From Narcine bancroftii (taxonomy: Eukaryota), in assembly GCF_036971445.1 (NCBI RefSeq), contig NC_091478.1, positions 19,220,001 through 19,283,875 of the forward strand: a DNA stretch of 63,875 nucleotides. The letters are read 5' to 3'. The notes under the pieces were generated by a model. It was not told the DNA's origin. It did no database searches and worked only from the letters and a program-made list of their open reading frames with translations. The translations under genes and the position numbers were made by a program. Positions 1 to 63,875 of this stretch are shown here, piece by piece; the stretch's first letter is position 1, and each line of letters begins with the position of its first letter.

Positions 1-785
1 AATGTAAGGCAAAATAATCTACTTTCTGCTGCCTCCCTCCCTTTTTAAATAGCAGAGGGGCCTTTGCAATTTTCCAGTTCTCTGGAGCCATGATTCTTGG
101 AAGATCCTTACTAATTCCTCAACAATCTCTCTAGCTACTTCTTTCGAACCACTGGGTGCATTCCATCTGGTCTGGGAGACTTAACTACTCTTAGACCTTT
201 CAGCTTCACAAACACCTACACTCTGGTGCTCATGACTGCCCTCCCCTGACCCCCCCTTAAAAGTCCACTATACAGCTATCTTCAACAGCGAAGACTAATG
301 CAAAATACTCATTCAGTTCCTCTGCCATTACAATTTCTCCATTGTCATTTCCTATCAGTCCTATATCTACTCTTGCATCTTTTTTACTCTTAATATAGTT
401 AAAAAAGCATTTAGTATACTTTTTGATATTATTTGCTCGCTTCATTTCCAAATTAATCTTTTTCTTCCTAATGACTTTCTTAGATGCCTTCTATATACTT
501 TGTAAAAGTTTCCCAGTCCCCTATCTTCCCATTAATTTTTGCTTCCTTGTATGGCCTTTCTTTTGCTTTTCCTTTGGCTTTGTATTTTCACTTTCCCATT
601 CAAATATTTATTCTGTTTTGAAATATGCCTGTCCTGGCACAGGAAGTCCAGCCATTACTCTCTGCCATCCTCACTGCAAGTGTGCCTTTCAAATTAGCTT
701 TTGTCAGTTCCTCTCTCATACTTCTGTAGTCCCCTTTATTCCACTGGTATATAGACACCTCTGATTTTAGTTTATCCCTCTCAGA

Positions 786-1173
786 TAACCATAACCATAT
801 AACCATTTACGGAGCGGAAACAGGCCATGTTGGCCTTTCGAGTCCGCACCGGTTCACTGATTTTGTGCGCCCTCTTCAGGCATTGATCCCGGTAGATCTT
901 CATTCAATAACGATGGGCGAATTCAATGCAGATGGAATCAGTCGTGGAAGCTTAAAATGTTCTCTCTTGGACACAGGCAAATTCTAAGCTTTCCATTCTT
1001 TTTGTCCACAACGACGAGTGAACTCACCGACTCCATTTGATCATCTATCTTCTGAATCACGTCCAGGCTTTCCATCCTGTCCAATTCTGCCTTTGGTTGC
1101 TTTTGAAGTGCAAATGGAACTTTTCTGCATGGATGTATTATCGGTGGCACACGTTTATCCACTCTGATCGTGT
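786..1173 (-). mobile_element. Composite insertion: Gypsy RT fragment (~944-1173) fused to a ~155-bp element with a CR1-type GGTTATAT tail (786-943)
   Basis: HTIRVDKRVPPIIHPCRKVPFALQKQ..AELDRMESLDVIQKID..SSLVVVDKKNGKLRICL followed by REHFKLP is the N-terminus of a Gypsy RT. The host CR1 is collinear on both sides of the block. Confidence 0.75.
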
Positions 1174-1851
1174 GGTAGGGCAAATTCTATCATTTTGTAA
1201 TCACTGCCTTCTTTTCCTTCAGCTCCCTTATCAACTCTGGTTCGTTACACGATACCCACTCCTAAATTGCCATGTAGGCTCAAACACAAGGTGTTCGAAG
1301 ACGCCACCCTGAAGACATTCAATAAATTCTTTCTCTTGGGATTTAGGACCAAGCTGGTTTTCCCAGTCCACCTGCACATTGAGATTCCCCCATGACTAAT
1401 GTAACATTGCCCTTTTTGCACGCCTTCTCTATTTCCCTCTGTAGTTTGCACACCACATCCTGGCAACTGTTGGGAGGCCTGTTCATTACTCCCATCAGGG
1501 TATTTTTACCCTTACTGTTTCTTAATCCTACCCAAGGGATTTTATATCTTCCAATTCAAAGTCTCCAAAGGCTGAATTCCATTTTTAACCAACACAATCA
1601 CCCCAACCCCTCTGTCTACCTTCCTGTCCTTCTGATACACTGTGTATCCAAGGATATTTAGTTCCTGCTGTGGTCACCTTCCAGCCACACTCTGTGATGG
1701 CCACAATGTCATACTGGCCAACTTCCAGCTGCTCTACAAGATCATCAACCTTATTACTTATACTGTGGGCATTTAACTACAAAACCTACAGTCTTGTATT
1801 CACCACCTTTTTCAATTTGTTTCCAAAATAACCCAGTAAATTCTTCATCTT

Positions 1852-2125
1852 TGTGGTGCGCTGAGGTAGCAGCACAAAACTCGAAAGACTGTATCCCAGG
1901 CTGTATTCCAGTAAAAGTCTGCAATTCATGCCTTGGTGGCTCCCCATGTGACTACCTCAGGAGGGGCCGGCTCAGGTCTATATTCGGGTCAGCTGATTGA
2001 CAGCCAAGTGGAGTCAGCCCCCTAGGGAATCTATTCAGCTTGGCTGATTGATAGCCGGCCAGGTGAAGTCAGCCCCTTAGGTGGTCTTCCTGCAGCTACA
2101 GTAGGTTGGTGGTCGTATCATCACA
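1852..2125. mobile_element. Solo LTR (274 bp) with 5-bp TSD ATCTT
   Basis: TGTG...CACA termini; ATCTT at 1847-1851 and 2126-2130; internal direct repeat GCTGATTGA..AGCC..GTG.AGTCAGCCCC (x2). Confidence 0.8.
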
Positions 2126-5059
2126 ATCTTACACTTGTATTTTTGTCCCATTGATTTCGTATCCTTCCCCACAACACAATGTGTCTGCCCTATTCACTGC
2201 CCTCTCATTTTGGTTCCCATCCCCCTGCCAAACTAGTTTAAACCCTCCCCAAGAATTCCAGAAAACCATGTCACCAGGGTATTAGTCCCTCTCCTATTCA
2301 GGTGCAAGCCGTCATTTTGGTACAGGTCATACTTTCCCCAGAAGAGATCCCAATGATCCAGGAATCTGAATCCCTGCCTCTGCATGAGCCCTTCAGCCAT
2401 AATTTCCTATTCCTGCCTTCAATGGTGCACGGCACTGGTAGCAATCCAGAGATGACCACACTTGAGATCCTATTTTTTTTTAGCTTCTCTTTATTTCCTC
2501 TTCAAGACCTCATCCTTTTTCCTCTCCATGTCATTGGTACCAACATGAACCATGACTTTTGACTGCTCACCCTCTGTTTGGGAATGTGGTGGACTTGATT
2601 TGTCATACTCCTGACCCTGGTATCTGGGAGACAATATACCATCTGGAAGTGTCAATCTTATTCACAGAAACTCCTAACTATCCCCCTATTGAAAACCTTA
2701 TCACTATTGTTCTCCTTCTCCCCTTCCCTTCTGAGCCAAAGGGCCAGACTCTGTGCCAGAGACCTGATCACAATAACTTGTCACAGGTAAATCATTTCTC
2801 CCCCCCGACCCACAAAAGTATCCAGAACAGTATACTTATTGTTGAGTGGTCCGTCCACAGGGGTGCCCTGCACTGATTGTCTCTACCCCTTCCCTCTCCT
2901 AACAGTTACCTGTCTCTTGCTTTTTGGGCGTAATTGACTCCTTATCGCTTCTGCCTATCTCCCTCCCAAATGATCCAGAGTTCATCCAGCTCCAGGTTCA
3001 GTTCCCTAACATGCTCTGAAAGAAGCTGTGTGCTATCCCAGATTTTCCACATGCTGCAATCGGAGCATACCACTTCCCTGGCTGCCATCGCCACTACCTA
3101 CCCTGAGTTATTAAGTAAAGATCTTAACGGACCTTATCTGTACCTGTAGCACATCCTCAGCCTCTGCTCGTCGAAGCCTCTCGAGACAAAGCCTCTAATT
3201 CTCCATTCCTACACTGGCCACTCCAACAATGAGCCTCCTTCACTTTCATTTATTCCTGCTAATGAATCGCAATTTGATTGGACTGCAAAGCGCCAAGTCC
3301 TGTGAACGCTCCTTTTTAATTTCTTCTGCCCGGCCTGTGCGTCTCTGTCTCTCCTTGTGAATCGATTGGTCTTTCTTGATCACCATTTCAATGCACCTCT
3401 GGTGTGTTTTGTACTTTATTTTAATCAGAATCTACCAAATACACAGCAGAATCCAATTAATTCTTGTTCATTCAGTAATATGGAGGATCTAGTGAAGAGA
3501 TGTGCATTTTTCCCCCAAATTCTGTGAATTTAACCGCAGAATTTTTTTTAAATTAGCTAGTTATTTTTTAGGACTCGCCAAAGATTTGCCACCACCATAT
3601 AGTGAGGTTCTCTGCAGTGATGATATGGAACTAACAAAGACTAAAGTCAAGAATAAAATCAGAACCAGGAGTGCTCCTGCATGCTGGTACAAATGGAGGG
3701 CCGGTTTTGATTAACCATCATCTTGTACTATAAAGTCAAAGGTGTGCAAAGACGATTTGACCACTTTAGGAGGGCACTTCAAAGAGAGACACATTATCTA
3801 CATTCACACATGTTCTTACTGTGCATAATGCTTATTGGCAGGGATTCTCCCACTCCTTCAACACGCCCTGCCCTGAGTCCCTTCACTTCCAGCACATACC
3901 AAATCCAAGAAAATCAATGGGCTTCCAGAACTTAAACCCATCCGCCTCCAGAAACCACCAACCTTCCAATCACATAGAACTATGATTTTAATTGCAACCA
4001 TACATTTGTAGCAACCATCGCAATTCCTAAACTAAACCCAATTAACTCCACAAATAAAAGTTTTAAATAAAGCAAGTTAAAAGTCCAATTGCTCTGATAT
4101 TAAATGGCACGTTAAAACTTTAATTGAAATGCATTCTCTGCACATTCCTTTGCAATTGGACAGCAGCCACACTGCACCTCAGAACCAGTGAGGATTTAAA
4201 CACTGTTACAAATATCCTGAGGATGTGGGCAGATCTGTACTTCACACCCTGGCAACTCCACCCCCATACATTCATTCCTTAACTGCTTGAGCCCCATTTC
4301 GAAGTGTACAAGGAATCCCAAAGAACCTTCCAGTTTTCCAGTTGATTCCTGACTCGGTGCCTAGCCCTCAGCAACACAGAACCCCTCAACCATTACATGC
4401 CCAGTCCTTCCCACAGCATCACTAAGTACATGGACTCTGTCAGCCCTGTATTCTGGTTGACTCAGTGGCACCAAAAAGAGCACTCATAAAAGGCACAGCA
4501 GAATAGAAAGAGGGATGATTTATTTTTTAGCAACTGTAGAACTTGTCACAGGAATGAATAACAAAATGATTATCAGATTGGCATACCAAAACAACAGAAA
4601 CTCTTTCAGTAGCGGAAGATTTAAAATCCTGAATACTTGCCAAGAAAATCGATGACAGAACCGTTCAATGAAAATAATTTCTCACAGTCATTCCTAAAGA
4701 AAAATAATAATTTGGCAAATCCCAACCAAATTTGTAATGTTAGCCTGAAAATAAAATACATGAACTCTCAGGGACAAATGAGCCCCCACGTCAGATCTTT
4801 GTTTTACCTCCAAAGCTTTCCAATGTTACACAAAAGAGAGCGCAAGACATTCAGAGCAAAGTAGAAAGTTGGGAATCAGATAGATACCTCACAAACTGGG
4901 GGTCAATGTTAGTAGAGGAATATGGGGGATACAGGTGTTTTCTTGATTAACATGATTCTGTTTAACCAGTTGTTTTTTAACCATTTTTTCCCCCACTCAC
5001 ATGCCACCTTAAGTAGTCCCTTACTAACCACAGAGCACCTATGGCATAGACCCTTTATG

Positions 5060-6210
5060 GAAATCTCTAATTAACCCAGAGGGTGGTGGGGGCAATATGG
5101 AATGAGTTGCCAGAGGAAGTGATATAACCAGGGACAATTGTAATGTTCATGTAAAACATTTAGACAGGTTCATGAATAGGAAAGATTGAGAGGGATAAGA
5201 GCTGAAATACAACCAGAGGGGTCTAGCTTGGTTTGGCATGGAGAGGTTGGGGTGAAAGGTTTGATTCTATGCTGTAAAAGTCCATGACTAATTAAGTGGC
5301 ATTGTGTCCAATCTTTGTTGGAGTCTTCTTTACATTTTATGCCCTCTCTTCCACTAAGTGCACCATTGTTAACCATTCCAAAGCAATTAATAAAATCAGT
5401 GAACTGATTTGTGCATAGTTTTTTTTCCCGGGGTGAGACTAGCAAACACCTGTGCAAGGTGAGGGAAGGAAAGGAGAATGTTTTTTTACGCAGAGAGTAG
5501 TGGGTGCCTGGAATACATTCCAAAGGGTGGTGGTGGAGGCTGGTACAATGGGGGCATTTAAAAGACTCTTAGACAGTCCCATGAATGCATGAAAAATAGA
5601 GGGTTATGGGTGTGAGGTAGCGAATGTATAGTTAGTTGAGAAGGATTCTATAGGTCAGCACAACCTCATGGGCCTGTACTGTAGTGTGAAGTTCTATGTT
5701 CTAAAGTTTTTTTAAAAATAAACTTAGCTATTGCTAAACAAGTTTCCTGGTTCCAAAAACTCCAAGTTATTACTTATGATTTATCACTCCTGCAATATTA
5801 CATCAAAATCCCATGCTTTAAAATATACAAAACAGTTCATATTTTCTTTCTTTCGCATTTACTTTTATTTTATTCTCTACCTTAATCCCATGTATATGAT
5901 TTATTTTACCATAGAACATTACAGCACAGAAAACATTTGGCCCCTCTAGTCTATGCCAAACTATTATTCTGCCTAGTCCCACAGACCTGCACCCAGACAA
6001 TATCCCTCCATACACCATCCAACCATGTACCTGTCCAAACTTTTCTTAAATGTTAAAATTGAGCCCGTATTTACCACTTCAGCTCATTCCACTCTTCCAC
6101 TACTCTCCATGTGAAGATCCCCTAATGTTCTCCTTCAACTTTTCACCCTTAACCCATGTTTCTATTTCACCAAATCTCAGTGGAAAAACCTTCTTGAATT
6201 TATCTATACC
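5060..6210. mobile_element. Cluster of CR1 3'-end fragments (plus ~5060-5290 and ~5470-5705; minus ~5910-6210)
   Basis: Typical CR1 3' text (tttttacgcagagagtagtgggtgcctggaat..gtggtggaggc..atttaaaagactcttagacag) and tails such as ttctatgttcta. Confidence 0.6.
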
Positions 6211-9200
6211 CCCAAGTCTAATAAGTTATAAAAATGGCTCCTTAGCTCATTTCATGTGAGGTAAGCTGCTCAATCAATTTAAAGGCATTACTGGGGGATG
6301 TGACACATGTCCCCAACATTGAAAATCCACACCACAAAGACCATTTTATCTCCTTGCACTGTCCTTCAATCAATATGTAGAACATCTAGGTCAATAATCA
6401 TTAGCTGTGGTACTAGAATGGAAGTTTGGAGCAAATACCAGATTCCATTGCATTAAGATCTTGGTCTATTAGAAAGCATTTCTTCTTCCTCTTTGGGTCA
6501 TTCCGAAGCATGTATGTATAGCACCATAACTCAAGAGTTGAGTCTTGACACAGGTATTCAAGGACATCATGTGGCATGACACATATTCCAAATTACCATT
6601 TCACAATGAAACAAGTTAATTTGGCCAAAATAAAATGCCTCAGACTGCCAGCAGTTATTTTTTTAAATTTTATTCATGATAATCACGTATCACCCGACAA
6701 CTAGCTCATACCAGCAGCAAACAAAGGAAACAGAGTCCAGTTTGTCAGTCAAAACATGTATCCACAGAGCTACTTTGCCACCAGTTGAACCGCATTATAA
6801 TATTTGATTAATCATAGATCCACACTGTTTTCAGATTAATACCTATCATACTTTGGTGAATTCAAATATCATCAAATGCTGAGTGCTCTCTGATTTTGGT
6901 TTACAATTAAAACACTCCATGCATGACATTCTGGAAGGGAAGAGCACTGCAGCGAGATTTGTCCTCAAATTAATGAGCAAGGCTCTTGAGTCCAGCAGTT
7001 TTGATCTGGTTCTAGAACCACCTTTCTTTTAGTAACTTTATACAGGGGCACGACGTTCACTTGACGTCTTTCATCAATAATGATGAAACTGATGAATCAT
7101 AGCTGAGGCATCTCAGCTTCTAGACTCTCTTCATTTCAGTTACGGTATATGCTGCACAGATCTCTGTGGGGAATATAGCTCCTGTGGAATACATCATACA
7201 TTTCTTTCATATTTGTTCATAAATTCCATTAACAAACACAAACACATAATTCAATAGTTTGAAAATCAAATCTCTTGTGTTTATTTAGCAATAGATGAGA
7301 GGGGAAGGAAAGAAATAATTTATGTAGATGGAATAGAATAGTCAGAGGTGCATCTGCGAGAGGCACCAACTGCACTGCATATGTTATAAAAGATGGCGAT
7401 ATTTGTATCTATTAGCTAAACCATTTCCATTTTGCAGTTGTATATTTCTGCAAAACCATGAAAAATCCATGTGGCGGTAATCTGCATGATAAAGGTTGTT
7501 AAGAGTATGTCTTTGGAATAAGATGGGATAAAGACCCTGATTGCACAGCTCCAAATAGGGACATTTGATGTACGATTAGGATGATTTGTCTTTAAACATT
7601 CTTGCCTCTTTGCTCACCAGGCTTTAAACAAAGAGCCTCTGAATCCTCTATTGTTAAAATTGGTTCCAAGAAGATTCTGCTTTCTGCCAAGCAACTTCTA
7701 GTCAGTAACTTCCTGGACTTTCTCAACTCTCTATCAAGCCCATGTCTGTTCCAGCACAAAAAGCAAAGAATATTTATATATTGTGTTACATGACTGATTT
7801 CTCAGCTCTAGCCTCTAACATCTGCTTCCTTCATGTGCCAACAGTTCATAAAACCATTGAGATTTATATTGGAAAAGAGACCATTTAACCCATTGTATTC
7901 ATATGTCAGAAAGAGGCATTTATGCCTCAGTTCATGTAGGTAGCCCTGTAAAATAAACCACCTCACATGTTGAACTGGGTATTTTTTTAAATGATAAAGG
8001 GATTTTTTTTTGGAATTCCCATCCAACCATTCTTTCAACAGTAGCATTCTTATCAATTTTCTCTAAATCCAACCAGTAAAGTTAAATTACAGCTTCTAAT
8101 CTCGTTTATTTTAATTCTTCATTCAGTGAAATGTCATCCTTTGACCCCCTTTATTCTGAAGTAAGCAATCAATCAACCTTTCCTCATAAATAACAATGAC
8201 AAGTCAGTCACAGTCATAGTGAATTTTAAAGGCACCTTCTCAGATGTAATTGCATCCTTCCCCTGATGTGGCTTAACTAGCATTTTATGCAGTTCCAGCG
8301 TCATTCTCGGCTTTTATATTTGATAAATACAGATCTCCCATTGGTTTTTAACCATTTTATCTATTCTGCAGCTTTCAGGAGGTGTAGCTATGTATTACAT
8401 ATTCTCTCTGCTCCTCTATATTGTTCAGTTCCTATCTATTGAGGATTCACTTCCCAAATCCATGACCTAAAACTTCTCTAGAATGGATTAGACTACTTCT
8501 GAGCTGATCTAACGAGTCCCTTGATGTCTATGTGCAGTCTAAAACATTCTTCCTTGTGGTTAACCACACTTCCAATTTTAGGACCATCTGCAGATCTCTT
8601 AATCATGGTTCTGACATCCAAAGAAGGCTAGAAACTTAGTATTAAGTCCTTTAGAGAACCACTGTGTCCAGGAAATCACCCAAACTCCAATTGATATTTT
8701 ACTTGTCAAAGAGCCAACTTGTAACTTTCCCTTGGACTTTCTAGGTTTTAACTTTTTTTGATGAATCAGCCAAGTGGGCCTCATCAAAGGTCTTGTTAAA
8801 TTTAAGTACGTTAAAATAAATCCATCATTACCATTATGAATTTTAACTGCACCTTCTTAGATTTAATCACCTTCTTTTAACAACCCTGCTTCTTGTCCCA
8901 ATAGCAATGCTATTATTGCAATCTAATGTGGACCAGATCAGGGGTAAACCTAGCACCCTTCTACTTCACCTTGAGACGGCTGCAGAATTTCATCTTAGGT
9001 TCCAGGCTGACTTTCCAATGCAGATTGGAGTTAAACCTTTACTTCTTTTGGAAGCTGCGCGTGAGTTTCTCCAGCATTTTGTGCATGGCATTCCAATGCA
9101 GTTCTAAGGCACTGCTACATTCAAAGTGCTGTCCTTCAAATATTAACCATGGAGCATCATCTGCCAGTTGAGCCAGACTTCGCTACTGGCCCTGTTTATA

Positions 9201-9924
9201 TTACTACAAAGGAGTCACTCCCTTCATTGATAGGATTTTGCTGTCCACAAATAGCTGCAATTTTGGGGTATAACACAATTAATTGGGAGGCCTCAGCTAA
9301 ACTTCCAAGAAACATAGTACAGCGCACCATGAACAGGGCTCTTCTTGCATGTTCGATCTAATTGTTCATTGATAGAATTAAGTTCACTGCATCCAATCTG
9401 AAGCACCAACTTTAAACAGTTCTCACACACTTAAACCCCCCCCCCCCCGTTGACCTCACCCTAATCAAATAACATTATTTATCACCTCTTTTGCACTTAA
9501 CAAATCTAATGCTAGTCTGAATTTTTTGATCTGCAATTTTTTTTTAAAACCTCAGTAAAATAGGACAATGGATCCCCAGTTGAAGTTTCAACAGCCCCTT
9601 CCAACCCTCCATTCCCGCAGGCAGAGCTTCCTCCAATGAGGAGACAGCAACAATCGCACATATTAAAATTACAGTTGCTTTAAAGCAAATTGAGGAATCA
9701 TTTCACCCCATGAAGGTGGTAGAAATATAGAAAAAAGCCCAAATGTATTGGAGGAACTCAACGGCTCACACCATGTCAACAGGAATTCAAAATATAGAAC
9801 TGACATTTCAGGGCCTGGGTCCTTCTTCAAGGTAGCAGCACCTTACATGAATGAGCAATATAAAATTCTCTTTTTTCACTCTCTTGGCCAAAAGACAGTA
9901 GATTCCATGTAGGTAAAACATGAA

Positions 9925-10450
9925 AGTCTGCCGACAATGTGGTTGAAGTAAAATCACAACGCTGGAGAAACTCAGCAGGTCAAACAAGGTACTTTATATA
10001 GCAAAGATACATAACCAATGTTTTGGACTTGGACAAAAATGTGAGTAGGCACTCGAACAAAATGGTGGGAGGGGGAGGAGGGGCAGGGGAGGAGCACAAT
10101 CTCAAAGGCAAAAGGTAATAGGTGGATAAGGGAGAGAGGGCTCTCCAGCAAGCAGGGGGAGGAGGGATGGCTCTGTGAATTGAGAGGGAAGGAGGTGGAG
10201 AGCTGGAAGAAAGAAGACAGGGGAAAAGGGATGGAGAGCAGAGAGTAAGGTAGCAGAGACTGGAGAGTTGATGTTAATGTCATCCAGTTAGGTAGTGCCC
10301 AGACGTAAAATCAAGTGTTGTTCCTCCAATTTTTGGGTGGTCTTGGTGGGATAGTACATGAGGCCATGGGCAGAGATGTGAGCATGGGAGTGGGACTTGG
10401 AATTTAAATGGTTGGCCACTGGGAGCTCCCTGTCATTGATGCAGACAGTG
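9925..10450 (-). mobile_element. Penelope-like element 3' fragment and terminal repeat
   Basis: Antisense of a KLEEQHLI..LG..LDDININ motif (end of the PLE GIY-YIG region) followed by the ctgctgagtttctccagc terminal repeat. Confidence 0.6.
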
Positions 10451-12285
10451 AAGATTCCAAAGAATTGTAGCTTTCAAGACCAGAATCAATAGTTCAGGTA
10501 AGCTATCAAAAATCTGAAACTAATGTGGAGAAATTGTTTTTACTTTGGGGTCAGCCTTCGTCTAATATGCGGAGAAGCTAAATGACCTGTTAGGAACAAT
10601 GCTCTAGCTAAATAGGAACTTGCTGCCCTCTAGAATTCGGTTAGTTCTTGATCCCACACCCACCTGATTCACTATTGGAGGCAAACATTTCAACCACTCT
10701 CCTGGCAAGTTCAACCTCAATTATCCTGCATCCTCAGCACCTCCTCTTTCTCCTACCTGCCTTGGCCTGAAAATCCTCCTCAAGACCTTTGTCTTTTGGC
10801 TACCTGATGGTTTAGCTTCTCAACTTGTGCATGCCATCAAGAACCCTGAAAATATTCAGACTTGTCTTTCTACATGTGAGAGGCAGCAGGGAAAAGGCTG
10901 AATTGTTAGTCCACATCAAGTCAAAGGCAGGGTTGAATTTCATTCTAATTCACACGTTGAAATACACAACATTTTCAGAGAGAAAAAGAGGGAAATGGCT
11001 AAATGCCTGGAACTAGATTTTCTGTGCTGTTCGCCCAAAGTGCAGCTATTTTCACATGTATTTATTCCATAGCATAACTAACCTTGCAACAAAACATATT
11101 CGACTTAACATGGGAGACGGCAGATACTGAAATCTGGGCAAAACCCTTTCATTAGGACGTTCCCAATGGCAACATCCCCAAAGCTGGGAAAAGATTCCAG
11201 CCCGAAAGGTTAACGATATCTTGAACAAGGCCTCAGTCCTGAAACATTGGTTGTATAGGATATAGACTAACCTCCCGGACGCTGCAAGACCTGATGAGCT
11301 CCTCCAGCAATTTTCTGGGTTTTTTTTCCCCCTCTAAGACAAGAGATTGCAGACTTTCGCGTTTCTTTTAAACTGATGCCACTGAGTTGCTCCAGAATAG
11401 TCTTGGATATTCGATTCAACGTCAAATTCAGCTCCAAAGTAAAGCAGACGGTCGATTTTGGCCGCATCGTCACTCGTTAACGTTACACCCGAATCCTCTC
11501 CTCCTCAACCAGACTCGTCCACCAAACTTCCCTCATATTGTACCGCCCCCCCCCCTCGCCACGTTATCTAGGGTCAAACCGAGTTACCCTCCCTACGCCC
11601 ATCGAACACCCCCGCAATGTCAATCAGACTAGAATGGATTCGATGGCACGAAAGTCTGACTGATGAGAATCAAAGTATTAACTCGTCAGGTGCACGTTCG
11701 AATCCGACAAACGAGGCAAAACCACGGCATTTCAGAGAGTTCGGCGAGAGGCAAAATATGACTCAAGTTTTCAGTTGTCCGAATCTTCCGCTAAACAGAT
11801 AAAAAGTTTGTTAAACGCAAGAACTGCAGACGCTGGGAGTTTTGAGCCAACAATGAGGTGCCGGAAGATCTCAACGGCTCAGTCAGTGTCCGGGTGGAGA
11901 AATGGTCAGTCAACGTTTCGGGTGTGGGCAACCCTTTTATAGAGAGTCGCACCTCTACCCACGGATGCTGCCTGAACCCCCCCCCCCCCCCAGTTCTTCC
12001 GGCAGCTCACTGTTAGTAGATCGGCGCAAAGGGCATACCAACACACCTTACCCCGTGTTGAGACACCGCATTAGCATTGGGTCGATCCGATACCAATTGA
12101 TTGATCCTGGTCAACAGATAGTCTCGGGCCGGGCGAGTGGTTACTCGTCCTACTTTGGGGTTGAAAGGAATCGGGAAAGGGTGGGCAGACCGAGTGGCTG
12201 GGACCTAGAGAGGACTCTTGATATGAACCGGTTGCGTTGTGTCTCGGGGTGATAGCTACCGTCTGGATGACCAACAGACTTTAAT

Positions 12286-12319
12286 GCAAAATAAAAAACA
12301 CAACATTTTCCTTTTTATT
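12286..12319 (-). terminator. Candidate polyadenylation signal for ADRA2A (AATAAA 12319-12314 plus downstream GU/U-rich element)
   Basis: Minus-strand AATAAA ~80 nt after the stop codon, followed by TGTTGTGTTTTTTATTTT. Confidence 0.5.
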
Positions 12320-12398
12320 CAGCAAACTCACATTATTAAACAATAAAGAAAGTTCGAGGAGAAAGGGCCCACACCCCCTCTCTCTGCATGAGCATAGT

Positions 12399-13628
12399 TC
12401 AGACTTTTTGAGCCCTGCTGCTGGTCCTGCAGAGGATCTTTTTGAAAGCCTTCCTGAAGTCGTGATTAAAGACAGTGTAGATGAGAGGGTTCAGAGAGCT
12501 GTTGCAATAGCCGAACCAGAAGAAGAATTTGAATAGAGTCTCGGGCACGGGGCAGCGCTCGGCGCAGATGGCGGTGAGGGAATAGGTGAAGAAGAAGGGG
12601 AACCAACACACGACGAAAACGCCGATCACCACCGCCAGCACGAAGGTGAACCTCTTCTCGCGGTTGTGCCGTCCTTTCCAGCGGCCCGACTTGGGGCTGC
12701 CCCCGTGCTCCGGTCTCTGCAGCCCGCTCACCGCCTTGCCTTGCACCGACTGCACCACCCCGGTGGCTTTGGCCCGGGGGCCCGGCTTGGCCTCGGCCGT
12801 ACAGTGATTGTCCTGGCGGTCGGAGGACGAGGAGTCCTCCTGTCCCAAGCCGTTGACCTGCGCCACGTTGGTCTGGGCCGCTTTGCTGGCGCCGTCCTGG
12901 TGTCCATTCGTGGGTGGCCCGGGGCGCACTCCGTTTGGCCGGGCGTTGGGTTTCTTGGCCGGCGGTTGCCTGGTTCTCAGCTTAGCGATCTGGTAGATCC
13001 TCACATAGACCAGGATCATGATAATACACGGGGCGAAAAAGGAGCCGATGCAAGAGGAGATGATGTACCATTTCTCGTCGTTGATCTTGCACTGAGGGTT
13101 CTCGCGGAGACCGGTCTCCTTACCAATGGAAATGAGCGGAGGGAAGGAGATGACGGCGGCGATCACCCACACCGTGACGATGATGCCCTTGATCCTTCTG
13201 GGAGTTCTCTTCAGGTTGTACTCGATGGCCTGGGTAATGGACCAGTACCTGTCCAAGCTGATGGCGCACAGGTGCACGATGGAGGACGTGCAGAACAAGA
13301 CATCCAAGGCCAGATAGATCTCACACCAAACCCGGCCGAAATACCAACAGCCCATCAGTTCTTTGGCCAGGGAGAAAGGCATGACCAAGGTGGCCACCAG
13401 GATGTCGGCGGACGCCAGCGAGACCAGGAAGAGGTTCTGGGGAGCCCTCAGTCCCCTGCTGGTGAACACGGCGATCACAACTAGCACGTTGCCGAAGAGA
13501 GTGGCCACGATGATGAAGGCCACCACTGAGGTCAGGGTGACGGCCGCCTGCACCGAGTACGCCTGCACATCTGGCGGCTCGGTGATGTTACAGCTCCAAT
13601 TGCACGGGCTGGCTGCCGGCACCGCCAT
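12399..13628 (-). CDS. ADRA2A: Alpha-2A adrenergic receptor (intronless class A GPCR), 409 aa from first in-frame ATG
   Basis: Unbroken ORF with 7 TM segments and alpha2 signatures: [25 protein letters not shown] (Asp3.32), [95 protein letters not shown], the ICL3 EDSSSS motif and KKILCR favour the 2A subtype. The ORF track start at 13652 is a GTG; the first in-frame ATG is 13628-13626. Confidence 0.93.
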
Positions 13629-13639
13629 CGGTCCCCTCG

Positions 13640-13648
13640 CTAACCCAT
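13640..13648 (-). other. Minimal upstream ORF ATG-GGT-TAG (Met-Gly-stop) in the ADRA2A 5' UTR
   Basis: Read directly; out of frame with the main ATG and ending 11 nt before it. Confidence 0.7.
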
Positions 13649-13933
13649 CCACTTCTGGCCACTTTAGCAGGAATCACACCGTCGGCGGTAGCTGCAGCCA
13701 ACTCAACTTGCAGAGCGAGTCTGTCCCCTCCATCACCCCGGTGCTCAGCGCCAGTGACCTGGAAAGGCGGTCCCCCGGACTCCGGAGAGAGAGAGGGGGG
13801 CGGGGGGTGGCAGGTGTAGAGTGGGAAGTTTGCACTCACGAGGACAAAGCGCAGTCCGAGTTCAGGCAGCGCCAGGCGGAGTCGAACCAGCGGCAAGCAA
13901 CACCTTGTCAACACGAGCTGAGGTCCGCCGTCC

Positions 13934-13942
13934 CTTTATATA
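13934..13942 (-). promoter_or_regulatory. TATA box of ADRA2A (TATATAAAG)
   Basis: Minus strand reads GGGGC-TATATAAAG-GGAC in GC-rich context ~306 nt upstream of the ATG; implies a TSS near 13905-13915. Confidence 0.75.
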
Positions 13943-13987
13943 GCCCCGGCGCCAGTGATGTGATGCTGGGCAGTGATCGTCAGGGCA

Positions 13988-14039
13988 CCACGTGGGCGTC
14001 GTGTTGGCTTCAAAAAAAAAGCAGAGAGTTGGGCGGAGC
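13988..14039. promoter_or_regulatory. Proximal promoter motifs: palindromic E-box CCACGTGG (13988-13995) and Sp/KLF GC box TGGGCGGAGC (14030-14039)
   Basis: Consensus matches about 45 and 90 bp upstream of the TATA box. Confidence 0.55.
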
Positions 14040-14429
14040 AGGAATCCGATCTTCCGCCGGTTCACGAAGCCTTCGGTGGGCAAGGAAGCACCGTGCGCAC
14101 AGGTTGGGCCAGCAGCGAGCTGCCAACGCTTAGGGGGTCGATGTCACTGAGACCGAGGCCGTCTCAAACTCTTGTTCATCCCGCCAGAGTTGGATTAAGA
14201 GTGGAGTCGGTAACTCCGCCTGCGGTTGACAGGACCTGACTGTGTGACCTGCTGAAGCAGGAGAGATGATACGTCCAGTAAGGCTGTAGGAGGAGAGCTG
14301 TGAGACAAAGCTGGTTCTGTTTAGCAAGATTAAGATAACATCGCCGAGAGAGAAATAGTGGAGTAAAAACATCATTAAAATGTACTGGAATTTCAGAAAG
14401 TCTAAACTATCGCGGTACAATCAGCCAAC

Positions 14430-14565
14430 ACTGTCGTTAGAGCTTGAGCCCTTCACCACACCTTGATGAAGGGCTCTTGCCCGAAACGTGGCTTATGTAT
14501 CTTTAGCTTTGCTATTTAAAAAAGTGCACAGCTGAGTTTCTCCAGCGTTGAGTTTTACTAACACT
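14430..14565 (+). mobile_element. PLE-derived terminal repeat with hammerhead-like core and short inverted partner, just upstream of the ADRA2A promoter
   Basis: TTGATGA-A-GGGC-tctt-GCCC-GAAAC at 14463-14487, preceded by inverted gcttgagcccttca and followed by gctgagtttctccagc. Confidence 0.6.
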
Positions 14566-15742
14566 GTACTTAAAGGTACAGTGCCCGGAACAAGGCGAAC
14601 CCCTGAATATTTTAAGCCCACTTTTCCGTGCTGTTTTAGGACATCAGTTTGCACTGGACCCGTATTGCCTGTCCAGGGTTGCATGAGAATGAATGGACAA
14701 AGAGAGTGGGGGCGAGTTCTTGTGGTTTTGCTGCGCGTTTTATAACGCAATTTGAGATCTTGGGAGCGAATCGCAAACAGTTCCGAGAGCCCGTTGTTTC
14801 CAGCGACCCACCTTTGTCTTGGGGAGGTGTAGAAATATCATAGGAGAGGGGCTGGATAACTGACTGAAGATACACCACTAGGAAATGGTTGGCTGTTTTC
14901 TTTCTCTGTGTTGCAATGTTCAGATCGTGTGGCGCACTGGGGTGTACCAGGAGCAGTACTGCTTTACCACTGGCGGCCAGCTCTTCGGGTGGTTGGCGGC
15001 TCACGTTAAACAGCGGGCCGAGCAGCATCTGGGGCGGCAGAAGAATGCTCGGGGTTCCAGCCGAAACTTCAACCTTCCCTTGGCCTGACCCACGGAGTTC
15101 CTGCAGCCGTTTGTTTGGGTTTTATTTTGCTCCACATTCTGCAATCTCCTGTCATGCTAAACGCATTCGCTTTGTCCTTATTTTATATTTATTCTAAGAA
15201 TGGTTGGTCCATAATTGCATTGAAACGCTCCAAGTCAATGAGCAACGCTGCAACTGCAGCCTCCCACCTATGGTGGTGCTCCAGTGCCTCCACTGGTCAA
15301 ATAGTGCAACTACACCGCATCACTGACTTGAATCAATCAATGTCCAATTACTTCGATGAAGGAGTAGCGAGTTCTATGTCGGAAATTGCTGACCTCAGCA
15401 GTTGGGTGACACGGCAGGTGGTACAGACGAGGTTGTGGTTCTCTCTGGATTCCGGATGCAGACGAGAATATTCTAAATTGTGGAAAGCGCCGAGAGAGTG
15501 GATGAGGGGAGAGGTTTAGAGGTTCTTGTACAGAAATCAAAGGGCGTTGGTGAACAGCTATTACCCATTAAACTTCCAAAGAATAAACTTTATTTCAGGG
15601 GAACTAGGGTGTAAGGATGAGGTTGTGCCTGCATGAATGAACGCCTTCAGTTCTGGGCAGTTTAGGAATACGTGATCGTTTCAGTGGAAAAGAATAAAAC
15701 ACAAACTCGGAGAAAAGGAGCAATGATCATTTTTCTCAAGTT

Positions 15743-16185
15743 ACAATTGGGTCTAGAGCAGTGATTCTCAACCTTCCCTTCCCACTCACATTTCTTTGGC
15801 TTGGCTTCGCGGACGAAGATTTATGGAGGGGGTAAAAAGTCCACGTCAGCTGCAGGCTCGTTTGTGGCTGACAAGTAATCCCTATGCCATCGTGCTTAAG
15901 GTGGTATGTGAGTAGGAAGGGAAGGGAAGGTTGAGAATCACTGTTCTAAACCCAATTATTACCGAAATATCTTACTTGAGAAAAATTGTCATTGCCCCAT
16001 TTCCTTTGGAGCTATGAAACCGTGCACATAACAAGTCAATTAGGTACGATTAATACAGTGGTTTTCAACCTTTTTCTTTGGACCTACATACCACTTTAAG
16101 CAATCCCTTGCTAATCACAGAACACCTATGGCATAGGGAGTACTTGGTGGTATGTGAGGAGAAAGAAAAACGTTGAGAACCACTG
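15743..16185. mobile_element. Composite hAT (Charlie/MER5-like) MITE with foldback structure
   Basis: Repeated CAGTG(G/A)TT(C/T)TCAACC TIR motifs; internal spacer is the reverse complement of that in the 57075 copy; left unit flanked by inverted aattgggtctagag / ttctaaacccaatt. Confidence 0.75.
15792..15876 (-). mobile_element. RTE LINE 3'-terminal 85-bp fragment inserted in the MITE
   Basis: Identical by eye to the 3' end of the 41473-44624 element. Confidence 0.9.
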
Positions 16186-17187
16186 AGTTAAAGTTTCAGA
16201 CCGGGATCCTTGATGAAGGGTGCCATCCCGAAGCATCAACCGTTCTATTTCTCCTACTGATGCTGCTCGACGTGCTGAGTTTCTACCAGATCCTAGTTTC
16301 TCGTGTGTCTCCAAGCTTGGAGATACATTACCTTAATGAGATGTATCGCTCAAATACAGTACAACTCCTTAAGGAATCATGTTTAAGATGGTTAAAGGAT
16401 TTTTTTTTAAAAGACGGATTTTAAAAAAAATGCAGGAGAATGGAAAGACTTCGCATTTAGAGTGTAGGAAACGTTGAATTAAAAGCAGATCGTGCTGGAA
16501 ACAGCATTTTTATTTGTTTTTGTTTAAGCCTATCGATGTCTACATCTTTTTTCAGTCACAGAGAAAACCTGGACTCGTTCCCCTCAAACAGTTGCTAATG
16601 CCGGGCACCAGGACTCTCACTTTTGCACTTTTTATTTTTTTTCCTCTTTTGTTTATATTTCTTGATTTGTTTACTTGTGGACGTGTGTGCAGGGATTTTT
16701 TTTTTTTTGCACCATCAATAAGCGGTAATCTGCCTGGCCTGCAGGAATCAAAATGTCATGTATGCACTCTGACAATAAATCCAAAATCAATTGCAACTTC
16801 CAAAAACTGAGGCTGTTTTTTTTTTTGTCCTTGGGAATGTTTGGGCATTCATTTCATTGTGCAACATAACAGGATTTGGTGCAGAATCCTGCAAAATAGG
16901 TACGAGATACAGATCAGCCATGAATGGGAAACCAAAATAAATTTATAGATCCTGGAAGATTGAAGTAACCACTGAAAATGTTGGAAATACTGAACCAATG
17001 AGAGATCATCTGTGGAAAGGAAAAGCAGAGATTGACCTCAAATGTTACCTCCTTTTCCTGACCTTCTGAGTATTTCCAGCAATTTTTTTTGTGCTTTCTT
17101 TGCAGATACTGACAGTAGGTTTGAAGGTTGATTTTTAATTGAAACGAGAATCTGCATGAATGTATTTCATAACAAGTTTTCTGCCTT

Positions 17188-17317
17188 NNNNNNNNNNNNN
17201 NNNNNNNNNNNNNNNNNNNNNNNNNNNNNNNNNNNNNNNNNNNNNNNNNNNNNNNNNNNNNNNNNNNNNNNNNNNNNNNNNNNNNNNNNNNNNNNNNNNN
17301 NNNNNNNNNNNNNNNNN
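17188..17317. other. Assembly gap (130 N)
   Basis: Run of N. Confidence 1.
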
Positions 17318-18938
17318 GCACAAAGCACCCGTGCTCTTTGAGGAGCATATCTTCCATCTCTGGGCAACAATGAAGAAGGAGCAGCACTGTCTTGCATTGT
17401 GGCAAGATTACCCCTATTTTCACCATCTGATGGACTGTGATCAAAGTGTACATTGCATGGTGCATAAAATACAGATTTAACTTTTGCTAATCAAAGCTAT
17501 GGGCCACCTCTGATGGTTTCTATATAATTGACCATAATTTGTTTACAATAATGAATCCATCTTACAAGCAATTGAATATTTTAATTCGCACGAGATATTT
17601 CATAGTACCATGATTTTACATTTTTAAAGAAGCAAACCACCCAGAGGGCAGCCCACATCTTGAATGAAATGATGAGAGGGAGCTATAGAAGCGGGTCCAA
17701 TTGCAATATTCAATTTGGACAGATACATGGAGAGGAAGATGGGGCCCAAGCGTAGACAAATGGGTCAAGACCAGAATGCCAACTTGGTTCGGCGTGGACG
17801 AATCGGGTTGAAGGGCGTTTTCTGATGATTTTTGACTCTGACACTGTTTCTTCATGCTGCAAGGATTTATGATTAAGCTTATACAGATGTACAATTAGAA
17901 TTTACCGATAGGCTACACCTTCAGACAATATCCCACTCTGTACAGTCTGTCAACACAAAACTTTCCACTCCAAGTGAAGAATTTTAAAGTGGGCACTCTC
18001 CTCATGCCAAAAAAAAACCCAAATCTAAATTAGCATTAATAAAGAAAATAATTCATTAAACAAGTGATTTCGTAAAAGCTGCAAAAAGACGCATTTACGT
18101 TAAGTGGGAAATGTCAGCCTGTAATACGCAAAGGTGGTGGAGAAACTCAGCAGGGTCGAGCAGCATCCATGGCAATTAACGTTTCAGGCCTGGGCCCATC
18201 GTCGGGAATGTGGAAAAAGGAGACGCCGGAATAAAAAGATCCGAGAGAGAAGGGGGGGGGGGGGGGGGTGTCAACCTAATATATGCAAGAAAGATTCTAA
18301 TGGTACTCAAAGTTAGATTTTGAAATGGATTTTCCATTAGTATGAGCAAACATCTTAATTGCTTCAGATTTCCATAGCAAGTTTATTAAATTCTGTGGAA
18401 CCATGCACCTGGTAATAACCAGTTTAATAATCCTACATGTACATTTTCTTCAGTATCACAGTTACCAACCATATGTGAATATATATTATATATATGTACA
18501 ACCTGCAGCAAAGCTCAAATCTTTGCTATTTCTGTATGTTGTAATGAACTGATATATAATCTATTCATTCCATTACTAATGTTTACTAGTAATTAGAGCA
18601 CTGGATCAAGCACAACTTTCTTGTAATGGAAACAACCAACTATAATAAGAAGAAAAAAAACCTGCAGATACTGAAATTCTGAAACCAAGGAGGAAACGAC
18701 AGGGAGCATCCGTGGAAAGAGGGTTGGAGTAAACATTTCCGTTCGTCAAAACTCAGTTGACGTTCATTATGTTTCTCGATCCACAAATGCACAAATATCA
18801 TGCTAAGCGGCTCCGGCATTTCGTGTATTTTTAAAATCACAACCTACCTTTTCTACAAACGCGTTTATCTAAACATTCCTATAAAATCGTATCGGATGGG
18901 TCCGTGGAACTTGTCAAGGCTCCTGACAGAGTTTGAGT

Positions 18939-19165
18939 GGCACGGCTGTTCGCGGACCGCTGGGACAGCGCCAGCGGTCGGGAACGGGGTATGAACCCCG
19001 CGCTGTCTGTCAGGAGTTTGCATGTTCTCCTCCTGTCTGTGTGGGTTTTCCCCAGGGGCTCCCTCCGTTCGAAACGTACCGGGTTGGTAGTTTAACCGGG
19101 TGTAATTGGGCAGCACGGACTCGTGGGCCGAAATGGCCTCATACCGTGCTGTTTGTCTACATTTA
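18939..19165 (+). mobile_element. tRNA-derived V-SINE (HE1-like)
   Basis: GGCACGG head, V-domain-like gagtttgcatgttctcc..tgtctgtgtgggttt, CR1-type tail gggccgaaatggcct..ccgtgctgt. Confidence 0.65.
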
Positions 19166-19954
19166 AACTGCTTAGAAGCGCTGTTTCTAGCGTCTGGACC
19201 CACTTTGGGGGCCCGGACCGGTCCGTTGACTGACCATGGATGGGCTTGTTCGGCTGAGTCCTTCCAGCATCTGCCCTTTTGTTTCTGCTTCCCCCACCCT
19301 CCTCCCCTCACCACCCCTTCTTCCCCCCAACACACCCCCCCCCCCCACCCCATCTCTCAATATGATCCGGTTTGTTTTCGCGGACTTGCCAAGTCAACAT
19401 CAAATATTCCCACCTCACACTGAGGAATTTCAATTGAGAGAAAGTAATGCTTTCGGCCGCTGTTTGTCAGGACAATCGCGTGGGAAATGGTCGTTCCAGT
19501 GACCATCAGGGCACATAGGACAAAGCAGCGGTCAATGTCATGCCCAGGCGAGGGTCAAGCGGCCAAAGGGGCGAATCCTGCCCTCCCAGTGTGCGACCAA
19601 GGAATCCGAACGGTGCCCCCGAGAATGCTGGCCTGCACAAGGTGAGAACAATTCCAAATTTATAATCTCCATCTATAACAGTCTGAGTGCACCCAGAGAC
19701 CGTTTGCGTCCGATTATGGTGGTGGTGGTGGCGGGGGGGGGGGCGCCGCTGTAATGGGTGGTGCCGCGAATCTGGGCAATCTCCAGGCAGGGAACAGACA
19801 GAAAGATGGAAAATCAGGTCTGAAAACAATTTAGTGTCCCATTTATACATAAACTCTCCTGCTATCTTTTCACCTATTGCATGTGTCCAATTTGTGCCCA
19901 TGCGCTGGGGTGGGGCTCCCTCAAAGAGTGAGGCAATAAAACTGTGGGCCACCA

Positions 19955-22900
19955 AGTAATATTTTTAAAAATCTGGCAATTTCAAAAACCCCAATTTATA
20001 ATCCCAAGTCAATATTTCCATGGAGATTCTAGCCACTTTTCCATTCTACAGGAACTTGCTGACACACCTATTGAGCAGTTTGAAGAAGCCCTGGAAGAAT
20101 GGAATGGGTAATGTCTGAAATATATATTCTTCATCCTTTACCCTCATCCCTCTAATATCCTCATTTTGTCTAATAGCCTGTGCTAACGGTTCTATACCCA
20201 ATGCAAATAGGGCTGGTGACAATGGGCAGCCCTGACGAGTTGATCGAGTCAATTTAAAAGCTAAAGATGTCACCACCCTAGCAATGGGGTTCATATATAA
20301 GGCCTTAGCCCAACCAATAAAGAAAGGGCCAAATTAAAATTTTTCTAATACCATAAATAAAAAGTCCCATTCAACTCTATCAAAAGCTTTTTTGGCATCT
20401 AATGCAACTACCATAGGATGATTAGGTTGCCGCCAATATGCATTGATCAAAGTAAGCAATCGAAGTATATTATCTGAGCCATTTCTATTCTTAATAAAAC
20501 CTGGTTGATCAATATGAACTAAGTTAGGTAAATATTTAGCAGGTCTATTAGCTAATACTTTTGCCATAATTTTATATTCTACATTCAATAAAGAAACAGG
20601 CTATATGAAGATACCTGTTAAGGATCTCTGTCTTTTTTTGGGATAACAGTTATTAAAGCACTTGAACATGTTTCTGGTAAAATCTGATCTTCAGTAACTT
20701 GATGTAACACTTCCCCAAATATATTAGAAAATTCATCATAAAATAGTTTATAGAATTCCACAGGAAACCCATCATCTCCTGGGGACTTACCATTAGGCAT
20801 TTCCTGAATAGCTTCCTTGATTTCAAAATCCGGAAATGGAGATTCCAACTCCTGAATATCTTTCTCATCTAGTACCAGTAACGTAAATTTAGATAAGTAA
20901 GAATCATATACTTCCCCTCAGAAGTATATAATTTTTGATAAAATGAATAAAACTGGTAATTAATTTCCTGAGGCTTATAGGTAATTATTGAATTCTTCTT
21001 AACAGCATTAATAGTCCAAGATGCCTGTTCCACTTTCAATTGCCAGGCAAGTACCTTACGAGTCCTTTCCCCCAACCAACTCATAATAATGTTGTTTAGA
21101 TCTATTAATTAAGCACTCAAACTGGTAAGTTTGTAAAGTATTATAGCGTAATTTTAACTTTGCTAATACAGCTTTTTTATCTTCTGTTATATCTTTCTGA
21201 AAATCTTTCTCTAGTTCAGTAATCTGATTTTCCAACTGTAAAAAATATAAAATTAATCTATTTTCAGACGATGTGTTGATATATTTGATAGAGCCTGAGA
21301 GATCGTTGAAACAATTACAGGAGTGTTTATCAAAATTTGGAGAATTGTCAGGATATAAAGTTAACTGGGATAAAAGTGAAATTTTGCCAGTTGGAGTAGA
21401 AGATTATTCTGAATTTTAAAATATTACAAAATTAAGATAGACGAATAAAATCAAATACTTAGGTGTGTTTGTGGACAATGACTATCAATCGTTATATCAA
21501 TTAAATTATGTACCTATATTGAGGTGGATTAAAGCAGACTTAACTAAATGGAAAGATATCCCATTAACTGTAATTGGATGTGTTAATTGTATTAAGATGA
21601 ATATCTTTCCTTGAATTCAATATTTATTTCAATCAATACCTTGTTTACTTTCAAATAGTTTTTTTCAGGATTTGAATAAAGCAGTACGAGAGTTTTTGTG
21701 GAAAGGTAAATTAGCTCAAGTAGCGTTGCACAAACTTACTTGGAAATATGCATTGGGTGCCTTACAACTGCCACATTTTCAAAATTATTATGAGGCAGCT
21801 CAGTTGAAGTTTATTAGTAGACTGATGGATTTGGATCAACCTCCAAGTTGGGCTATGGTGGAGATATCATGTCTACCTAGAACAGAGATGCATGGATTTA
21901 TATTCTGTTGGAATTTGATTTTATTACAGAAATATGATATGCCAATACTGAAACATTTATTAAAGATTTGGATTAAAAAAAATAAAATTTTAGGGTCGAA
22001 AGATAAATTATCAAATTAAACTCCATTATACAATAATCGGTTTATTCCTTTTTCAATGTTTAATAGTTATTTAAAGATTTGGAATTCTAAAGGTATAAAG
22101 ACAATACAGGACTGTTTTGTAGAGGACAATTTCTTTTATTCATCTGAGAGAACGATTTGAAATACCTTTAAATTATTTTGTATTATCAGCTTAGGGCTTT
22201 AGTAAAAGATAATTATGGTAGAGAGATGTATTTACCTACTTTGTCAAAATTTGAATCTTTTTAAAAAAAAATTAAATATTTTTAAATTAAAATTTTTATA
22301 TAATTTTTATATATAAAATATGTACAAACGTATCTCATTAAATTTACACAGTGGTCTTTTCTCCCCTTTCCCACCCTCCCACTTTTCCTCCCTCCCCTCT
22401 ACCCCCCCCTCCAAAAAAATGGAATCTTTGACTTCTACTATACCAAAGAAGGGTTATGTTTCAGTTATGTATAATTTATTACAGGACAATATGGATAAAA
22501 CAGATTGGGAAAAATCTAAACTTAAATGGGAGACTAATTTAATGTTTACTTTCCCTGAAGAGGATTGGGTGAACATGTGTCAGGACAATGTAATTAAATT
22601 GACTAATATAAGATATGGTATGGTCAATTATAATTTTTTTACATCAATTGTATTTGACCCTGGAAAAGTTAAAAAAATAAAAAAATATCGGATTCTTGCT
22701 TTAGATGTAGTTTATGTACTGGTACTTTTTTTTTAACATGCTGTTTGGACTTGTGTGAAAGTCCAACCATTTTGGCAAGAAATTAAAATTGTTTTGGAAA
22801 ACTTGTATAATTTTAAACTACCATTCGATCCAATTATTTTTTTGTTGGGAGATTTGCATTCATTAAAGAGCATGGGTTTGGATAAAGTTCAAATTGCTTT

Positions 22901-23946
22901 TGTTTGTTTGGTGTTATCGGTAGCACGTAAATGTGTTGCTAGCACTTGGAAAGATGATGTAGAAATTAATATAACATGCTGGTATAATTAATTGAAAGTT
23001 TGTATTGTTATGGAAAAAATTACTTATAATTTACATGATAATTATTATTTTTTCATTGATATGTGGTCTCCGTATTTGAAATATATTCAATTGGATGTAT
23101 TTTGAACTATTATTAACATTTATAATTTTTTTACATATATATGATTTATATTTTTGGCTCCCCTTAAGGGAGCTAGCTGGGGGGGGGAAGGGTTTTTGTT
23201 TTATTTTTTCTTTGTTTATTTTAATGTTTATTGTGTTTTGTTTTTCTTTATATATAAATCTTTGCAAAATTACTTTGTTTGAATATTTAGATTGTATGTT
23301 ATACTTTTTACTTATCTTTTAATTAAAGTTTTTTTAAAAAAATGACTGAAATATATATTGTAGCATTGATATCACCTTCATTTTAACACAGTTAACTCTG
23401 CCCACCAAAGTTATGAGCAGATTGCTTAATATGGTACATCTGGCACAGTCAGGGGTGGATCCAGGTATGGCCATAGCTCTGGATGTGGAGAAAGCCTTCA
23501 ATAGATTGGAATGGGACTTTCTGTTCAAGGTACTGTAGAAATTTGGATTGGGACAAACATTTATCAATTAGATTAAGACACTATTATAAACCCCAAGCTA
23601 AAATTGTTACAAACAGGCAATTATCTCCAGTGTTTCCATTGAGTAGGTCCAGTAGGCAGGGCTGTCCACTGTCACCAGTGCTGTTCATACTGGCCATTGA
23701 GCTTCTGGCAGAAGTCATTCAATGGAATTCAGATGAAAAAAAGGATTCAAAATAGGCCAGGAGGAGCAAAAATCAATCTATTTGCCGATGATGTGTTAGT
23801 ATATTTGACGGATCCCAGGCAGTGGTAGGCCAAGTTGAGGACCACACTGGAGGATTATGGAAAGATCTCTGGGTATAAGATAAATCTGGTCTAGAGTGAA
23901 ATTATGCCTATGACAAAGGGGGATTATAGATAATACCAATAGGGAA
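19955..23946 (-). mobile_element. Older L1-clade ORF2 fragment (host), split by a younger L1 and itself apparently 5'-inverted
   Basis: Antisense LVGRVNCVKMKVISMLQYIFQ (23341-23425) continues as [16 protein letters not shown] (19955-20128). An opposite-orientation RT piece ([22 protein letters not shown]) lies at ~23420-23946. Confidence 0.75.
20129..23340 (+). mobile_element. L1-clade LINE with twin-priming 5' inversion and 19-bp TSD
   Basis: Inverted ORF2 segment 20129-~21238 ([35 protein letters not shown], ending KDEEY). Sense segment starts at the same point (YKINLFSDDVLIYL) and runs to an A-rich end. TSD aatgtctgaaatatatatt 20110-20128 / aatgactgaaatatatatt 23341-23359. Confidence 0.88.
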
Positions 23947-23949
23947 GTT

Positions 23950-24385
23950 AATCAGACACCGACTCTTGTATCTCCCTCCACTGTGCACCACCCATAAATT
24001 GGAGGAGCAACACAATTTTCCATCTGGGCACTCGGCATTGGCTTCTCCAGTTTCTGCTAGACCACTTCCCATTCTCCCTCCCTTCTCTTTCCCTTTTGTC
24101 TTCTTTCCTGCAGCTCTCCACCCCCTTTCCTCTCAATTCACAGAGCCCTCCCCCTCCCCTTGCCCATTGGTGTGCACTCCCTCTCTTGCCTTTGGGACTG
24201 TGCTCCTCTCTGTGCCCCTCCCTCCCACTACTTTGTTCGGGCACCTGCCTACATTTTGTCATACCTCGATGAAGGTCTCAAGCCTGAAACATTGGTCATG
24301 AATCATTATCTTTGCGATGTAAAGTACACTGTTTGACCAGCATTGTGTTTTTACTTCAACCATAGTGTCTGCAGACTTTAGTGTT
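23950..24385 (+). mobile_element. Penelope-like 3' fragment with terminal repeat
   Basis: HKLEEQH motif, CT-rich tract, gatgaaggtctcaagcctgaaac terminal repeat. Confidence 0.65.
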
Positions 24386-25155
24386 TTGCTTTTTACCTAT
24401 ATGCTGCCTTGTCATTGGGTATTTCCAGCAGTGTCGGCCTTCTTCCAGAGGACATTTGGACAAGGGACAGGGTTGGTGGACAAGACATCCTCACAAAAGT
24501 CTGTCAAACTTAATTGGAAAATATAACATGGACAGATATGCATTGGACAGATGGCCACATAGAAGGTACAATTTCATTATCTTCCTTATCTATTTTAAAG
24601 TGGGATGTATCATTTAAACCTTTATTATAGTGAAGATCTGAAGAACATGATAAAATGCGTAGGTATTAACCATAGGCACCAACACCAGAAATGAAATCCT
24701 CAGCAACTGGAGACAGTAGTCATGACGACGTACTCTCAAAAGTGCCTGATAATTTAAGGCCCAGCATTTCCAGCTGCTAACCAACTCTAGTGCTAACTCA
24801 AGTGCTAGCCGCTGGTATTGGCGGATTTACAGGTCAGAGATAAAGCTGGCCCATTGGTCAGTTAAAGGCACTGTGATTATGTTTAAACACCCAGTTGGAG
24901 AAGTGTGGCCTGGGGTGCTTGGGAAGCTTGGGTTGTGTGTTTAGCGGGTGTTTGGAATTAAATTCACTTACTAGAATAAAAGGTCCGTTTAGTTAATAAA
25001 TCATGTTTGCACCCCTGTGGTGGTGAAATCAGGTGGGAAGGGGAAGAAAGGAGCCAAGAGGTCATGAGGAAGGGGCAGAGGGCTGAGAAAAATGCACTCT
25101 GATTGGAAAGGAAGGGGTGTTGGGGGGGGGGGGGGGGTAGTGAGAGGAACTAAGG

Positions 25156-25328
25156 CAATGGTTCTCAACCTTTTGTTTCCACTCACATACCACTTGAAGT
25201 AATTCCTTACTAACCACAGAGCACCAATGGCATATTATAGCTAACTCATCTATGCTATAGGTGCTCTGTGGTTAGTAAAGGATTACTTAAGTGGTATGTG
25301 AGTGGAAACAAAAGGATGAGAACCACTG
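25156..25328. mobile_element. hAT-type MITE, single palindromic unit
   Basis: TIRs caatggttctcaacc / ggatgagaaccactg; 8-bp TSD aactaagg / aactaatg (7/8). Confidence 0.85.
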
Positions 25329-25344
25329 AACTAATGTAAAGAAA

Positions 25345-25620
25345 CATATACACAATGCTGGAGAAGCTCAGCAAGTCAAACAGTGTCCTTTACGTAGCAA
25401 AGATAAAGATACATAACTGATGTTTCGGGCTTGAGCCCTTCATCAAGGTAGGATTTTGTTCGGATGCTTGCTAGCATTTTCTCATACTTTGATGAAGGGC
25501 TCAAGCCTGAAACATCGGTTCTGTATCTTTACCTTTGCTACTTAAAGGACACTGTTTGACTTGCTAAGCTTCTCCACTTTTGTGTTTTTTACTTTAACCA
25601 CGTTGATTGCAGAATTTTGC
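25345..25620. mobile_element. Palindromic PLE-derived element: two inverted terminal repeats, each with a hammerhead-like core
   Basis: Arms ~25359-25447 and ~25489-25577 are reverse complements, ~40-bp spacer; cores TTGATGA-A-GGGC-tcaa-GCC(C/T)-GAAAC. Confidence 0.75.
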
Positions 25621-25656
25621 AATTTAATACTGAACTAAAGTAGAAGCGACAGACAA

Positions 25657-26595
25657 CTAGGGAGGGGATAGAGAAGGAGAAGAGAAGGAGGAATGGGAGC
25701 CAGAGAGATAAGGGAAAGTTGTTGGGATATGAAAAGGGGGGAAAAGGGTTACTGGAAATTGGAGATCAGTATTAATGTCACTTGGTTGGAGACTGCCAAG
25801 TCTAAATATGAGGCACTGTTCCTCCAATGTAGGCATGGCATCAATCTGACAGTTCACGAGACTATGGACCAACATATCAGTGTGGGAAAGGGAGGTGGAA
25901 TTGAAGAGACTAGCCACTGGGAGATCCTTGCTGTTGCAGCGGATAGAGAGGGGGTGCTCAATTAAGCATTCCCTCGGTCTGGGTCCAGGCTCCCCCATGT
26001 AGAATGGGGATATAGTGAACTAATGGGAGCTGTTAGGAGAGAGAGGCAAAAATTCAAATCGGTCCAGATGGAACTGAAGAGTGGGGGCATTCCTTTACGG
26101 AAATATGACTTAAAGAGTTTAGAACCAGAAAGGGAGGGGAAAGAATGAATGGGGCCTGGGTGAGGGTGTGTGGGAAAAGAGAGCAAAAATGGGGGACAAA
26201 ATGAAGTGAAGTGAGGAAGGAATGGGGTGCAGTGCCTGATATTGGAATGATCAGTGTCACTGTATCCAACTGTTCTTATTGACCAGATTTTATTTTCCTT
26301 CTCTCCTTTCATCCAGATCACAGAGCCACCCCCTTCCCTATCAACTCTCACCTTTCCTCTCCGATCCACGTCCAATTATCATCCTGTGTCTGTTGGTCTG
26401 TGCATCTCCCTGCTCTTTCTTTCCTTCTCCCCAGCTTTCTAATTTAGGTGCCCGTCTGCTTTCTACCCTTACCTTGAAGAAGGACTCAAGCCCAAAATGT
26501 CAGTTATATATCTTTACCTCCTATGGACGCCGTGAGACCTGCTGAGTTTCTGTGTTTGTACCACAAGCACATCTCCAGACTTTCATGTTTCACTT
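25657..26595. mobile_element. Penelope-like fragments (minus ~25657-26000; plus ~26270-26595)
   Basis: TLEEQCLIFRLGSLQPSDIN peptide; terminal repeat cttgaagaaggactcaagccc..cctgctgagtttc. Confidence 0.65.
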
Positions 26596-26659
26596 AATTG
26601 ACCAGATAACCTTGTTTGCAATTAACCTCAGTAGTCACCAATTTTACCCAATCAACGAG

Positions 26660-27055
26660 AAATTAATTGGAGGTCAATGCACAGGACTATAAGAGTGGCA
26701 GAGAGGATCACTGGAATCTCCCTCCACCCCATCGATATGATTACTGGGATCGTCATCTGAGGAGGGTGCGCAAAATCATTGAGAATCCCTTCTGCCCAGT
26801 TGAGCGAGAGATACTGGTCTATCAGAGCCAACACCACCAGGCTGAGAAATAGCTTTCCACAGGCAGTGAGAATGCTGAATTACCAAAGGAACTGCTCATG
26901 CTAACCATCCAAGGCTCTCATATGTACAAAACAGTATTTATTTATTTGTATATTGTATGTGTGTTGTCTGGTTGTGTGTCTGCATGTTTTGCACTGAGGA
27001 CAGGAAAATGCTGCTTTGTTGGATTGTACTTGAACAGATGACAATAACTTGACTC
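26660..27055 (+). mobile_element. Rex1/Babar-like LINE 3' fragment
   Basis: DRHLRRVRKIIENPFCP, downstream TTRLRNSF-like end, and tail gacaataacttgact. Confidence 0.6.
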
Positions 27056-27219
27056 TTTCTGCAACTTTTACAAGCTTCTTTTGTCTACTTTTCAATCTTG
27101 ACAAAAGGTCTTCGACCTGAGGTATTGACTCCTTCTCTTTCCACGGCTGTGGCACATCCTGCTGGGTATTTCCAGCATTTGTCTGTAAGCATCAGCCCAA
27201 GGATGAGAGAAACATGATA

Positions 27220-28570
27220 GGCTGCAGACACTGTGATGCATTAAAAACACCAAAATACTGGAGAAACTCAGCTGGTCCTTTTCAGTATCTGTAGGAGACA
27301 AATATATTTTGCCAATGTTATGGACCTGAGCCCTTCTTCAAGGAAAAATCAGAAAAGGCAGAAGCCAGATAGATCAGAAAGTCTCAGAATTCAAACAATG
27401 GGGGAGGAATCCAGACCAACAAAAGGTGTTAATTGGATGTGATAAGGGACGAGGTAGAATTGATCATGTCTGTGAGAAAAGAGACAGGGAAAGGAGAGAT
27501 GATGGGGGAAGCAGGGGGTGATGGTAGTTGGGGTGGGGGTAAGTTTAATAAAACCAGAGATGTTGATATTAATGCTATCTGGTCAGAGGGTGCCCAGTCA
27601 GAAGATGAGGTGTTGTTCCTCCAATTTAGGATGAGGACAAATGAGGATTTCTATGTCAGATCAACAGAGATGTCCTCCTTCTTCAAAAATGTGGCTTTCC
27701 CTTTACCACCATCAAACTCAGCCCTCATCCACATATCCTCCATTACCCACACAGCTTCTCTGGCCCCCTCCACCCCCCCCTCCCCCCACATCCAACAAGT
27801 ATTCCTCTTGTCCTCACCTACCACCCTCCACATCCAACGCATCTTCCTCTACCATTTCCACCACCTACTACATGATTCCACCACTCAACACATATTCCCC
27901 TCTCCACCTTCTGCACCGCTCCTTCCATGACTCCCATGTCCGCTCCTCCCTCACCACCATTCAGGGCCCCAAACAGTCCTTCAAGTGAAGAAACATTTCC
28001 CTTGTGAATCAGCAGGGGTCACCTGCTGCATCCCATACTCCCGTTGTGGTCTCCTCTACATCAGAGAGACTGGATGCAGACTGTAATATTGCTTTGTTGA
28101 GCACCTCGGCTCTGTCTACCACAATAGTGTGGATCTCTCCCAGTGGCCACCTGTTTCAATTTCTCCATCCCATTCCCTTGACAACATATCTGTCTGTCCA
28201 TGGTCTCATGTACTGCCAGATGGAGATTGGAGTAAATTGGAGGAACAACACCTCATCTTGCGACTGGGCACCTTCCGACCAGATGGCATTAATATCAACT
28301 TCTCTGGCTTTTGTTAAATTCCCCCATCCCCTGCTTTCCCCATCATCTCTCTGTTCCCACAGACATGATCAATTCTACCTCGTCCCTTATCACATCCAAT
28401 TAACACCTTTTGTTGGTCTGGATTCCTCCCACCATTGTTTGAATTCTGAGACTTTCTGATATATCCTGCTTCCGCCTTTTGCTTGAAGAAGGGCTCAGGC
28501 CCGAGAAGTCAGCAACGTGTCTTTGTCGCCCATAGATGCTGAAGGGGCCGGCTGAGTTTCTCCAGCATCC
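27220..28570 (+). mobile_element. Penelope-like element with inverted pseudo-LTR (inverted copy ~27220-27630; sense body ~27640-28570)
   Basis: GIY-YIG region remnants (YIRETGCRL, KLEEQHLILRLGTFRPDGININFS). 27373-27474 is the reverse complement of 28358-28460 apart from one indel. Confidence 0.8.
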
Positions 28571-28577
28571 CGAGGAT

Positions 28578-28598
28578 TTCAGCACCACGGACAGAGCA
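28578..28598 (+). promoter_or_regulatory. RE1/NRSE (REST binding site)
   Basis: TTCAGCACCACGGACAGAGCA matches the consensus TTCAGCACCACGGACAGCGCC at 19/21, with both half-sites and 2-bp spacer intact. Confidence 0.8.
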
Positions 28599-28603
28599 AG
28601 GCC

Positions 28604-28622
28604 TTGCTGCCCCCTGGCGACA
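28604..28622 (-). promoter_or_regulatory. CTCF motif
   Basis: Minus strand TGTCGCCAGGGGGCAGCAA fits the CTCF core (C)CRSYAGRKGGCRS. Confidence 0.65.
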
Positions 28623-29744
28623 GCGGCAGCCAGGAGCGGTGGGGACGCCATCCAACGACAGCAAAGTCGCCTCCACCTCATGCAAGGGACCATGAACCTC
28701 ATTTGTTCTATTTCCAGCCCCCACCCCCCGCCACGAAAGAAACCCGGGAAATCGAAGGTATCCAACAGGCTGCATGCAAACTCAATTTAATTAATATAAT
28801 AGGATCATAGGTGTACACATGAATTAAAAGACGATTTGTTTAATTCTATAAGGTTAACGTGCTAATAAATGAGTTTTCATCTTTAAGCAGATGTTTCATT
28901 TTCGTGTTCATTCTTCCTTTAAAATGCTCGGGTTCCTGCAAAACAGTTTTAATTCAACTCGACCCATCACGGAAGAAATTCAGACTGGGCAAAATTCATT
29001 GGTTTGAATTAAGAGTCTCCTGCCATCAGCTTTCTTCTTAATAAATCCCAACATCAAACATCCCGAGGCCACGGTTCACTGGGGAGGAGGTGGCTGAAAA
29101 TTAGGACGCAGTCAACAGCAGCAACGAGGATGGAGTGGGGGAGAAGGTCTCCGTGGAGAGGTCGGCTCGGGACCCTCGCTCTGCTGCTCAGCATCGGGGG
29201 GTTCTTTCTCTGCGGCCGCATGGCTTCTTGGCTTGGCCACGGCAGCCCATGAGCAGGATTGTTGGTGCGGAACAAATCCGCCGACCTGCTGCCCCAGAGG
29301 CCTTTCGGCCAATCGAACATCTGCCGCCCCGCGAAGCAATTCCCCCCCGCCCCCACCTTGTGTGGATGATACGGTTTATTGTCCTTTGCGTTAGTTCAAT
29401 GTACGGATGCACCGAGTCTGTACTTTTATCTGCCCTGATCCGGGGCCAGTTGGACACTAATGTCCAGAGTCAAGGCGAGTTCAGTGCAAGACTTGGGGGA
29501 GCTTTCTAATAGAGGCGGTAGCGGGCTCCACTGCATCGCCCGCCACTGCTACACACCATATCCAGCATTTCATTCGCGTTTGAATCGTTTCACGAGGTGG
29601 CCGCTGTCGAGGAGGGGTGTGATTTTTAAATATATGTATCGAACTGCATTCCGTCAGAATCCACTCCTGTTCAACCCTCTCCTCCGTTATCCCGGTTCGA
29701 ATTTCCTGAACCACGTCCCTGCTCACCAGCGCCGCTGTATTAAG

Positions 29745-30190
29745 TCAAGTTTATTGTCATCTGATTACCCAAACACGCAGACACAACATGCATACAGATA
29801 CACAATACATGTGCAGGATGGGTATTCATACTGCACCCTCAATAAATAAAGGTTCGTGAATAGGAGGGTCTGGAATGGTCAGTGTGAGCAGTTCCTTTGA
29901 TCGTTCACCATTCTCACTGCTCGTGGGAAGAGGCTGTTCCTCAGCCTGGTGGTGCTGGCTCTGACCCTCCGACCCTCCTGTGTGAGGATCCTTAATGATT
30001 TTGCATATTTCCTTCAGACAACAATCCAGGTAGATCATGTCATGGTTGGGGGAGAGGGAGACCCCTGTGATCCTCTCTAATGGTCCTGTGGACTGACCTC
30101 CGATCTATTTCTCTGCAGCAACTATACCACAATGTGATGCAGCCAATTAGGATACTCTGGATAGACTGCCGAGAAGGTTGGTTGGTAGCA
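29745..30190 (-). mobile_element. Rex1/Babar-like LINE 3' fragment
   Basis: IQSILIGCITLWYSCC, IYLDCCLKEICKIIKDPH; tail gacaataaacttgactt. Confidence 0.7.
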
Positions 30191-33182
30191 GTGCAGTCAC
30201 TGTTGAGCATTCCTGACAAGTGAGGAACTGTTGTGTGCCCACAATTAGATGGGAGAGTGTTCAAATTGAAATGCTGCATTAGATCCTGGGAATAACACGG
30301 ACAGGGACATCTCCAAGGCAGCTGTGTGATAAAACGGCAAGCAAGGAAAAGAGGGTGGCTAAGTGGCATTGAATGAATTTGTGGCACACCCAAGTCCTCC
30401 TTTGGAGTGGAGATCCTGCTTGCTTCAAGACTCGGAGGCATCAACTGTCCCTATTGCTCACAGATGGAGCCTGACCCACCCAGTTCCTCCAACAGCAAAT
30501 CATGGGAAGCTTCAATGACTTAGTGGGTCAGGTGGTATCCGTGGAACAAGATGGTCAGTCGGTGGTTAGGGCTGGGCACTTAATTTGGCTCCAGATTTCT
30601 GTATCTGCAAGGCCTTCTCTCTCTTGGCTGGTAAGGTCTCTTGGTCTACCTTTCTGGGCCACAGCAGTTTTCTCTTTCCCCCACCTCCCTAACTCTCCTG
30701 GCCATAGTCTCCCATTCCCTTCTCTCCATGACTTGGCCTCCAGAGGATGAATCATTCCAGCCACTTCCACATTCCCACCTCTCTCCAGTTCAAGACCCCT
30801 CCTCCATTCTTCTCCCTTTGGTGAAAGGCATTCAGCCCATCAATTTCCAGTGTAGCCTGCCACACTGGTTCTCAGTCATTTCTTTCACCCACAGAACACT
30901 TCCTGTAGATCACCAAGAGTTTGAGCCCTTTCACAGACCACCAACAAATTTTTGTTTTGATGGACCATTTATTTGAAAAATTTCTTTTGTCATTCAGGTT
31001 TACAGCCTTGTTTCATATATTATTTATTTTAAAAAAAACATAGTATTTGCTTTGTCCCACCTGCAACAATCCCATGGACCCCCAGAAGTTTATGGACTGC
31101 ACATTGAGAAATATTGGATTACAACTTAGTAGAGGTAAAGTCAATCAGACCTCAGAAACATAAGTTTTCCACAGCCTACATGGCTTTCTTGGCTTCATGC
31201 ATCCACAGGACTGCCTTATGGCCCACCCAAGATAAGAGATTAGCACACCAAAAAAGTCTTTCTCTCTTGCACTTCCATTGGACATTGGAGGTGGTGGAAA
31301 TTTCACAACATCTGGGTACATCAGAGCATGAGATCTCCAAAGGCAGGTGATATTATTCTAAAGGAATAAATAGCAAGAGATTCCCTGGGCATGAGAACTG
31401 AACATCAAGCCATGAGTTAGTTACTTCTGCAAAGGCTTAAACTGACAGCCTGCTTGATGTCTCTGTCTGTGGAAAGATTATTGGCTGCAATGCCCTCCAG
31501 TGATTTACTCTTCTCAAAAAGACTAAGATTAAGCCCAGCCAAAAGAGAACTGCTACCAGATCTGCATGAAATGTAAAACTCCACTAAAACAGCACTCCCT
31601 TAGTTTATGAATTTTTAGATTTGAACAAAACTGCTTACTGTTTTAAAAGTATTCATGTTTGTTGAATCAAGGTAAGCCTTATTAAATACAAGGTTTACTT
31701 TGCAAATGATATTAAAGCAACTTGATAAGTTACACATTTACTTCATTAACTGGTTTACTTAGGTCATCCTGTCCCATGCTATTTTTCACCTCAATGTTTC
31801 AATTCTCATTATCAAATTTTCAACACAAACAATTGGCACAAATTCAAGTTTATTGTCACACCGACCAAGCTGCCATGATAAAATTTGTTTTGTAAGCAAT
31901 CCAGCTAAGCATCCTCTACATAGTACAGACAGTAAGAAACAGAGCAAGATCACTCAGTACAAAACAATGTCAAGCATAAAGTGAGTTGTGTGATGATCAT
32001 TCTGGATCTAATAATAGCAGGAAAGAAAGTGTCCTTAAATCTGGTGGCATGTGATCTCTTATTCCCAAATCTTCTGGAGGCAAAGTTAGGGTGGGGGTGT
32101 AAAGAGAATGTGATAGGCTGGTTGCTTTTCAAAGCAGTAGGATTTGTAGATTCAACATTATTTTATTGTCATGTAATAAAACAGAAAATACAAGGTTACA
32201 TGAAATGTCCTTTTATCTACCATAAGGCAAACAAAGATATGTTATCAGCAGAATTTGCCCATTGCCCCTTACAGTCAGACAAAGAAAAGCGAAAAAAAGA
32301 GTCCCTTCAGAGTCACCGAGTTTCCGTGAATTCACCTCCAGTGCTCCCACAGCCACACAGCCTTCAGTCCAAACCATTGGCCACCCAAGCTTCCATGTGC
32401 AAACCTCTGACATGATCAGGAAGCTTCCAGCACCTTCCCATACCTGGTCCCTCTTCAGCAGTCCGCATTCTGGTGTGAGTCCCTTGACCACAGTCACCAG
32501 CAGCCCGCAGCCTGTGTGGGTTCCTCGCCTCAAGTCACTAACAGCCTGTGCGTTCTTCAGCCTCAGAGTTCCTTGCCGGTCTGACCCCGTGGTCACCACC
32601 ACAAGGGTCGTCTTCTCTGTTTATCCTTCTCAAACGGGGTGTGGTCTCCCCTTTTTCTGGTCCTGTCCTCTGCTTTCCCGGAGTCTGCAACCTGTTGTGG
32701 CCGGTGCTGATCATAAGTGTTGTCATTTTGGGCCTAGTTCCCGCAGTCGCAGGTTTTTAAATGAACCACCATTGGCTCCTTTAACGTGCCATTTACAGAG
32801 TCAACGGCAGTCAGACTGGACAATTGGACCCTGTGGGGAAAACATTGCGTCTCAGCAGTGGAAGGGAGTGGCTTTGTATGACAGAATGAGCTGCCTTCAC
32901 AACCCTCTGTATTTTTAGCTGTAAAGGGTTCTAACAGCAAGTGGGAAAAAAATCTACTCTTCTCGAGACCAATTTTCTTTTTAAAATATTTTTATTGTTG
33001 TTTATATTAAATTAAACAGCACAGTTATATATTGGAATGTACAATTCAAAAGAAGAAAACAAAATATAAAGCGCTTATAATTCAAAACCCCTACCATTAA
33101 ACAAAGTTAAAAGCTAACACAAAGGAATCAAGTCACAACAAGCTGGAGATAGACAGCAAACAAGACATAATATTATTTAACC

Positions 33183-33184
<2 letters not shown>

Positions 33185-33254
<70 letters not shown>
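33185..33254. repeat. (TG)35 microsatellite
   Basis: Perfect dinucleotide run. Confidence 0.98.
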
Positions 33255-33255
<1 letters not shown>

Positions 33256-34129
33256 AGTATTGTCTTTCCATTTAATCAAAATTGCACGTCTGCCTATCAC
33301 TGAAATAAAAGATAAAATTTGGTTTTGAGTTGAAGTCAGTAAAACTTCATCATCTTGAAATGACCCATATGGATCAATTAAAGGGAAAGGTTCTAATTTG
33401 AACTCCAGATTCGTTGATAATGTTTGAAAGCTATCTTTCCAAATTTTTTCTAAACTAGGGCAAGTGAACCAAAGAGGCATCAGCAATTTTACATTTGTCA
33501 CATAGAGGATTTATATCTGAATAAAAATGAGATAATTTAACTTTAGACATATATGCTTTATGGACCAATTTAAATTGCAACAGTGTTGTGCACAAAAGGA
33601 GATCGTATTAATCAGATTACAAATAGAGTCCCTCTCCTCATCTGAGAATGAGAGATTCAAATCCTGTTCCCAATCATTCTTGATTTTAACAAACGAGACC
33701 ATCCTTAAATGAAGCAAATTATTGTAAATAAAGAGATACTAACTTTATGAGAAAGTTGTAAATTCAAAAATATACTAAGTATGTTTACCTTGGGAATTCG
33801 CAGAAAATCAGGGATCTGAGATTGAACAAAATGTCCAATTTGTAAATATCTAAAAAGATGAGGGTTCAAATGAAGCAAAATTGTTTCAAATAAAAAGATC
33901 TTTAAAACATTTAATACCCAATCTGTGCCAGTCATTAAAGACAGTGCAAAGAAGTTGGAAAAGATGATTAGATATAATAGGGTCAGGAAAGAAAAACTCT
34001 GCAATCCAAAAAAACCTTCTGAGTTGTGCCCATATTCTCAAACTATGTCTAATTATCAGATTATCTGTTAATTTATATAAAGGAGGATAAAAAAAAGAGG
34101 CCAAAGTTGCCAACATAGAAGTACTTTGA

Positions 34130-35662
34130 AAAGATGGAGGTATGGCCTACCAAATTTTAGATGTTATTATAGGACTGCTAATATTTGCTATCTAACTTTT
34201 TGGATTTTTAAAATTCTGATATATTGGATTGTCCATTCTGGACGGATTTAGAATTGAGATCTAAACAACAGAATTCAGTGGCCTCTTTATTGGGGGCCTC
34301 TCTTCCATTTAGCTTTTCCAAGATCAAAAGGAATATATCTTATCCAATACTCAAACAAATATTGCAAATCTGGTTCCAATTTAAGAATTGTATTTTAATT
34401 TTAAAAACTTTGTCTTATCTAGGGCTATCTCTTATAATTACTTTTTTTGACAATCAGTAGTTGATCAGTCTTTCTCTATATGGAAAATCAAGGTATTGTT
34501 TCTTTTTCAATTTTATTTAAGGTTGTTTAATGTCTTTTGAACAGAAAGCAAGTAAATGTGAGGTAACAAATACTCATTTTTTTTTAAGATATTTACAGAT
34601 TAGAAATTTCTTTAATACCATAATTACTGGATTTTCCATTTTTATATCCACCAGATTTAATTAATAATATTTTTCAATTGAATCCTTCTCAGAAAGGTTC
34701 AATTGGAATTATATACGATAGATTATTAAAATTACATCCAGTACTTCAAGATCCTTATCTGAGGATCTATGGGACAAGATTTTTAAGTTGGTAAATAGAT
34801 CTTCTAAATGTGCCAGGCAATACATTAATCCAATATGGAGTGGTGCCTTATGTTCACATGTCCAAACATAAATTGATTAGTATTTTTTCTAATATTAACC
34901 CTATGTGTGACAGATGCAAATCTGAAATTGCTACATTGACACCTATGTTTTGGCCTTGTTCATCCTTAGAAAAGTATTGGAAATAAATTTTTAATATCTT
35001 TTCAATTATACAACCCAATCCAATAACTGCTCTTTTCGGGTTATTAACCCAGACAGGGGGAGTTTTTGTTTGTACCTGTTCAACGGGCTGTGGCCTTCTC
35101 TACACTGTTGACTAGAAGAGCCATCCTATTCAAATGGAAAGACTGTAGACCTCCAACAGTGTTTCAATGGTTTTCTCATATTATGTCTTGTCTAAGCTTG
35201 GAAAAAATTAGATATCATGTATTTGGTGAAATTTGAAGATACAAGGTGACCTTTTATGTCTTATTTTCATAAGATGTTAATGTTTTGTATGTGATTAGAT
35301 GATTTATTCTTCCAGATAAGATATAGTCTTATCTTTGTTTATTGATTTATGGTAGGAACCAAAAACTACATAATATACGTAACCTCAGGATAAGATTCTC
35401 AGTTGGTTTTTTTTGTTAGTTTTTTAAAATTAGTGTATGTTAAGTGGGAGTTTTTTTTATAATACTTTTGATTTTTAAAAAATTTTCAGCCAATGGCAGT
35501 GGAGGGGGTCCAAGTTTATACTGTTTCCAGTTTTATAGATATCTCTCTCTCTCTATCTATCTATATATATAAAAAAGTGATTCTGTATTTTCAATTTCGT
35601 TCCCTTGTCTTCATTGTATTATATTTCCTATAAAAACCAATAAAAATGATTTAAAAAGAAAG
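34130..35662 (+). mobile_element. 5'-truncated L1-clade 3' fragment nested antisense in another L1
   Basis: PNFRCYY, CDRCKSEIATLT.MFW.C, RRAILFKWK; AATAAA and A-rich tail; flanking repeat agtactttga at 34120-34129 and 35668-35677. Confidence 0.75.
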
Positions 35663-36066
35663 AATTCAGTACTTTGAGTAAAATTCAGTTCCATTTCTAC
35701 CCATGGAGGGTGGTCAATTAGATTATCGAAGTATAACAAAAGAAGCAAATTGCATATATTGCCCGCCCAGTAATAAAATCTAAAATTAGGAAACACCAAT
35801 TCACCATTCCTTTTAGCTTTTTGAAGATGAGCTTTATTTAAGTGGGAGTTTTTCTCTTGCCATATGTAGGAAGATATTATCGAATCCAATGTCAAAAAAG
35901 GATTTGGGAATTAAATTTGGTATAGATTGGAAAATATGCAAAAATTTAGATATAATGTTCATTTTAATAAATATGACTATTCATGGAAATAGATAAAGGC
36001 GACCATCTTGATAGCAGTAATTTGAACTGATTAAATAAAGTAGAATTTTTTTTCTTTAAAAAGATC

Positions 36067-36312
36067 AAAGCTTGCTGCAAGAACTCTTTAAATTCTGCTG
36101 ATACAAATTGTGGGCCATTGTCAGAAAATATTGAACTGCACGTTTCACAAACATTTCTATGACTGATTCCACCTGCATTGAATTTGCCCATCGTTACTGA
36201 ATGAAGATCTACCGGGACCAATGCCTGAAGAGGGCGCACAAAATCAGTGAACCGGTGCGGACTCGAAAAGCCAACGTGGCCTGTTTCCGCTCCGTAAATG
36301 GTTATATGGTTA
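36067..36312 (+). mobile_element. Composite insertion: antisense Gypsy integrase fragment plus the same ~155-bp CR1-tailed element as 786-943
   Basis: 36161-36312 matches the reverse complement of 791-943 with 6 transitions. The adjacent minus frame reads IFSDNGPQFVSAEFKEFL (integrase core). The host L1 is collinear across the block. Confidence 0.8.
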
Positions 36313-38525
36313 TAACACTTAGTAATTGTAATTCCGAGATCGGTAAATTGATCCTTCACAATCTTAAAAGGAAAATTCGAATATCTTGATGTAGAAGCAT
36401 TTAAAGGTAAAAGTTCACCTTATACCCAGAAAAGTGACTAATTTAAGAAAACAAAGCTGATCTGCTTGGTAAAGAAACATCTGGATTGGATACAAAAAGC
36501 AAAAGGTTATCTGCATATGAGGAAACTTTGGTTTCAATGCCGTTCTTATGGATCCCTATAAAATTTTTACTTTCTCAAGAGCAATTGCTAGAGGTTCTAA
36601 TACCAAGTCAAAAAGTAAAGGACAACCTTGACGAGTACCCCGATGAAGATTAAAATGTTTTGATTGTTGAAAATAGGACATAAATATAATAATTTAATAA
36701 AATAGAGTCCATCTCTGCATCCAAACTGGCAGGAGTGGAAGGTAAATATAAACCATTCAATAAATGGTTTATATTAAAATAAGAATAACAGTTTTTAATA
36801 AAACTGGTTTGATCTTCAGAAATTATTAATGGTAAAATATTCTCCAATCTTTGGGCCAATATTTTAGACAAAATCTTCATATCTATATTAAGTAAAGAAT
36901 AGGTTTCTAAGAAGCACATTCAAATGGATCCTTCCCTTTTTGTCAAAATAAGAGAAACAAAGCTTCATTAAAAGATGATATTTAAATGTGTCATTAACCA
37001 CAAAACTTAGTTGGGATACAAGCAATTCTTTGGGGTACCCATCAGGTCCTGGAGATTTACCATATTGTCAGATACTGAGTTCAATATCCTTACCATCCTT
37101 CAGAAAAAGAAAGACCATCAGTTCTCCAACTCCTTCTGTTCAAGGAGAAGGTTTTTCCTGATTGTCCCACCAAGCCTTCACTCTTTTACAGACCATGATG
37201 AAATCTCTCTCTCGCCTTGTTAACCTCAAGAAAACAACCCAGCCCAACCAACTGCACAACTGAAGTGTTCCCATCATGGTGACTCCCTATGAATGTTTTT
37301 AATAGATTCTGCTATATAATGTATGTTTGAAATAATCTATTTACTCCTCGCAAGACCAATTTTAATCATCCATTCAAAATGATAATGTCTTCTATTTAAA
37401 GCAGTGGTGCAGGTCTTAGGGTAGATGCTTCACAGCATCAGCCATCCAGTTTCACTAATGGCTGCCTATGTTGTCTGACCTGATGTTTTTATGTTTTCTC
37501 TGTGACCATATAGATTTCCTCTGGTTTATTCTCTTGCACCCCAAGAACATGCAACTAAGACCAAGAATAATGGTTGTTTATTCAGGAAAAACAGATGAGG
37601 GTCATGTGATTGAGTCACTTGATGGGGACACAAAGAAACAGAATTCAGTTTTGATCAGCAAGCCATCTGATAAACAGAGGTGGAATGACTCTGTGTGTAA
37701 ATGGACATTTCTGCTGATTCTCCTTGTCAGGGGAATTATTGAACTGCTGAGACCATTGTAACGGTCATTCTGATTGACCCATAAATGGGTAGCGGAAGCA
37801 GTCAAATTCCGGCATTGGATCATGACCATTGTGATAGTTATTTTGACTGACCCGTACCTGGGTTTTGGAAGCATCATGGAAGTCACATGTTTCATTTCCC
37901 CTGCGCAAGGAAAAGGGGAGTTGAGAAAATCATATGAAAGGACATTTCTCTGGAAGCAATTCAACAAGGATTCATGAGTTTTCAGCAGTCTGATTACTCA
38001 AAGCTCTTTCATGCAGTCAAAAAACCTGTGTAAGGGCAGAGTTTCTCCTCCCATACTTCGAGAGCCACCTCCATGAATGTGCCATGGCCGACTCCAAGAC
38101 GCTGCGCTCTGCCACCTAGCATGAATGTAATGTAGCTGCAAACGGCTGGCTAGGGGCAGGATGATGACGTCGTGAGCCTGAGACACAGGAGTGGGGCTTT
38201 TAAAACACTTCAGGGAACTGCAGTGGATGCTAAGCTTGCATACAGTCTGTGTGGAGTTTGCACATTTTCCCCATGTCTCTGGGGCCTTTTTTCTGCCTAT
38301 AGCTTCCTAACCTGCATCCCAAAGATCTCCTGGCAGGTTAATCAGCTACTCTAAGCTGCCCACTGGTTCAAGTAATTGTAAGGGAATGAAAGGGTATGTG
38401 AGAAAGATGATGTTTTTAACCTCAAACCAATATATTAAGAGTGATGGCGTATCTCTGCTGGGAACAGACATTGACCTGATGGGGAAATGGCCTTCTGTAA
38501 TGTAATAAGTTAGATCCTTTATTAT

Positions 38526-38541
38526 TCAGCAGGTGGCGCTA
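38526..38541 (+). promoter_or_regulatory. CTCF motif
   Basis: TCAGCAGGTGGCGCTA, strong match to the CTCF core. Confidence 0.65.
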
Positions 38542-38759
38542 TGGTGCCAGTTGCCCCACCTCCATCGGATCCGAGGGCACTGCGAGGCGCCGCTCAACAT
38601 GAATCCGATGCAAGGGCAGCCTTTTGTGTGATAAACTTGCCTTTCCATTGGCAAGTTTATATTTTCCCTCCCCGCTTGTAGCTGGCCTCCAGGCCGAGGC
38701 TTGGTATGAAAGGGCCTGTAGTCTCTCATCTCCTTTGTAATTGCTTCTGAGCATCAGTT

Positions 38760-38979
38760 TAAAAGTCTGAATTTCAATACAGGATTTCTAAGATTGAACT
38801 TTGAATTTTCTTTCCAGAATTGTGCCTAAGCTGTAATGGTTTGGGTAATACACATTCACACACAGTTGGGGTAGATTTAAGTAAGATTTTATATTATTAG
38901 TAGTTATTAATAAATATATTGTTTTAAAAATAACCAGTCTCTTGGTGAATGTCTATTGTTGCTGGTCTGCGATGTAACA
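38760..38979 (+). mobile_element. LTR 3' fragment, related to the element starting at 50354
   Basis: AATAAA followed by ..ttggtgaatgtctattgttgctggtc..TGTAACA; its reverse complement resembles tgttacgaactagaccagcagcaacagaaattcac at 50354. Confidence 0.45.
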
Positions 38980-39465
38980 CACCTAATATGAAGGTGTATG
39001 GTAGAATCTAAGGGATGCAGAGAATACATAATTGAGTGCTTGATGGCGAGCTGAGACTTAATGGGCTGATTCAAGCTTGTTTTAATTATGCCTTAGCACT
39101 GGTGTCGCAGAATAGAAATGAGTGGCAATCTGAGAAATCAGCACGACAGGATTATGTGCTAAAGCCACAAATGCAGCATTTAACAGAGCTAAGCAATCTC
39201 ACAAACAACAGATCAGAACAACGTTCTGTGGTTCTACCACATCCAGGCAGTGTTAGTGGAGCCCCGTACATTCAAACCTGCCTGCCTGCAGGCACAGTTG
39301 TGGCCCCAAGTGCAGATGATGGTCAGCCCCCACCAGGGAAAATCTGACCACCCAGCCTTTTTCTCTCTCTCTCTTCCTACCCCCCCCCCCTCACAACCCC
39401 CGCAATATCAAGCATTCAGACGCACGTTCAGTCAAATGAAGGATCCATCTTGCTGAGATTCCCAT

Positions 39466-39690
39466 GGGCAGCACAGTTGGCGTAGCAGCTAGTCCAATGC
39501 TGCTGCAGTGCCAGCAAACTGGGTTCAAATCCAGCACTGTCTGTAAGGAGTTTGTACGTTCTCCCTGTGTCTGTATTGGTTTCCTCGAGGTTCTCTGGTT
39601 TCCTCCCACCTTCAAAATGTTTTGAGGTTTTTAAGTTAATTGGGGTAATTGCGCAGTACAGGCTCATGGATGCCAAAATCTCTTTTTTTT
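39466..39690 (+). mobile_element. tRNA-derived V-SINE (HE1-like)
   Basis: B-box GGTTCAAATCC at ~39522; gagtttgtacgttctccctgtgtctg V-domain-like segment. Confidence 0.7.
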
Positions 39691-40432
39691 TTAAAAATCA
39701 CATAAGACAATATTTAGCCAACTCAATTGATTCCACATTTATCAAGAAACAGCTGGGAGCAAGAGCTGTGGAAACAAAGATCAGAGAAGCCAGGTTAGCC
39801 CTGCAGCCTCTGAGCTCCAGGGGTTCTGGTTCAACCCTGACCACTGCATGTACACAATCCCTCCATGTCTGCTGACTGCCCTGGTTTCCACCCAAATCCT
39901 AGAGATGAGAAGGCAAGTTCACTGAGCAGTGGACTCTGTGCCCCAGTGAAAAAAAAGATGCTGATGGTTAATGTGAAAGGAAATCAGTTGCAGGGCTACA
40001 GGAAATGGGGCTGATGGGATTACACTGTCAGTTGGGGCAAACTGGATCGACTGAAGGGCCTCCTTTTAGTCATTAAAAAAAAAGAATTGTACTGAAGGCT
40101 CATGCTTTAGAATAGGCTTTACCAGATAAACTGTTCCATTATAGTTACCATGTGATTACTCAACTATAGGCTATATAAATCCAAGCATGATTACCACCTA
40201 CCTGTCTACTTTCAATGGACAAAGATACTTGGCCTGTCCCATGCCGTTTAACTCTATAAGTCTGCTTAGAGTGCTACCAAACATTTATCTTTCAGTAATC
40301 TGCTCATTAATGTCTAGTTGCTCTTCTGTCAAAACATGCGGCTCCAGAACACTCAGTCTTTGTGGACCAAAGAACAGAATTCTAATGGTGAGGTGAGATT
40401 TACTGCCCTTGACAATAAGGCAACACAATGCA

Positions 40433-40670
40433 GGTGGCAGTTGGCAGAGCGGTTAGTGCAACACTCTTTACAGCGCCAGTGATCGGAACCAGGGTTCAAA
40501 TCCCATGCTGTCTGTGAGGCATTTGCACATTGTCTGTGTAGGATTTCCCTGGGGGCTCGGATTTCCTCCCATTGTTCAAAACCTACCAGTGGTGTAATTG
40601 GGTAGCACCGGCTCATGGGCCAAAATGGTCTCTTATCATGCTGTATGTCTACATTAAATTAAAAAATAAA
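40433..40670 (+). mobile_element. tRNA-derived V-SINE (HE1-like)
   Basis: A-box-like TGGCAGAGCGG, B-box GGTTCAAATCCC, CR1-type tail and A-rich end. Confidence 0.7.
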
Positions 40671-40844
40671 AATTTAAACCCAGAGTGACAGCAAGGATCC
40701 CTAGTAAACCTAAAGTTGATGACCAAAGGGAAAATTCTCTAATAGTTGGAGACCACCCTGATGATGAGTTATTGTCATATACATGATTGCAAGGTTCAGA
40801 TGTAGTGAAATTCCTGATTGGTGCAGCAACAGAGAGACATAAAA

Positions 40845-41380
40845 CATAGAAAGGTTGTTTCCTATGGTGGGAAAGCCTAGGACGGTGGTTCTCAACCTTT
40901 TTTACCCCAATCACATACCACCTTAAGTAATCCTTACTAACTACAGAGAGCCTATGTAATAGGTCTCAGACAAGAGGGTACAACTTCAGGATTGAAGTGT
41001 GACCACTAAGGAGAGAGATTCGGAGGAATTTATTTAGCCAGAGGGTGGTAAATCTGTGGAATTTGTTGCCACAGGTAGCTGTGGAGGCTGTCATTGAGTG
41101 TATTTAATGCAAGTTCTTGAACAGCCAGGGCATCACATTCACATACCACCTTAAGTAATTCCTTACTTACAAATTACCTACGCCATCCTCTGCCATAGGT
41201 ACTCTGTGGTTAGTAAAAGATTTATTAAGGTGGTACATGACTGGGAAAAAGAGGTTAAGCATCACCGTTATGGGTGAAAGCCCAGGTAGTGGGGCTGAAT
41301 GGGGGAATGGATCAGCTCAATGGCAGGGCAGACTTGATGGGCTAAATAGCCTATTTCTGCTTCTATTTCTTATGGTCTTA
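40845..41380 (+). mobile_element. CR1 3' fragment carrying two partial hAT MITE insertions (~40883-40962 and ~41135-41267)
   Basis: CR1 3' text (tttagccagagggtggtaaatctgtggaatttgttgcc..; tail cttatggtctta) broken by MITE halves bearing TIR-like ends. Confidence 0.65.
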
Positions 41381-41472
41381 AAATACACTGAGAAATAAAA
41401 AGAATTACATTATTAACAAAATAAATATTCATAGTTAGATAGTACAAACAAAAATGCAATGTTACTTGTGAT

Positions 41473-44400
41473 CTTCTTTCTTTGGCTTGGCTTCGCGGAC
41501 GAAGATTTATGGAGGGGGTAAAAAGTCCACGTCAGCTGCAGGCTCGTTTGTGGCTGACAAGTCCGATGCGGGACAGGCAGACACGATTGCAGCGGTTGCA
41601 AGGGAAAATTGGTTGGTTGGGGTTGGGTGTTGGGTTTTTCCTCCTTTGCCTTTTGTCAGTGAGGTGGGCTCTGCGGTCTTCTTCAAAGGAGGTTGCTGCC
41701 CGCCAAACTGTGAGGCGCCAAGATGCACGGTTTGAGGCGTTATCAGCCCACTGGCGGTGGTCAATGTGGCAGGCACCAAGAGATTTCTTTAGGCAGTCCT
41801 TGTACCTTTTCTTTGGTGCACCTCTGTCACGGTGGCCAGTGGAGAGCTCGCCATATAACACGATCTTGGGAAGGCGATGGTCCTCCATTCTGGAGACGTG
41901 ACCCATCCAGCGCAGCTGGATCTTCAGCAGCGTGGACTCGATGCTGTCAGCCTCTGCCATCTCGAGTACTTCGACGTTAGGGGTGTAAGCGCTCCAATGG
42001 ATGTTGAGGATGGAGCGGAGACAACGCTGGTGGAAGCGTTCTAGGAGCCGTAGGTGGTGCCGGTAGAGGACCCATGATTCGGAGCCGAACAGGAGTGTGG
42101 GTATGACAACGGCTCTGTATACGCTTATCTTTGTGAGGTTTTTCAGTTGGTTGTTTTTCCAGACTCTTTTGTGTAGTCTTCCAAAGGCGCTATTTGCCTT
42201 GGCGAGTCTGTTGTCTATCTCATTGTCGATCCTTGCATCTGATGAAATGGTGCAGCCGAGATAGGTAAACTGGTTGACCGTTTTGAGTTTTGTGTGCCCG
42301 ATGGAGATGTGGGGGGGCTGGTAGTCATGGTGGGGAGCTGGCTGATGGAGGACCTCAGTTTTCTTCAGGCTGACTTCCAGGCCAAACATTTTGGCAGTTT
42401 CCGCAAAGCAGGACATCAAGCGCTGAAGAGCTGGCTCTGAATGGGCAACTAAAGCGGCATCATCTGCAAAGAGTAGTTCACGGACAAGTTTCTCTTGTGT
42501 CTTGGTGTGAGCTTGCAGGCGCCTCAGATTGAAGAGACTGCCATCCGTGCGGTACCGGATGTAAACAGCGTCTTCATTGTTGGGGTCTTTCATGGCTTGG
42601 TTCAGCATCATGCTGAAGAAGATTGAAAAGAGGGTTGGTGCGAGAACACAGCCTTGCTTCACGCCATTGTTAATGGAGAAGGGTTCAGAGAGCTCATTGC
42701 TGTATCTGACCCGACCTTGTTGGTTTTCGTGCAGTTGGATAATCATGTTGAGGAACTTTGGGGGACATCCGATGCGCTCTAGTATTTGCCAAAGCCCTTT
42801 CCTGCTCACGGTGTCGAAGGCTTTGGTGAGGTCAACAAAGGTGATGTAGAGTCCTTTGTTTTGTTCTCTGCACTTTTCTTGGAGCTGTCTGAGGGCAAAG
42901 ACCATGTCAGTGGTTCCTCTGTTTGCGCGAAAGCCGCACTGTGATTCTGGGAGAATATTCTCGGCGACACTAGGTATTATTCTATTTAGTAGAATCCTAG
43001 CGAAGATTTTGCTTGCAATGGAGAGCAATGTGATTCCCCTGTAGTTTGAGCAGTCTGATTTCTCGCCTTTGTTTTTGTACAGGGTGATGATGGTGGCATC
43101 ACGAAGATCCTGAGGCAGTTTACCTTGGTCCCAACAAAGCTTGAAAAACTTATGCAGTTTGGCATGCAGAGTTTTGCCGCCAGCCTTCCAGACTTCTGGG
43201 AGGATTCCATCCATACCTGCTGCTTTGCCACTTTTCAGTTGTTCGATTGCCTTATATGTCTCATCCAGGGTGGGAACCTCATCCAGCTCTAGCCTTAGGG
43301 GCTGTTGAGGGAGCTGGAGCAGGGCGGAATCTTGGACTGAGCGGTTGGCACTGAAAAGAGATTGGAAGTGTTCTGACCATCGGTTGAGGATGGAGATCTT
43401 GTCGCTGAGGAGGACTTTGCCGTCTGAGCTGCGCAGCGGGCTTTGGACTTGGGGTGAGGGGCCATACACAGCCTTTAGAGCCTCGTAGAAACCCCTGAAG
43501 TCGCCAATGTCCGCGCTGAGCTGTGTTCGTTTGGCGAGGCTAGTCCACCACTCATTTTGGATCTCCCGGAGTTTGCGCTGAAGATGGCTGCATGCGCGAC
43601 GGAAGGCTTGTTTCTTCTCTGGACAGGACGGCTTTGTAAGGTGAGCCTGGTGGGCAGCTCGCTTCTTTGCCAGCAGCTCCTGGATTTCCTGGCTGTTTTC
43701 GTCAAACCAGTCCTTGTTTTTCCTGGAGGAGAAGCCCAGTACCTCTTCAGTGGATTGCAGTATGGTAGTCTTCAACTGATCCCAGAGGGTTTCAGGGGAC
43801 GGGTCCGTGAGGCGGGTTGCAACGTCGAGCTTTGCTTTGAGGTTTGCCTGGAAGTTTCCTCTCGCTTCGCCTGACTGCAGGTTTCCAACATTGAACCTCT
43901 TTCTGGGGGCTTTATTGTTCCTGGGCTTTGGCTTGAAGTGAAGGTTGAGCTTGCAGCGAACCAGCCGGTGGTCAGTGTGGCATTCCGCGCTAGGCATGAC
44001 CCTGGTGTGGAGCACATCTTGTTTGTCACTTTCTCGCACCAGGATGTAGTCCAGGAGGTGCCAGTGTTTGGATCGGGGATGCATCCAGGTGGTCTTAAGG
44101 CTGTCCCTCTGCTGAAAAAGGGTGTTTGTAATGACAAGTCGCTGTTCTGCGCAGAGCTCCAACAGGAGGCGCCCATTGTCATTGCACTTGCCGACGCCAT
44201 GCTTGCCCAGGATTCCTGGCCAGGTTTCTGAGTCTTTGCCGACACGAGCGTTGAAGTCGCCCAGGATGACAACCTTGTCGGCTGTAGGGGTACGTTGGAT
44301 GAGGTTGCGCAGGTCGGTGTAGAACTTGTTCTTTTCTGCTGGTTCCGCCTGGAGGGTTGGAGCATAGACACTGATGAGGGTGATGTGACGCTTGTTTTGA

Positions 44401-44624
44401 AGTGGGAGTCGCATGGACATGATTCGGTCCGAGAGGCCTGTCGGAAGGTTTTCGAGTTTGGAGGCAATGAAGCTCTTGACCATGAAGCCTACACCAGATA
44501 GGCGTCGTTCATCCGAAGGCTTGCCAGACCAGTAGAGTGTGTAGCCCGCGCCGCGTTCTTGGAGGCTGCCTACATCTGCCAGGCGGACTTCACTGAGAGC
44601 GGCTATGTCGATGTCAAGTCTGAG
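41473..44624 (-). mobile_element. Young 5'-truncated RTE-clade LINE with 12-bp TSD GTTACTTGTGAT
   Basis: TSD at 41461-41472 and 44625-44636; short AAAG/AAG-type 3' tail; single APE-RT ORF; CpG-rich. Confidence 0.95.
41532..44624 (-). CDS. RTE ORF: AP endonuclease + reverse transcriptase + C-terminal zinc finger (N-terminally truncated, ~1030 open codons)
   Basis: The frame stays open upstream of the track Met (LRLDIDIAALSEVR..YTLYWSG). APE motifs GDFNARVG, LDYI, TDH; RT motifs YRGITLL, FVDLTKAFDTV, GVKQGCVLAP, FADD, YLG; C-terminal CNRC..H..C. Confidence 0.93.
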   Translation of the reverse strand, partial: LRLDIDIAALSEVRLADVGSLQERGAGYTLYWSGKPSDERRLSGVGFMVKSFIASKLENLPTGLSDRIMSMRLPLQNKRHITLISVYAPTLQAEPAEKNKFYTDLRNLIQRTPTADKVVILGDFNARVGKDSETWPGILGKHGVGKCNDNGRLLLELCAEQRLVITNTLFQQRDSLKTTWMHPRSKHWHLLDYILVRESDKQDVLHTRVMPSAECHTDHRLVRCKLNLHFKPKPRNNKAPRKRFNVGNLQSGEARGNFQANLKAKLDVATRLTDPSPETLWDQLKTTILQSTEEVLGFSSRKNKDWFDENSQEIQELLAKKRAAHQAHLTKPSCPEKKQAFRRACSHLQRKLREIQNEWWTSLAKRTQLSADIGDFRGFYEALKAVYGPSPQVQSPLRSSDGKVLLSDKISILNRWSEHFQSLFSANRSVQDSALLQLPQQPLRLELDEVPTLDETYKAIEQLKSGKAAGMDGILPEVWKAGGKTLHAKLHKFFKLCWDQGKLPQDLRDATIITLYKNKGEKSDCSNYRGITLLSIASKIFARILLNRIIPSVAENILPESQCGFRANRGTTDMVFALRQLQEKCREQNKGLYITFVDLTKAFDTVSRKGLWQILERIGCPPKFLNMIIQLHENQQGRVRYSNELSEPFSINNGVKQGCVLAPTLFSIFFSMMLNQAMKDPNNEDAVYIRYRTDGSLFNLRRLQAHTKTQEKLVRELLFADDAALVAHSEPALQRLMSCFAETAKMFGLEVSLKKTEVLHQPAPHHDYQPPHISIGHTKLKTVNQFTYLGCTISSDARIDNEIDNRLAKANSAFGRLHKRVWKNNQLKNLTKISVYRAVVIPTLLFGSESWVLYRHHLRLLERFHQRCLRSILNIHWSAYTPNVEVLEMAEADSIESTLLKIQLRWMGHVSRMEDHRLPKIVLYGELSTGHRDRGAPKKRYKDCLKKSLGACHIDHRQWADNASNRASWRLTVWRAATSFEEDRRAHLTDKRQRRKNPTPNPNQPIFPCNRCNRVCLSRIGLVSHKRACS

Positions 44625-44630
44625 GTTACT

Positions 44631-44872
44631 TGTGATAGTACAGACCTATCACCAGGGTATATAGTTACAGTATCTAGAGTATGTAATGACTGTGCTTGCA
44701 GTGATTGGCTGAGAGCTAAGCCACGCCTACTGTCTGGGCCTTAAAGGGTTGTGTCCCTAGCCAGGTCGGATCATTCCGGACTGGTCGGCCACCTGTGAAG
44801 AGCTCCTGTCTTTTGCTAATAAAAGCCTTGGTTTGGATCAACAAGTCTTTGGTTCTTTCGACAAGCTCTACA
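44631..44872 (+). mobile_element. Probable solo LTR (~242 bp) whose first bases were the RTE target site
   Basis: TGTGA...CTACA termini, ATTGG (44704-44708), TATA-like TTAAAG, AATAAA (44818-44823). The flanking 5-mers ttact/agact match only partly. Confidence 0.5.
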
Positions 44873-46056
44873 AGACTATAGTGCAGATCTTCAGTTCTGA
44901 AGTAGCTTATGGTTCATCTTAGAGCAGCACGAAGTTTGGGGGGGGGGGGGGGATTCAAGAGCCTGATAGCTGTTGAAAGAAAAACATTCTTGAACCTAGA
45001 AGTTCAGAACTTTAACCTATGTGTGGGAGAGATTTTTTATATGTTTAAATATTAATTCCTCCTCACGCGTCTTCAGATGGCGATCCAAGGAGGGCAAGTT
45101 AGGCATCAGCAATTTCTGTTGACCATTTAAGCATTGTTGGCTGATCATTTGTTAACATGGATGCTGCCCGACCTGCTGACTCCTTCCAACACAGGGAATA
45201 AATTTCCTGCTCTTCATTATACTTCCAAGGGACTTTCTTTCACAAGCATCTGGAAGAGTAGACAGGACTTTATTTTAACACCTCATCTGAAAGACATCAT
45301 CTCTGAAAGCTCAAACCTCACTCGGGGATGGGTGACAAATATCAATCTGGCTTTTCTGAGATCAAATCACAACCTTCTGACTCAGAAGCGTGCTGTCATA
45401 ACCACCTTGAAGCCAATACTGACACCAATATTGTGAATGAATGCGAGCCATTGCCATACACTGTTGCTCTTACTTGATACAAAGTATAATTCAGAAAGAG
45501 AAAAAATAATAAATATACAGGAAGGAAAAAAAAATTCACATTTGGGAAAAAAAAACCTTGATTCAGTGGTACAGACAGATCTTTGGTGATCTCGTAGCAG
45601 TGTTAGTTCTTGAATGATACTGGGAGTTTCATGAGCCTGCCAGCGTTTGGATAAAAACTGTTCTAGAACCTCAAGATGCTGGACTTTAGGGTTCTGTATT
45701 TTTTGCCAGAAGGTTGCAGCAAGGAGTAAGTACGACCAGAGATGGGGGCTTTATGATGTTGGCTGCTTTTTAAAGTCAGTGCCTCACATGGAGGCCTTCA
45801 ATGGACAAGAGGTGGATGATCATAATGGACTTGGTTGTGCCTGGCACTATTGTAGCCTTTTGCATCCCTGGGCATTTGAGTTTCCAAACCAAGTCATGGT
45901 GCAACCAGTAAAATTCTTTCGATGGCACATCTGCAATTTGAATCAAGTATTTGATTACTTGCCAAATCTCTCCTCAAATTGCTCAGAATCTAGAAGCACT
46001 GGTGTGTTTTCTTCATGTTGCCTCAATATGCTGGATGATTGGTGTTAATTTTCAGG

Positions 46057-46666
46057 TCTTCTTTCTTCTTTGGCTTGGCTTCGCGGATGAAGATTTATGG
46101 AGGGGTAAATGTCCACGTCAGCTGCAGGCTCGTTTGTGGCTGACAAGTCCGATGCGGGACAGGCAGACACGGTTGCAGGGGAAAATTGGTTGGTTGGGTG
46201 TTGGGTTTTTCCTCCTTTGTCTTTTGTCAGTGAGGTGGGCTCTGCGGTCTTCTTCAAAGGAGGTTGCTGCCTGCCGAACTGTGAGGCACCAAGATGCACG
46301 GTTTGAGGCGATATCAGCCCACTGGCGGTGGTCAATGTGGCAGGCACCAAGAGATTTCTTTAGGCAGTCCTTGTACCTCTTCTTTGGCGCACCTCTGACA
46401 CGATGGCCAGTGGAGAGTTCGCCATATAACACGATCTTGGCGAGGCAATGATCCCCCATTCTGGAGACGTGAACTACCCAGCGCAGTTGGATCTTCAACA
46501 GCGTGGATTCGATGCTGTCGGCCTCTGCCATCTCGAGTACTTCGATGTTAGGGATGAAGTCGCTCCAATGAATGTTGAGGATGGAGCGGAGACAACGCTG
46601 GTGGAAGCGTTCTAGGAGCCGTAGGTGATGCCGGTAGAGGACCCATGATTCGGAGCCGAACAGGAG
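46057..46666 (-). mobile_element. RTE LINE 3' fragment (~610 bp), slightly diverged copy
   Basis: Collinear with 41473-~42095, with substitutions and small deletions. Confidence 0.92.
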
Positions 46667-46794
46667 CTTTTGTAATTAACATGATTATACAAACATTTAA
46701 TGGGAACGTTACACAAAACCTTTACACAAATGACAAAAGGTCACAAAGTCTGTGTATGGATCCATGATGTTTTAACTAAGTGCAATTATTTTTA

Positions 46795-46965
46795 GATACA
46801 GCATGGTAGAAGGCCCATGAAACCCATGCCATCCAATTGCACCTAATTAACCTATCAAACCCCCTGGAGGAAACCCACACAGACACAGGGAGAACATACA
46901 AACTCCTTAAAGACAGCACTGGATTTGAATTCAGGTCACTGGTGCTATAATAATGTTGCTGCCCA
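46795..46965 (-). mobile_element. V-SINE (HE1-like) fragment
   Basis: ggaggaaacccacacagacacagggagaacatacaaactcc is the antisense V-domain-like segment. Confidence 0.65.
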
Positions 46966-49900
46966 TTTTTAAAAAATATGTGATGCAGATATAAAAATTG
47001 TTTATTTGATTAAATTTTAAGCTTGAAATAAATAGACTGGCAGGCTGAACTGAACATATCCTCACATATCTAAAAGATATTCTGTCATGGTATGAGTGAT
47101 GTATGCTCCTGCCTCAAAGTGTTTCTGAAAAGTGGACAATATATTGCTTTGTAACAGGTAGATTGCACATATCTTTCACTGTTAAATAAAGGTGCTGCAA
47201 TGGTCATTATTACTATTCTCAGTGATACTAAAATGATTACGTTCCAAAAGCCCAATCATCGCTCTTTCTGAGCACTTGATGCCATTGAGAGATGATAGAA
47301 CTGTTAATCAAGTAGCCAACTGCTGACAGGAAGGTTCACTATCTGTGAAAGAAACATTTTGTTTGTCCTCTTGTTGCCTTTAGATTTATGAATACATTTT
47401 ACATCCTTCATAGATCAGAGGAGATCTGAAGTGGGGAGAAATATAATAGGAATAGGCTGCCATCATTGAACACTAGATAAGGGAAGGGTTTAGGATCAAT
47501 GTTTTTCAGATTGCCTTTCTCTGAAAATTAACAAGCAAATGGATAGGTACTGAGAGACCAGATGGCACCAATATTGCTTGAAAAAACAAATATTTATGAC
47601 TTAAGCTTATGATCTACTCTGCAGCCACTTCATTTTAGGTAGAAACGCTCCCGTGTTCAAGAATTATGTACGAAATATTCAGTGCAAATGTCAATTTTTG
47701 AATGGATCTCAAAGAATGATGAATATCCCTGATGGTTCCCAAGAATTTGCAGACTTCATGCTCTTTGAAGATGGTGATGGCTCAGACCCCAAGAAAATGA
47801 CCCCAAAATGGTAGAACGGAGAGAGATCGATTTTCTTATCAAATAATGAATTAAACGCAAGAGATTTAAGAGTGAGAAACGTTTTCACAGGTTGTTCTTA
47901 GACAGCAGACTGCATTATTTATCAACCTAAACATCAAAGTTGGCAGATAATTAATGGGATTATGTTAGCAGGGTAGGCCACTTGTGGAGCAGATAACCAT
48001 CAACATGTACTGGTTGAATTCTTTGTTGCAGTTTACATGCACATTTTTGAATGCTAGTTTTGAACACATTTTATTGTGTGTACATAGGTTACGACATCCT
48101 ACTTACTGACCTGAGATCCAGTAGAAAATGAAAGAAAGCATTTGAAAATAATTGTCCGGCAGTGCACAGCATCAACTTCACAGCCCCCTTTCCCTCCCCC
48201 CTACCTTGTTTTCAACTCGAGCTTCACTGCTTTTGGGGTCTAAAAGTGCTTCAGTTCAGTGCACATACTTCACAAGATGATTATGGATGAAGGCAGCTGT
48301 TCTGCCAATAATAGTTCATCCAGCCAGCATGCCCCTGTAAGTAATAGACAGTTTAATATTTAAGAGGTCTGTTCGACATATTGATCATTTATTGAGAGTT
48401 GACCCCTATCTCAAAAGTCAGTATAATGTAATTGTTGCCTTATATTTGGCACATCTTCAAAAGGTTACATCTCCTTTCAGAATTGAAAAGATCAAGCACA
48501 AGTTTATTCAGAAAACTGGCAGGTCATCCTCGTGACTTCCTTGCAACTGCCTCCTTAATCTTTTCCCAACCATTGATGATATCTGACCAAAACCTATAGG
48601 ACAACCTTCTGGGACATGTGATGATTTTTTTCTTGGTTTATGATGCACTAACATGATTGGCATTATTAATTACTGTGCTATATGACCTTGTAAAGGATGA
48701 ACACATTCAATGACCGATTGTTAGTGTAGACAAATTGCTCATTCCACTCAATTTAGCTGACCATCACTCTGGGTAAACTTCATTTCCAGTGCAAACAATT
48801 CTCAACGGAGACAGCAGGATGAGAGTGGGAAACTGGAAAATATCTGGTATTTCAAAGAAACGAGAAGTTTTACTGTGAAATATTGCCTGACTTGTCATCT
48901 ATTATCATAATTTTCCAACAATTTACATTTATTCACAAGCTTTTGCAGAACAACTCATGAACAAATTCAAACAGGGTTTCACATCTCTAGAGGAACAGTC
49001 TTCTGTTTGAACAAAGAGTGGTGGAAGCCATGTTGATCATATCCCATGTGCACGGAGAGTTTACCCTTTTCTGATTATGAATTTATTGACACAGAAACCT
49101 GTAGGAGCTGTGGGGATCCATGTGCCCAAGGTCTAAAAGTTTCATTCGTCCATTTCCAGTACAACATTAGAGTATTGTGAAGTTGGTTCGAGAAATTCAG
49201 TATGTATCAACTCACAGAAAAGAGATATAATTCAACAATGTACCTCTCCACAGAAGCTAAGCCATCAACTCAGTTTCATGAGCAAACTGTTCGGGAAGGT
49301 TGATAACAAACCTGTGATAATTCTGTTTAAATGATCTTATCTGCACATACAATGTTAGTCTTAGCCTCACTGAAACAGAGCACCACCAGTGGCAGGAAGA
49401 TCATCATCAGGTACCAACTAGTTCTTATTCATAGAGCTTGGTGCTCATTTGTCAAGAAGAAAACTATTCAAGCATCAGTTGGCCGTTCGTAAACATTTCC
49501 AGACAGGGTAAGATTGTTGTGTTGTCAACAACCCAATTGCTTGGTTTGGATTTAATGAATACTATGGCAAAATTCTGCTTGACCTCCATCTTAAGATCCA
49601 ACAACAAATTGTAGGGCACATCCATCTTGAAAAGTAACAGCTTGCACACGAGTTTTAATGACGTAACAGGATTTCAGAACAAAGTGTTGACAAAGATGAA
49701 AGTGATACACCAATTATGGTGCTCAGGTCTGTCCCTCCTTGTATTATGAAATATGTAGGGCACAATATCATTAACCTTGTATAGGAGATTCACAAATTTG
49801 TGCTGACTCACTTTTCTGTGTTTAACATTTTGCATATTATTGAGTAATATATCCTTCATCAACCTGCTTCAATATTTAGCATTTTAATCTTGTTTTAAAT

Positions 49901-50660
49901 TTGCATTGATGCTCGCAGACCAAGAGGCAAAAACAGATTCGATTCAGAACCAACAAGCTTACAATAATATTGAAGTGACTGGTTTAAATGGTTTTAATTG
50001 TGAGGAAAACCACAAGAATTAGAGCAAAGTCACCAAGGACAAATGAAAGTCATTACTTATTGGAGACTATCTGAATGCAAAGACCAACGTCTTCCTGTTA
50101 TACTAGCATTGTAGTGAGATACACTTCCTCCTCCAATATTATGGAAATATCCGTGAATAACTGCTCCATCATTTATGAGTTTGCCAACAGTGATAAATAT
50201 TAGTCAGTTTAATGGTGATATTCTCATATAACAAAAAGACAGGCAAAGTCCAATCATTTATTTGTGTGCGAGGCTTTGAATAAACCATCGGGTTGTGCTA
50301 AAACGCATTAGATTAAGAATGGTGCTCCCTATGTTTCTGCAGTTTTATAGCCCTGTTACGAACTAGACCAGCAGCAACAGAAATTCACTGAGACAATGAT
50401 GCCCTCAGAACAATAATTTTTATTAAAATAACACTTCTGATTTAACCCCACTATGAGTGTGCGTGAGATCTGTCCTAAAAACATGCCAGTTTACAGGGAC
50501 AATTGTAAAAAGAATCAATTTTTTAACGTTCAGTGAGTTTTATGTTGAAACTCCAATTCTTTATGTTGCTCAAAAGTAATTATGGAGTAGATGCGAGGCC
50601 TCAGACTTCTCAAAACTCATGAAATTCTTAAAGAGTGGTTTTCAGAGAATTGTTTCTTCA

Positions 50661-50958
50661 ATAGACAATAGGAGCTGGAGTAGGCCATTTGGCCCGTCGG
50701 GCCAGTACCGCCATTTTAGATCATGGCTGATCATTACCATCAGTACCCCTTTCCAGCCTTATCCCCATAACCCTTAACTCCATTACCCACAAGAGTCTTA
50801 TCTAACTCTCTTTTGAACATAGTCAGCGAATCTGCCTCTACCACCCTCTGTGGCAGAGCATTCCACAGATTCACACTTCTCTGGGTAAAAAAATGCTTTC
50901 TCATCTCCGTCCTAAAGGGCCTACCCTGTATTCTTAAACTATGCCCTCTAGTCCTCTT
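50661..50958 (-). mobile_element. CR1 3'-terminal fragment
   Basis: RTRGHSLRIQGRPFRTEMRKHFFTQRSVNLWNALPQRVVEADSLTMFKRELDK (CR1 ORF2 C-terminus) plus ctattgtctatt tail. Confidence 0.9.
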
Positions 50959-51504
50959 CACATGAATGGTTTACCTTTCTTGTATGGAAGATTCAGAACT
51001 TGTGTTTTTTTTCCCTCATGATGATTTCACAAGCCCCAGCAAGAGTTACATGAAGTGGCCATGTGAAAACGGACACAATGAAACTGTTTTCTTTTCAAAG
51101 AGACAGCTGAGGCAGCTTCTCCTTATCATCTCCCATGATAAAGAGAATACAACACAAATAGTACGTCTCTGACCAGAGGCTACTGCGTTTCTGACCTCAG
51201 GTGCTTCTTGTTGCAATATTAAAAAGTCTTTTCTGGAGAGACAAAATCACATGACCTCATGCTGTCTTTGAAGTTTCTTCAACCCACTTCAGAAGTATGA
51301 ATCATGAGCTTGTTTAAACAGATTCCATCTCTCAGCAAACACTATCGTCTTAGTTTCAATGAAGAATCACTTCAGTTTTTATGGCTGTTTAGACATCTTC
51401 AGCCAACAATGGAATAGCAGACATTTTAGCTTTCAAAATGGTTTCTGTGTATAGGTGTCTGTGTCCCTGCCCACCCACAAGATCCCTTTACTATGAAACA
51501 CATA

Positions 51505-51559
51505 TTCTTTTTCTTTGGCTTGGCTTCGTGGACGAAGATTTATGGAGGGGTAATGTCCA
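51505..51559 (-). mobile_element. RTE LINE 3'-terminal 55-bp fragment
   Basis: ctttggcttggcttcgtggacgaagatttatggagggg matches the RTE 3' UTR. Confidence 0.85.
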
Positions 51560-51954
51560 TATAACTATATAACTAAAGATTAATAACACAATTTCACCAC
51601 AGCCCCAATTAATGGGTAGAGAATTTAAATTGTTTGCCTAACAAAATGACTAAATTATGTTAGAATTTTTATATTAATTAGACTTGATAGTTTTCACTTA
51701 TCAATTTTGTACATACAAATTTAATAACTCTTAGCGACTAAGTTCCATTAACAGGTTACTGCTTTGCAGTAATTTCTTTGAATTACAATGGTCACAAAAT
51801 TATTGTTCATAATTTGCTTGAAATTTAGATCTGGTGTGGATATTGAAGGGGACGGATAAAGTGAATGTTCACAAGCAATTTCCCCAATGCAGTTCATGCA
51901 AGAACTAGATGACACAGGTTCAAGCTGAGGATGGGTGGTGGGGAGGGGGAGAGA

Positions 51955-53558
51955 GAGAGAGGAGTGAATTGTATTAAAATTAATATTTTTCCAAGAATAC
52001 AGTACCTTTTTCAATCTATCCCTTGTTTCATACCTCAAAAATTCTTTAAGGATTTAAATTTAGTTACACGTAAATTTTTGTGGAAAGGTAAGATGAATAG
52101 GGTATCTCGAGAAAAATTGACATGGAAATTTGAATTGGGAGGATTACAACTTCCCCATTTTCAGAATTATTATAAGGCAGCACAATTAAAATTTATAAAT
52201 GCAATGTTTGATATGACAAAAACTACTGCTTGGTTAAAATAGAATTGGATAAAATTGATGAAAATTCTATCATGGAACTTATCTATAAATGGAATTCAAA
52301 ATTATTAACTGGAATAGACCCACTAATTTGAAAGCATTTAATTGAATTATGGAATAAAATTGATTATCGGACAGGTTGAAAAGCTAAGATCTCAATGAAA
52401 ACATCTTTATACCAGAATAAACTTTCTTTTACTGTAGATAATCAATTTCTGAAAGTTTGGAATCAAAAGGGAAATTAAAAAAAAGTTGAAAACTGTTTTG
52501 AAGCTGGGAAATTTTTGTCTTTTAACCACATGAAAGATAAATTCCAAATTTCTTCAAATACATTTTTTTTCTTATTATCAAGTTTTTTTTTAAAACTAGA
52601 ACAATTAGGTCATGATTTAAAACTACCAAGACAGTCTTCCTAACAATTACTTCTAACTAAAGATGATTCGAAAAAATTTATTTCTGAAATGTACAAGTTG
52701 TTACAAAATAAATGGCCTAAACCTGATCTTCATAGATCAAAAATGAAATGGGAAGTGGATTTTGAAAGATGGATGAAAATGTTTGGAGAAATACGTGTAA
52801 AGATAGTACGACGAAGGTAATGAACGTACGTTATAGATTAGTGCAGTATAATTTCTTACATCAGATGTATCTGACTCCATTGAAATTGAAAAATTTTCAG
52901 CTTAGTTCTACAGATTTATGTTTCAGATGTGGCCAAAAGGTAGGTACTTTATTTTCCATTCGACATGAACTTATCCTAAGGTTAAATGTTTTTGGTTGCA
53001 AATTCAATTATTTTAAGAGCAGATATTAAAAATAAATTTACCCTTTGACCCAATGTTGTTTTAACTAGGAGATATTAAATCGATAGCTTTAAGATTGAAA
53101 TTAAATATGTATCAAATTGAATGTTTTATCATTGGAAGTTTCTAAAAAGTGCTTGACTATTACATGGAAATGGGATTTGAATTTAGGGATGAAAAGATGG
53201 CATATAATGAAATGAAAGCCTTTATTCCTTTAGAAAAGATTGCATGCAATTTGAGAGGTAAATTTTTTTTAATTAAAGTTTAGAGCCCTTATTTGAAAAC
53301 TATTGATATTAAAATGTGAGGTCCTGGTCCTGATCCTGGATGTCTCTGCTCCTGCAGCCAAGAAGCATTTAAGTTAGAACATTGTAGTATTAAATAATGA
53401 TCTCCTTTTTCTTTCTTTATAGTTGGGGCAGGGAGGAGGGAGGGTAGTAGTTGGGAGCTTTTTTTAAATATATAAAAATGATTAATCACACTATGTATGT
53501 ACCCAATTGTAGTAACTAGGTTTGTGATGTTCAATTTTAAATGCAATATTAAAAAATA
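51955..53558 (+). mobile_element. L1-clade ORF2 3' fragment
   Basis: VNCIKINIFPRIQYLFQSIP..GGLQLPHFQNYYKAAQL, VQYNFLHQMYLTP..CFRC; same family as the 21240-23340 segment. Confidence 0.8.
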
Positions 53559-53564
53559 GCACCC

Positions 53565-56060
53565 CTACAGAAGGTGGACTTGATGGCATCTAGTAGCCTT
53601 GTCCACTTCAGTCTTCACTGTTGCGCCTTCCAGAGAAGTGAGGAGGTGTGTGTCCACGGTAGGTCACTCGTTAAGTCAACTCCAAGGAACTTGGTGATCA
53701 CCATCACCACCAGAGTTACTGATGTGTAGCGGAGGGTGCTCCTGGTCCTTCTGAAGTCCACGATCATCTCTTTAATCTTGTCCACATCGAGACTCAGGTT
53801 GCTACTCATGCACCGCACTGAGATTTTCCACCCTTCTCTGTAGTGCGACTCATCGTTGCTTATGAGGTCAACAACTGTGTGACATCTGGATGTGGCGATG
53901 CAGTTGTGGGTCAATAGTGTAAACAGGAGTGGGCTAAGCACACAGACCTTAAGCTATTGACCCTGACAGACTGTGGTCTTTCCATTCTCAAGTCGAGGAA
54001 CCAATTATAGAGAGGGGTGTTTTTTCCAGTGAGAAGAGCTTTTCCCACCAGATTCGGGGGACTGATCACATTAAATGCCGAGCTAATGACAATGAACAGC
54101 AGCCTGGCGTATGAGGCGTCGTTCTACAGGTAGGTTAGGACAGAGCATTGCCTGTGGATGGGTTTCTTCTATAGATTCCCATATCACTGTTGTTACATGC
54201 AACATAAACACCCTTGCATATATTTTACAGTGAGTGCTTAAAAGCAACTTGTACTTCTGCTTTAACCTTTAACTGATGATTATATCTACTCAAGACCCCA
54301 TCCAGTGCGATCCCAGACAGGCCAGGTTCTGGTTTTCAATGCCCAAGTGATTTTTTAATGCTCAACCTCTGACAGTTTCTTTGCGGCTCCTTTTGTAAAG
54401 GACTCACATCTGTAAAACTTTACGTAAATCAGGAAAATCTGTACACATCTTGGCTGAAGTAAAAACACAAAGATGGAGAAACTCAGCAGGTCAACAGTGT
54501 CCTTTTATATAGCCAAGGTAAAAATACATTACCATAGTTTCGGGCTTGAGCCCTTCCTCAAGGTTACAAGAAAGGCAACGTGGCTGTGGAATCAAGTCTG
54601 TTAAGTCATTTATGTATTTTTACCTTTGCTATATAAAGGACACTGCTGAGTTTCGCCATCATTGCTTTACTTCTATAAAGCTTTAATCCATTTCTCTACA
54701 AAGAACTATTTGCAATTTTTTCTCCCAGAGGGCAGTGAGAGTTTGAGAACTGCCTACATCACTCCCTAGCCTAACATTAATGTAAACACAGCAATCGAAT
54801 TAGCCCAGTTCCCATAGTAATTTCCCTGGTTCGCTCCACTCCTGAACTTTGCAATGAGGGCAACGTTGAAGGACGTTTTTGGAATTCCCCAGTGCCTATA
54901 CTGAGAATCATTGCAAAGATCTTACACACGATTAAACTTTAGAGACTTTACCTTTGTAAAGATAGGAGGAGGTTAATAATTAAGTCTCAATGTGGCAAGA
55001 TGAAGGACATGATCGTGGACTTCAGGAGGACCAGGAAATGACCACCCTTCACTTCACATCAACTCTGTAATAGAGTGAGTGAATAGGTCCAAGTTCTTTG
55101 GAGTTCACTTAACTAGTGATCTATCTGCAGCAACCATACCACACTGTAATGCAGCCAGCTAGGGCTCCCTCGATAGAGCTCCTATAGAAGGTTGACATAA
55201 TGGTGGCCTGTAGCCTTGTCCACTTCAATCTTCTAAATGCAGTCGCTGTTGCTCTTTCCTGACCAGTTAGGAGACATGCGACCATGATGGGTTATTAGTT
55301 AAGTGAACTCCAAGGAAATTGGAGTTCCAGTTTCTCTATTACAGAGTTGTTGATGTGTAGTGGAGGGTGGTCATTCCTGGTTGTCCTGAAGTCCATTATC
55401 ATTTCCTTCATCATGTCCCTGTTGATGCTTAGGCTGTTACTCTCACACCATAATCATAAGATTTTTTTCTCCTCATCTTTGTAGAGAAACTCATTGCTGT
55501 CGCTGATGTGGCCAACTACTGTTGTATCATCTGTAAACTTGATGACACTGTTGGAGCTGCATCTGGTGATGCTGTTGTGGGACTGTCGCGTGAACAGGAG
55601 CGGGCTGAGCACATAGCCCTGAGATATGCCAGTGCTCAGTGCGACAGTGCTCAATGTTCTGCTACCGACCCAGACAGACTGGTCTTTCCATCAAGAAATC
55701 AGGAATCTACTTATAGAGAGGGGTGTTGCATTTCAGTGAGGACAGCTTCTCCACTAGTCTCTGGGGGATTATTGGATTAAATGTCAAGCTGAAATTGATG
55801 AACAGCAGCCTGGCTTATGAGGCATCATTCTCTAGGTGGGTCAGGGTAGGGTGAAGGGACAAGGCTATAGCATCATCTATGGAATGGTTTCTTCTATAAT
55901 CAAATTGAAATGAGTCCAGTGTCTCTGGGTGGTGTGCTTTGATGTGTCCCATCACCAGACGCTCAAATCACTTCATAATGGTCGACAGTGCCACAGAGTC
56001 GTAATCACTGAGGCCTGTTATTATCGCTCTCTTGGGTACTGGGATGATCATAGCTGTCTT
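53565..56060 (-). mobile_element. Rex1/Babar-like RT fragments (53565-54170; 54990-56060 with an internal inversion)
   Basis: LSPLLFTLLTHNC, STGISQGYVLSPLLF, IKFTDDTTVVG, KEMIVDFRR, KFLGV. Confidence 0.75.
54455..54675. mobile_element. Palindromic PLE-derived terminal-repeat element (degenerate)
   Basis: ggagaaactcagcagg..gtttcgggcttgagcccttcctcaagg followed by an inverted arm ending ggacactgctgagtttc. Confidence 0.55.
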
Positions 56061-57074
56061 GAACTCTATGGGCTAAATTGAAGATATTGTTATTCTGGTC
56101 ATATACCATTTTCCTGCATTGGGTTTCTAACTTTTCCAAGCCCTTCCTATCAATATATTTGTCCGAAAGTCCTTGAATGACATGATTTGGTTCCACTTTC
56201 TCTGCCAGCTCATTCCAGACCCAGACAACTCTCTATGAAAAAGATACCCCTTTAAATCCCTTACCAATCTCTCCCCTCTTACCGTAAACCTATTGAAGAT
56301 TAACCTAGCCTACAAAGGCTGAGCATGCTTTATCCATGCCCCTGATCATTTTATGTATTTGCACGATCATCCAGCATCTCAAGCAAGCACTTATTCTTGT
56401 AAAAATATGTGAACAGAGAATGGAATTTTTGACTTCTCTCGAATTGCACAAGCACCTATGCTCCCAACTAGCAAATAAAGCCCATGACTCAAGATTTATT
56501 AGTGCTTTCTTAAATATGCACACAAAATAAAATTTACCGTATAAAACGAGGAAAATATTTTTCATCAGTGGGTGGCAGAATTTTGTAATGCACTGAATTA
56601 ATTGCAAGATTTCTGTTATTCACAAGTAGCAATGAACAAAGGAAGAAATCCTTTCTTCAAGAAATCGGTTTTAAAAAGATTGCTGCAAGTTTACAAAAAC
56701 CTTATTCTAACCACTTTTGCAATCAATTGTAGTACTATAGCAAGTTAAAAGTCAAGACCACGTAATTACCACTGTTTTGTAAAACCCGCACAGGTTTCCA
56801 TCACTTTTCCCTCAATGTTTTCCATTGGCGAGCATTTTCACAAATTCATGCTTGGGCTCAGAGGAATGTAATTTGTAGCTTCTATTGACAGTTATTTGGT
56901 GCTCATTGTCAATAATTGCCTTGAAATTATGGGTTAAAAAAAAAAATCAGACCAGCAAGATTGGAACTGTTAATTTCTGGTGAAATACAGCTTAATGTAA
57001 TGTTGTGCAATTGAATTATCTGAATCTATTGCTCAAACTACATTAAAATATAAACTCAAGGTAAAATTTCAGGG

Positions 57075-57438
57075 CAATGGTTCTCAACCTTTTTCTTTCC
57101 ACTCACGTACCACTTTAAGTATTCCCTGTGCCATGGGTGCTCCGTGATTAGTAAGGGATGGCTTAAGGTGGAAAGAAAAAGTTTTAAAACCACTGTTTCA
57201 ATCGTACCTCATTGACTCGTTATGTGCACGGTTTCATAACTCCAAAGGAAATGGGCCAATGACAAATTTCCTCAAGCAAAATATTTCAGTAACAATTGGG
57301 TCTAGAGCAGTGATTCTCAACCTTCCCTTCCCACTCACATCCCACCTTAAGCCATCCCTTACTCATCACAGAGCACTGAAGGCATAGGGATGACTTAAAG
57401 TGGTATATGAGTGGAAAGAAAAAGGTTGAGAACCACTG
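57075..57438. mobile_element. Composite hAT MITE (two units plus ~115-bp spacer) with 8-bp TSD
   Basis: TIRs caatggttctcaacc / ggttgagaaccactg; TSD tttcaggg / ttttaggg (7/8). Confidence 0.85.
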
Positions 57439-59659
57439 TTTTAGGGAATGTAACATTTCATTCTTTTACATTTTAGACCATGGTAGATTTGTTACTATAT
57501 TCTGGGTTATGCAGAGTTAAAATAAATGATTTGATATCCAGGCTTTGTCCTAAATTTATCAAAGGTTTAAGGGGAGTGAATAGCAATGCAATTTCCCACT
57601 TCCTCAAAACAGAAATTAAAGCTACTTCTAGTAGAAGCATAGTTGGTTTGCATACATGACACAAACTAGGTGATCAACTTATTATTGGCACACCAGTGGA
57701 GCTTTCAGCAGACAATTCCTGAGCTCCAGTCAATTTCTCAGTAACTATACAGGGGATCAAAAATAATATTGTTAGTGCCAAATTTAACCAAAGTTTTACA
57801 AAGTGCCCAGTTCAAACTTTTAATTCCTGGAAAAATTAAGATAAACTTGGAGGAGTTGCATCAGTCAAGTTTGAAGAAAATAGCCCTTCTATAGTGCCCA
57901 GACAATGTGTTTTAAACCATTTTGCAAAAGGAATGAAGCCAGCTCGCTTTCATCGGTCAGTGTTGCACCATGCTGTCTTAAAGCTACTGCTGAACAACCC
58001 ATCATTTCAAATCTGTGCCAACTCTGCAACTCTTCGCCACTTAGAATGAAGTTAATGTTTAATTCTGTTCATATTTTTCCTCACAGAAGAGATACATTTT
58101 GTCTGTTTGCAGAGGTATTCAGATGAAAACTATAAGCATCCCATATCTAATTTGGACCTTTCAATTTCAGCTCAAAAGTGAAGATATTGGTGACTTACAA
58201 ATTTAAGGCATTTCAACACCCGCTGAAGGCCTAACAATTGTTGGTAAAATATATATTTACTTTCAATATGCCAAGCTTTATCTAAATCATCTAAAGGCAA
58301 AACAGCCTTTAAAAGTTAAGGTAATCAGAATCAAACCACAGCTCAAGTCAGATGGATTGTAAGCGAATTTGACCTGAATTGTAGCACTCTTCTAGTCCCG
58401 CTCAAAGAATTTAGTATTCATTTCACAATTGGCACTCACTGAAACTTTAATTTAAAAATATTTTTAGGATCTGGGTGTTGCCTGCAAGTCCAGCATTTAA
58501 TGCCATTCTTCACTACCCCTCCAGGAGGTGGTTCATAATGGCACACCCATAATATTGAGCATGAATTCCAAGATTTCAATCCCACAAAGGGCCAGTTATA
58601 CATTTCTCAGTTAGGATGGTGTGCAACTTGGAGGTAGCGATGTTGCCACCTGTCAGCAAGTCTTGGTCTCTTGATGATAGAGTAACTTGCTTTGCAGTTT
58701 GTACATTGAATGTATGACAATCACTTGGTACAGTTGGTGAATAGAACATCAGGAGGCATTTGACATTCGTAACCTAATATGCACAAGCATTTTTGTTAAA
58801 ACTAAGACACATAACAGAAGTGAAGAAATGTTTGGAAGTAGGAAAGTGACAAGTTAAAATTAGAAATGATAACACTCAATATTACATCATGTTATGCATG
58901 TTGAAAAAATGTCACAGGTTAACAGTGCATTAATGAGATGTTTCAACAATTTGCTTTTATAAAATTAAGCCCGAAACAGTAAACCATGAAAAGTTATTTT
59001 CATAAATTGAATGGTCGTGTGCTGAAATTTTAGCTATGCATTTTTTCTGCCCGTCAACTCTTGTTAACACTAAAATCTATTACTTGGGATCTGCATTAAA
59101 AAAAAGGTTACTTGATAGTTATATTGGAAATAAAAAAAATCCCAAACCTGAGAGCTTGGGCTTGTCCAAATAGCTGAGAGACTAAACATAGTAAAAGTCA
59201 CCAAATTAGTTTAAAGGAAAGAATGAGAAGAATGCAGAAAACTGGCCAGATCCCCATTTATAAGAGCAGCTGGCCAAGCAATGTTTCTTTTAAAAAAGGA
59301 GAAAGAAAAATTAAATCTAAATTACTTAAATATGGTATGTAACTAAACAATTTAGAAGTTGTTTTGATGTGCAGGAATAACTGAAAATTTTGTTACTAAT
59401 TCTTCGACGTTTCTTGTCGTGAATTCTGCATTTTGCGTAGTTTGAAGGTGGGGAAAAAGAGTCAACTTTCTTACCATTTTCTTGCTGCAAATCATGTCCA
59501 AAGCCATGACATTTTGCAATTTGCACACTGTGTTGATGTCAATGTTACACCACTTAGAAGTCATCAACTAAAGTATTTCAATTCGTTACCGAAGAGTCCA
59601 AGATCGCATTTATTTAACCACTCACAGGACTACACCATGAGCATTGCAGTTCATTCCAG

Positions 59660-59706
59660 AAGGGCCGACATGGCCTGTTTCCGTGCTGTAAACGGTTATA
59701 TGGTTA
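59660..59706 (+). mobile_element. CR1-type 3' tail of the GGTTATAT family
   Basis: gggccgacatggcctgtttccgtgctgtaaacggttatatggtta. Confidence 0.7.
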
Positions 59707-59804
59707 AGGGTAAGTGTACCTTAGCCTCAAACTTTAGCTGAATGTGTGACAATAATTTTTATGTTTGGGGTAAATGCCAGTCTCCCATTCATTAATGACG
59801 ATGA

Positions 59805-60016
59805 AAGGTCAAGACGAGCTTATTGTCTTGACTAGAGAAACCATGTTCTCCAGTCCTCGGTTCAAAACAGGCAGACACAGCCAGATGGAACATAGGCAAA
59901 CAATACACATGCAGGACAAGTCGTCATATATACAAATAAATATTGTTGTGAGAATACAAGACTCTCAGTGGTTAATGTGAGCAATTTCTTGGGTCTTTCA
60001 GCATTCTCACTGCCCA
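59805..60016 (-). mobile_element. Rex1-like 3' UTR fragment
   Basis: Homologous to 29745-29925 (tttattgtc..tgtgagca..gcattctcactgc). Confidence 0.55.
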
Positions 60017-60239
60017 TTGAAAGAATTTTACCTACCCATCTCACTTCAACTCCCAAGATTTTTTTGGATCTAAGCCCAATAGGTTGGACACCGTGGCCAC
60101 AACTTGAGTACTACCAAAAGTTTTGGTATCTCAAATTCAGATCAGATTTATCATCCTATACATTTTGTGGGCAATCAAGTGGGTACAAGCAGAGTCAAGT
60201 GATGCTGAAAGGCCGTCTAACAGCAGGAAAAGAATGTTT

Positions 60240-63200
60240 CTAAACAGAAGTTAACCTTACCCTTGCTGAAGGAATTCGAGAATGTTCTCAGGAGGTGCCT
60301 TTTGCCATCTAATCTCGTGACCTTTCTGCAATCGTCCGTCTGCAGGTGGGGGACCCCTTCCTGCCATGGAAGAGCAAGGAGCAGGTGACAGGAGATCAGG
60401 ACTTGCCGGAAGCGGTGGAGATCTCGATGCTCGCGACCCGCAGGCTCCCGCCACGTCGGGCTCGCCCGACCAAGCTGTCCTGGCAGCGGTGCGGTGGTTG
60501 GCGGGCGACCCAGACTGGAGGTCTGGAGCAACAACTGGACACCAGACCCAAAGAGGTCTCCGAGGGCCTGCTCAACCTGCCATGGACTCACAAGTGAGGC
60601 TCTGACTCATAGTGTTGGGGTCCTGGAAGACAAGACTGGACATCAAAAACAAATCCAGCTGATAGACAAGTTGGACTATCTGGACCTGAGGGTGGGGGGG
60701 GGGGGGGGGGGGAGAATAGGAGGGAAGAAGGGAAGGACTAGAGTTCTTTGGATCCCCAAAGTGTTTGGAAGGTATCGATTTAGAGCCCCCTTCGCCATAG
60801 AAAGGGCATTCAGCGCACATCCCGCCCCAGATCAACGCCTGATCCACACCAGGAAGTGCTCAGGACAGCGATGTCCCAATCAAGGGAGACGGGGACCAGT
60901 GGAATTCCCGGGGGGGGGGGGGGGGGGGGACTGATGTTCTTCCCTGACTTGAATCCAGCGCTGCTAAAACAACAAGAATTTGACCAGGTCAAGAAAATAT
61001 TGATAGATTTTTTTTAAAAGTACCTGGTCACCCTAAAAAATCATGCGACAGGGAGGGGAGAGGAAACATTTTAAGGAGCCCATTGGACACGATGTTATGT
61101 GCCCAGGAAGTGTGTCAACCTGCAAGAATACTGGTTGAATTGAACTCCTGAAGGAACCATGGACCTGAGAAGCTTTGGAACAAAGGGTGGTTATTAGTCT
61201 TATAATTATTGATTCATGAAAACAATCAAGTCAATTGAGGCTATTGTTGTACATAGTTGCCAGGGTTTTGATAGTCTTACAATATCCAGGGCAATAGACT
61301 TCTCCTTGACTTTTTAAATAAAAAATGTATATACATGAAAAATAATGAGAGCTCAAGGAAGAAGAGGTTACACAAGGCTGAAGTGCAGACCAGGTGAGAG
61401 AGGATAGCCCACGAGGAGCCTCAAAATAGGAGGGAAGATGGCACAGGGACAGGGGGGGACGAGAGGCACCAAAGCAGGACAGGAATTCTTTGAATGTTTT
61501 GCTTGTTAACTTTGATATATATTTTTAAAAAAGGTTTAGTTTCATTTTATTTAGGTTTGCCTATGGTGGGGGGGGGGGGGGGGATTTGTCCTTTTCATGT
61601 TTAAATTTTTATTCTCCTCTTTGTGGCTGCTGTGGACATCAGCATGGAGAGACTATGAATGATGGAAAGGCGTGAGGAGGGTGCTATTCAAGATGAACAA
61701 ACTGGGGTGCTGTGAAGGTAAAACGATATAGAAACAAAACGAGTGACTAACTCATTTATTAGCATCATTGTAAATGGTTTAAACAGCCCCTTAAAGAGGA
61801 AGAAGGTCCTGGCTCACAAAACAATTGAGAGCAGATATAATATTCTTAGAGGAAATACACTAAATGAAAAGGGAACATTATAAACTTAAAAGGGACTGGG
61901 GTAGGGCAGGTATTCTTTTTCTCCTTCCGCTCTAAGGCTGGGAGCAGCTATTTTAATACACAAAAGGGTCTCAGTGGTAATGGGTGGTGGAGCTACAGAC
62001 CCAGCTGAAAGATTTGTAATGGTAGATGGTCAGCTATATTCAGAACCATGGACACTGCTAAATCTCTATGCATCAAACTTTAATGATGAGCAGTTTAGGC
62101 AAAATGCTTTTCCGAGGGCTGCAGAGGGTAAATAGAACATTAATTGGCAATTAAATTTTTGTCTGGACCCTATTCTAGAAAAGGCAACAAAGATATTGAC
62201 AAGGTCCAAGGCAGCAAAAAACACTCTTGCCTTATGAAAGAATTAAATTTCATAGATGTATGGAGGCAGAGGAATCCACAGGCTAGGGACTACTCCTTTT
62301 ACTTGATGGCCCATGACTCTCATACTAGAATTATTTTCTGACGTCTGCCCAGTTGGAACCAGAGTCGGAATATTTAGACCACTCACCGTTGACCTTGCAG
62401 ATAACAATTCCTAAAAAACCAGGCAAATGCATATAGGTGGCATCTTAATGCTACGCTGTTGAAAACCCCACTTTTGTACTTTATAAGGGGTCAAATTGCT
62501 CTGTTTTGTGAAATAAATTTCCCTTCAACTGATTTTTTTTAAAATGTGAGACACATTAAAGGCCTATCTAAGGGGACAAATAATTTCGTACATCAAAAGT
62601 ATTAAAAAAAACACACGACTGAGGTGGAGACATTGGAACAGGAGATCATAAAATTGGAAAAATATTAAAACCTGGGATCGAATGAGAAATATTGGGAATT
62701 GGAAAATAAGAAACTTAAATACAACACTCTGCAAACAGAGTGGAAAAAATGCTCGCGATCCAAGTAAAAGATATTATGAACCTGGTGGAAAATTTTTTTT
62801 GGCATGGCAACTGAGAGCAGAGGAAAGTTCAAGGATGATTAATGTGGTTCAGTCGGGGCCAGGCTTGGTAACATCCAATCCAAGAGAAATAAATGACTCC
62901 TTTAAAACTTATGAGAAATTGTACAAATCCGAGGTGCCAGGAGATGTAAATAAAATTGAGTTCTTGGTGGGAATTGAGTTGCCAAGATTGGCCCAAGAAG
63001 ACTGGACAGAATTAGATCCCCCATTTTCCAGTAGGGAAATAGAACAGGCCTTGAGAGGGTTACAAACAAGTCTCCGGGAGAGGTCGGCTTCTCCTGAGTT
63101 TTATAAGGAATTCAAAGACCTATTTACACCGTTGTTAATGAGTGTAGTTAAGCAGGCGGCGGAGACGCACTCTCTCCCAGAATCTTTTTCAACAGCTATC

Positions 63201-63875
63201 ATTGTGCTGATACCTAAAAAGAATAAGGACCTGTTGAAGCCATCCTCATACAGACCTATCTCACTATTAAATACAGATTACAAAATAATAGCCAAGGCAC
63301 TGGCCAATAGGCTGGGTTGGTACCTTCCCAAGTTGATAGATCCTGATCAAGTGGGCTTCATCAGGATGAGGCACTCTGCTAACAACTTGAGCAGGCTATT
63401 TAACATTATACATTTGGCACAGGAAAAAGCATGATCCAAGTATAATAGCTTCACTAGATGCAGAAAAGGCCTTTGATTGGCTAGAATGGACTTTTGTGTT
63501 TAAAGTTTTGGACACATTTGGAATGGGACAAACGTCTGTTAATGAAATATGACAATCCATATGCAAAAGTCAGTACGAATGGACAAATATTAACAATCCC
63601 CCTCAGTCAGTCCAGCAGGCAGGGCTGTCCTCTGTCTCCAGCTCTGTTTGACTGAGTGATAAAGGGATTCAAAGTTGGTCACCACGAGCACAAGATGAAT
63701 CTAATGGCAGATGACATGCTGTTGCACCTGACAGACCTGGCCAGGTCTTTGCCAAAGTTGCTTACCACGATATTGGGCTATAAAGCCAAATTAAAAAAAA
63801 AAGCAATTTCATGGCACTGAATAAATTTGACCACGAAGAATATAAAAGAAACAGCGACATGCAGGAGCTGTGAAA
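60240..63875 (+). mobile_element. Degenerate near-full-length L1-clade element (GC-rich 5'/ORF1 region, ORF2 APE-RT), running off the window end
   Basis: ORF1-like DKLDYLD..WIPKVFG..FAIERA. ORF2: [68 protein letters not shown]. Frameshifted. Confidence 0.8.

What the first reader, a model, noticed from the sequence alone, without database searches (positions are those of the whole stretch)
786..1173. Chimeric short retroelement: Gypsy fragment + Rex1-like segment + CR1 tail (copy 1)
Seen: a ~155-bp unit occurs here and at 36161-36312, differing by 6 substitutions, all transitions. Its 3' end is a CR1-type tail ending in GGTTATAT repeats. Its middle translates as KIYRDQCLKRAHKI, resembling the Rex1-like motif seen elsewhere in this window (DRHLRRVRKII, IYLDCCLKEICKII). 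Here it is fused directly to a sense Gypsy RT fragment, and the host CR1 is collinear on both sides, so the block looks like one insertion without a TSD. Inference: a non-autonomous CR1-mobilised element that captures LTR-retrotransposon sequence at its 5' end, by template switching or as a multi-part mosaic SINE. No pol III A/B box is visible. I do not recognise it as a described family.
Basis: partly seen in the sequence, partly recalled or inferred. Interest (0 to 1): 0.75.

Follow-up and report, generated by a model that had tools for sequence, protein, structure and literature searches.

The report
Short mosaic retroposon carrying Gypsy heads
A roughly 155-base jumping element stitched from pieces of other retrotransposons occurs twice in this stretch, each time inserted together with a different scrap of a Gypsy retrotransposon at its front end, likely because it has no promoter of its own and is copied from transcripts that start in Gypsy elements.

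Summary
Confirmed and extended. The unit (786-944, minus strand; second copy 36161-36313) is a true mosaic: CR1-type tail (786-858), Rex1-like ORF2 piece (854-898, 5-nt overlap with the tail) and a 45-nt segment of unknown origin. Public runs show that the CR1 and Rex parents continue differently at these joints, so it is not an ordinary 3' UTR. It has hundreds of unrelated 3' flanks, a 5' boundary near 941-946, and is seen in two organisms but not in a third. Both window copies were inserted together with a Gypsy piece: sense RT (copy 1) and antisense integrase (copy 2). These are the window's only Gypsy hits. Copy 1's Gypsy joint, deletion and rare bases recur in a longer contig of another sample, so copy 1 is likely a 5'-truncated copy of an existing chimeric source, not a one-off template switch. 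Best reading: a SINE-like, CR1-mobilised composite without a pol III head, whose copies inside decayed Gypsy elements are re-copied with 5' transduction, as proposed for SINEU and SVA. Template jumping remains a real rival. A Gypsy preference rests on two copies; no genome was available. New variant of a known kind; interest 0.5.

The parts
786..1174 (-). Copy 1: whole inserted block (Gypsy RT piece + unit), no target site duplication, 0-4 nt of target lost
   Evidence: Joints 783->1175/1177 in contigs of other host-CR1 copies (tables 5, 5c)
786..858 (-). CR1-type 3' tail, about 70 nt, predicted stem-loop and ATGGTTAT repeats
   Evidence: Loose ends at 858 with a shared continuation in 86 (X5), 15 (X1), 10 (X9) contigs; unrelated flanks at 791/792; fold z -1.8; related tail at 59652-59710
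854..898 (-). Rex1-like ORF2 piece (IYRDQCLKRAHKI); 854-858 is shared with the tail (5-nt overlap)
   Evidence: Loose ends at 898 (34 contigs X10, 10 X1) and 854 (4 X1); in-window Rex-like matches start at 854 and end at 898; family name rests on recall plus a weak ALKBH8_N/PF09004 hit, E 6e-4, below cut-off, in another in-window copy
899..944 (-). Segment X, 45 nt, origin unresolved; forms the 5' end of the unit
   Evidence: Shared by both copies; absent from run X10; no Rfam or Pfam hit
945..1174 (-). Decayed Gypsy reverse-transcriptase piece, sense to the unit, with a frame-shifting deletion of about 22 nt near 963-968
   Evidence: same joint, deletion and rare bases in X1 records 2 and 6
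660..785 (-). Older host CR1 ORF2, downstream side of the insertion (extends beyond these limits)
   Evidence: Contigs 660-783 with 14-18 differences and joints across the block
1175..1330 (-). Older host CR1 ORF2, upstream side of the insertion (extends beyond these limits)
   Evidence: Joints and depth; translation
36161..36313 (+). Copy 2 of the unit
36067..36160 (-). Gypsy integrase-core piece (SDNGPQF..EFKEF), antisense to copy 2 and directly 5' of it
   Evidence: tblastn E 0.001, 8 of 30 Gypsy proteins at E<0.1, none on the reversed window; Pfam rve E 0.023, below cut-off; left limit read by eye from the host frame
35725..36529 (-). Older L1-like host of copy 2, in order on both sides of the 36067-36313 block
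   Evidence: tblastx to the in-window L1 at 20901-22100, E 7e-11, pieces on both sides in order; frame reading

Best explanation
This is a short mosaic repeat (CR1-type tail, Rex1-like piece, 45-nt unknown segment) that is likely copied by CR1 proteins and likely relies on outside promoters, so that copies which landed inside decayed Gypsy elements would be transcribed from upstream and re-inserted with a 5'-truncated scrap of that Gypsy attached. Shown: the three-part build and its joints; many independent 3' insertion sites; both window copies inserted as single blocks with a Gypsy piece and no target site duplication; a longer relative of copy 1's chimera in another sample. Inferred: (1) CR1 ORF2 recognises the tail stem-loop and primes on AT-rich targets by short pairing with the tail repeat; (2) the family has a fixed 5' end near 943; (3) full-length copies fell into Gypsy elements, one sense in RT and one antisense in integrase; (4) read-through transcripts ending at the CR1 tail were reverse transcribed past the short unit and truncated at random, giving 230 nt and about 95 nt of Gypsy; (5) the mosaic itself grew earlier by the same cycle or by template switches.
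For. (a) Parents leave the unit at 858 (CR1: 86, 15, 10 contigs in X5, X1, X9; agreement 0.6-0.85) and at 898/854 (Rex: 34 in X10, 10 and 4 in X1). (b) 282+94 contigs of X5 have unrelated 3' flanks at 791/792 (agreement 0.36-0.37). (c) Summed depth in X5 is 1.05 M on the tail and 179 k on X (901-925) but 120 at base 944; the fall in three runs (ratios 0.20, 0.26, 0.30) fits a 31-mer taper to an end at about 941-946 (rough model), where both window copies also part. (d) X1 record 2 (96 nt, depth 124.9, 914-1009, 4 differences, no gap) bridges the Gypsy-unit joint and the deletion; record 6 (272 nt, depth 126, 980-1174, 3 differences) overlaps it by 30 nt and runs 77 nt past 1174 in sequence that is not the host CR1, so it is a different and longer locus or transcript. 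(e) At 1038, 1040 and 1095 the X1 depth that keeps the window's base is exactly 126.0, while 97-99.7% of X5 depth has another base at 1029, 1038, 1040, 1085 and 1095: shared derived states of a decayed source. X1 is guessed to be RNA; 30 Gypsy proteins hit only two places in 63,875 bases at E<0.1, both touching a unit's 5' end; two other CR1-type tails (59652-59710, 50622-50720) have none; reversed-window control empty. No pol III head. Precedent: SINEU 5' extensions and a master copy inside a Mariner element, SVA driven by MAST2 (PMC4494074, sections 17 and 20).
Against: Only two copies could be read with their 5' flanks. The RT chimera is rare in the DNA run of X1's species (at most 61 depth units keep the window's base at 1095 in X5, none at 1038 in X9), so finding Gypsy on 2 of 2 copies needs many separate Gypsy-embedded sources. 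No source locus with Gypsy on both sides of the unit was seen. X1 is not shown to be RNA. The 77 extra bases of record 6 were not printed. Depth is no copy number, and 709 loose-end rows were not shown. The integrase call is weak (22-30 residues, below the Pfam cut-off). Copy 2's empty site was judged from protein frames only; tblastx spacing gives 219 nt against a 247-nt block. Overlaps at the joints (5 nt at 854-858; TTC(C/T)A at 945-949) fit DNA insertion and RNA template switching equally.
Confidence: 0.5

Rival explanations
1. Template jumping: CR1 reverse transcriptase reaches the fixed 5' end of the short RNA and jumps onto another RNA, with Gypsy RNA of either strand (for example cut piRNA precursors) as favoured acceptor; copy 1's chimera arose that way once and was later copied again.
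For: Both heads join within about 5 nt of the same point with a TTC(C/T)A overlap; heads are of both strands and from different Gypsy regions; the unit itself is made of 45-nt internal pieces of other elements; template switching was proposed for SINE heads (PMC5729268; PMC4494074 section 17).
Against: Copy 1's joint is not a one-off: the same joint, deletion and rare bases occur in a longer form in X1, so an extra step (a transcribed chimeric master) is needed anyway. Nothing seen here explains a preference for Gypsy RNA.
Confidence: 0.27
2. An ordinary short non-autonomous element with its own 5' end (segment X could be the extreme 5' end of a LINE with an internal promoter, as in bipartite non-autonomous LINEs); most copies have no extension and the two Gypsy heads are rare secondary events that happen to share this window.
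For: Fixed 5' boundary; X is missing from X10, which also lacks the parent tail (depth 12-14 on 801-850); the RT chimera is low in X5 and X9; bipartite elements are known (PMC5786205).
Against: 2 of 2 copies carry Gypsy and no other Gypsy hit exists in the window; with 2.5-3.7% Gypsy/DIRS1 as in five batoid genomes (bioRxiv 10.64898/2026.10.27.761883; that the window is from such a fish is my inference) two of two by chance is about 0.001; that paper on bipartite elements found LINE 5' parts only from RTE and Vingi.
Confidence: 0.17
3. The unit is the normal 3' end of one longer autonomous family, or the blocks arose by DNA-level nesting and deletion in place.
For: Depth falls from 3' to 5' as in truncated LINEs; 709 loose-end rows were hidden, so a common upstream sequence is not strictly excluded.
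Against: The CR1 parent continues differently at 858 and the Rex parent at 854/898; no shared continuation near 943 is among the 24 loose ends listed; both window copies part at the same point; both hosts are collinear with almost nothing lost.
Confidence: 0.06

Closest known systems
SINEU of crocodilians (PMC4494074; passages and sections 17, 20 read)
   Same: Short non-autonomous retroposon with no recognisable internal promoter; groups of copies share 5' extensions, one traced to a master copy inside another transposon; template jump versus 5' transduction discussed as the cause.
   Different: SINEU heads come from U1/U2 snRNA; here no small-RNA head was found, all identified parts are pieces of retrotransposons, the tail is CR1-type, and the extensions are Gypsy coding sequence of both strands.
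SVA and LAVA composites of apes (PMC5174737 passages; SVA-MAST2 as cited in PMC4494074)
   Same: Composite of fragments of other repeats, mobilised in trans by a LINE, can acquire upstream sequence from an outside promoter.
   Different: Kilobases long, with a VNTR, and L1-driven; here about 155 nt, no VNTR, no poly(A), no target site duplication, CR1-type tail; no splice sites seen at the joints (read by eye).
HE1/HER1, TguSINE1, PittSINE: tRNA-headed SINEs with CR1-group tails (table in PMC3747384; PMC5729268 passages)
   Same: Short element borrowing the 3' tail of a CR1-type LINE; head exchange by template switching proposed for PittSINE.
   Different: No tRNA head, no A/B boxes; body is a Rex1-like coding piece.
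Bipartite non-autonomous LINEs (RIME, Bov-A, Vingi derivatives; PMC5786205, part 1 of 5 read)
   Same: Short LINE-derived unit with a LINE tail and no small-RNA head.
   Different: Those join the 5' and 3' ends of one LINE; here the middle is from a different LINE's ORF2 and the origin of the 5' segment is unknown.

Membership tests
Classical SINE (tRNA/5S/7SL head) | Head from a pol III RNA with A and B boxes | tested here: not met
   No tRNA, no Rfam match better than E 1.1, no A box or strict B box; one loose B-box pattern in copy 1 only
Classical SINE (tRNA/5S/7SL head) | 3' tail shared with a partner LINE | tested here: met
   Other contigs share 792-858 and continue with one common upstream sequence; that this parent is an autonomous CR1 is inferred, its ORF was not seen
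Classical SINE (tRNA/5S/7SL head) | Short, non-coding, dispersed in many copies with a fixed structure | tested here: met
   155 nt, two copies at 95%, hundreds of unrelated 3' flanks (tail shared with the parent), high summed depth on X in three runs; no copy number could be given
Classical SINE (tRNA/5S/7SL head) | Target site duplication | tested here: not met
   Copy 1: 0-4 nt lost, none duplicated; copy 2: none seen, tail overlaps the host by TTATA(A) (by eye)
3' UTR of one autonomous CR1 family | Sequence upstream of the tail is common to the family and leads into ORF2 | tested here: not met
   Parent diverges at 858; middle belongs to a Rex-like family; copies part at 943-949
Bipartite non-autonomous LINE | 5' part equals the 5' end of the LINE that gave the tail | not testable with these tools
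   No genome, parent's 5' end not available
Bipartite non-autonomous LINE | All parts from one LINE | tested here: not met
   Rex-like middle and CR1-type tail have separate parents
SINEU | Head from U1 or U2 snRNA | tested here: not met
   No snRNA match in Rfam
SINEU/SVA-type 5' transduction | Several copies share one 5' extension at different truncation lengths | tested here: met
   Window copy (ends 1174) and X1 records 2+6 (77 nt longer) share joint, deletion and rare bases; two instances only
SINEU/SVA-type 5' transduction | Source locus with the unit inside the element that supplies the extension | not testable with these tools
   No genome; 3' flank of the X1 chimera not shown
SVA/LAVA | VNTR, poly(A) tail, L1 hallmarks | tested here: not met
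   None in the sequence

The most novel reading that the evidence does not exclude
A promoterless, snowballing retroposon built only of other transposons' coding scraps that routinely takes on Gypsy sequence of either strand at a fixed 5' end, and so scatters sense and antisense Gypsy fragments through the genome; a LINE-driven family that depends on, or samples the RNA of, LTR elements, possibly feeding piRNA defence.
Probability: 0.2. Interest if true: 0.75.

Novelty: new variant of a known kind. Interest (0 to 1): 0.5.

Why it matters
How short retroposons without an internal promoter get transcribed is stated as an open question for SINEU (PMC4494074, section 20). A young, abundant family with a fixed 5' end and readable, co-inserted 5' extensions would let one count 5' transduction against template jumping across many copies. 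It would also show one LINE family assembling and spreading mosaics of three or four retrotransposon families, a route for the origin of SINE bodies. If the Gypsy heads prove rare, it is one more uncatalogued non-autonomous repeat.

Tried and rejected
Exact 24-nt pattern over the tail/Rex joint: 0 matches in metagenome, genome and viral contigs. Peptide scan of metagenomes: 1 locus of 240 candidates, L001, with no DNA likeness, a chance hit. Profile-free search with the 151-aa antisense frame of copy 2: 1 hit, P0031, a repeat protein with a PP2 domain, judged chance; word search with it: 0 of 244 candidates. Rex-like peptide search: 0 of 5 candidates. PDB: no RT hit for the 70-aa piece; Pfam: none for it. 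Structured-RNA idea: whole-unit folds are not better than shuffles (z -1.26, -0.16; 5' half -0.54, -0.14), so the 7-nt inverted repeat 856-862/936-942 is not given weight; no ribozyme or snoRNA family. X as an antisense endonuclease scrap (reads ITMGEFNA, like the GDFN motif): only E 13 against the window's RTE, Pfam empty; kept as a lead. X as part of this Gypsy family: unlikely, X10 has the Gypsy but 0-0.3 depth on 901-950. No RNA holder is on record. Earlier findings: four look-ups, nothing. Paper searches listed no description of this family; Dfam, Repbase and subscription papers were not searchable, and no supplements were opened, so absence from print is not established.

Full report
Observation. 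The unit at 791-949 (minus strand) matches 36155-36313 (plus strand) at 151 of 159 bases; all 8 differences are transitions, 6 of them in the core. The tail repeats, the KIYRDQCLKRAHKI frame and the two Rex-like motifs elsewhere are as described. The piece at 945-1174 is Gypsy RT: 30 of 44 candidate proteins score E<=0.001, the best are 77-83% identical, several carry RT, RNase H and integrase domains and two are named Gypsy integrase-like. It aligns to residues 417-487 and 493-500 of P0001 in two frames, that is a deletion of about 22 nt near 963-968. No genome is held. That the window comes from a cartilaginous fish is my recall of the tail style, not a call result.

Anatomy from public runs. 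Twenty of 22 listed runs hold part of 786-1173, in 8 studies and 7 organisms; nine hold 0.26-0.50 of the words. Four runs were laid on 601-1350 at 85% likeness; all are contigs, so depth is only a guide, and long tables were cut. Contigs leave the window sequence at 858 with one shared continuation (86 in X5, 15 in X1, 10 in X9): the parent that gave the tail. They leave at 898 (34 in X10, 10 in X1) and at 854 (4 in X1): the Rex-like parent. The window's own Rex-like relics match from 854 and up to 898. The two parents overlap by five bases, 854-858. At 791/792, 282+94 contigs of X5 have unrelated flanks (agreement 0.36-0.37): many separate insertions of this tail. Segment X (899-944) is deep in X1, X5 and X9 (7.5 k, 179 k, 4 k on 901-925) and absent in X10 (0.3), which does hold the host CR1, the Rex piece and the Gypsy. 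So the unit is a lineage-restricted mosaic family and not the 3' UTR of one CR1.

The 5' end. Depth falls to 120, 127 and 394 at base 944 in X5, X9 and X1. The ratio of the bins 926-950 to 901-925 (0.20, 0.30, 0.26) fits a 31-mer taper to an end at about 941-946 (rough model). The two window copies part at the same place. No shared continuation near 943 is among the 24 loose ends listed (709 not shown). I read this as a fixed 5' end with varied sequence upstream.

Both copies carry Gypsy. Copy 2 is preceded by an antisense integrase-core piece (E 0.001; Pfam rve E 0.023, below cut-off). Thirty Gypsy proteins hit only two places in the window at E<0.1, the 5' ends of the two units (all 30 at copy 1, 8 at copy 2); the reversed window gives none. 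Two other CR1-type tails have no such hit. Random placement within 20 nt gives about 8e-7 (after the fact, and only one Gypsy clade was used as probe); with the 2.5-3.7% Gypsy/DIRS1 reported for five batoids it is about 0.001. Both blocks are single insertions: other copies of the host CR1 join 783 to 1175-1177 with 4-6 letters between, and the L1-like host of copy 2 aligns in order on both sides (E 7e-11; spacing 219 nt against a 247-nt block, so this site is less exactly fixed). Neither has a target site duplication.

Copy 1 is a daughter of an existing chimera. X1 record 2 covers 914-1009 without a gap at depth 124.9 with 4 differences; it bridges the joint and the deletion. Record 6 covers 980-1174 at depth 126 with 3 differences, overlaps record 2 by 30 bases, and has 77 further bases that do not fit the host CR1. 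It keeps the window's base at 1038, 1040 and 1095 (remainder exactly 126.0), where 97-99.7% of X5 depth differs; other listed Gypsy contigs differ at 8-22 places. So the joint predates this insertion, the source Gypsy was already decayed, and a longer form exists. X1 is only guessed to be RNA. In X5 at most 61 depth units keep the window's base at 1095, and none at 1038 in X9, so this chimera is a minor lineage there. This counts against reading the RT head as the family's normal head, and it leaves open why 2 of 2 copies carry Gypsy.

Mechanism. No tRNA, Rfam family or A/B box was found, and the whole unit folds no better than shuffles; only the tail is modestly structured (z -1.8). I favour (0.5) a CR1-mobilised composite that relies on outside promoters: full-length copies that fell into Gypsy elements were read through and re-inserted with truncated Gypsy heads. 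Template jumping from the RNA's 5' end onto Gypsy RNA (0.27) explains the shared joint position and both strands but needs an extra step for copy 1. A self-promoting unit with two rare secondary events (0.17) and a plain 3' UTR or in-place nesting (0.06) follow. Short overlaps at joints do not separate these: LINE 5' ends join target DNA by annealing too (PMC4245944, abstract).

Comparison. It works most like SINEU, whose copies have grouped 5' extensions, one traced to a master inside a Mariner element, and like SVA/LAVA; it is a member of neither, and fails the head test for classical SINEs such as HE1 (listed with its partner HER1 in PMC3747384). What I saw of each paper: passages of PMC5729268, PMC5499810, PMC5174737, PMC3747384, PMC13343379 and bioRxiv 10.64898/2026.10.27.761883; passages and sections 17 and 20 of PMC4494074; part 1 of 5 of PMC5786205; abstract and outline of PMC4245944; no supplements. 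Seven searches listed no description of this family, but Dfam and Repbase could not be searched.

Verdict. Real, well-delimited and odd; a new variant of a known kind (short non-autonomous composite with 5' extensions). Interest 0.5; 0.75 if Gypsy heads prove to be the rule (probability 0.2).

Noticed in passing
window 41535-44645 (-): Unbroken 1037-aa ORF with endonuclease and RT domains (Pfam), RTE-like by recall; its 3' end matches 15791-15876 at 86 of 86 bases and 46060-46666 at 91.7%, which suggests recent activity. The 86-nt copy sits inside a short palindromic repeat.
   Followed up: partly
window 12402-13673 (-): Single-exon 7-transmembrane receptor ORF (Pfam 7tm_1, E 4e-70); reads like an alpha-2 adrenergic receptor (recall).
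   Followed up: partly
window 4971-5049, 15712-16185, 25150-25330, 40876-41268, 57073-57445: Family of short palindromic, MITE-like repeats, some nested or interrupted by other elements.
   Followed up: no
window 899-944: Segment X holds an imperfect internal repeat (902-916 / 921-935, 80%), a 7-nt inverted repeat with the Rex/tail joint, and reads ITMGEFNA on the opposite strand, like an endonuclease GDFN motif; it also resembles Rex sequence upstream of 898 weakly. Origin unresolved.
   Followed up: partly
window 59652-59710 (+): A second, 85% similar CR1-type tail of about 55-60 nt with the same terminal repeat and no Rex, X or Gypsy part.
   Followed up: partly
window 885 (runs X5 and X9): A few contigs leave the unit at 885 with other sequence: possibly further truncated copies or another joint within the Rex piece.
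   Followed up: no
window 1177-1216: Many host-CR1 contigs rejoin only at about 1216, so this stretch of the host is more diverged or carries an indel (table 5).
   Followed up: no
window 17188-17317: Run of 130 N, an assembly gap.
   Followed up: no

Follow-up and report, generated by a model that had tools for sequence, protein, structure and literature searches.

Two copies of an abundant short repeat in Narcine bancroftii carry different Gypsy pol fragments at their 5' ends, one of them antisense

Within a window of 63,875 nucleotides from Narcine bancroftii (the whole stretch of DNA analysed here), two long copies of one repeated unit each carry at the 5' end a different piece of putative Gypsy pol, namely a reverse transcriptase (RT) fragment in copy 1 and an antisense integrase fragment in copy 2. 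In copy 2, cargo and unit together fill one break within an old L1 ORF2, and the unit as commonly copied does not include the cargo. We put at roughly one half the probability that the Gypsy piece of each copy came from a separate RNA or cDNA, added as the insertion was being joined at its 5' end.

Table 1. Features of the two unit copies, their cargos and the surrounding host sequence (positions in the window)
Feature	Position	Strand	Evidence or remark
Copy 1 of the unit	791..949	-	Truncated ~25 bases further 3' than copy 2
Copy 1 cargo: predicted Gypsy RT fragment in the sense of the unit	945..1174	-	Internal frameshifting gap of ~22 bases close to the unit junction
Host L1 ORF2 remnant, downstream of break	35700..36065	-	tblastx to L1-like remnants at 21591-21836 and 51973-52188
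Copy 2 cargo: putative Gypsy integrase core fragment, antisense to unit	36066..36131	-	Pfam, tblastn, profile; bridged host/cargo junction
Cargo/unit junction zone, probable short imperfect overlap	36122..36131		Integrase codons IFSD at 36131-36120
Unit 5' part, origin not recognised	36129..36186	+	Summed depth 2e3 to 7e4 in X3; X8 record 25 on 36134-36221
Unit middle, resembles ORF2 end of a presumed L2-type LINE	36187..36250	+	Alignment to LINE remnant ~26727-26782
Unit 3' tail with a short terminal ATGGTT-type repeat	36246..36313	+	Common to another element
Host L1 ORF2 remnant, upstream of break	36306..37249	-	PDB LINE-1 ORF2p matches, E ~1e-5; contig joints omit the insert
Tail-only relative	59659..59712	+	85% to tail; no L2-like middle or Gypsy piece detected

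A preliminary description of this DNA placed a copy of the unit inside an L1 ORF2 reading ITKCY..DLFKE across the insertion, and we confirm this placement. The residues ITKCY and DLFKE of the host lie on either side of the copy 2 insert, and four of the five PDB matches of the host are named LINE-1 ORF2. On the minus strand, the host also gives tblastx matches to other L1-like remnants in the window; the part downstream of the break, searched alone against PDB, yields no match.

The limits of the insertion were drawn from contigs of four of nine public sequencing runs (three studies) placed on 35950-36450. Runs X3 and X4 derive from one sample, which may be the source of the assembly, and run X8 comes from a different organism (organism B). 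Among the 15 contig joints listed, 13 omit the whole insert and the remaining two fall in the tail. The tightest joint passes from 36063 to 36306 with 2 letters shared and implies an insert of 242 bases at about 36064-36305; the last 8 bases of the tail repeat (36306-36313) are therefore identical to host sequence at the break. A single insertion thus stands as first described, but its 3' edge does not, since this joint makes 36306-36313 either host sequence or sequence common to host and tail. Copy 2 accordingly presents at most 2 duplicated target letters together with an 8-letter identity between tail and host. Such an identity is what annealing of a tail repeat to its target, as in CR1-group insertion, would give. 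Between the cargo and the unit of copy 2, no L1 sequence, LTR or separate flanking duplication was seen. The host/cargo junction is spanned by a contig with 0 differences across 35950-36110 (X3 and X4, one sample), and this junction is therefore real in that sample; bridging contigs speak against an assembly artefact at this position. Among the contig pieces listed, none bridges the cargo/unit junction.

The unit itself is abundant, dispersed and tapered toward its 5' end. In X3, summed contig depth drops in the 5' direction through 7.7e5 (36273-36289), 4.8e5 (36239-36255), 1.5e5 (36188-36204), 3.5e4 (36154-36170), 9e3 (36137-36153) and 2e3 (36120-36136), with 90-724 on the copy 2 cargo and 5 for the locus's own contig; such summed depth does not equal copy number, and overlapping short contigs may inflate repeats and so exaggerate the taper. 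The taper has the same shape in all four runs. Because 448 X3 contigs run off 36312-36315 into unlike flanks, there must be many dispersed insertions, and the unit displays the dispersed copies, fixed 3' end and variable 5' ends of a TPRT retroposon. It is likely a short non-autonomous element moved by a CR1-type LINE enzyme. Organism B also has the unit, with X8 records on 36134-36221, 36161-36253 and 36221-36314.

The two window copies share 159 nt at 95% identity (36155-36313 on the plus strand versus 949-791 on the minus strand; 8 differences), and copy 1 carries the commonest letter at 5 of the 8 sites that differ. The unit appears to be a composite. Its middle, which we take to be of L2 type, aligns with a LINE remnant at about 26727-26782 with a score of 41, whereas 300 local shuffles reach no more than 34 and 20 whole-window shuffles no more than 37; against two other related LINE remnants in the window, it gives nothing above chance. 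A related LINE remnant at 55049-55318 matches PF09004 at E=0.0023, below the cut-off. The 5' part (36129-36186) finds no match above shuffle level in the rest of the window. The tail, presumably of CR1 type, is common to a second element, since 66 X3 contigs diverge at 36246 into different upstream sequence. Depth rises just ~5% across 36246-36272, where the tail-sharing element joins. The composite unit may therefore outnumber its presumed partner LINE, a figure that L2-like copies could inflate. An L2-like coding end joined to the tail of another element may represent an abundant composite of an undescribed family.

The tail is predicted to fold into a hairpin of -18.8 kcal/mol (z=-0.96), and 28 of 200 shuffles are equally stable. 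ARAGORN and Rfam return 0 matches in the window; because both copies are 5'-truncated, no tRNA or Rfam-type head is seen. An open antisense frame in the unit was rejected as coding and treated as chance, protein searches having returned either nothing or three unrelated repetitive proteins. Exact-pattern scans give 0 matches in metagenome contigs, prokaryote genomes and viral contigs.

Comparison of the window with the contigs separates the cargo from the unit. Two organism B contigs agree with the window from 36129 onward; their loose end is similar to it in the last few letters only. Among the loose ends listed, sequence unlike integrase lies upstream in at least two X8 contigs (from 36129) and at least one X6 contig (from 36136), so that the unit elsewhere reaches ~25 bases further 5' than the stretch common to both window copies. 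As these copies extend 5' and then enter non-integrase sequence, the cargo falls outside the unit as commonly copied. Nor is the copy 2 cargo co-amplified with the unit, for in X3 the summed depth of the copy 2 cargo lies ~1000-fold below that of the tail. The two cargos attach to the unit at different points (the equivalent of ~36155 versus ~36129) and in opposite orientation, and the DNA common to both amounts to 8 letters at most. None of the 15 joints listed links cargo to unit or switches strand. Copying of cargo from the 2-kb flanks was considered and rejected, as the longest matches, 10 and 9 letters, fall within the range of shuffles.

One X8 contig, with a depth of ~2.8, lacks the common letter at 36185 and 36197, as does copy 2. 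X8 record 25 (depth 2.83) covers both sites, and the bin 36069-36085 has a depth of 2.81; by this depth arithmetic, the organism B contig possibly represents an orthologous insertion that includes the cargo.

That the copy 2 cargo is antisense integrase and not RT, as the preliminary description read it, is borne out by a match that is weak yet above controls. From 36131 to 36072 on the minus strand the piece reads IFSDNGPQFVSAEFKEFLQQ. Pfam matches rve at E=0.0033 and 18.1 bits against a curated cut-off of 32.6 (one of seven stretches matched), and the best tblastn match has E=0.001 with 55% over 22 residues. A profile built from 15 full-length Gypsy pol proteins gives the piece 11.0 bits; the highest of 12 local shuffles scores 3.4 and the reversed window -0.3. 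Two integrase matches in PDB (E ~0.1) and an rve-rich top match in the Atlas (0.81, a level reached by one third of shuffled proteins) serve as leads only. X3 depth forms a plateau of ~700 over 36086-36119, and this stretch therefore recurs elsewhere in the genome. Measured up to the boundary shared by both copies, the cargo would run ~90 bases; it is only ~66 bases long, because the unit extends 5' to ~36129-36136. A second integrase piece, based on a zinc-finger-like reading at 36133-36160, was discarded, since contigs assign that stretch to the unit and the profile gives it no score.

Judged by protein similarity, the copy 1 cargo is clearly predicted to be Gypsy RT: at 1174-962 it shares 82% identity over 71 aa with the best Gypsy pol (93.5 bits), and 33 of 51 candidates are significant. 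Relative to the reference proteins, its frame shifts from ..LCPR to REHFKLP, and at the internal gap six letters can be read both as the end of one piece and as the start of the next. Such a pattern is what polymerase jumps leave; a later deletion is also possible. The cargo ends at ~945, where a few imperfectly matching letters overlap the unit. The presence of Gypsy pol on both long copies and nowhere else in the window, a further point of the preliminary description, was upheld, in that the profile finds just these two places and a five-motif scan, the sole coverage of other LTR clades in the window, finds the integrase motif only. The LTRs, primer site and 4-6 bp duplication expected of a Gypsy LTR insertion are absent; there are just pol fragments of 66 and 230 bases, and no flanking repeats or LTRs were seen around either.

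For the question of whether one Gypsy family supplied both pieces, 10 reference pols were compared (two of 12 planned and three others of 15 were left out, their motifs unparsed or not tried). Close pairs of pols (n=8, at least 53 of 71 RT residues identical) have 11-15 of 20 residues identical in the integrase segment and distant pairs (n=28) have 9-14 of 20, overlapping ranges, so that a segment of 20 residues does not separate close from distant pols. The integrase piece in the window shows 9-12 of 20 identities to all 10 pols with no trend with RT closeness (Spearman 0.04, n=10), and has L at a site where all 10 references have A or S.

A single break, an overlap between tail and target, a 5' taper and a private cargo are all observed; which enzyme acted, when, and how the cargo was captured we infer as follows. 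A LINE enzyme would have primed reverse transcription at the break on the tail and halted near 36129. The other end of the break would have been joined via the Gypsy piece of ~66 bases through short overlaps, either by top-strand priming on a second RNA or by end-joining of a cDNA scrap, both of which permit antisense cargo. Copy 1 would represent an independent event of like kind, in the sense orientation that a template switch would give. The cargo itself would be a private passenger for which no function is expected. Of the origins proposed in the preliminary description, recurrent capture from Gypsy RNA or cDNA fits best; the word recurrent, however, covers two copies in a window chosen for its odd look. 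Capture must take the presence of Gypsy pol on both of two long copies as coincidence, aided by abundant Gypsy RNA or cDNA and by the selection of the window.

The other origin first proposed, one longer chimeric master, is weakened in the form of Gypsy pol directly attached to the unit, in view of the cargo depth, the different join points, the opposite orientations and the contigs that continue upstream; a longer source transcript, with Gypsy further upstream, stays as a reading. Here a single source locus would yield one transcript in which a Gypsy element precedes the unit and perhaps provides its promoter, and rare copies would jump within the RNA. Copy 1 would then carry sense RT by internal deletion, copy 2 inverted integrase by twin priming, and most copies would truncate inside the unit. 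A locus of this kind accounts for two Gypsy cargos out of two with no coincidence, and pol lying upstream in sense would be expected to give just this pairing of sense RT with inverted integrase. It also agrees with the lack of a tRNA or Rfam-type head in the window, and the identities of the integrase piece are compatible with one donor when set beside those of close pairs. Against it stand the ~1000-fold lower depth of the cargo than of the tail, the joints listed, 0 of 15 of which link cargo to unit or change strand, and the at least three contigs among those listed whose upstream part is unlike integrase. The integrase piece is, moreover, no nearer to the closest relatives of the RT piece than to remote pols, and departs from all ten references at the L site, and twin priming within a single RNA is mainly a trait of mammalian L1. 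We regard such a source locus as unlikely, although it is the alternative that survives best.

Slightly more doubtful still, and speculative, is the idea that the unit family is transcribed inside a Gypsy element or packaged with one, and that LINE machinery systematically spreads pol fragments, sense and antisense alike, by leaving them 5' on the copies of the family. If true, LTR and non-LTR retroelements would be permanently coupled in a vertebrate germline.

It is quite improbable that the association arose through separate events, with Gypsy scraps already in place, through break repair or as decayed insertions, and the abundant unit later landing at their edge by chance. The abundance of the unit would permit landing almost anywhere, and break repair with pol scraps of LTR elements can proceed without a LINE (PMC4516963). 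Separate events require, however, that the unit hit precisely the border of a scrap twice (66 and 230 bases), each time with its tail end abutting host; the terminal repeat of the copy 2 tail matches host and not cargo, and no LTR or separate duplication was seen around either piece. Independent pre-existing Gypsy insertions in particular are unlikely because cargo and unit fill one break without L1, LTR or a separate duplication between them. Least probable of all is that the 66-base piece is a chance motif match in filler DNA, which would leave copy 1 as the only real chimera: its 20-22 residues fall below the Pfam cut-off and its PDB and Atlas leads are of a low order, but its profile score stands above every shuffle, its frame is stop-free with the conserved SDNGPQF..EF motif, and the depth plateau marks a stretch repeated elsewhere in the genome.

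By analogy, the capture of separate Gypsy RNAs or cDNAs that we prefer would work like known 5'-chimeric LINE insertions combined with cDNA capture at breaks, that is, as a known repair-and-copy accident and not as a new kind of element. According to PMC4476161, template switching yields sense chimeras and is the only route to chimeras for L2 and RTE LINEs, whereas antisense chimeras arise when a second RNA is used in twin priming. PMC2104539 gives same orientation and a full-length 5' part as features of template-switch chimeras. Because the former limits L2 and RTE chimeras to template switching and the latter lists same orientation, the antisense copy 2 needs a route other than template switching. 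Like the LINE template-switch chimeras presented in these sources (U6/L1, U6/L2, U6/RTE and SINE chimeras; WEIRD/MGL in Magnaporthe; PMC4476161, PMC2104539), both loci would fuse a foreign RNA-derived piece to a 5'-truncated, LINE-tailed element. The same orientation required there (PMC2104539) is present in copy 1 and absent in the antisense copy 2, and whereas those chimeras carry a full-length small RNA, the window has internal pol fragments cut at both ends and no clear long target duplication. Copy 2 lies outside the strict template-switch definition, and neither copy is a Gypsy insertion.

An inverted cargo inside one insertion, the mark of twin priming, is present in copy 2. Its tail is presumably of CR1 type and at most 2 letters are duplicated, unlike in twin-priming chimeras, which involve mammalian L1 with target duplications. 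The likeness to U5/L1 and U5/SVA (PMC4476161) is that one insertion combines a truncated retroposon with an antisense cargo on its 5' side.

Truncated pol pieces of LTR elements are captured at breaks with microhomology and are strongly enriched over their genome share, as reported for RMDR in mouse zygotes (PMC4516963). That system resembles the window in its doubly truncated pol fragments, lack of LTRs, short microhomologies and joining of several pieces, and enrichment over genome share would be a further likeness; RMDR differs in starting from a Cas9-made break and in needing no LINE-tailed partner, whereas the cargos in the window are attached 5' to a tailed element. About half of the copies of zebrafish ZfL2-2 have extra 5' nucleotides, many derived from flanking DNA (PMC4245944), so that here, too, a CR1-group insertion has foreign sequence where its 5' end was joined. 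Those extras comprise several nucleotides, often from the flanks, whereas the cargos here measure 66 and 230 bases and do not come from the flanks.

As a composite of parts of two LINEs, the unit is like the SINEs with LINE-derived middles and exchanged tails of PMC5786205 and like the HE1/HER1 pair of PMC3747384. The accessible text of PMC5786205 names the 5' regions of RTE and Vingi alone as donors of middles, in contrast to the middle here, which resembles an L2-type ORF2 end. General background on the abundance and truncation of CR1-group elements is found in PMC13343379 and PMC5389967. No literature report of Gypsy pol cargo on a CR1-tailed element, or of this unit, was found in a search that had Repbase, Dfam, subscription papers and supplements outside its scope.

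If capture were systematic, CR1-group insertions would be completed with whatever germline retroelement RNA or cDNA abounds, antisense included, and the cargos would date past Gypsy activity; it is chiefly in mammalian L1 that antisense cargo has been described so far. Should the two copies be a coincidence brought out by selection, they would represent ordinary 5' junction filler.

The window holds several further repeats. A young family occupies 15791-15876, 41472-42095, 46060-46666 and 51505-51559, with 86 bases at 100% between two copies and 624 bases at 92%, and RT-like reading frames lie by it near 46000-46700. Palindromic, MITE-like repeats with long inverted arms occur in at least five places (4971-5049, 15712-16194, 25150-25337, 40876-41268 and 57073-57444). 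A second inverted-repeat family, at 25350-25585 and 27255-28568, has arms of 104 nt at 89% and 376 nt at 79%, and one of its pairs encloses ~600 bases. Positions 17188-17317 are a run of 130 N. On the minus strand at 12399-13652 lies an intact single-exon ORF of 417 aa whose best PDB matches are alpha-2 adrenergic receptors (E 4.5e-156); by this homology, the predicted alpha-2 adrenergic receptor gene marks the window as vertebrate DNA.
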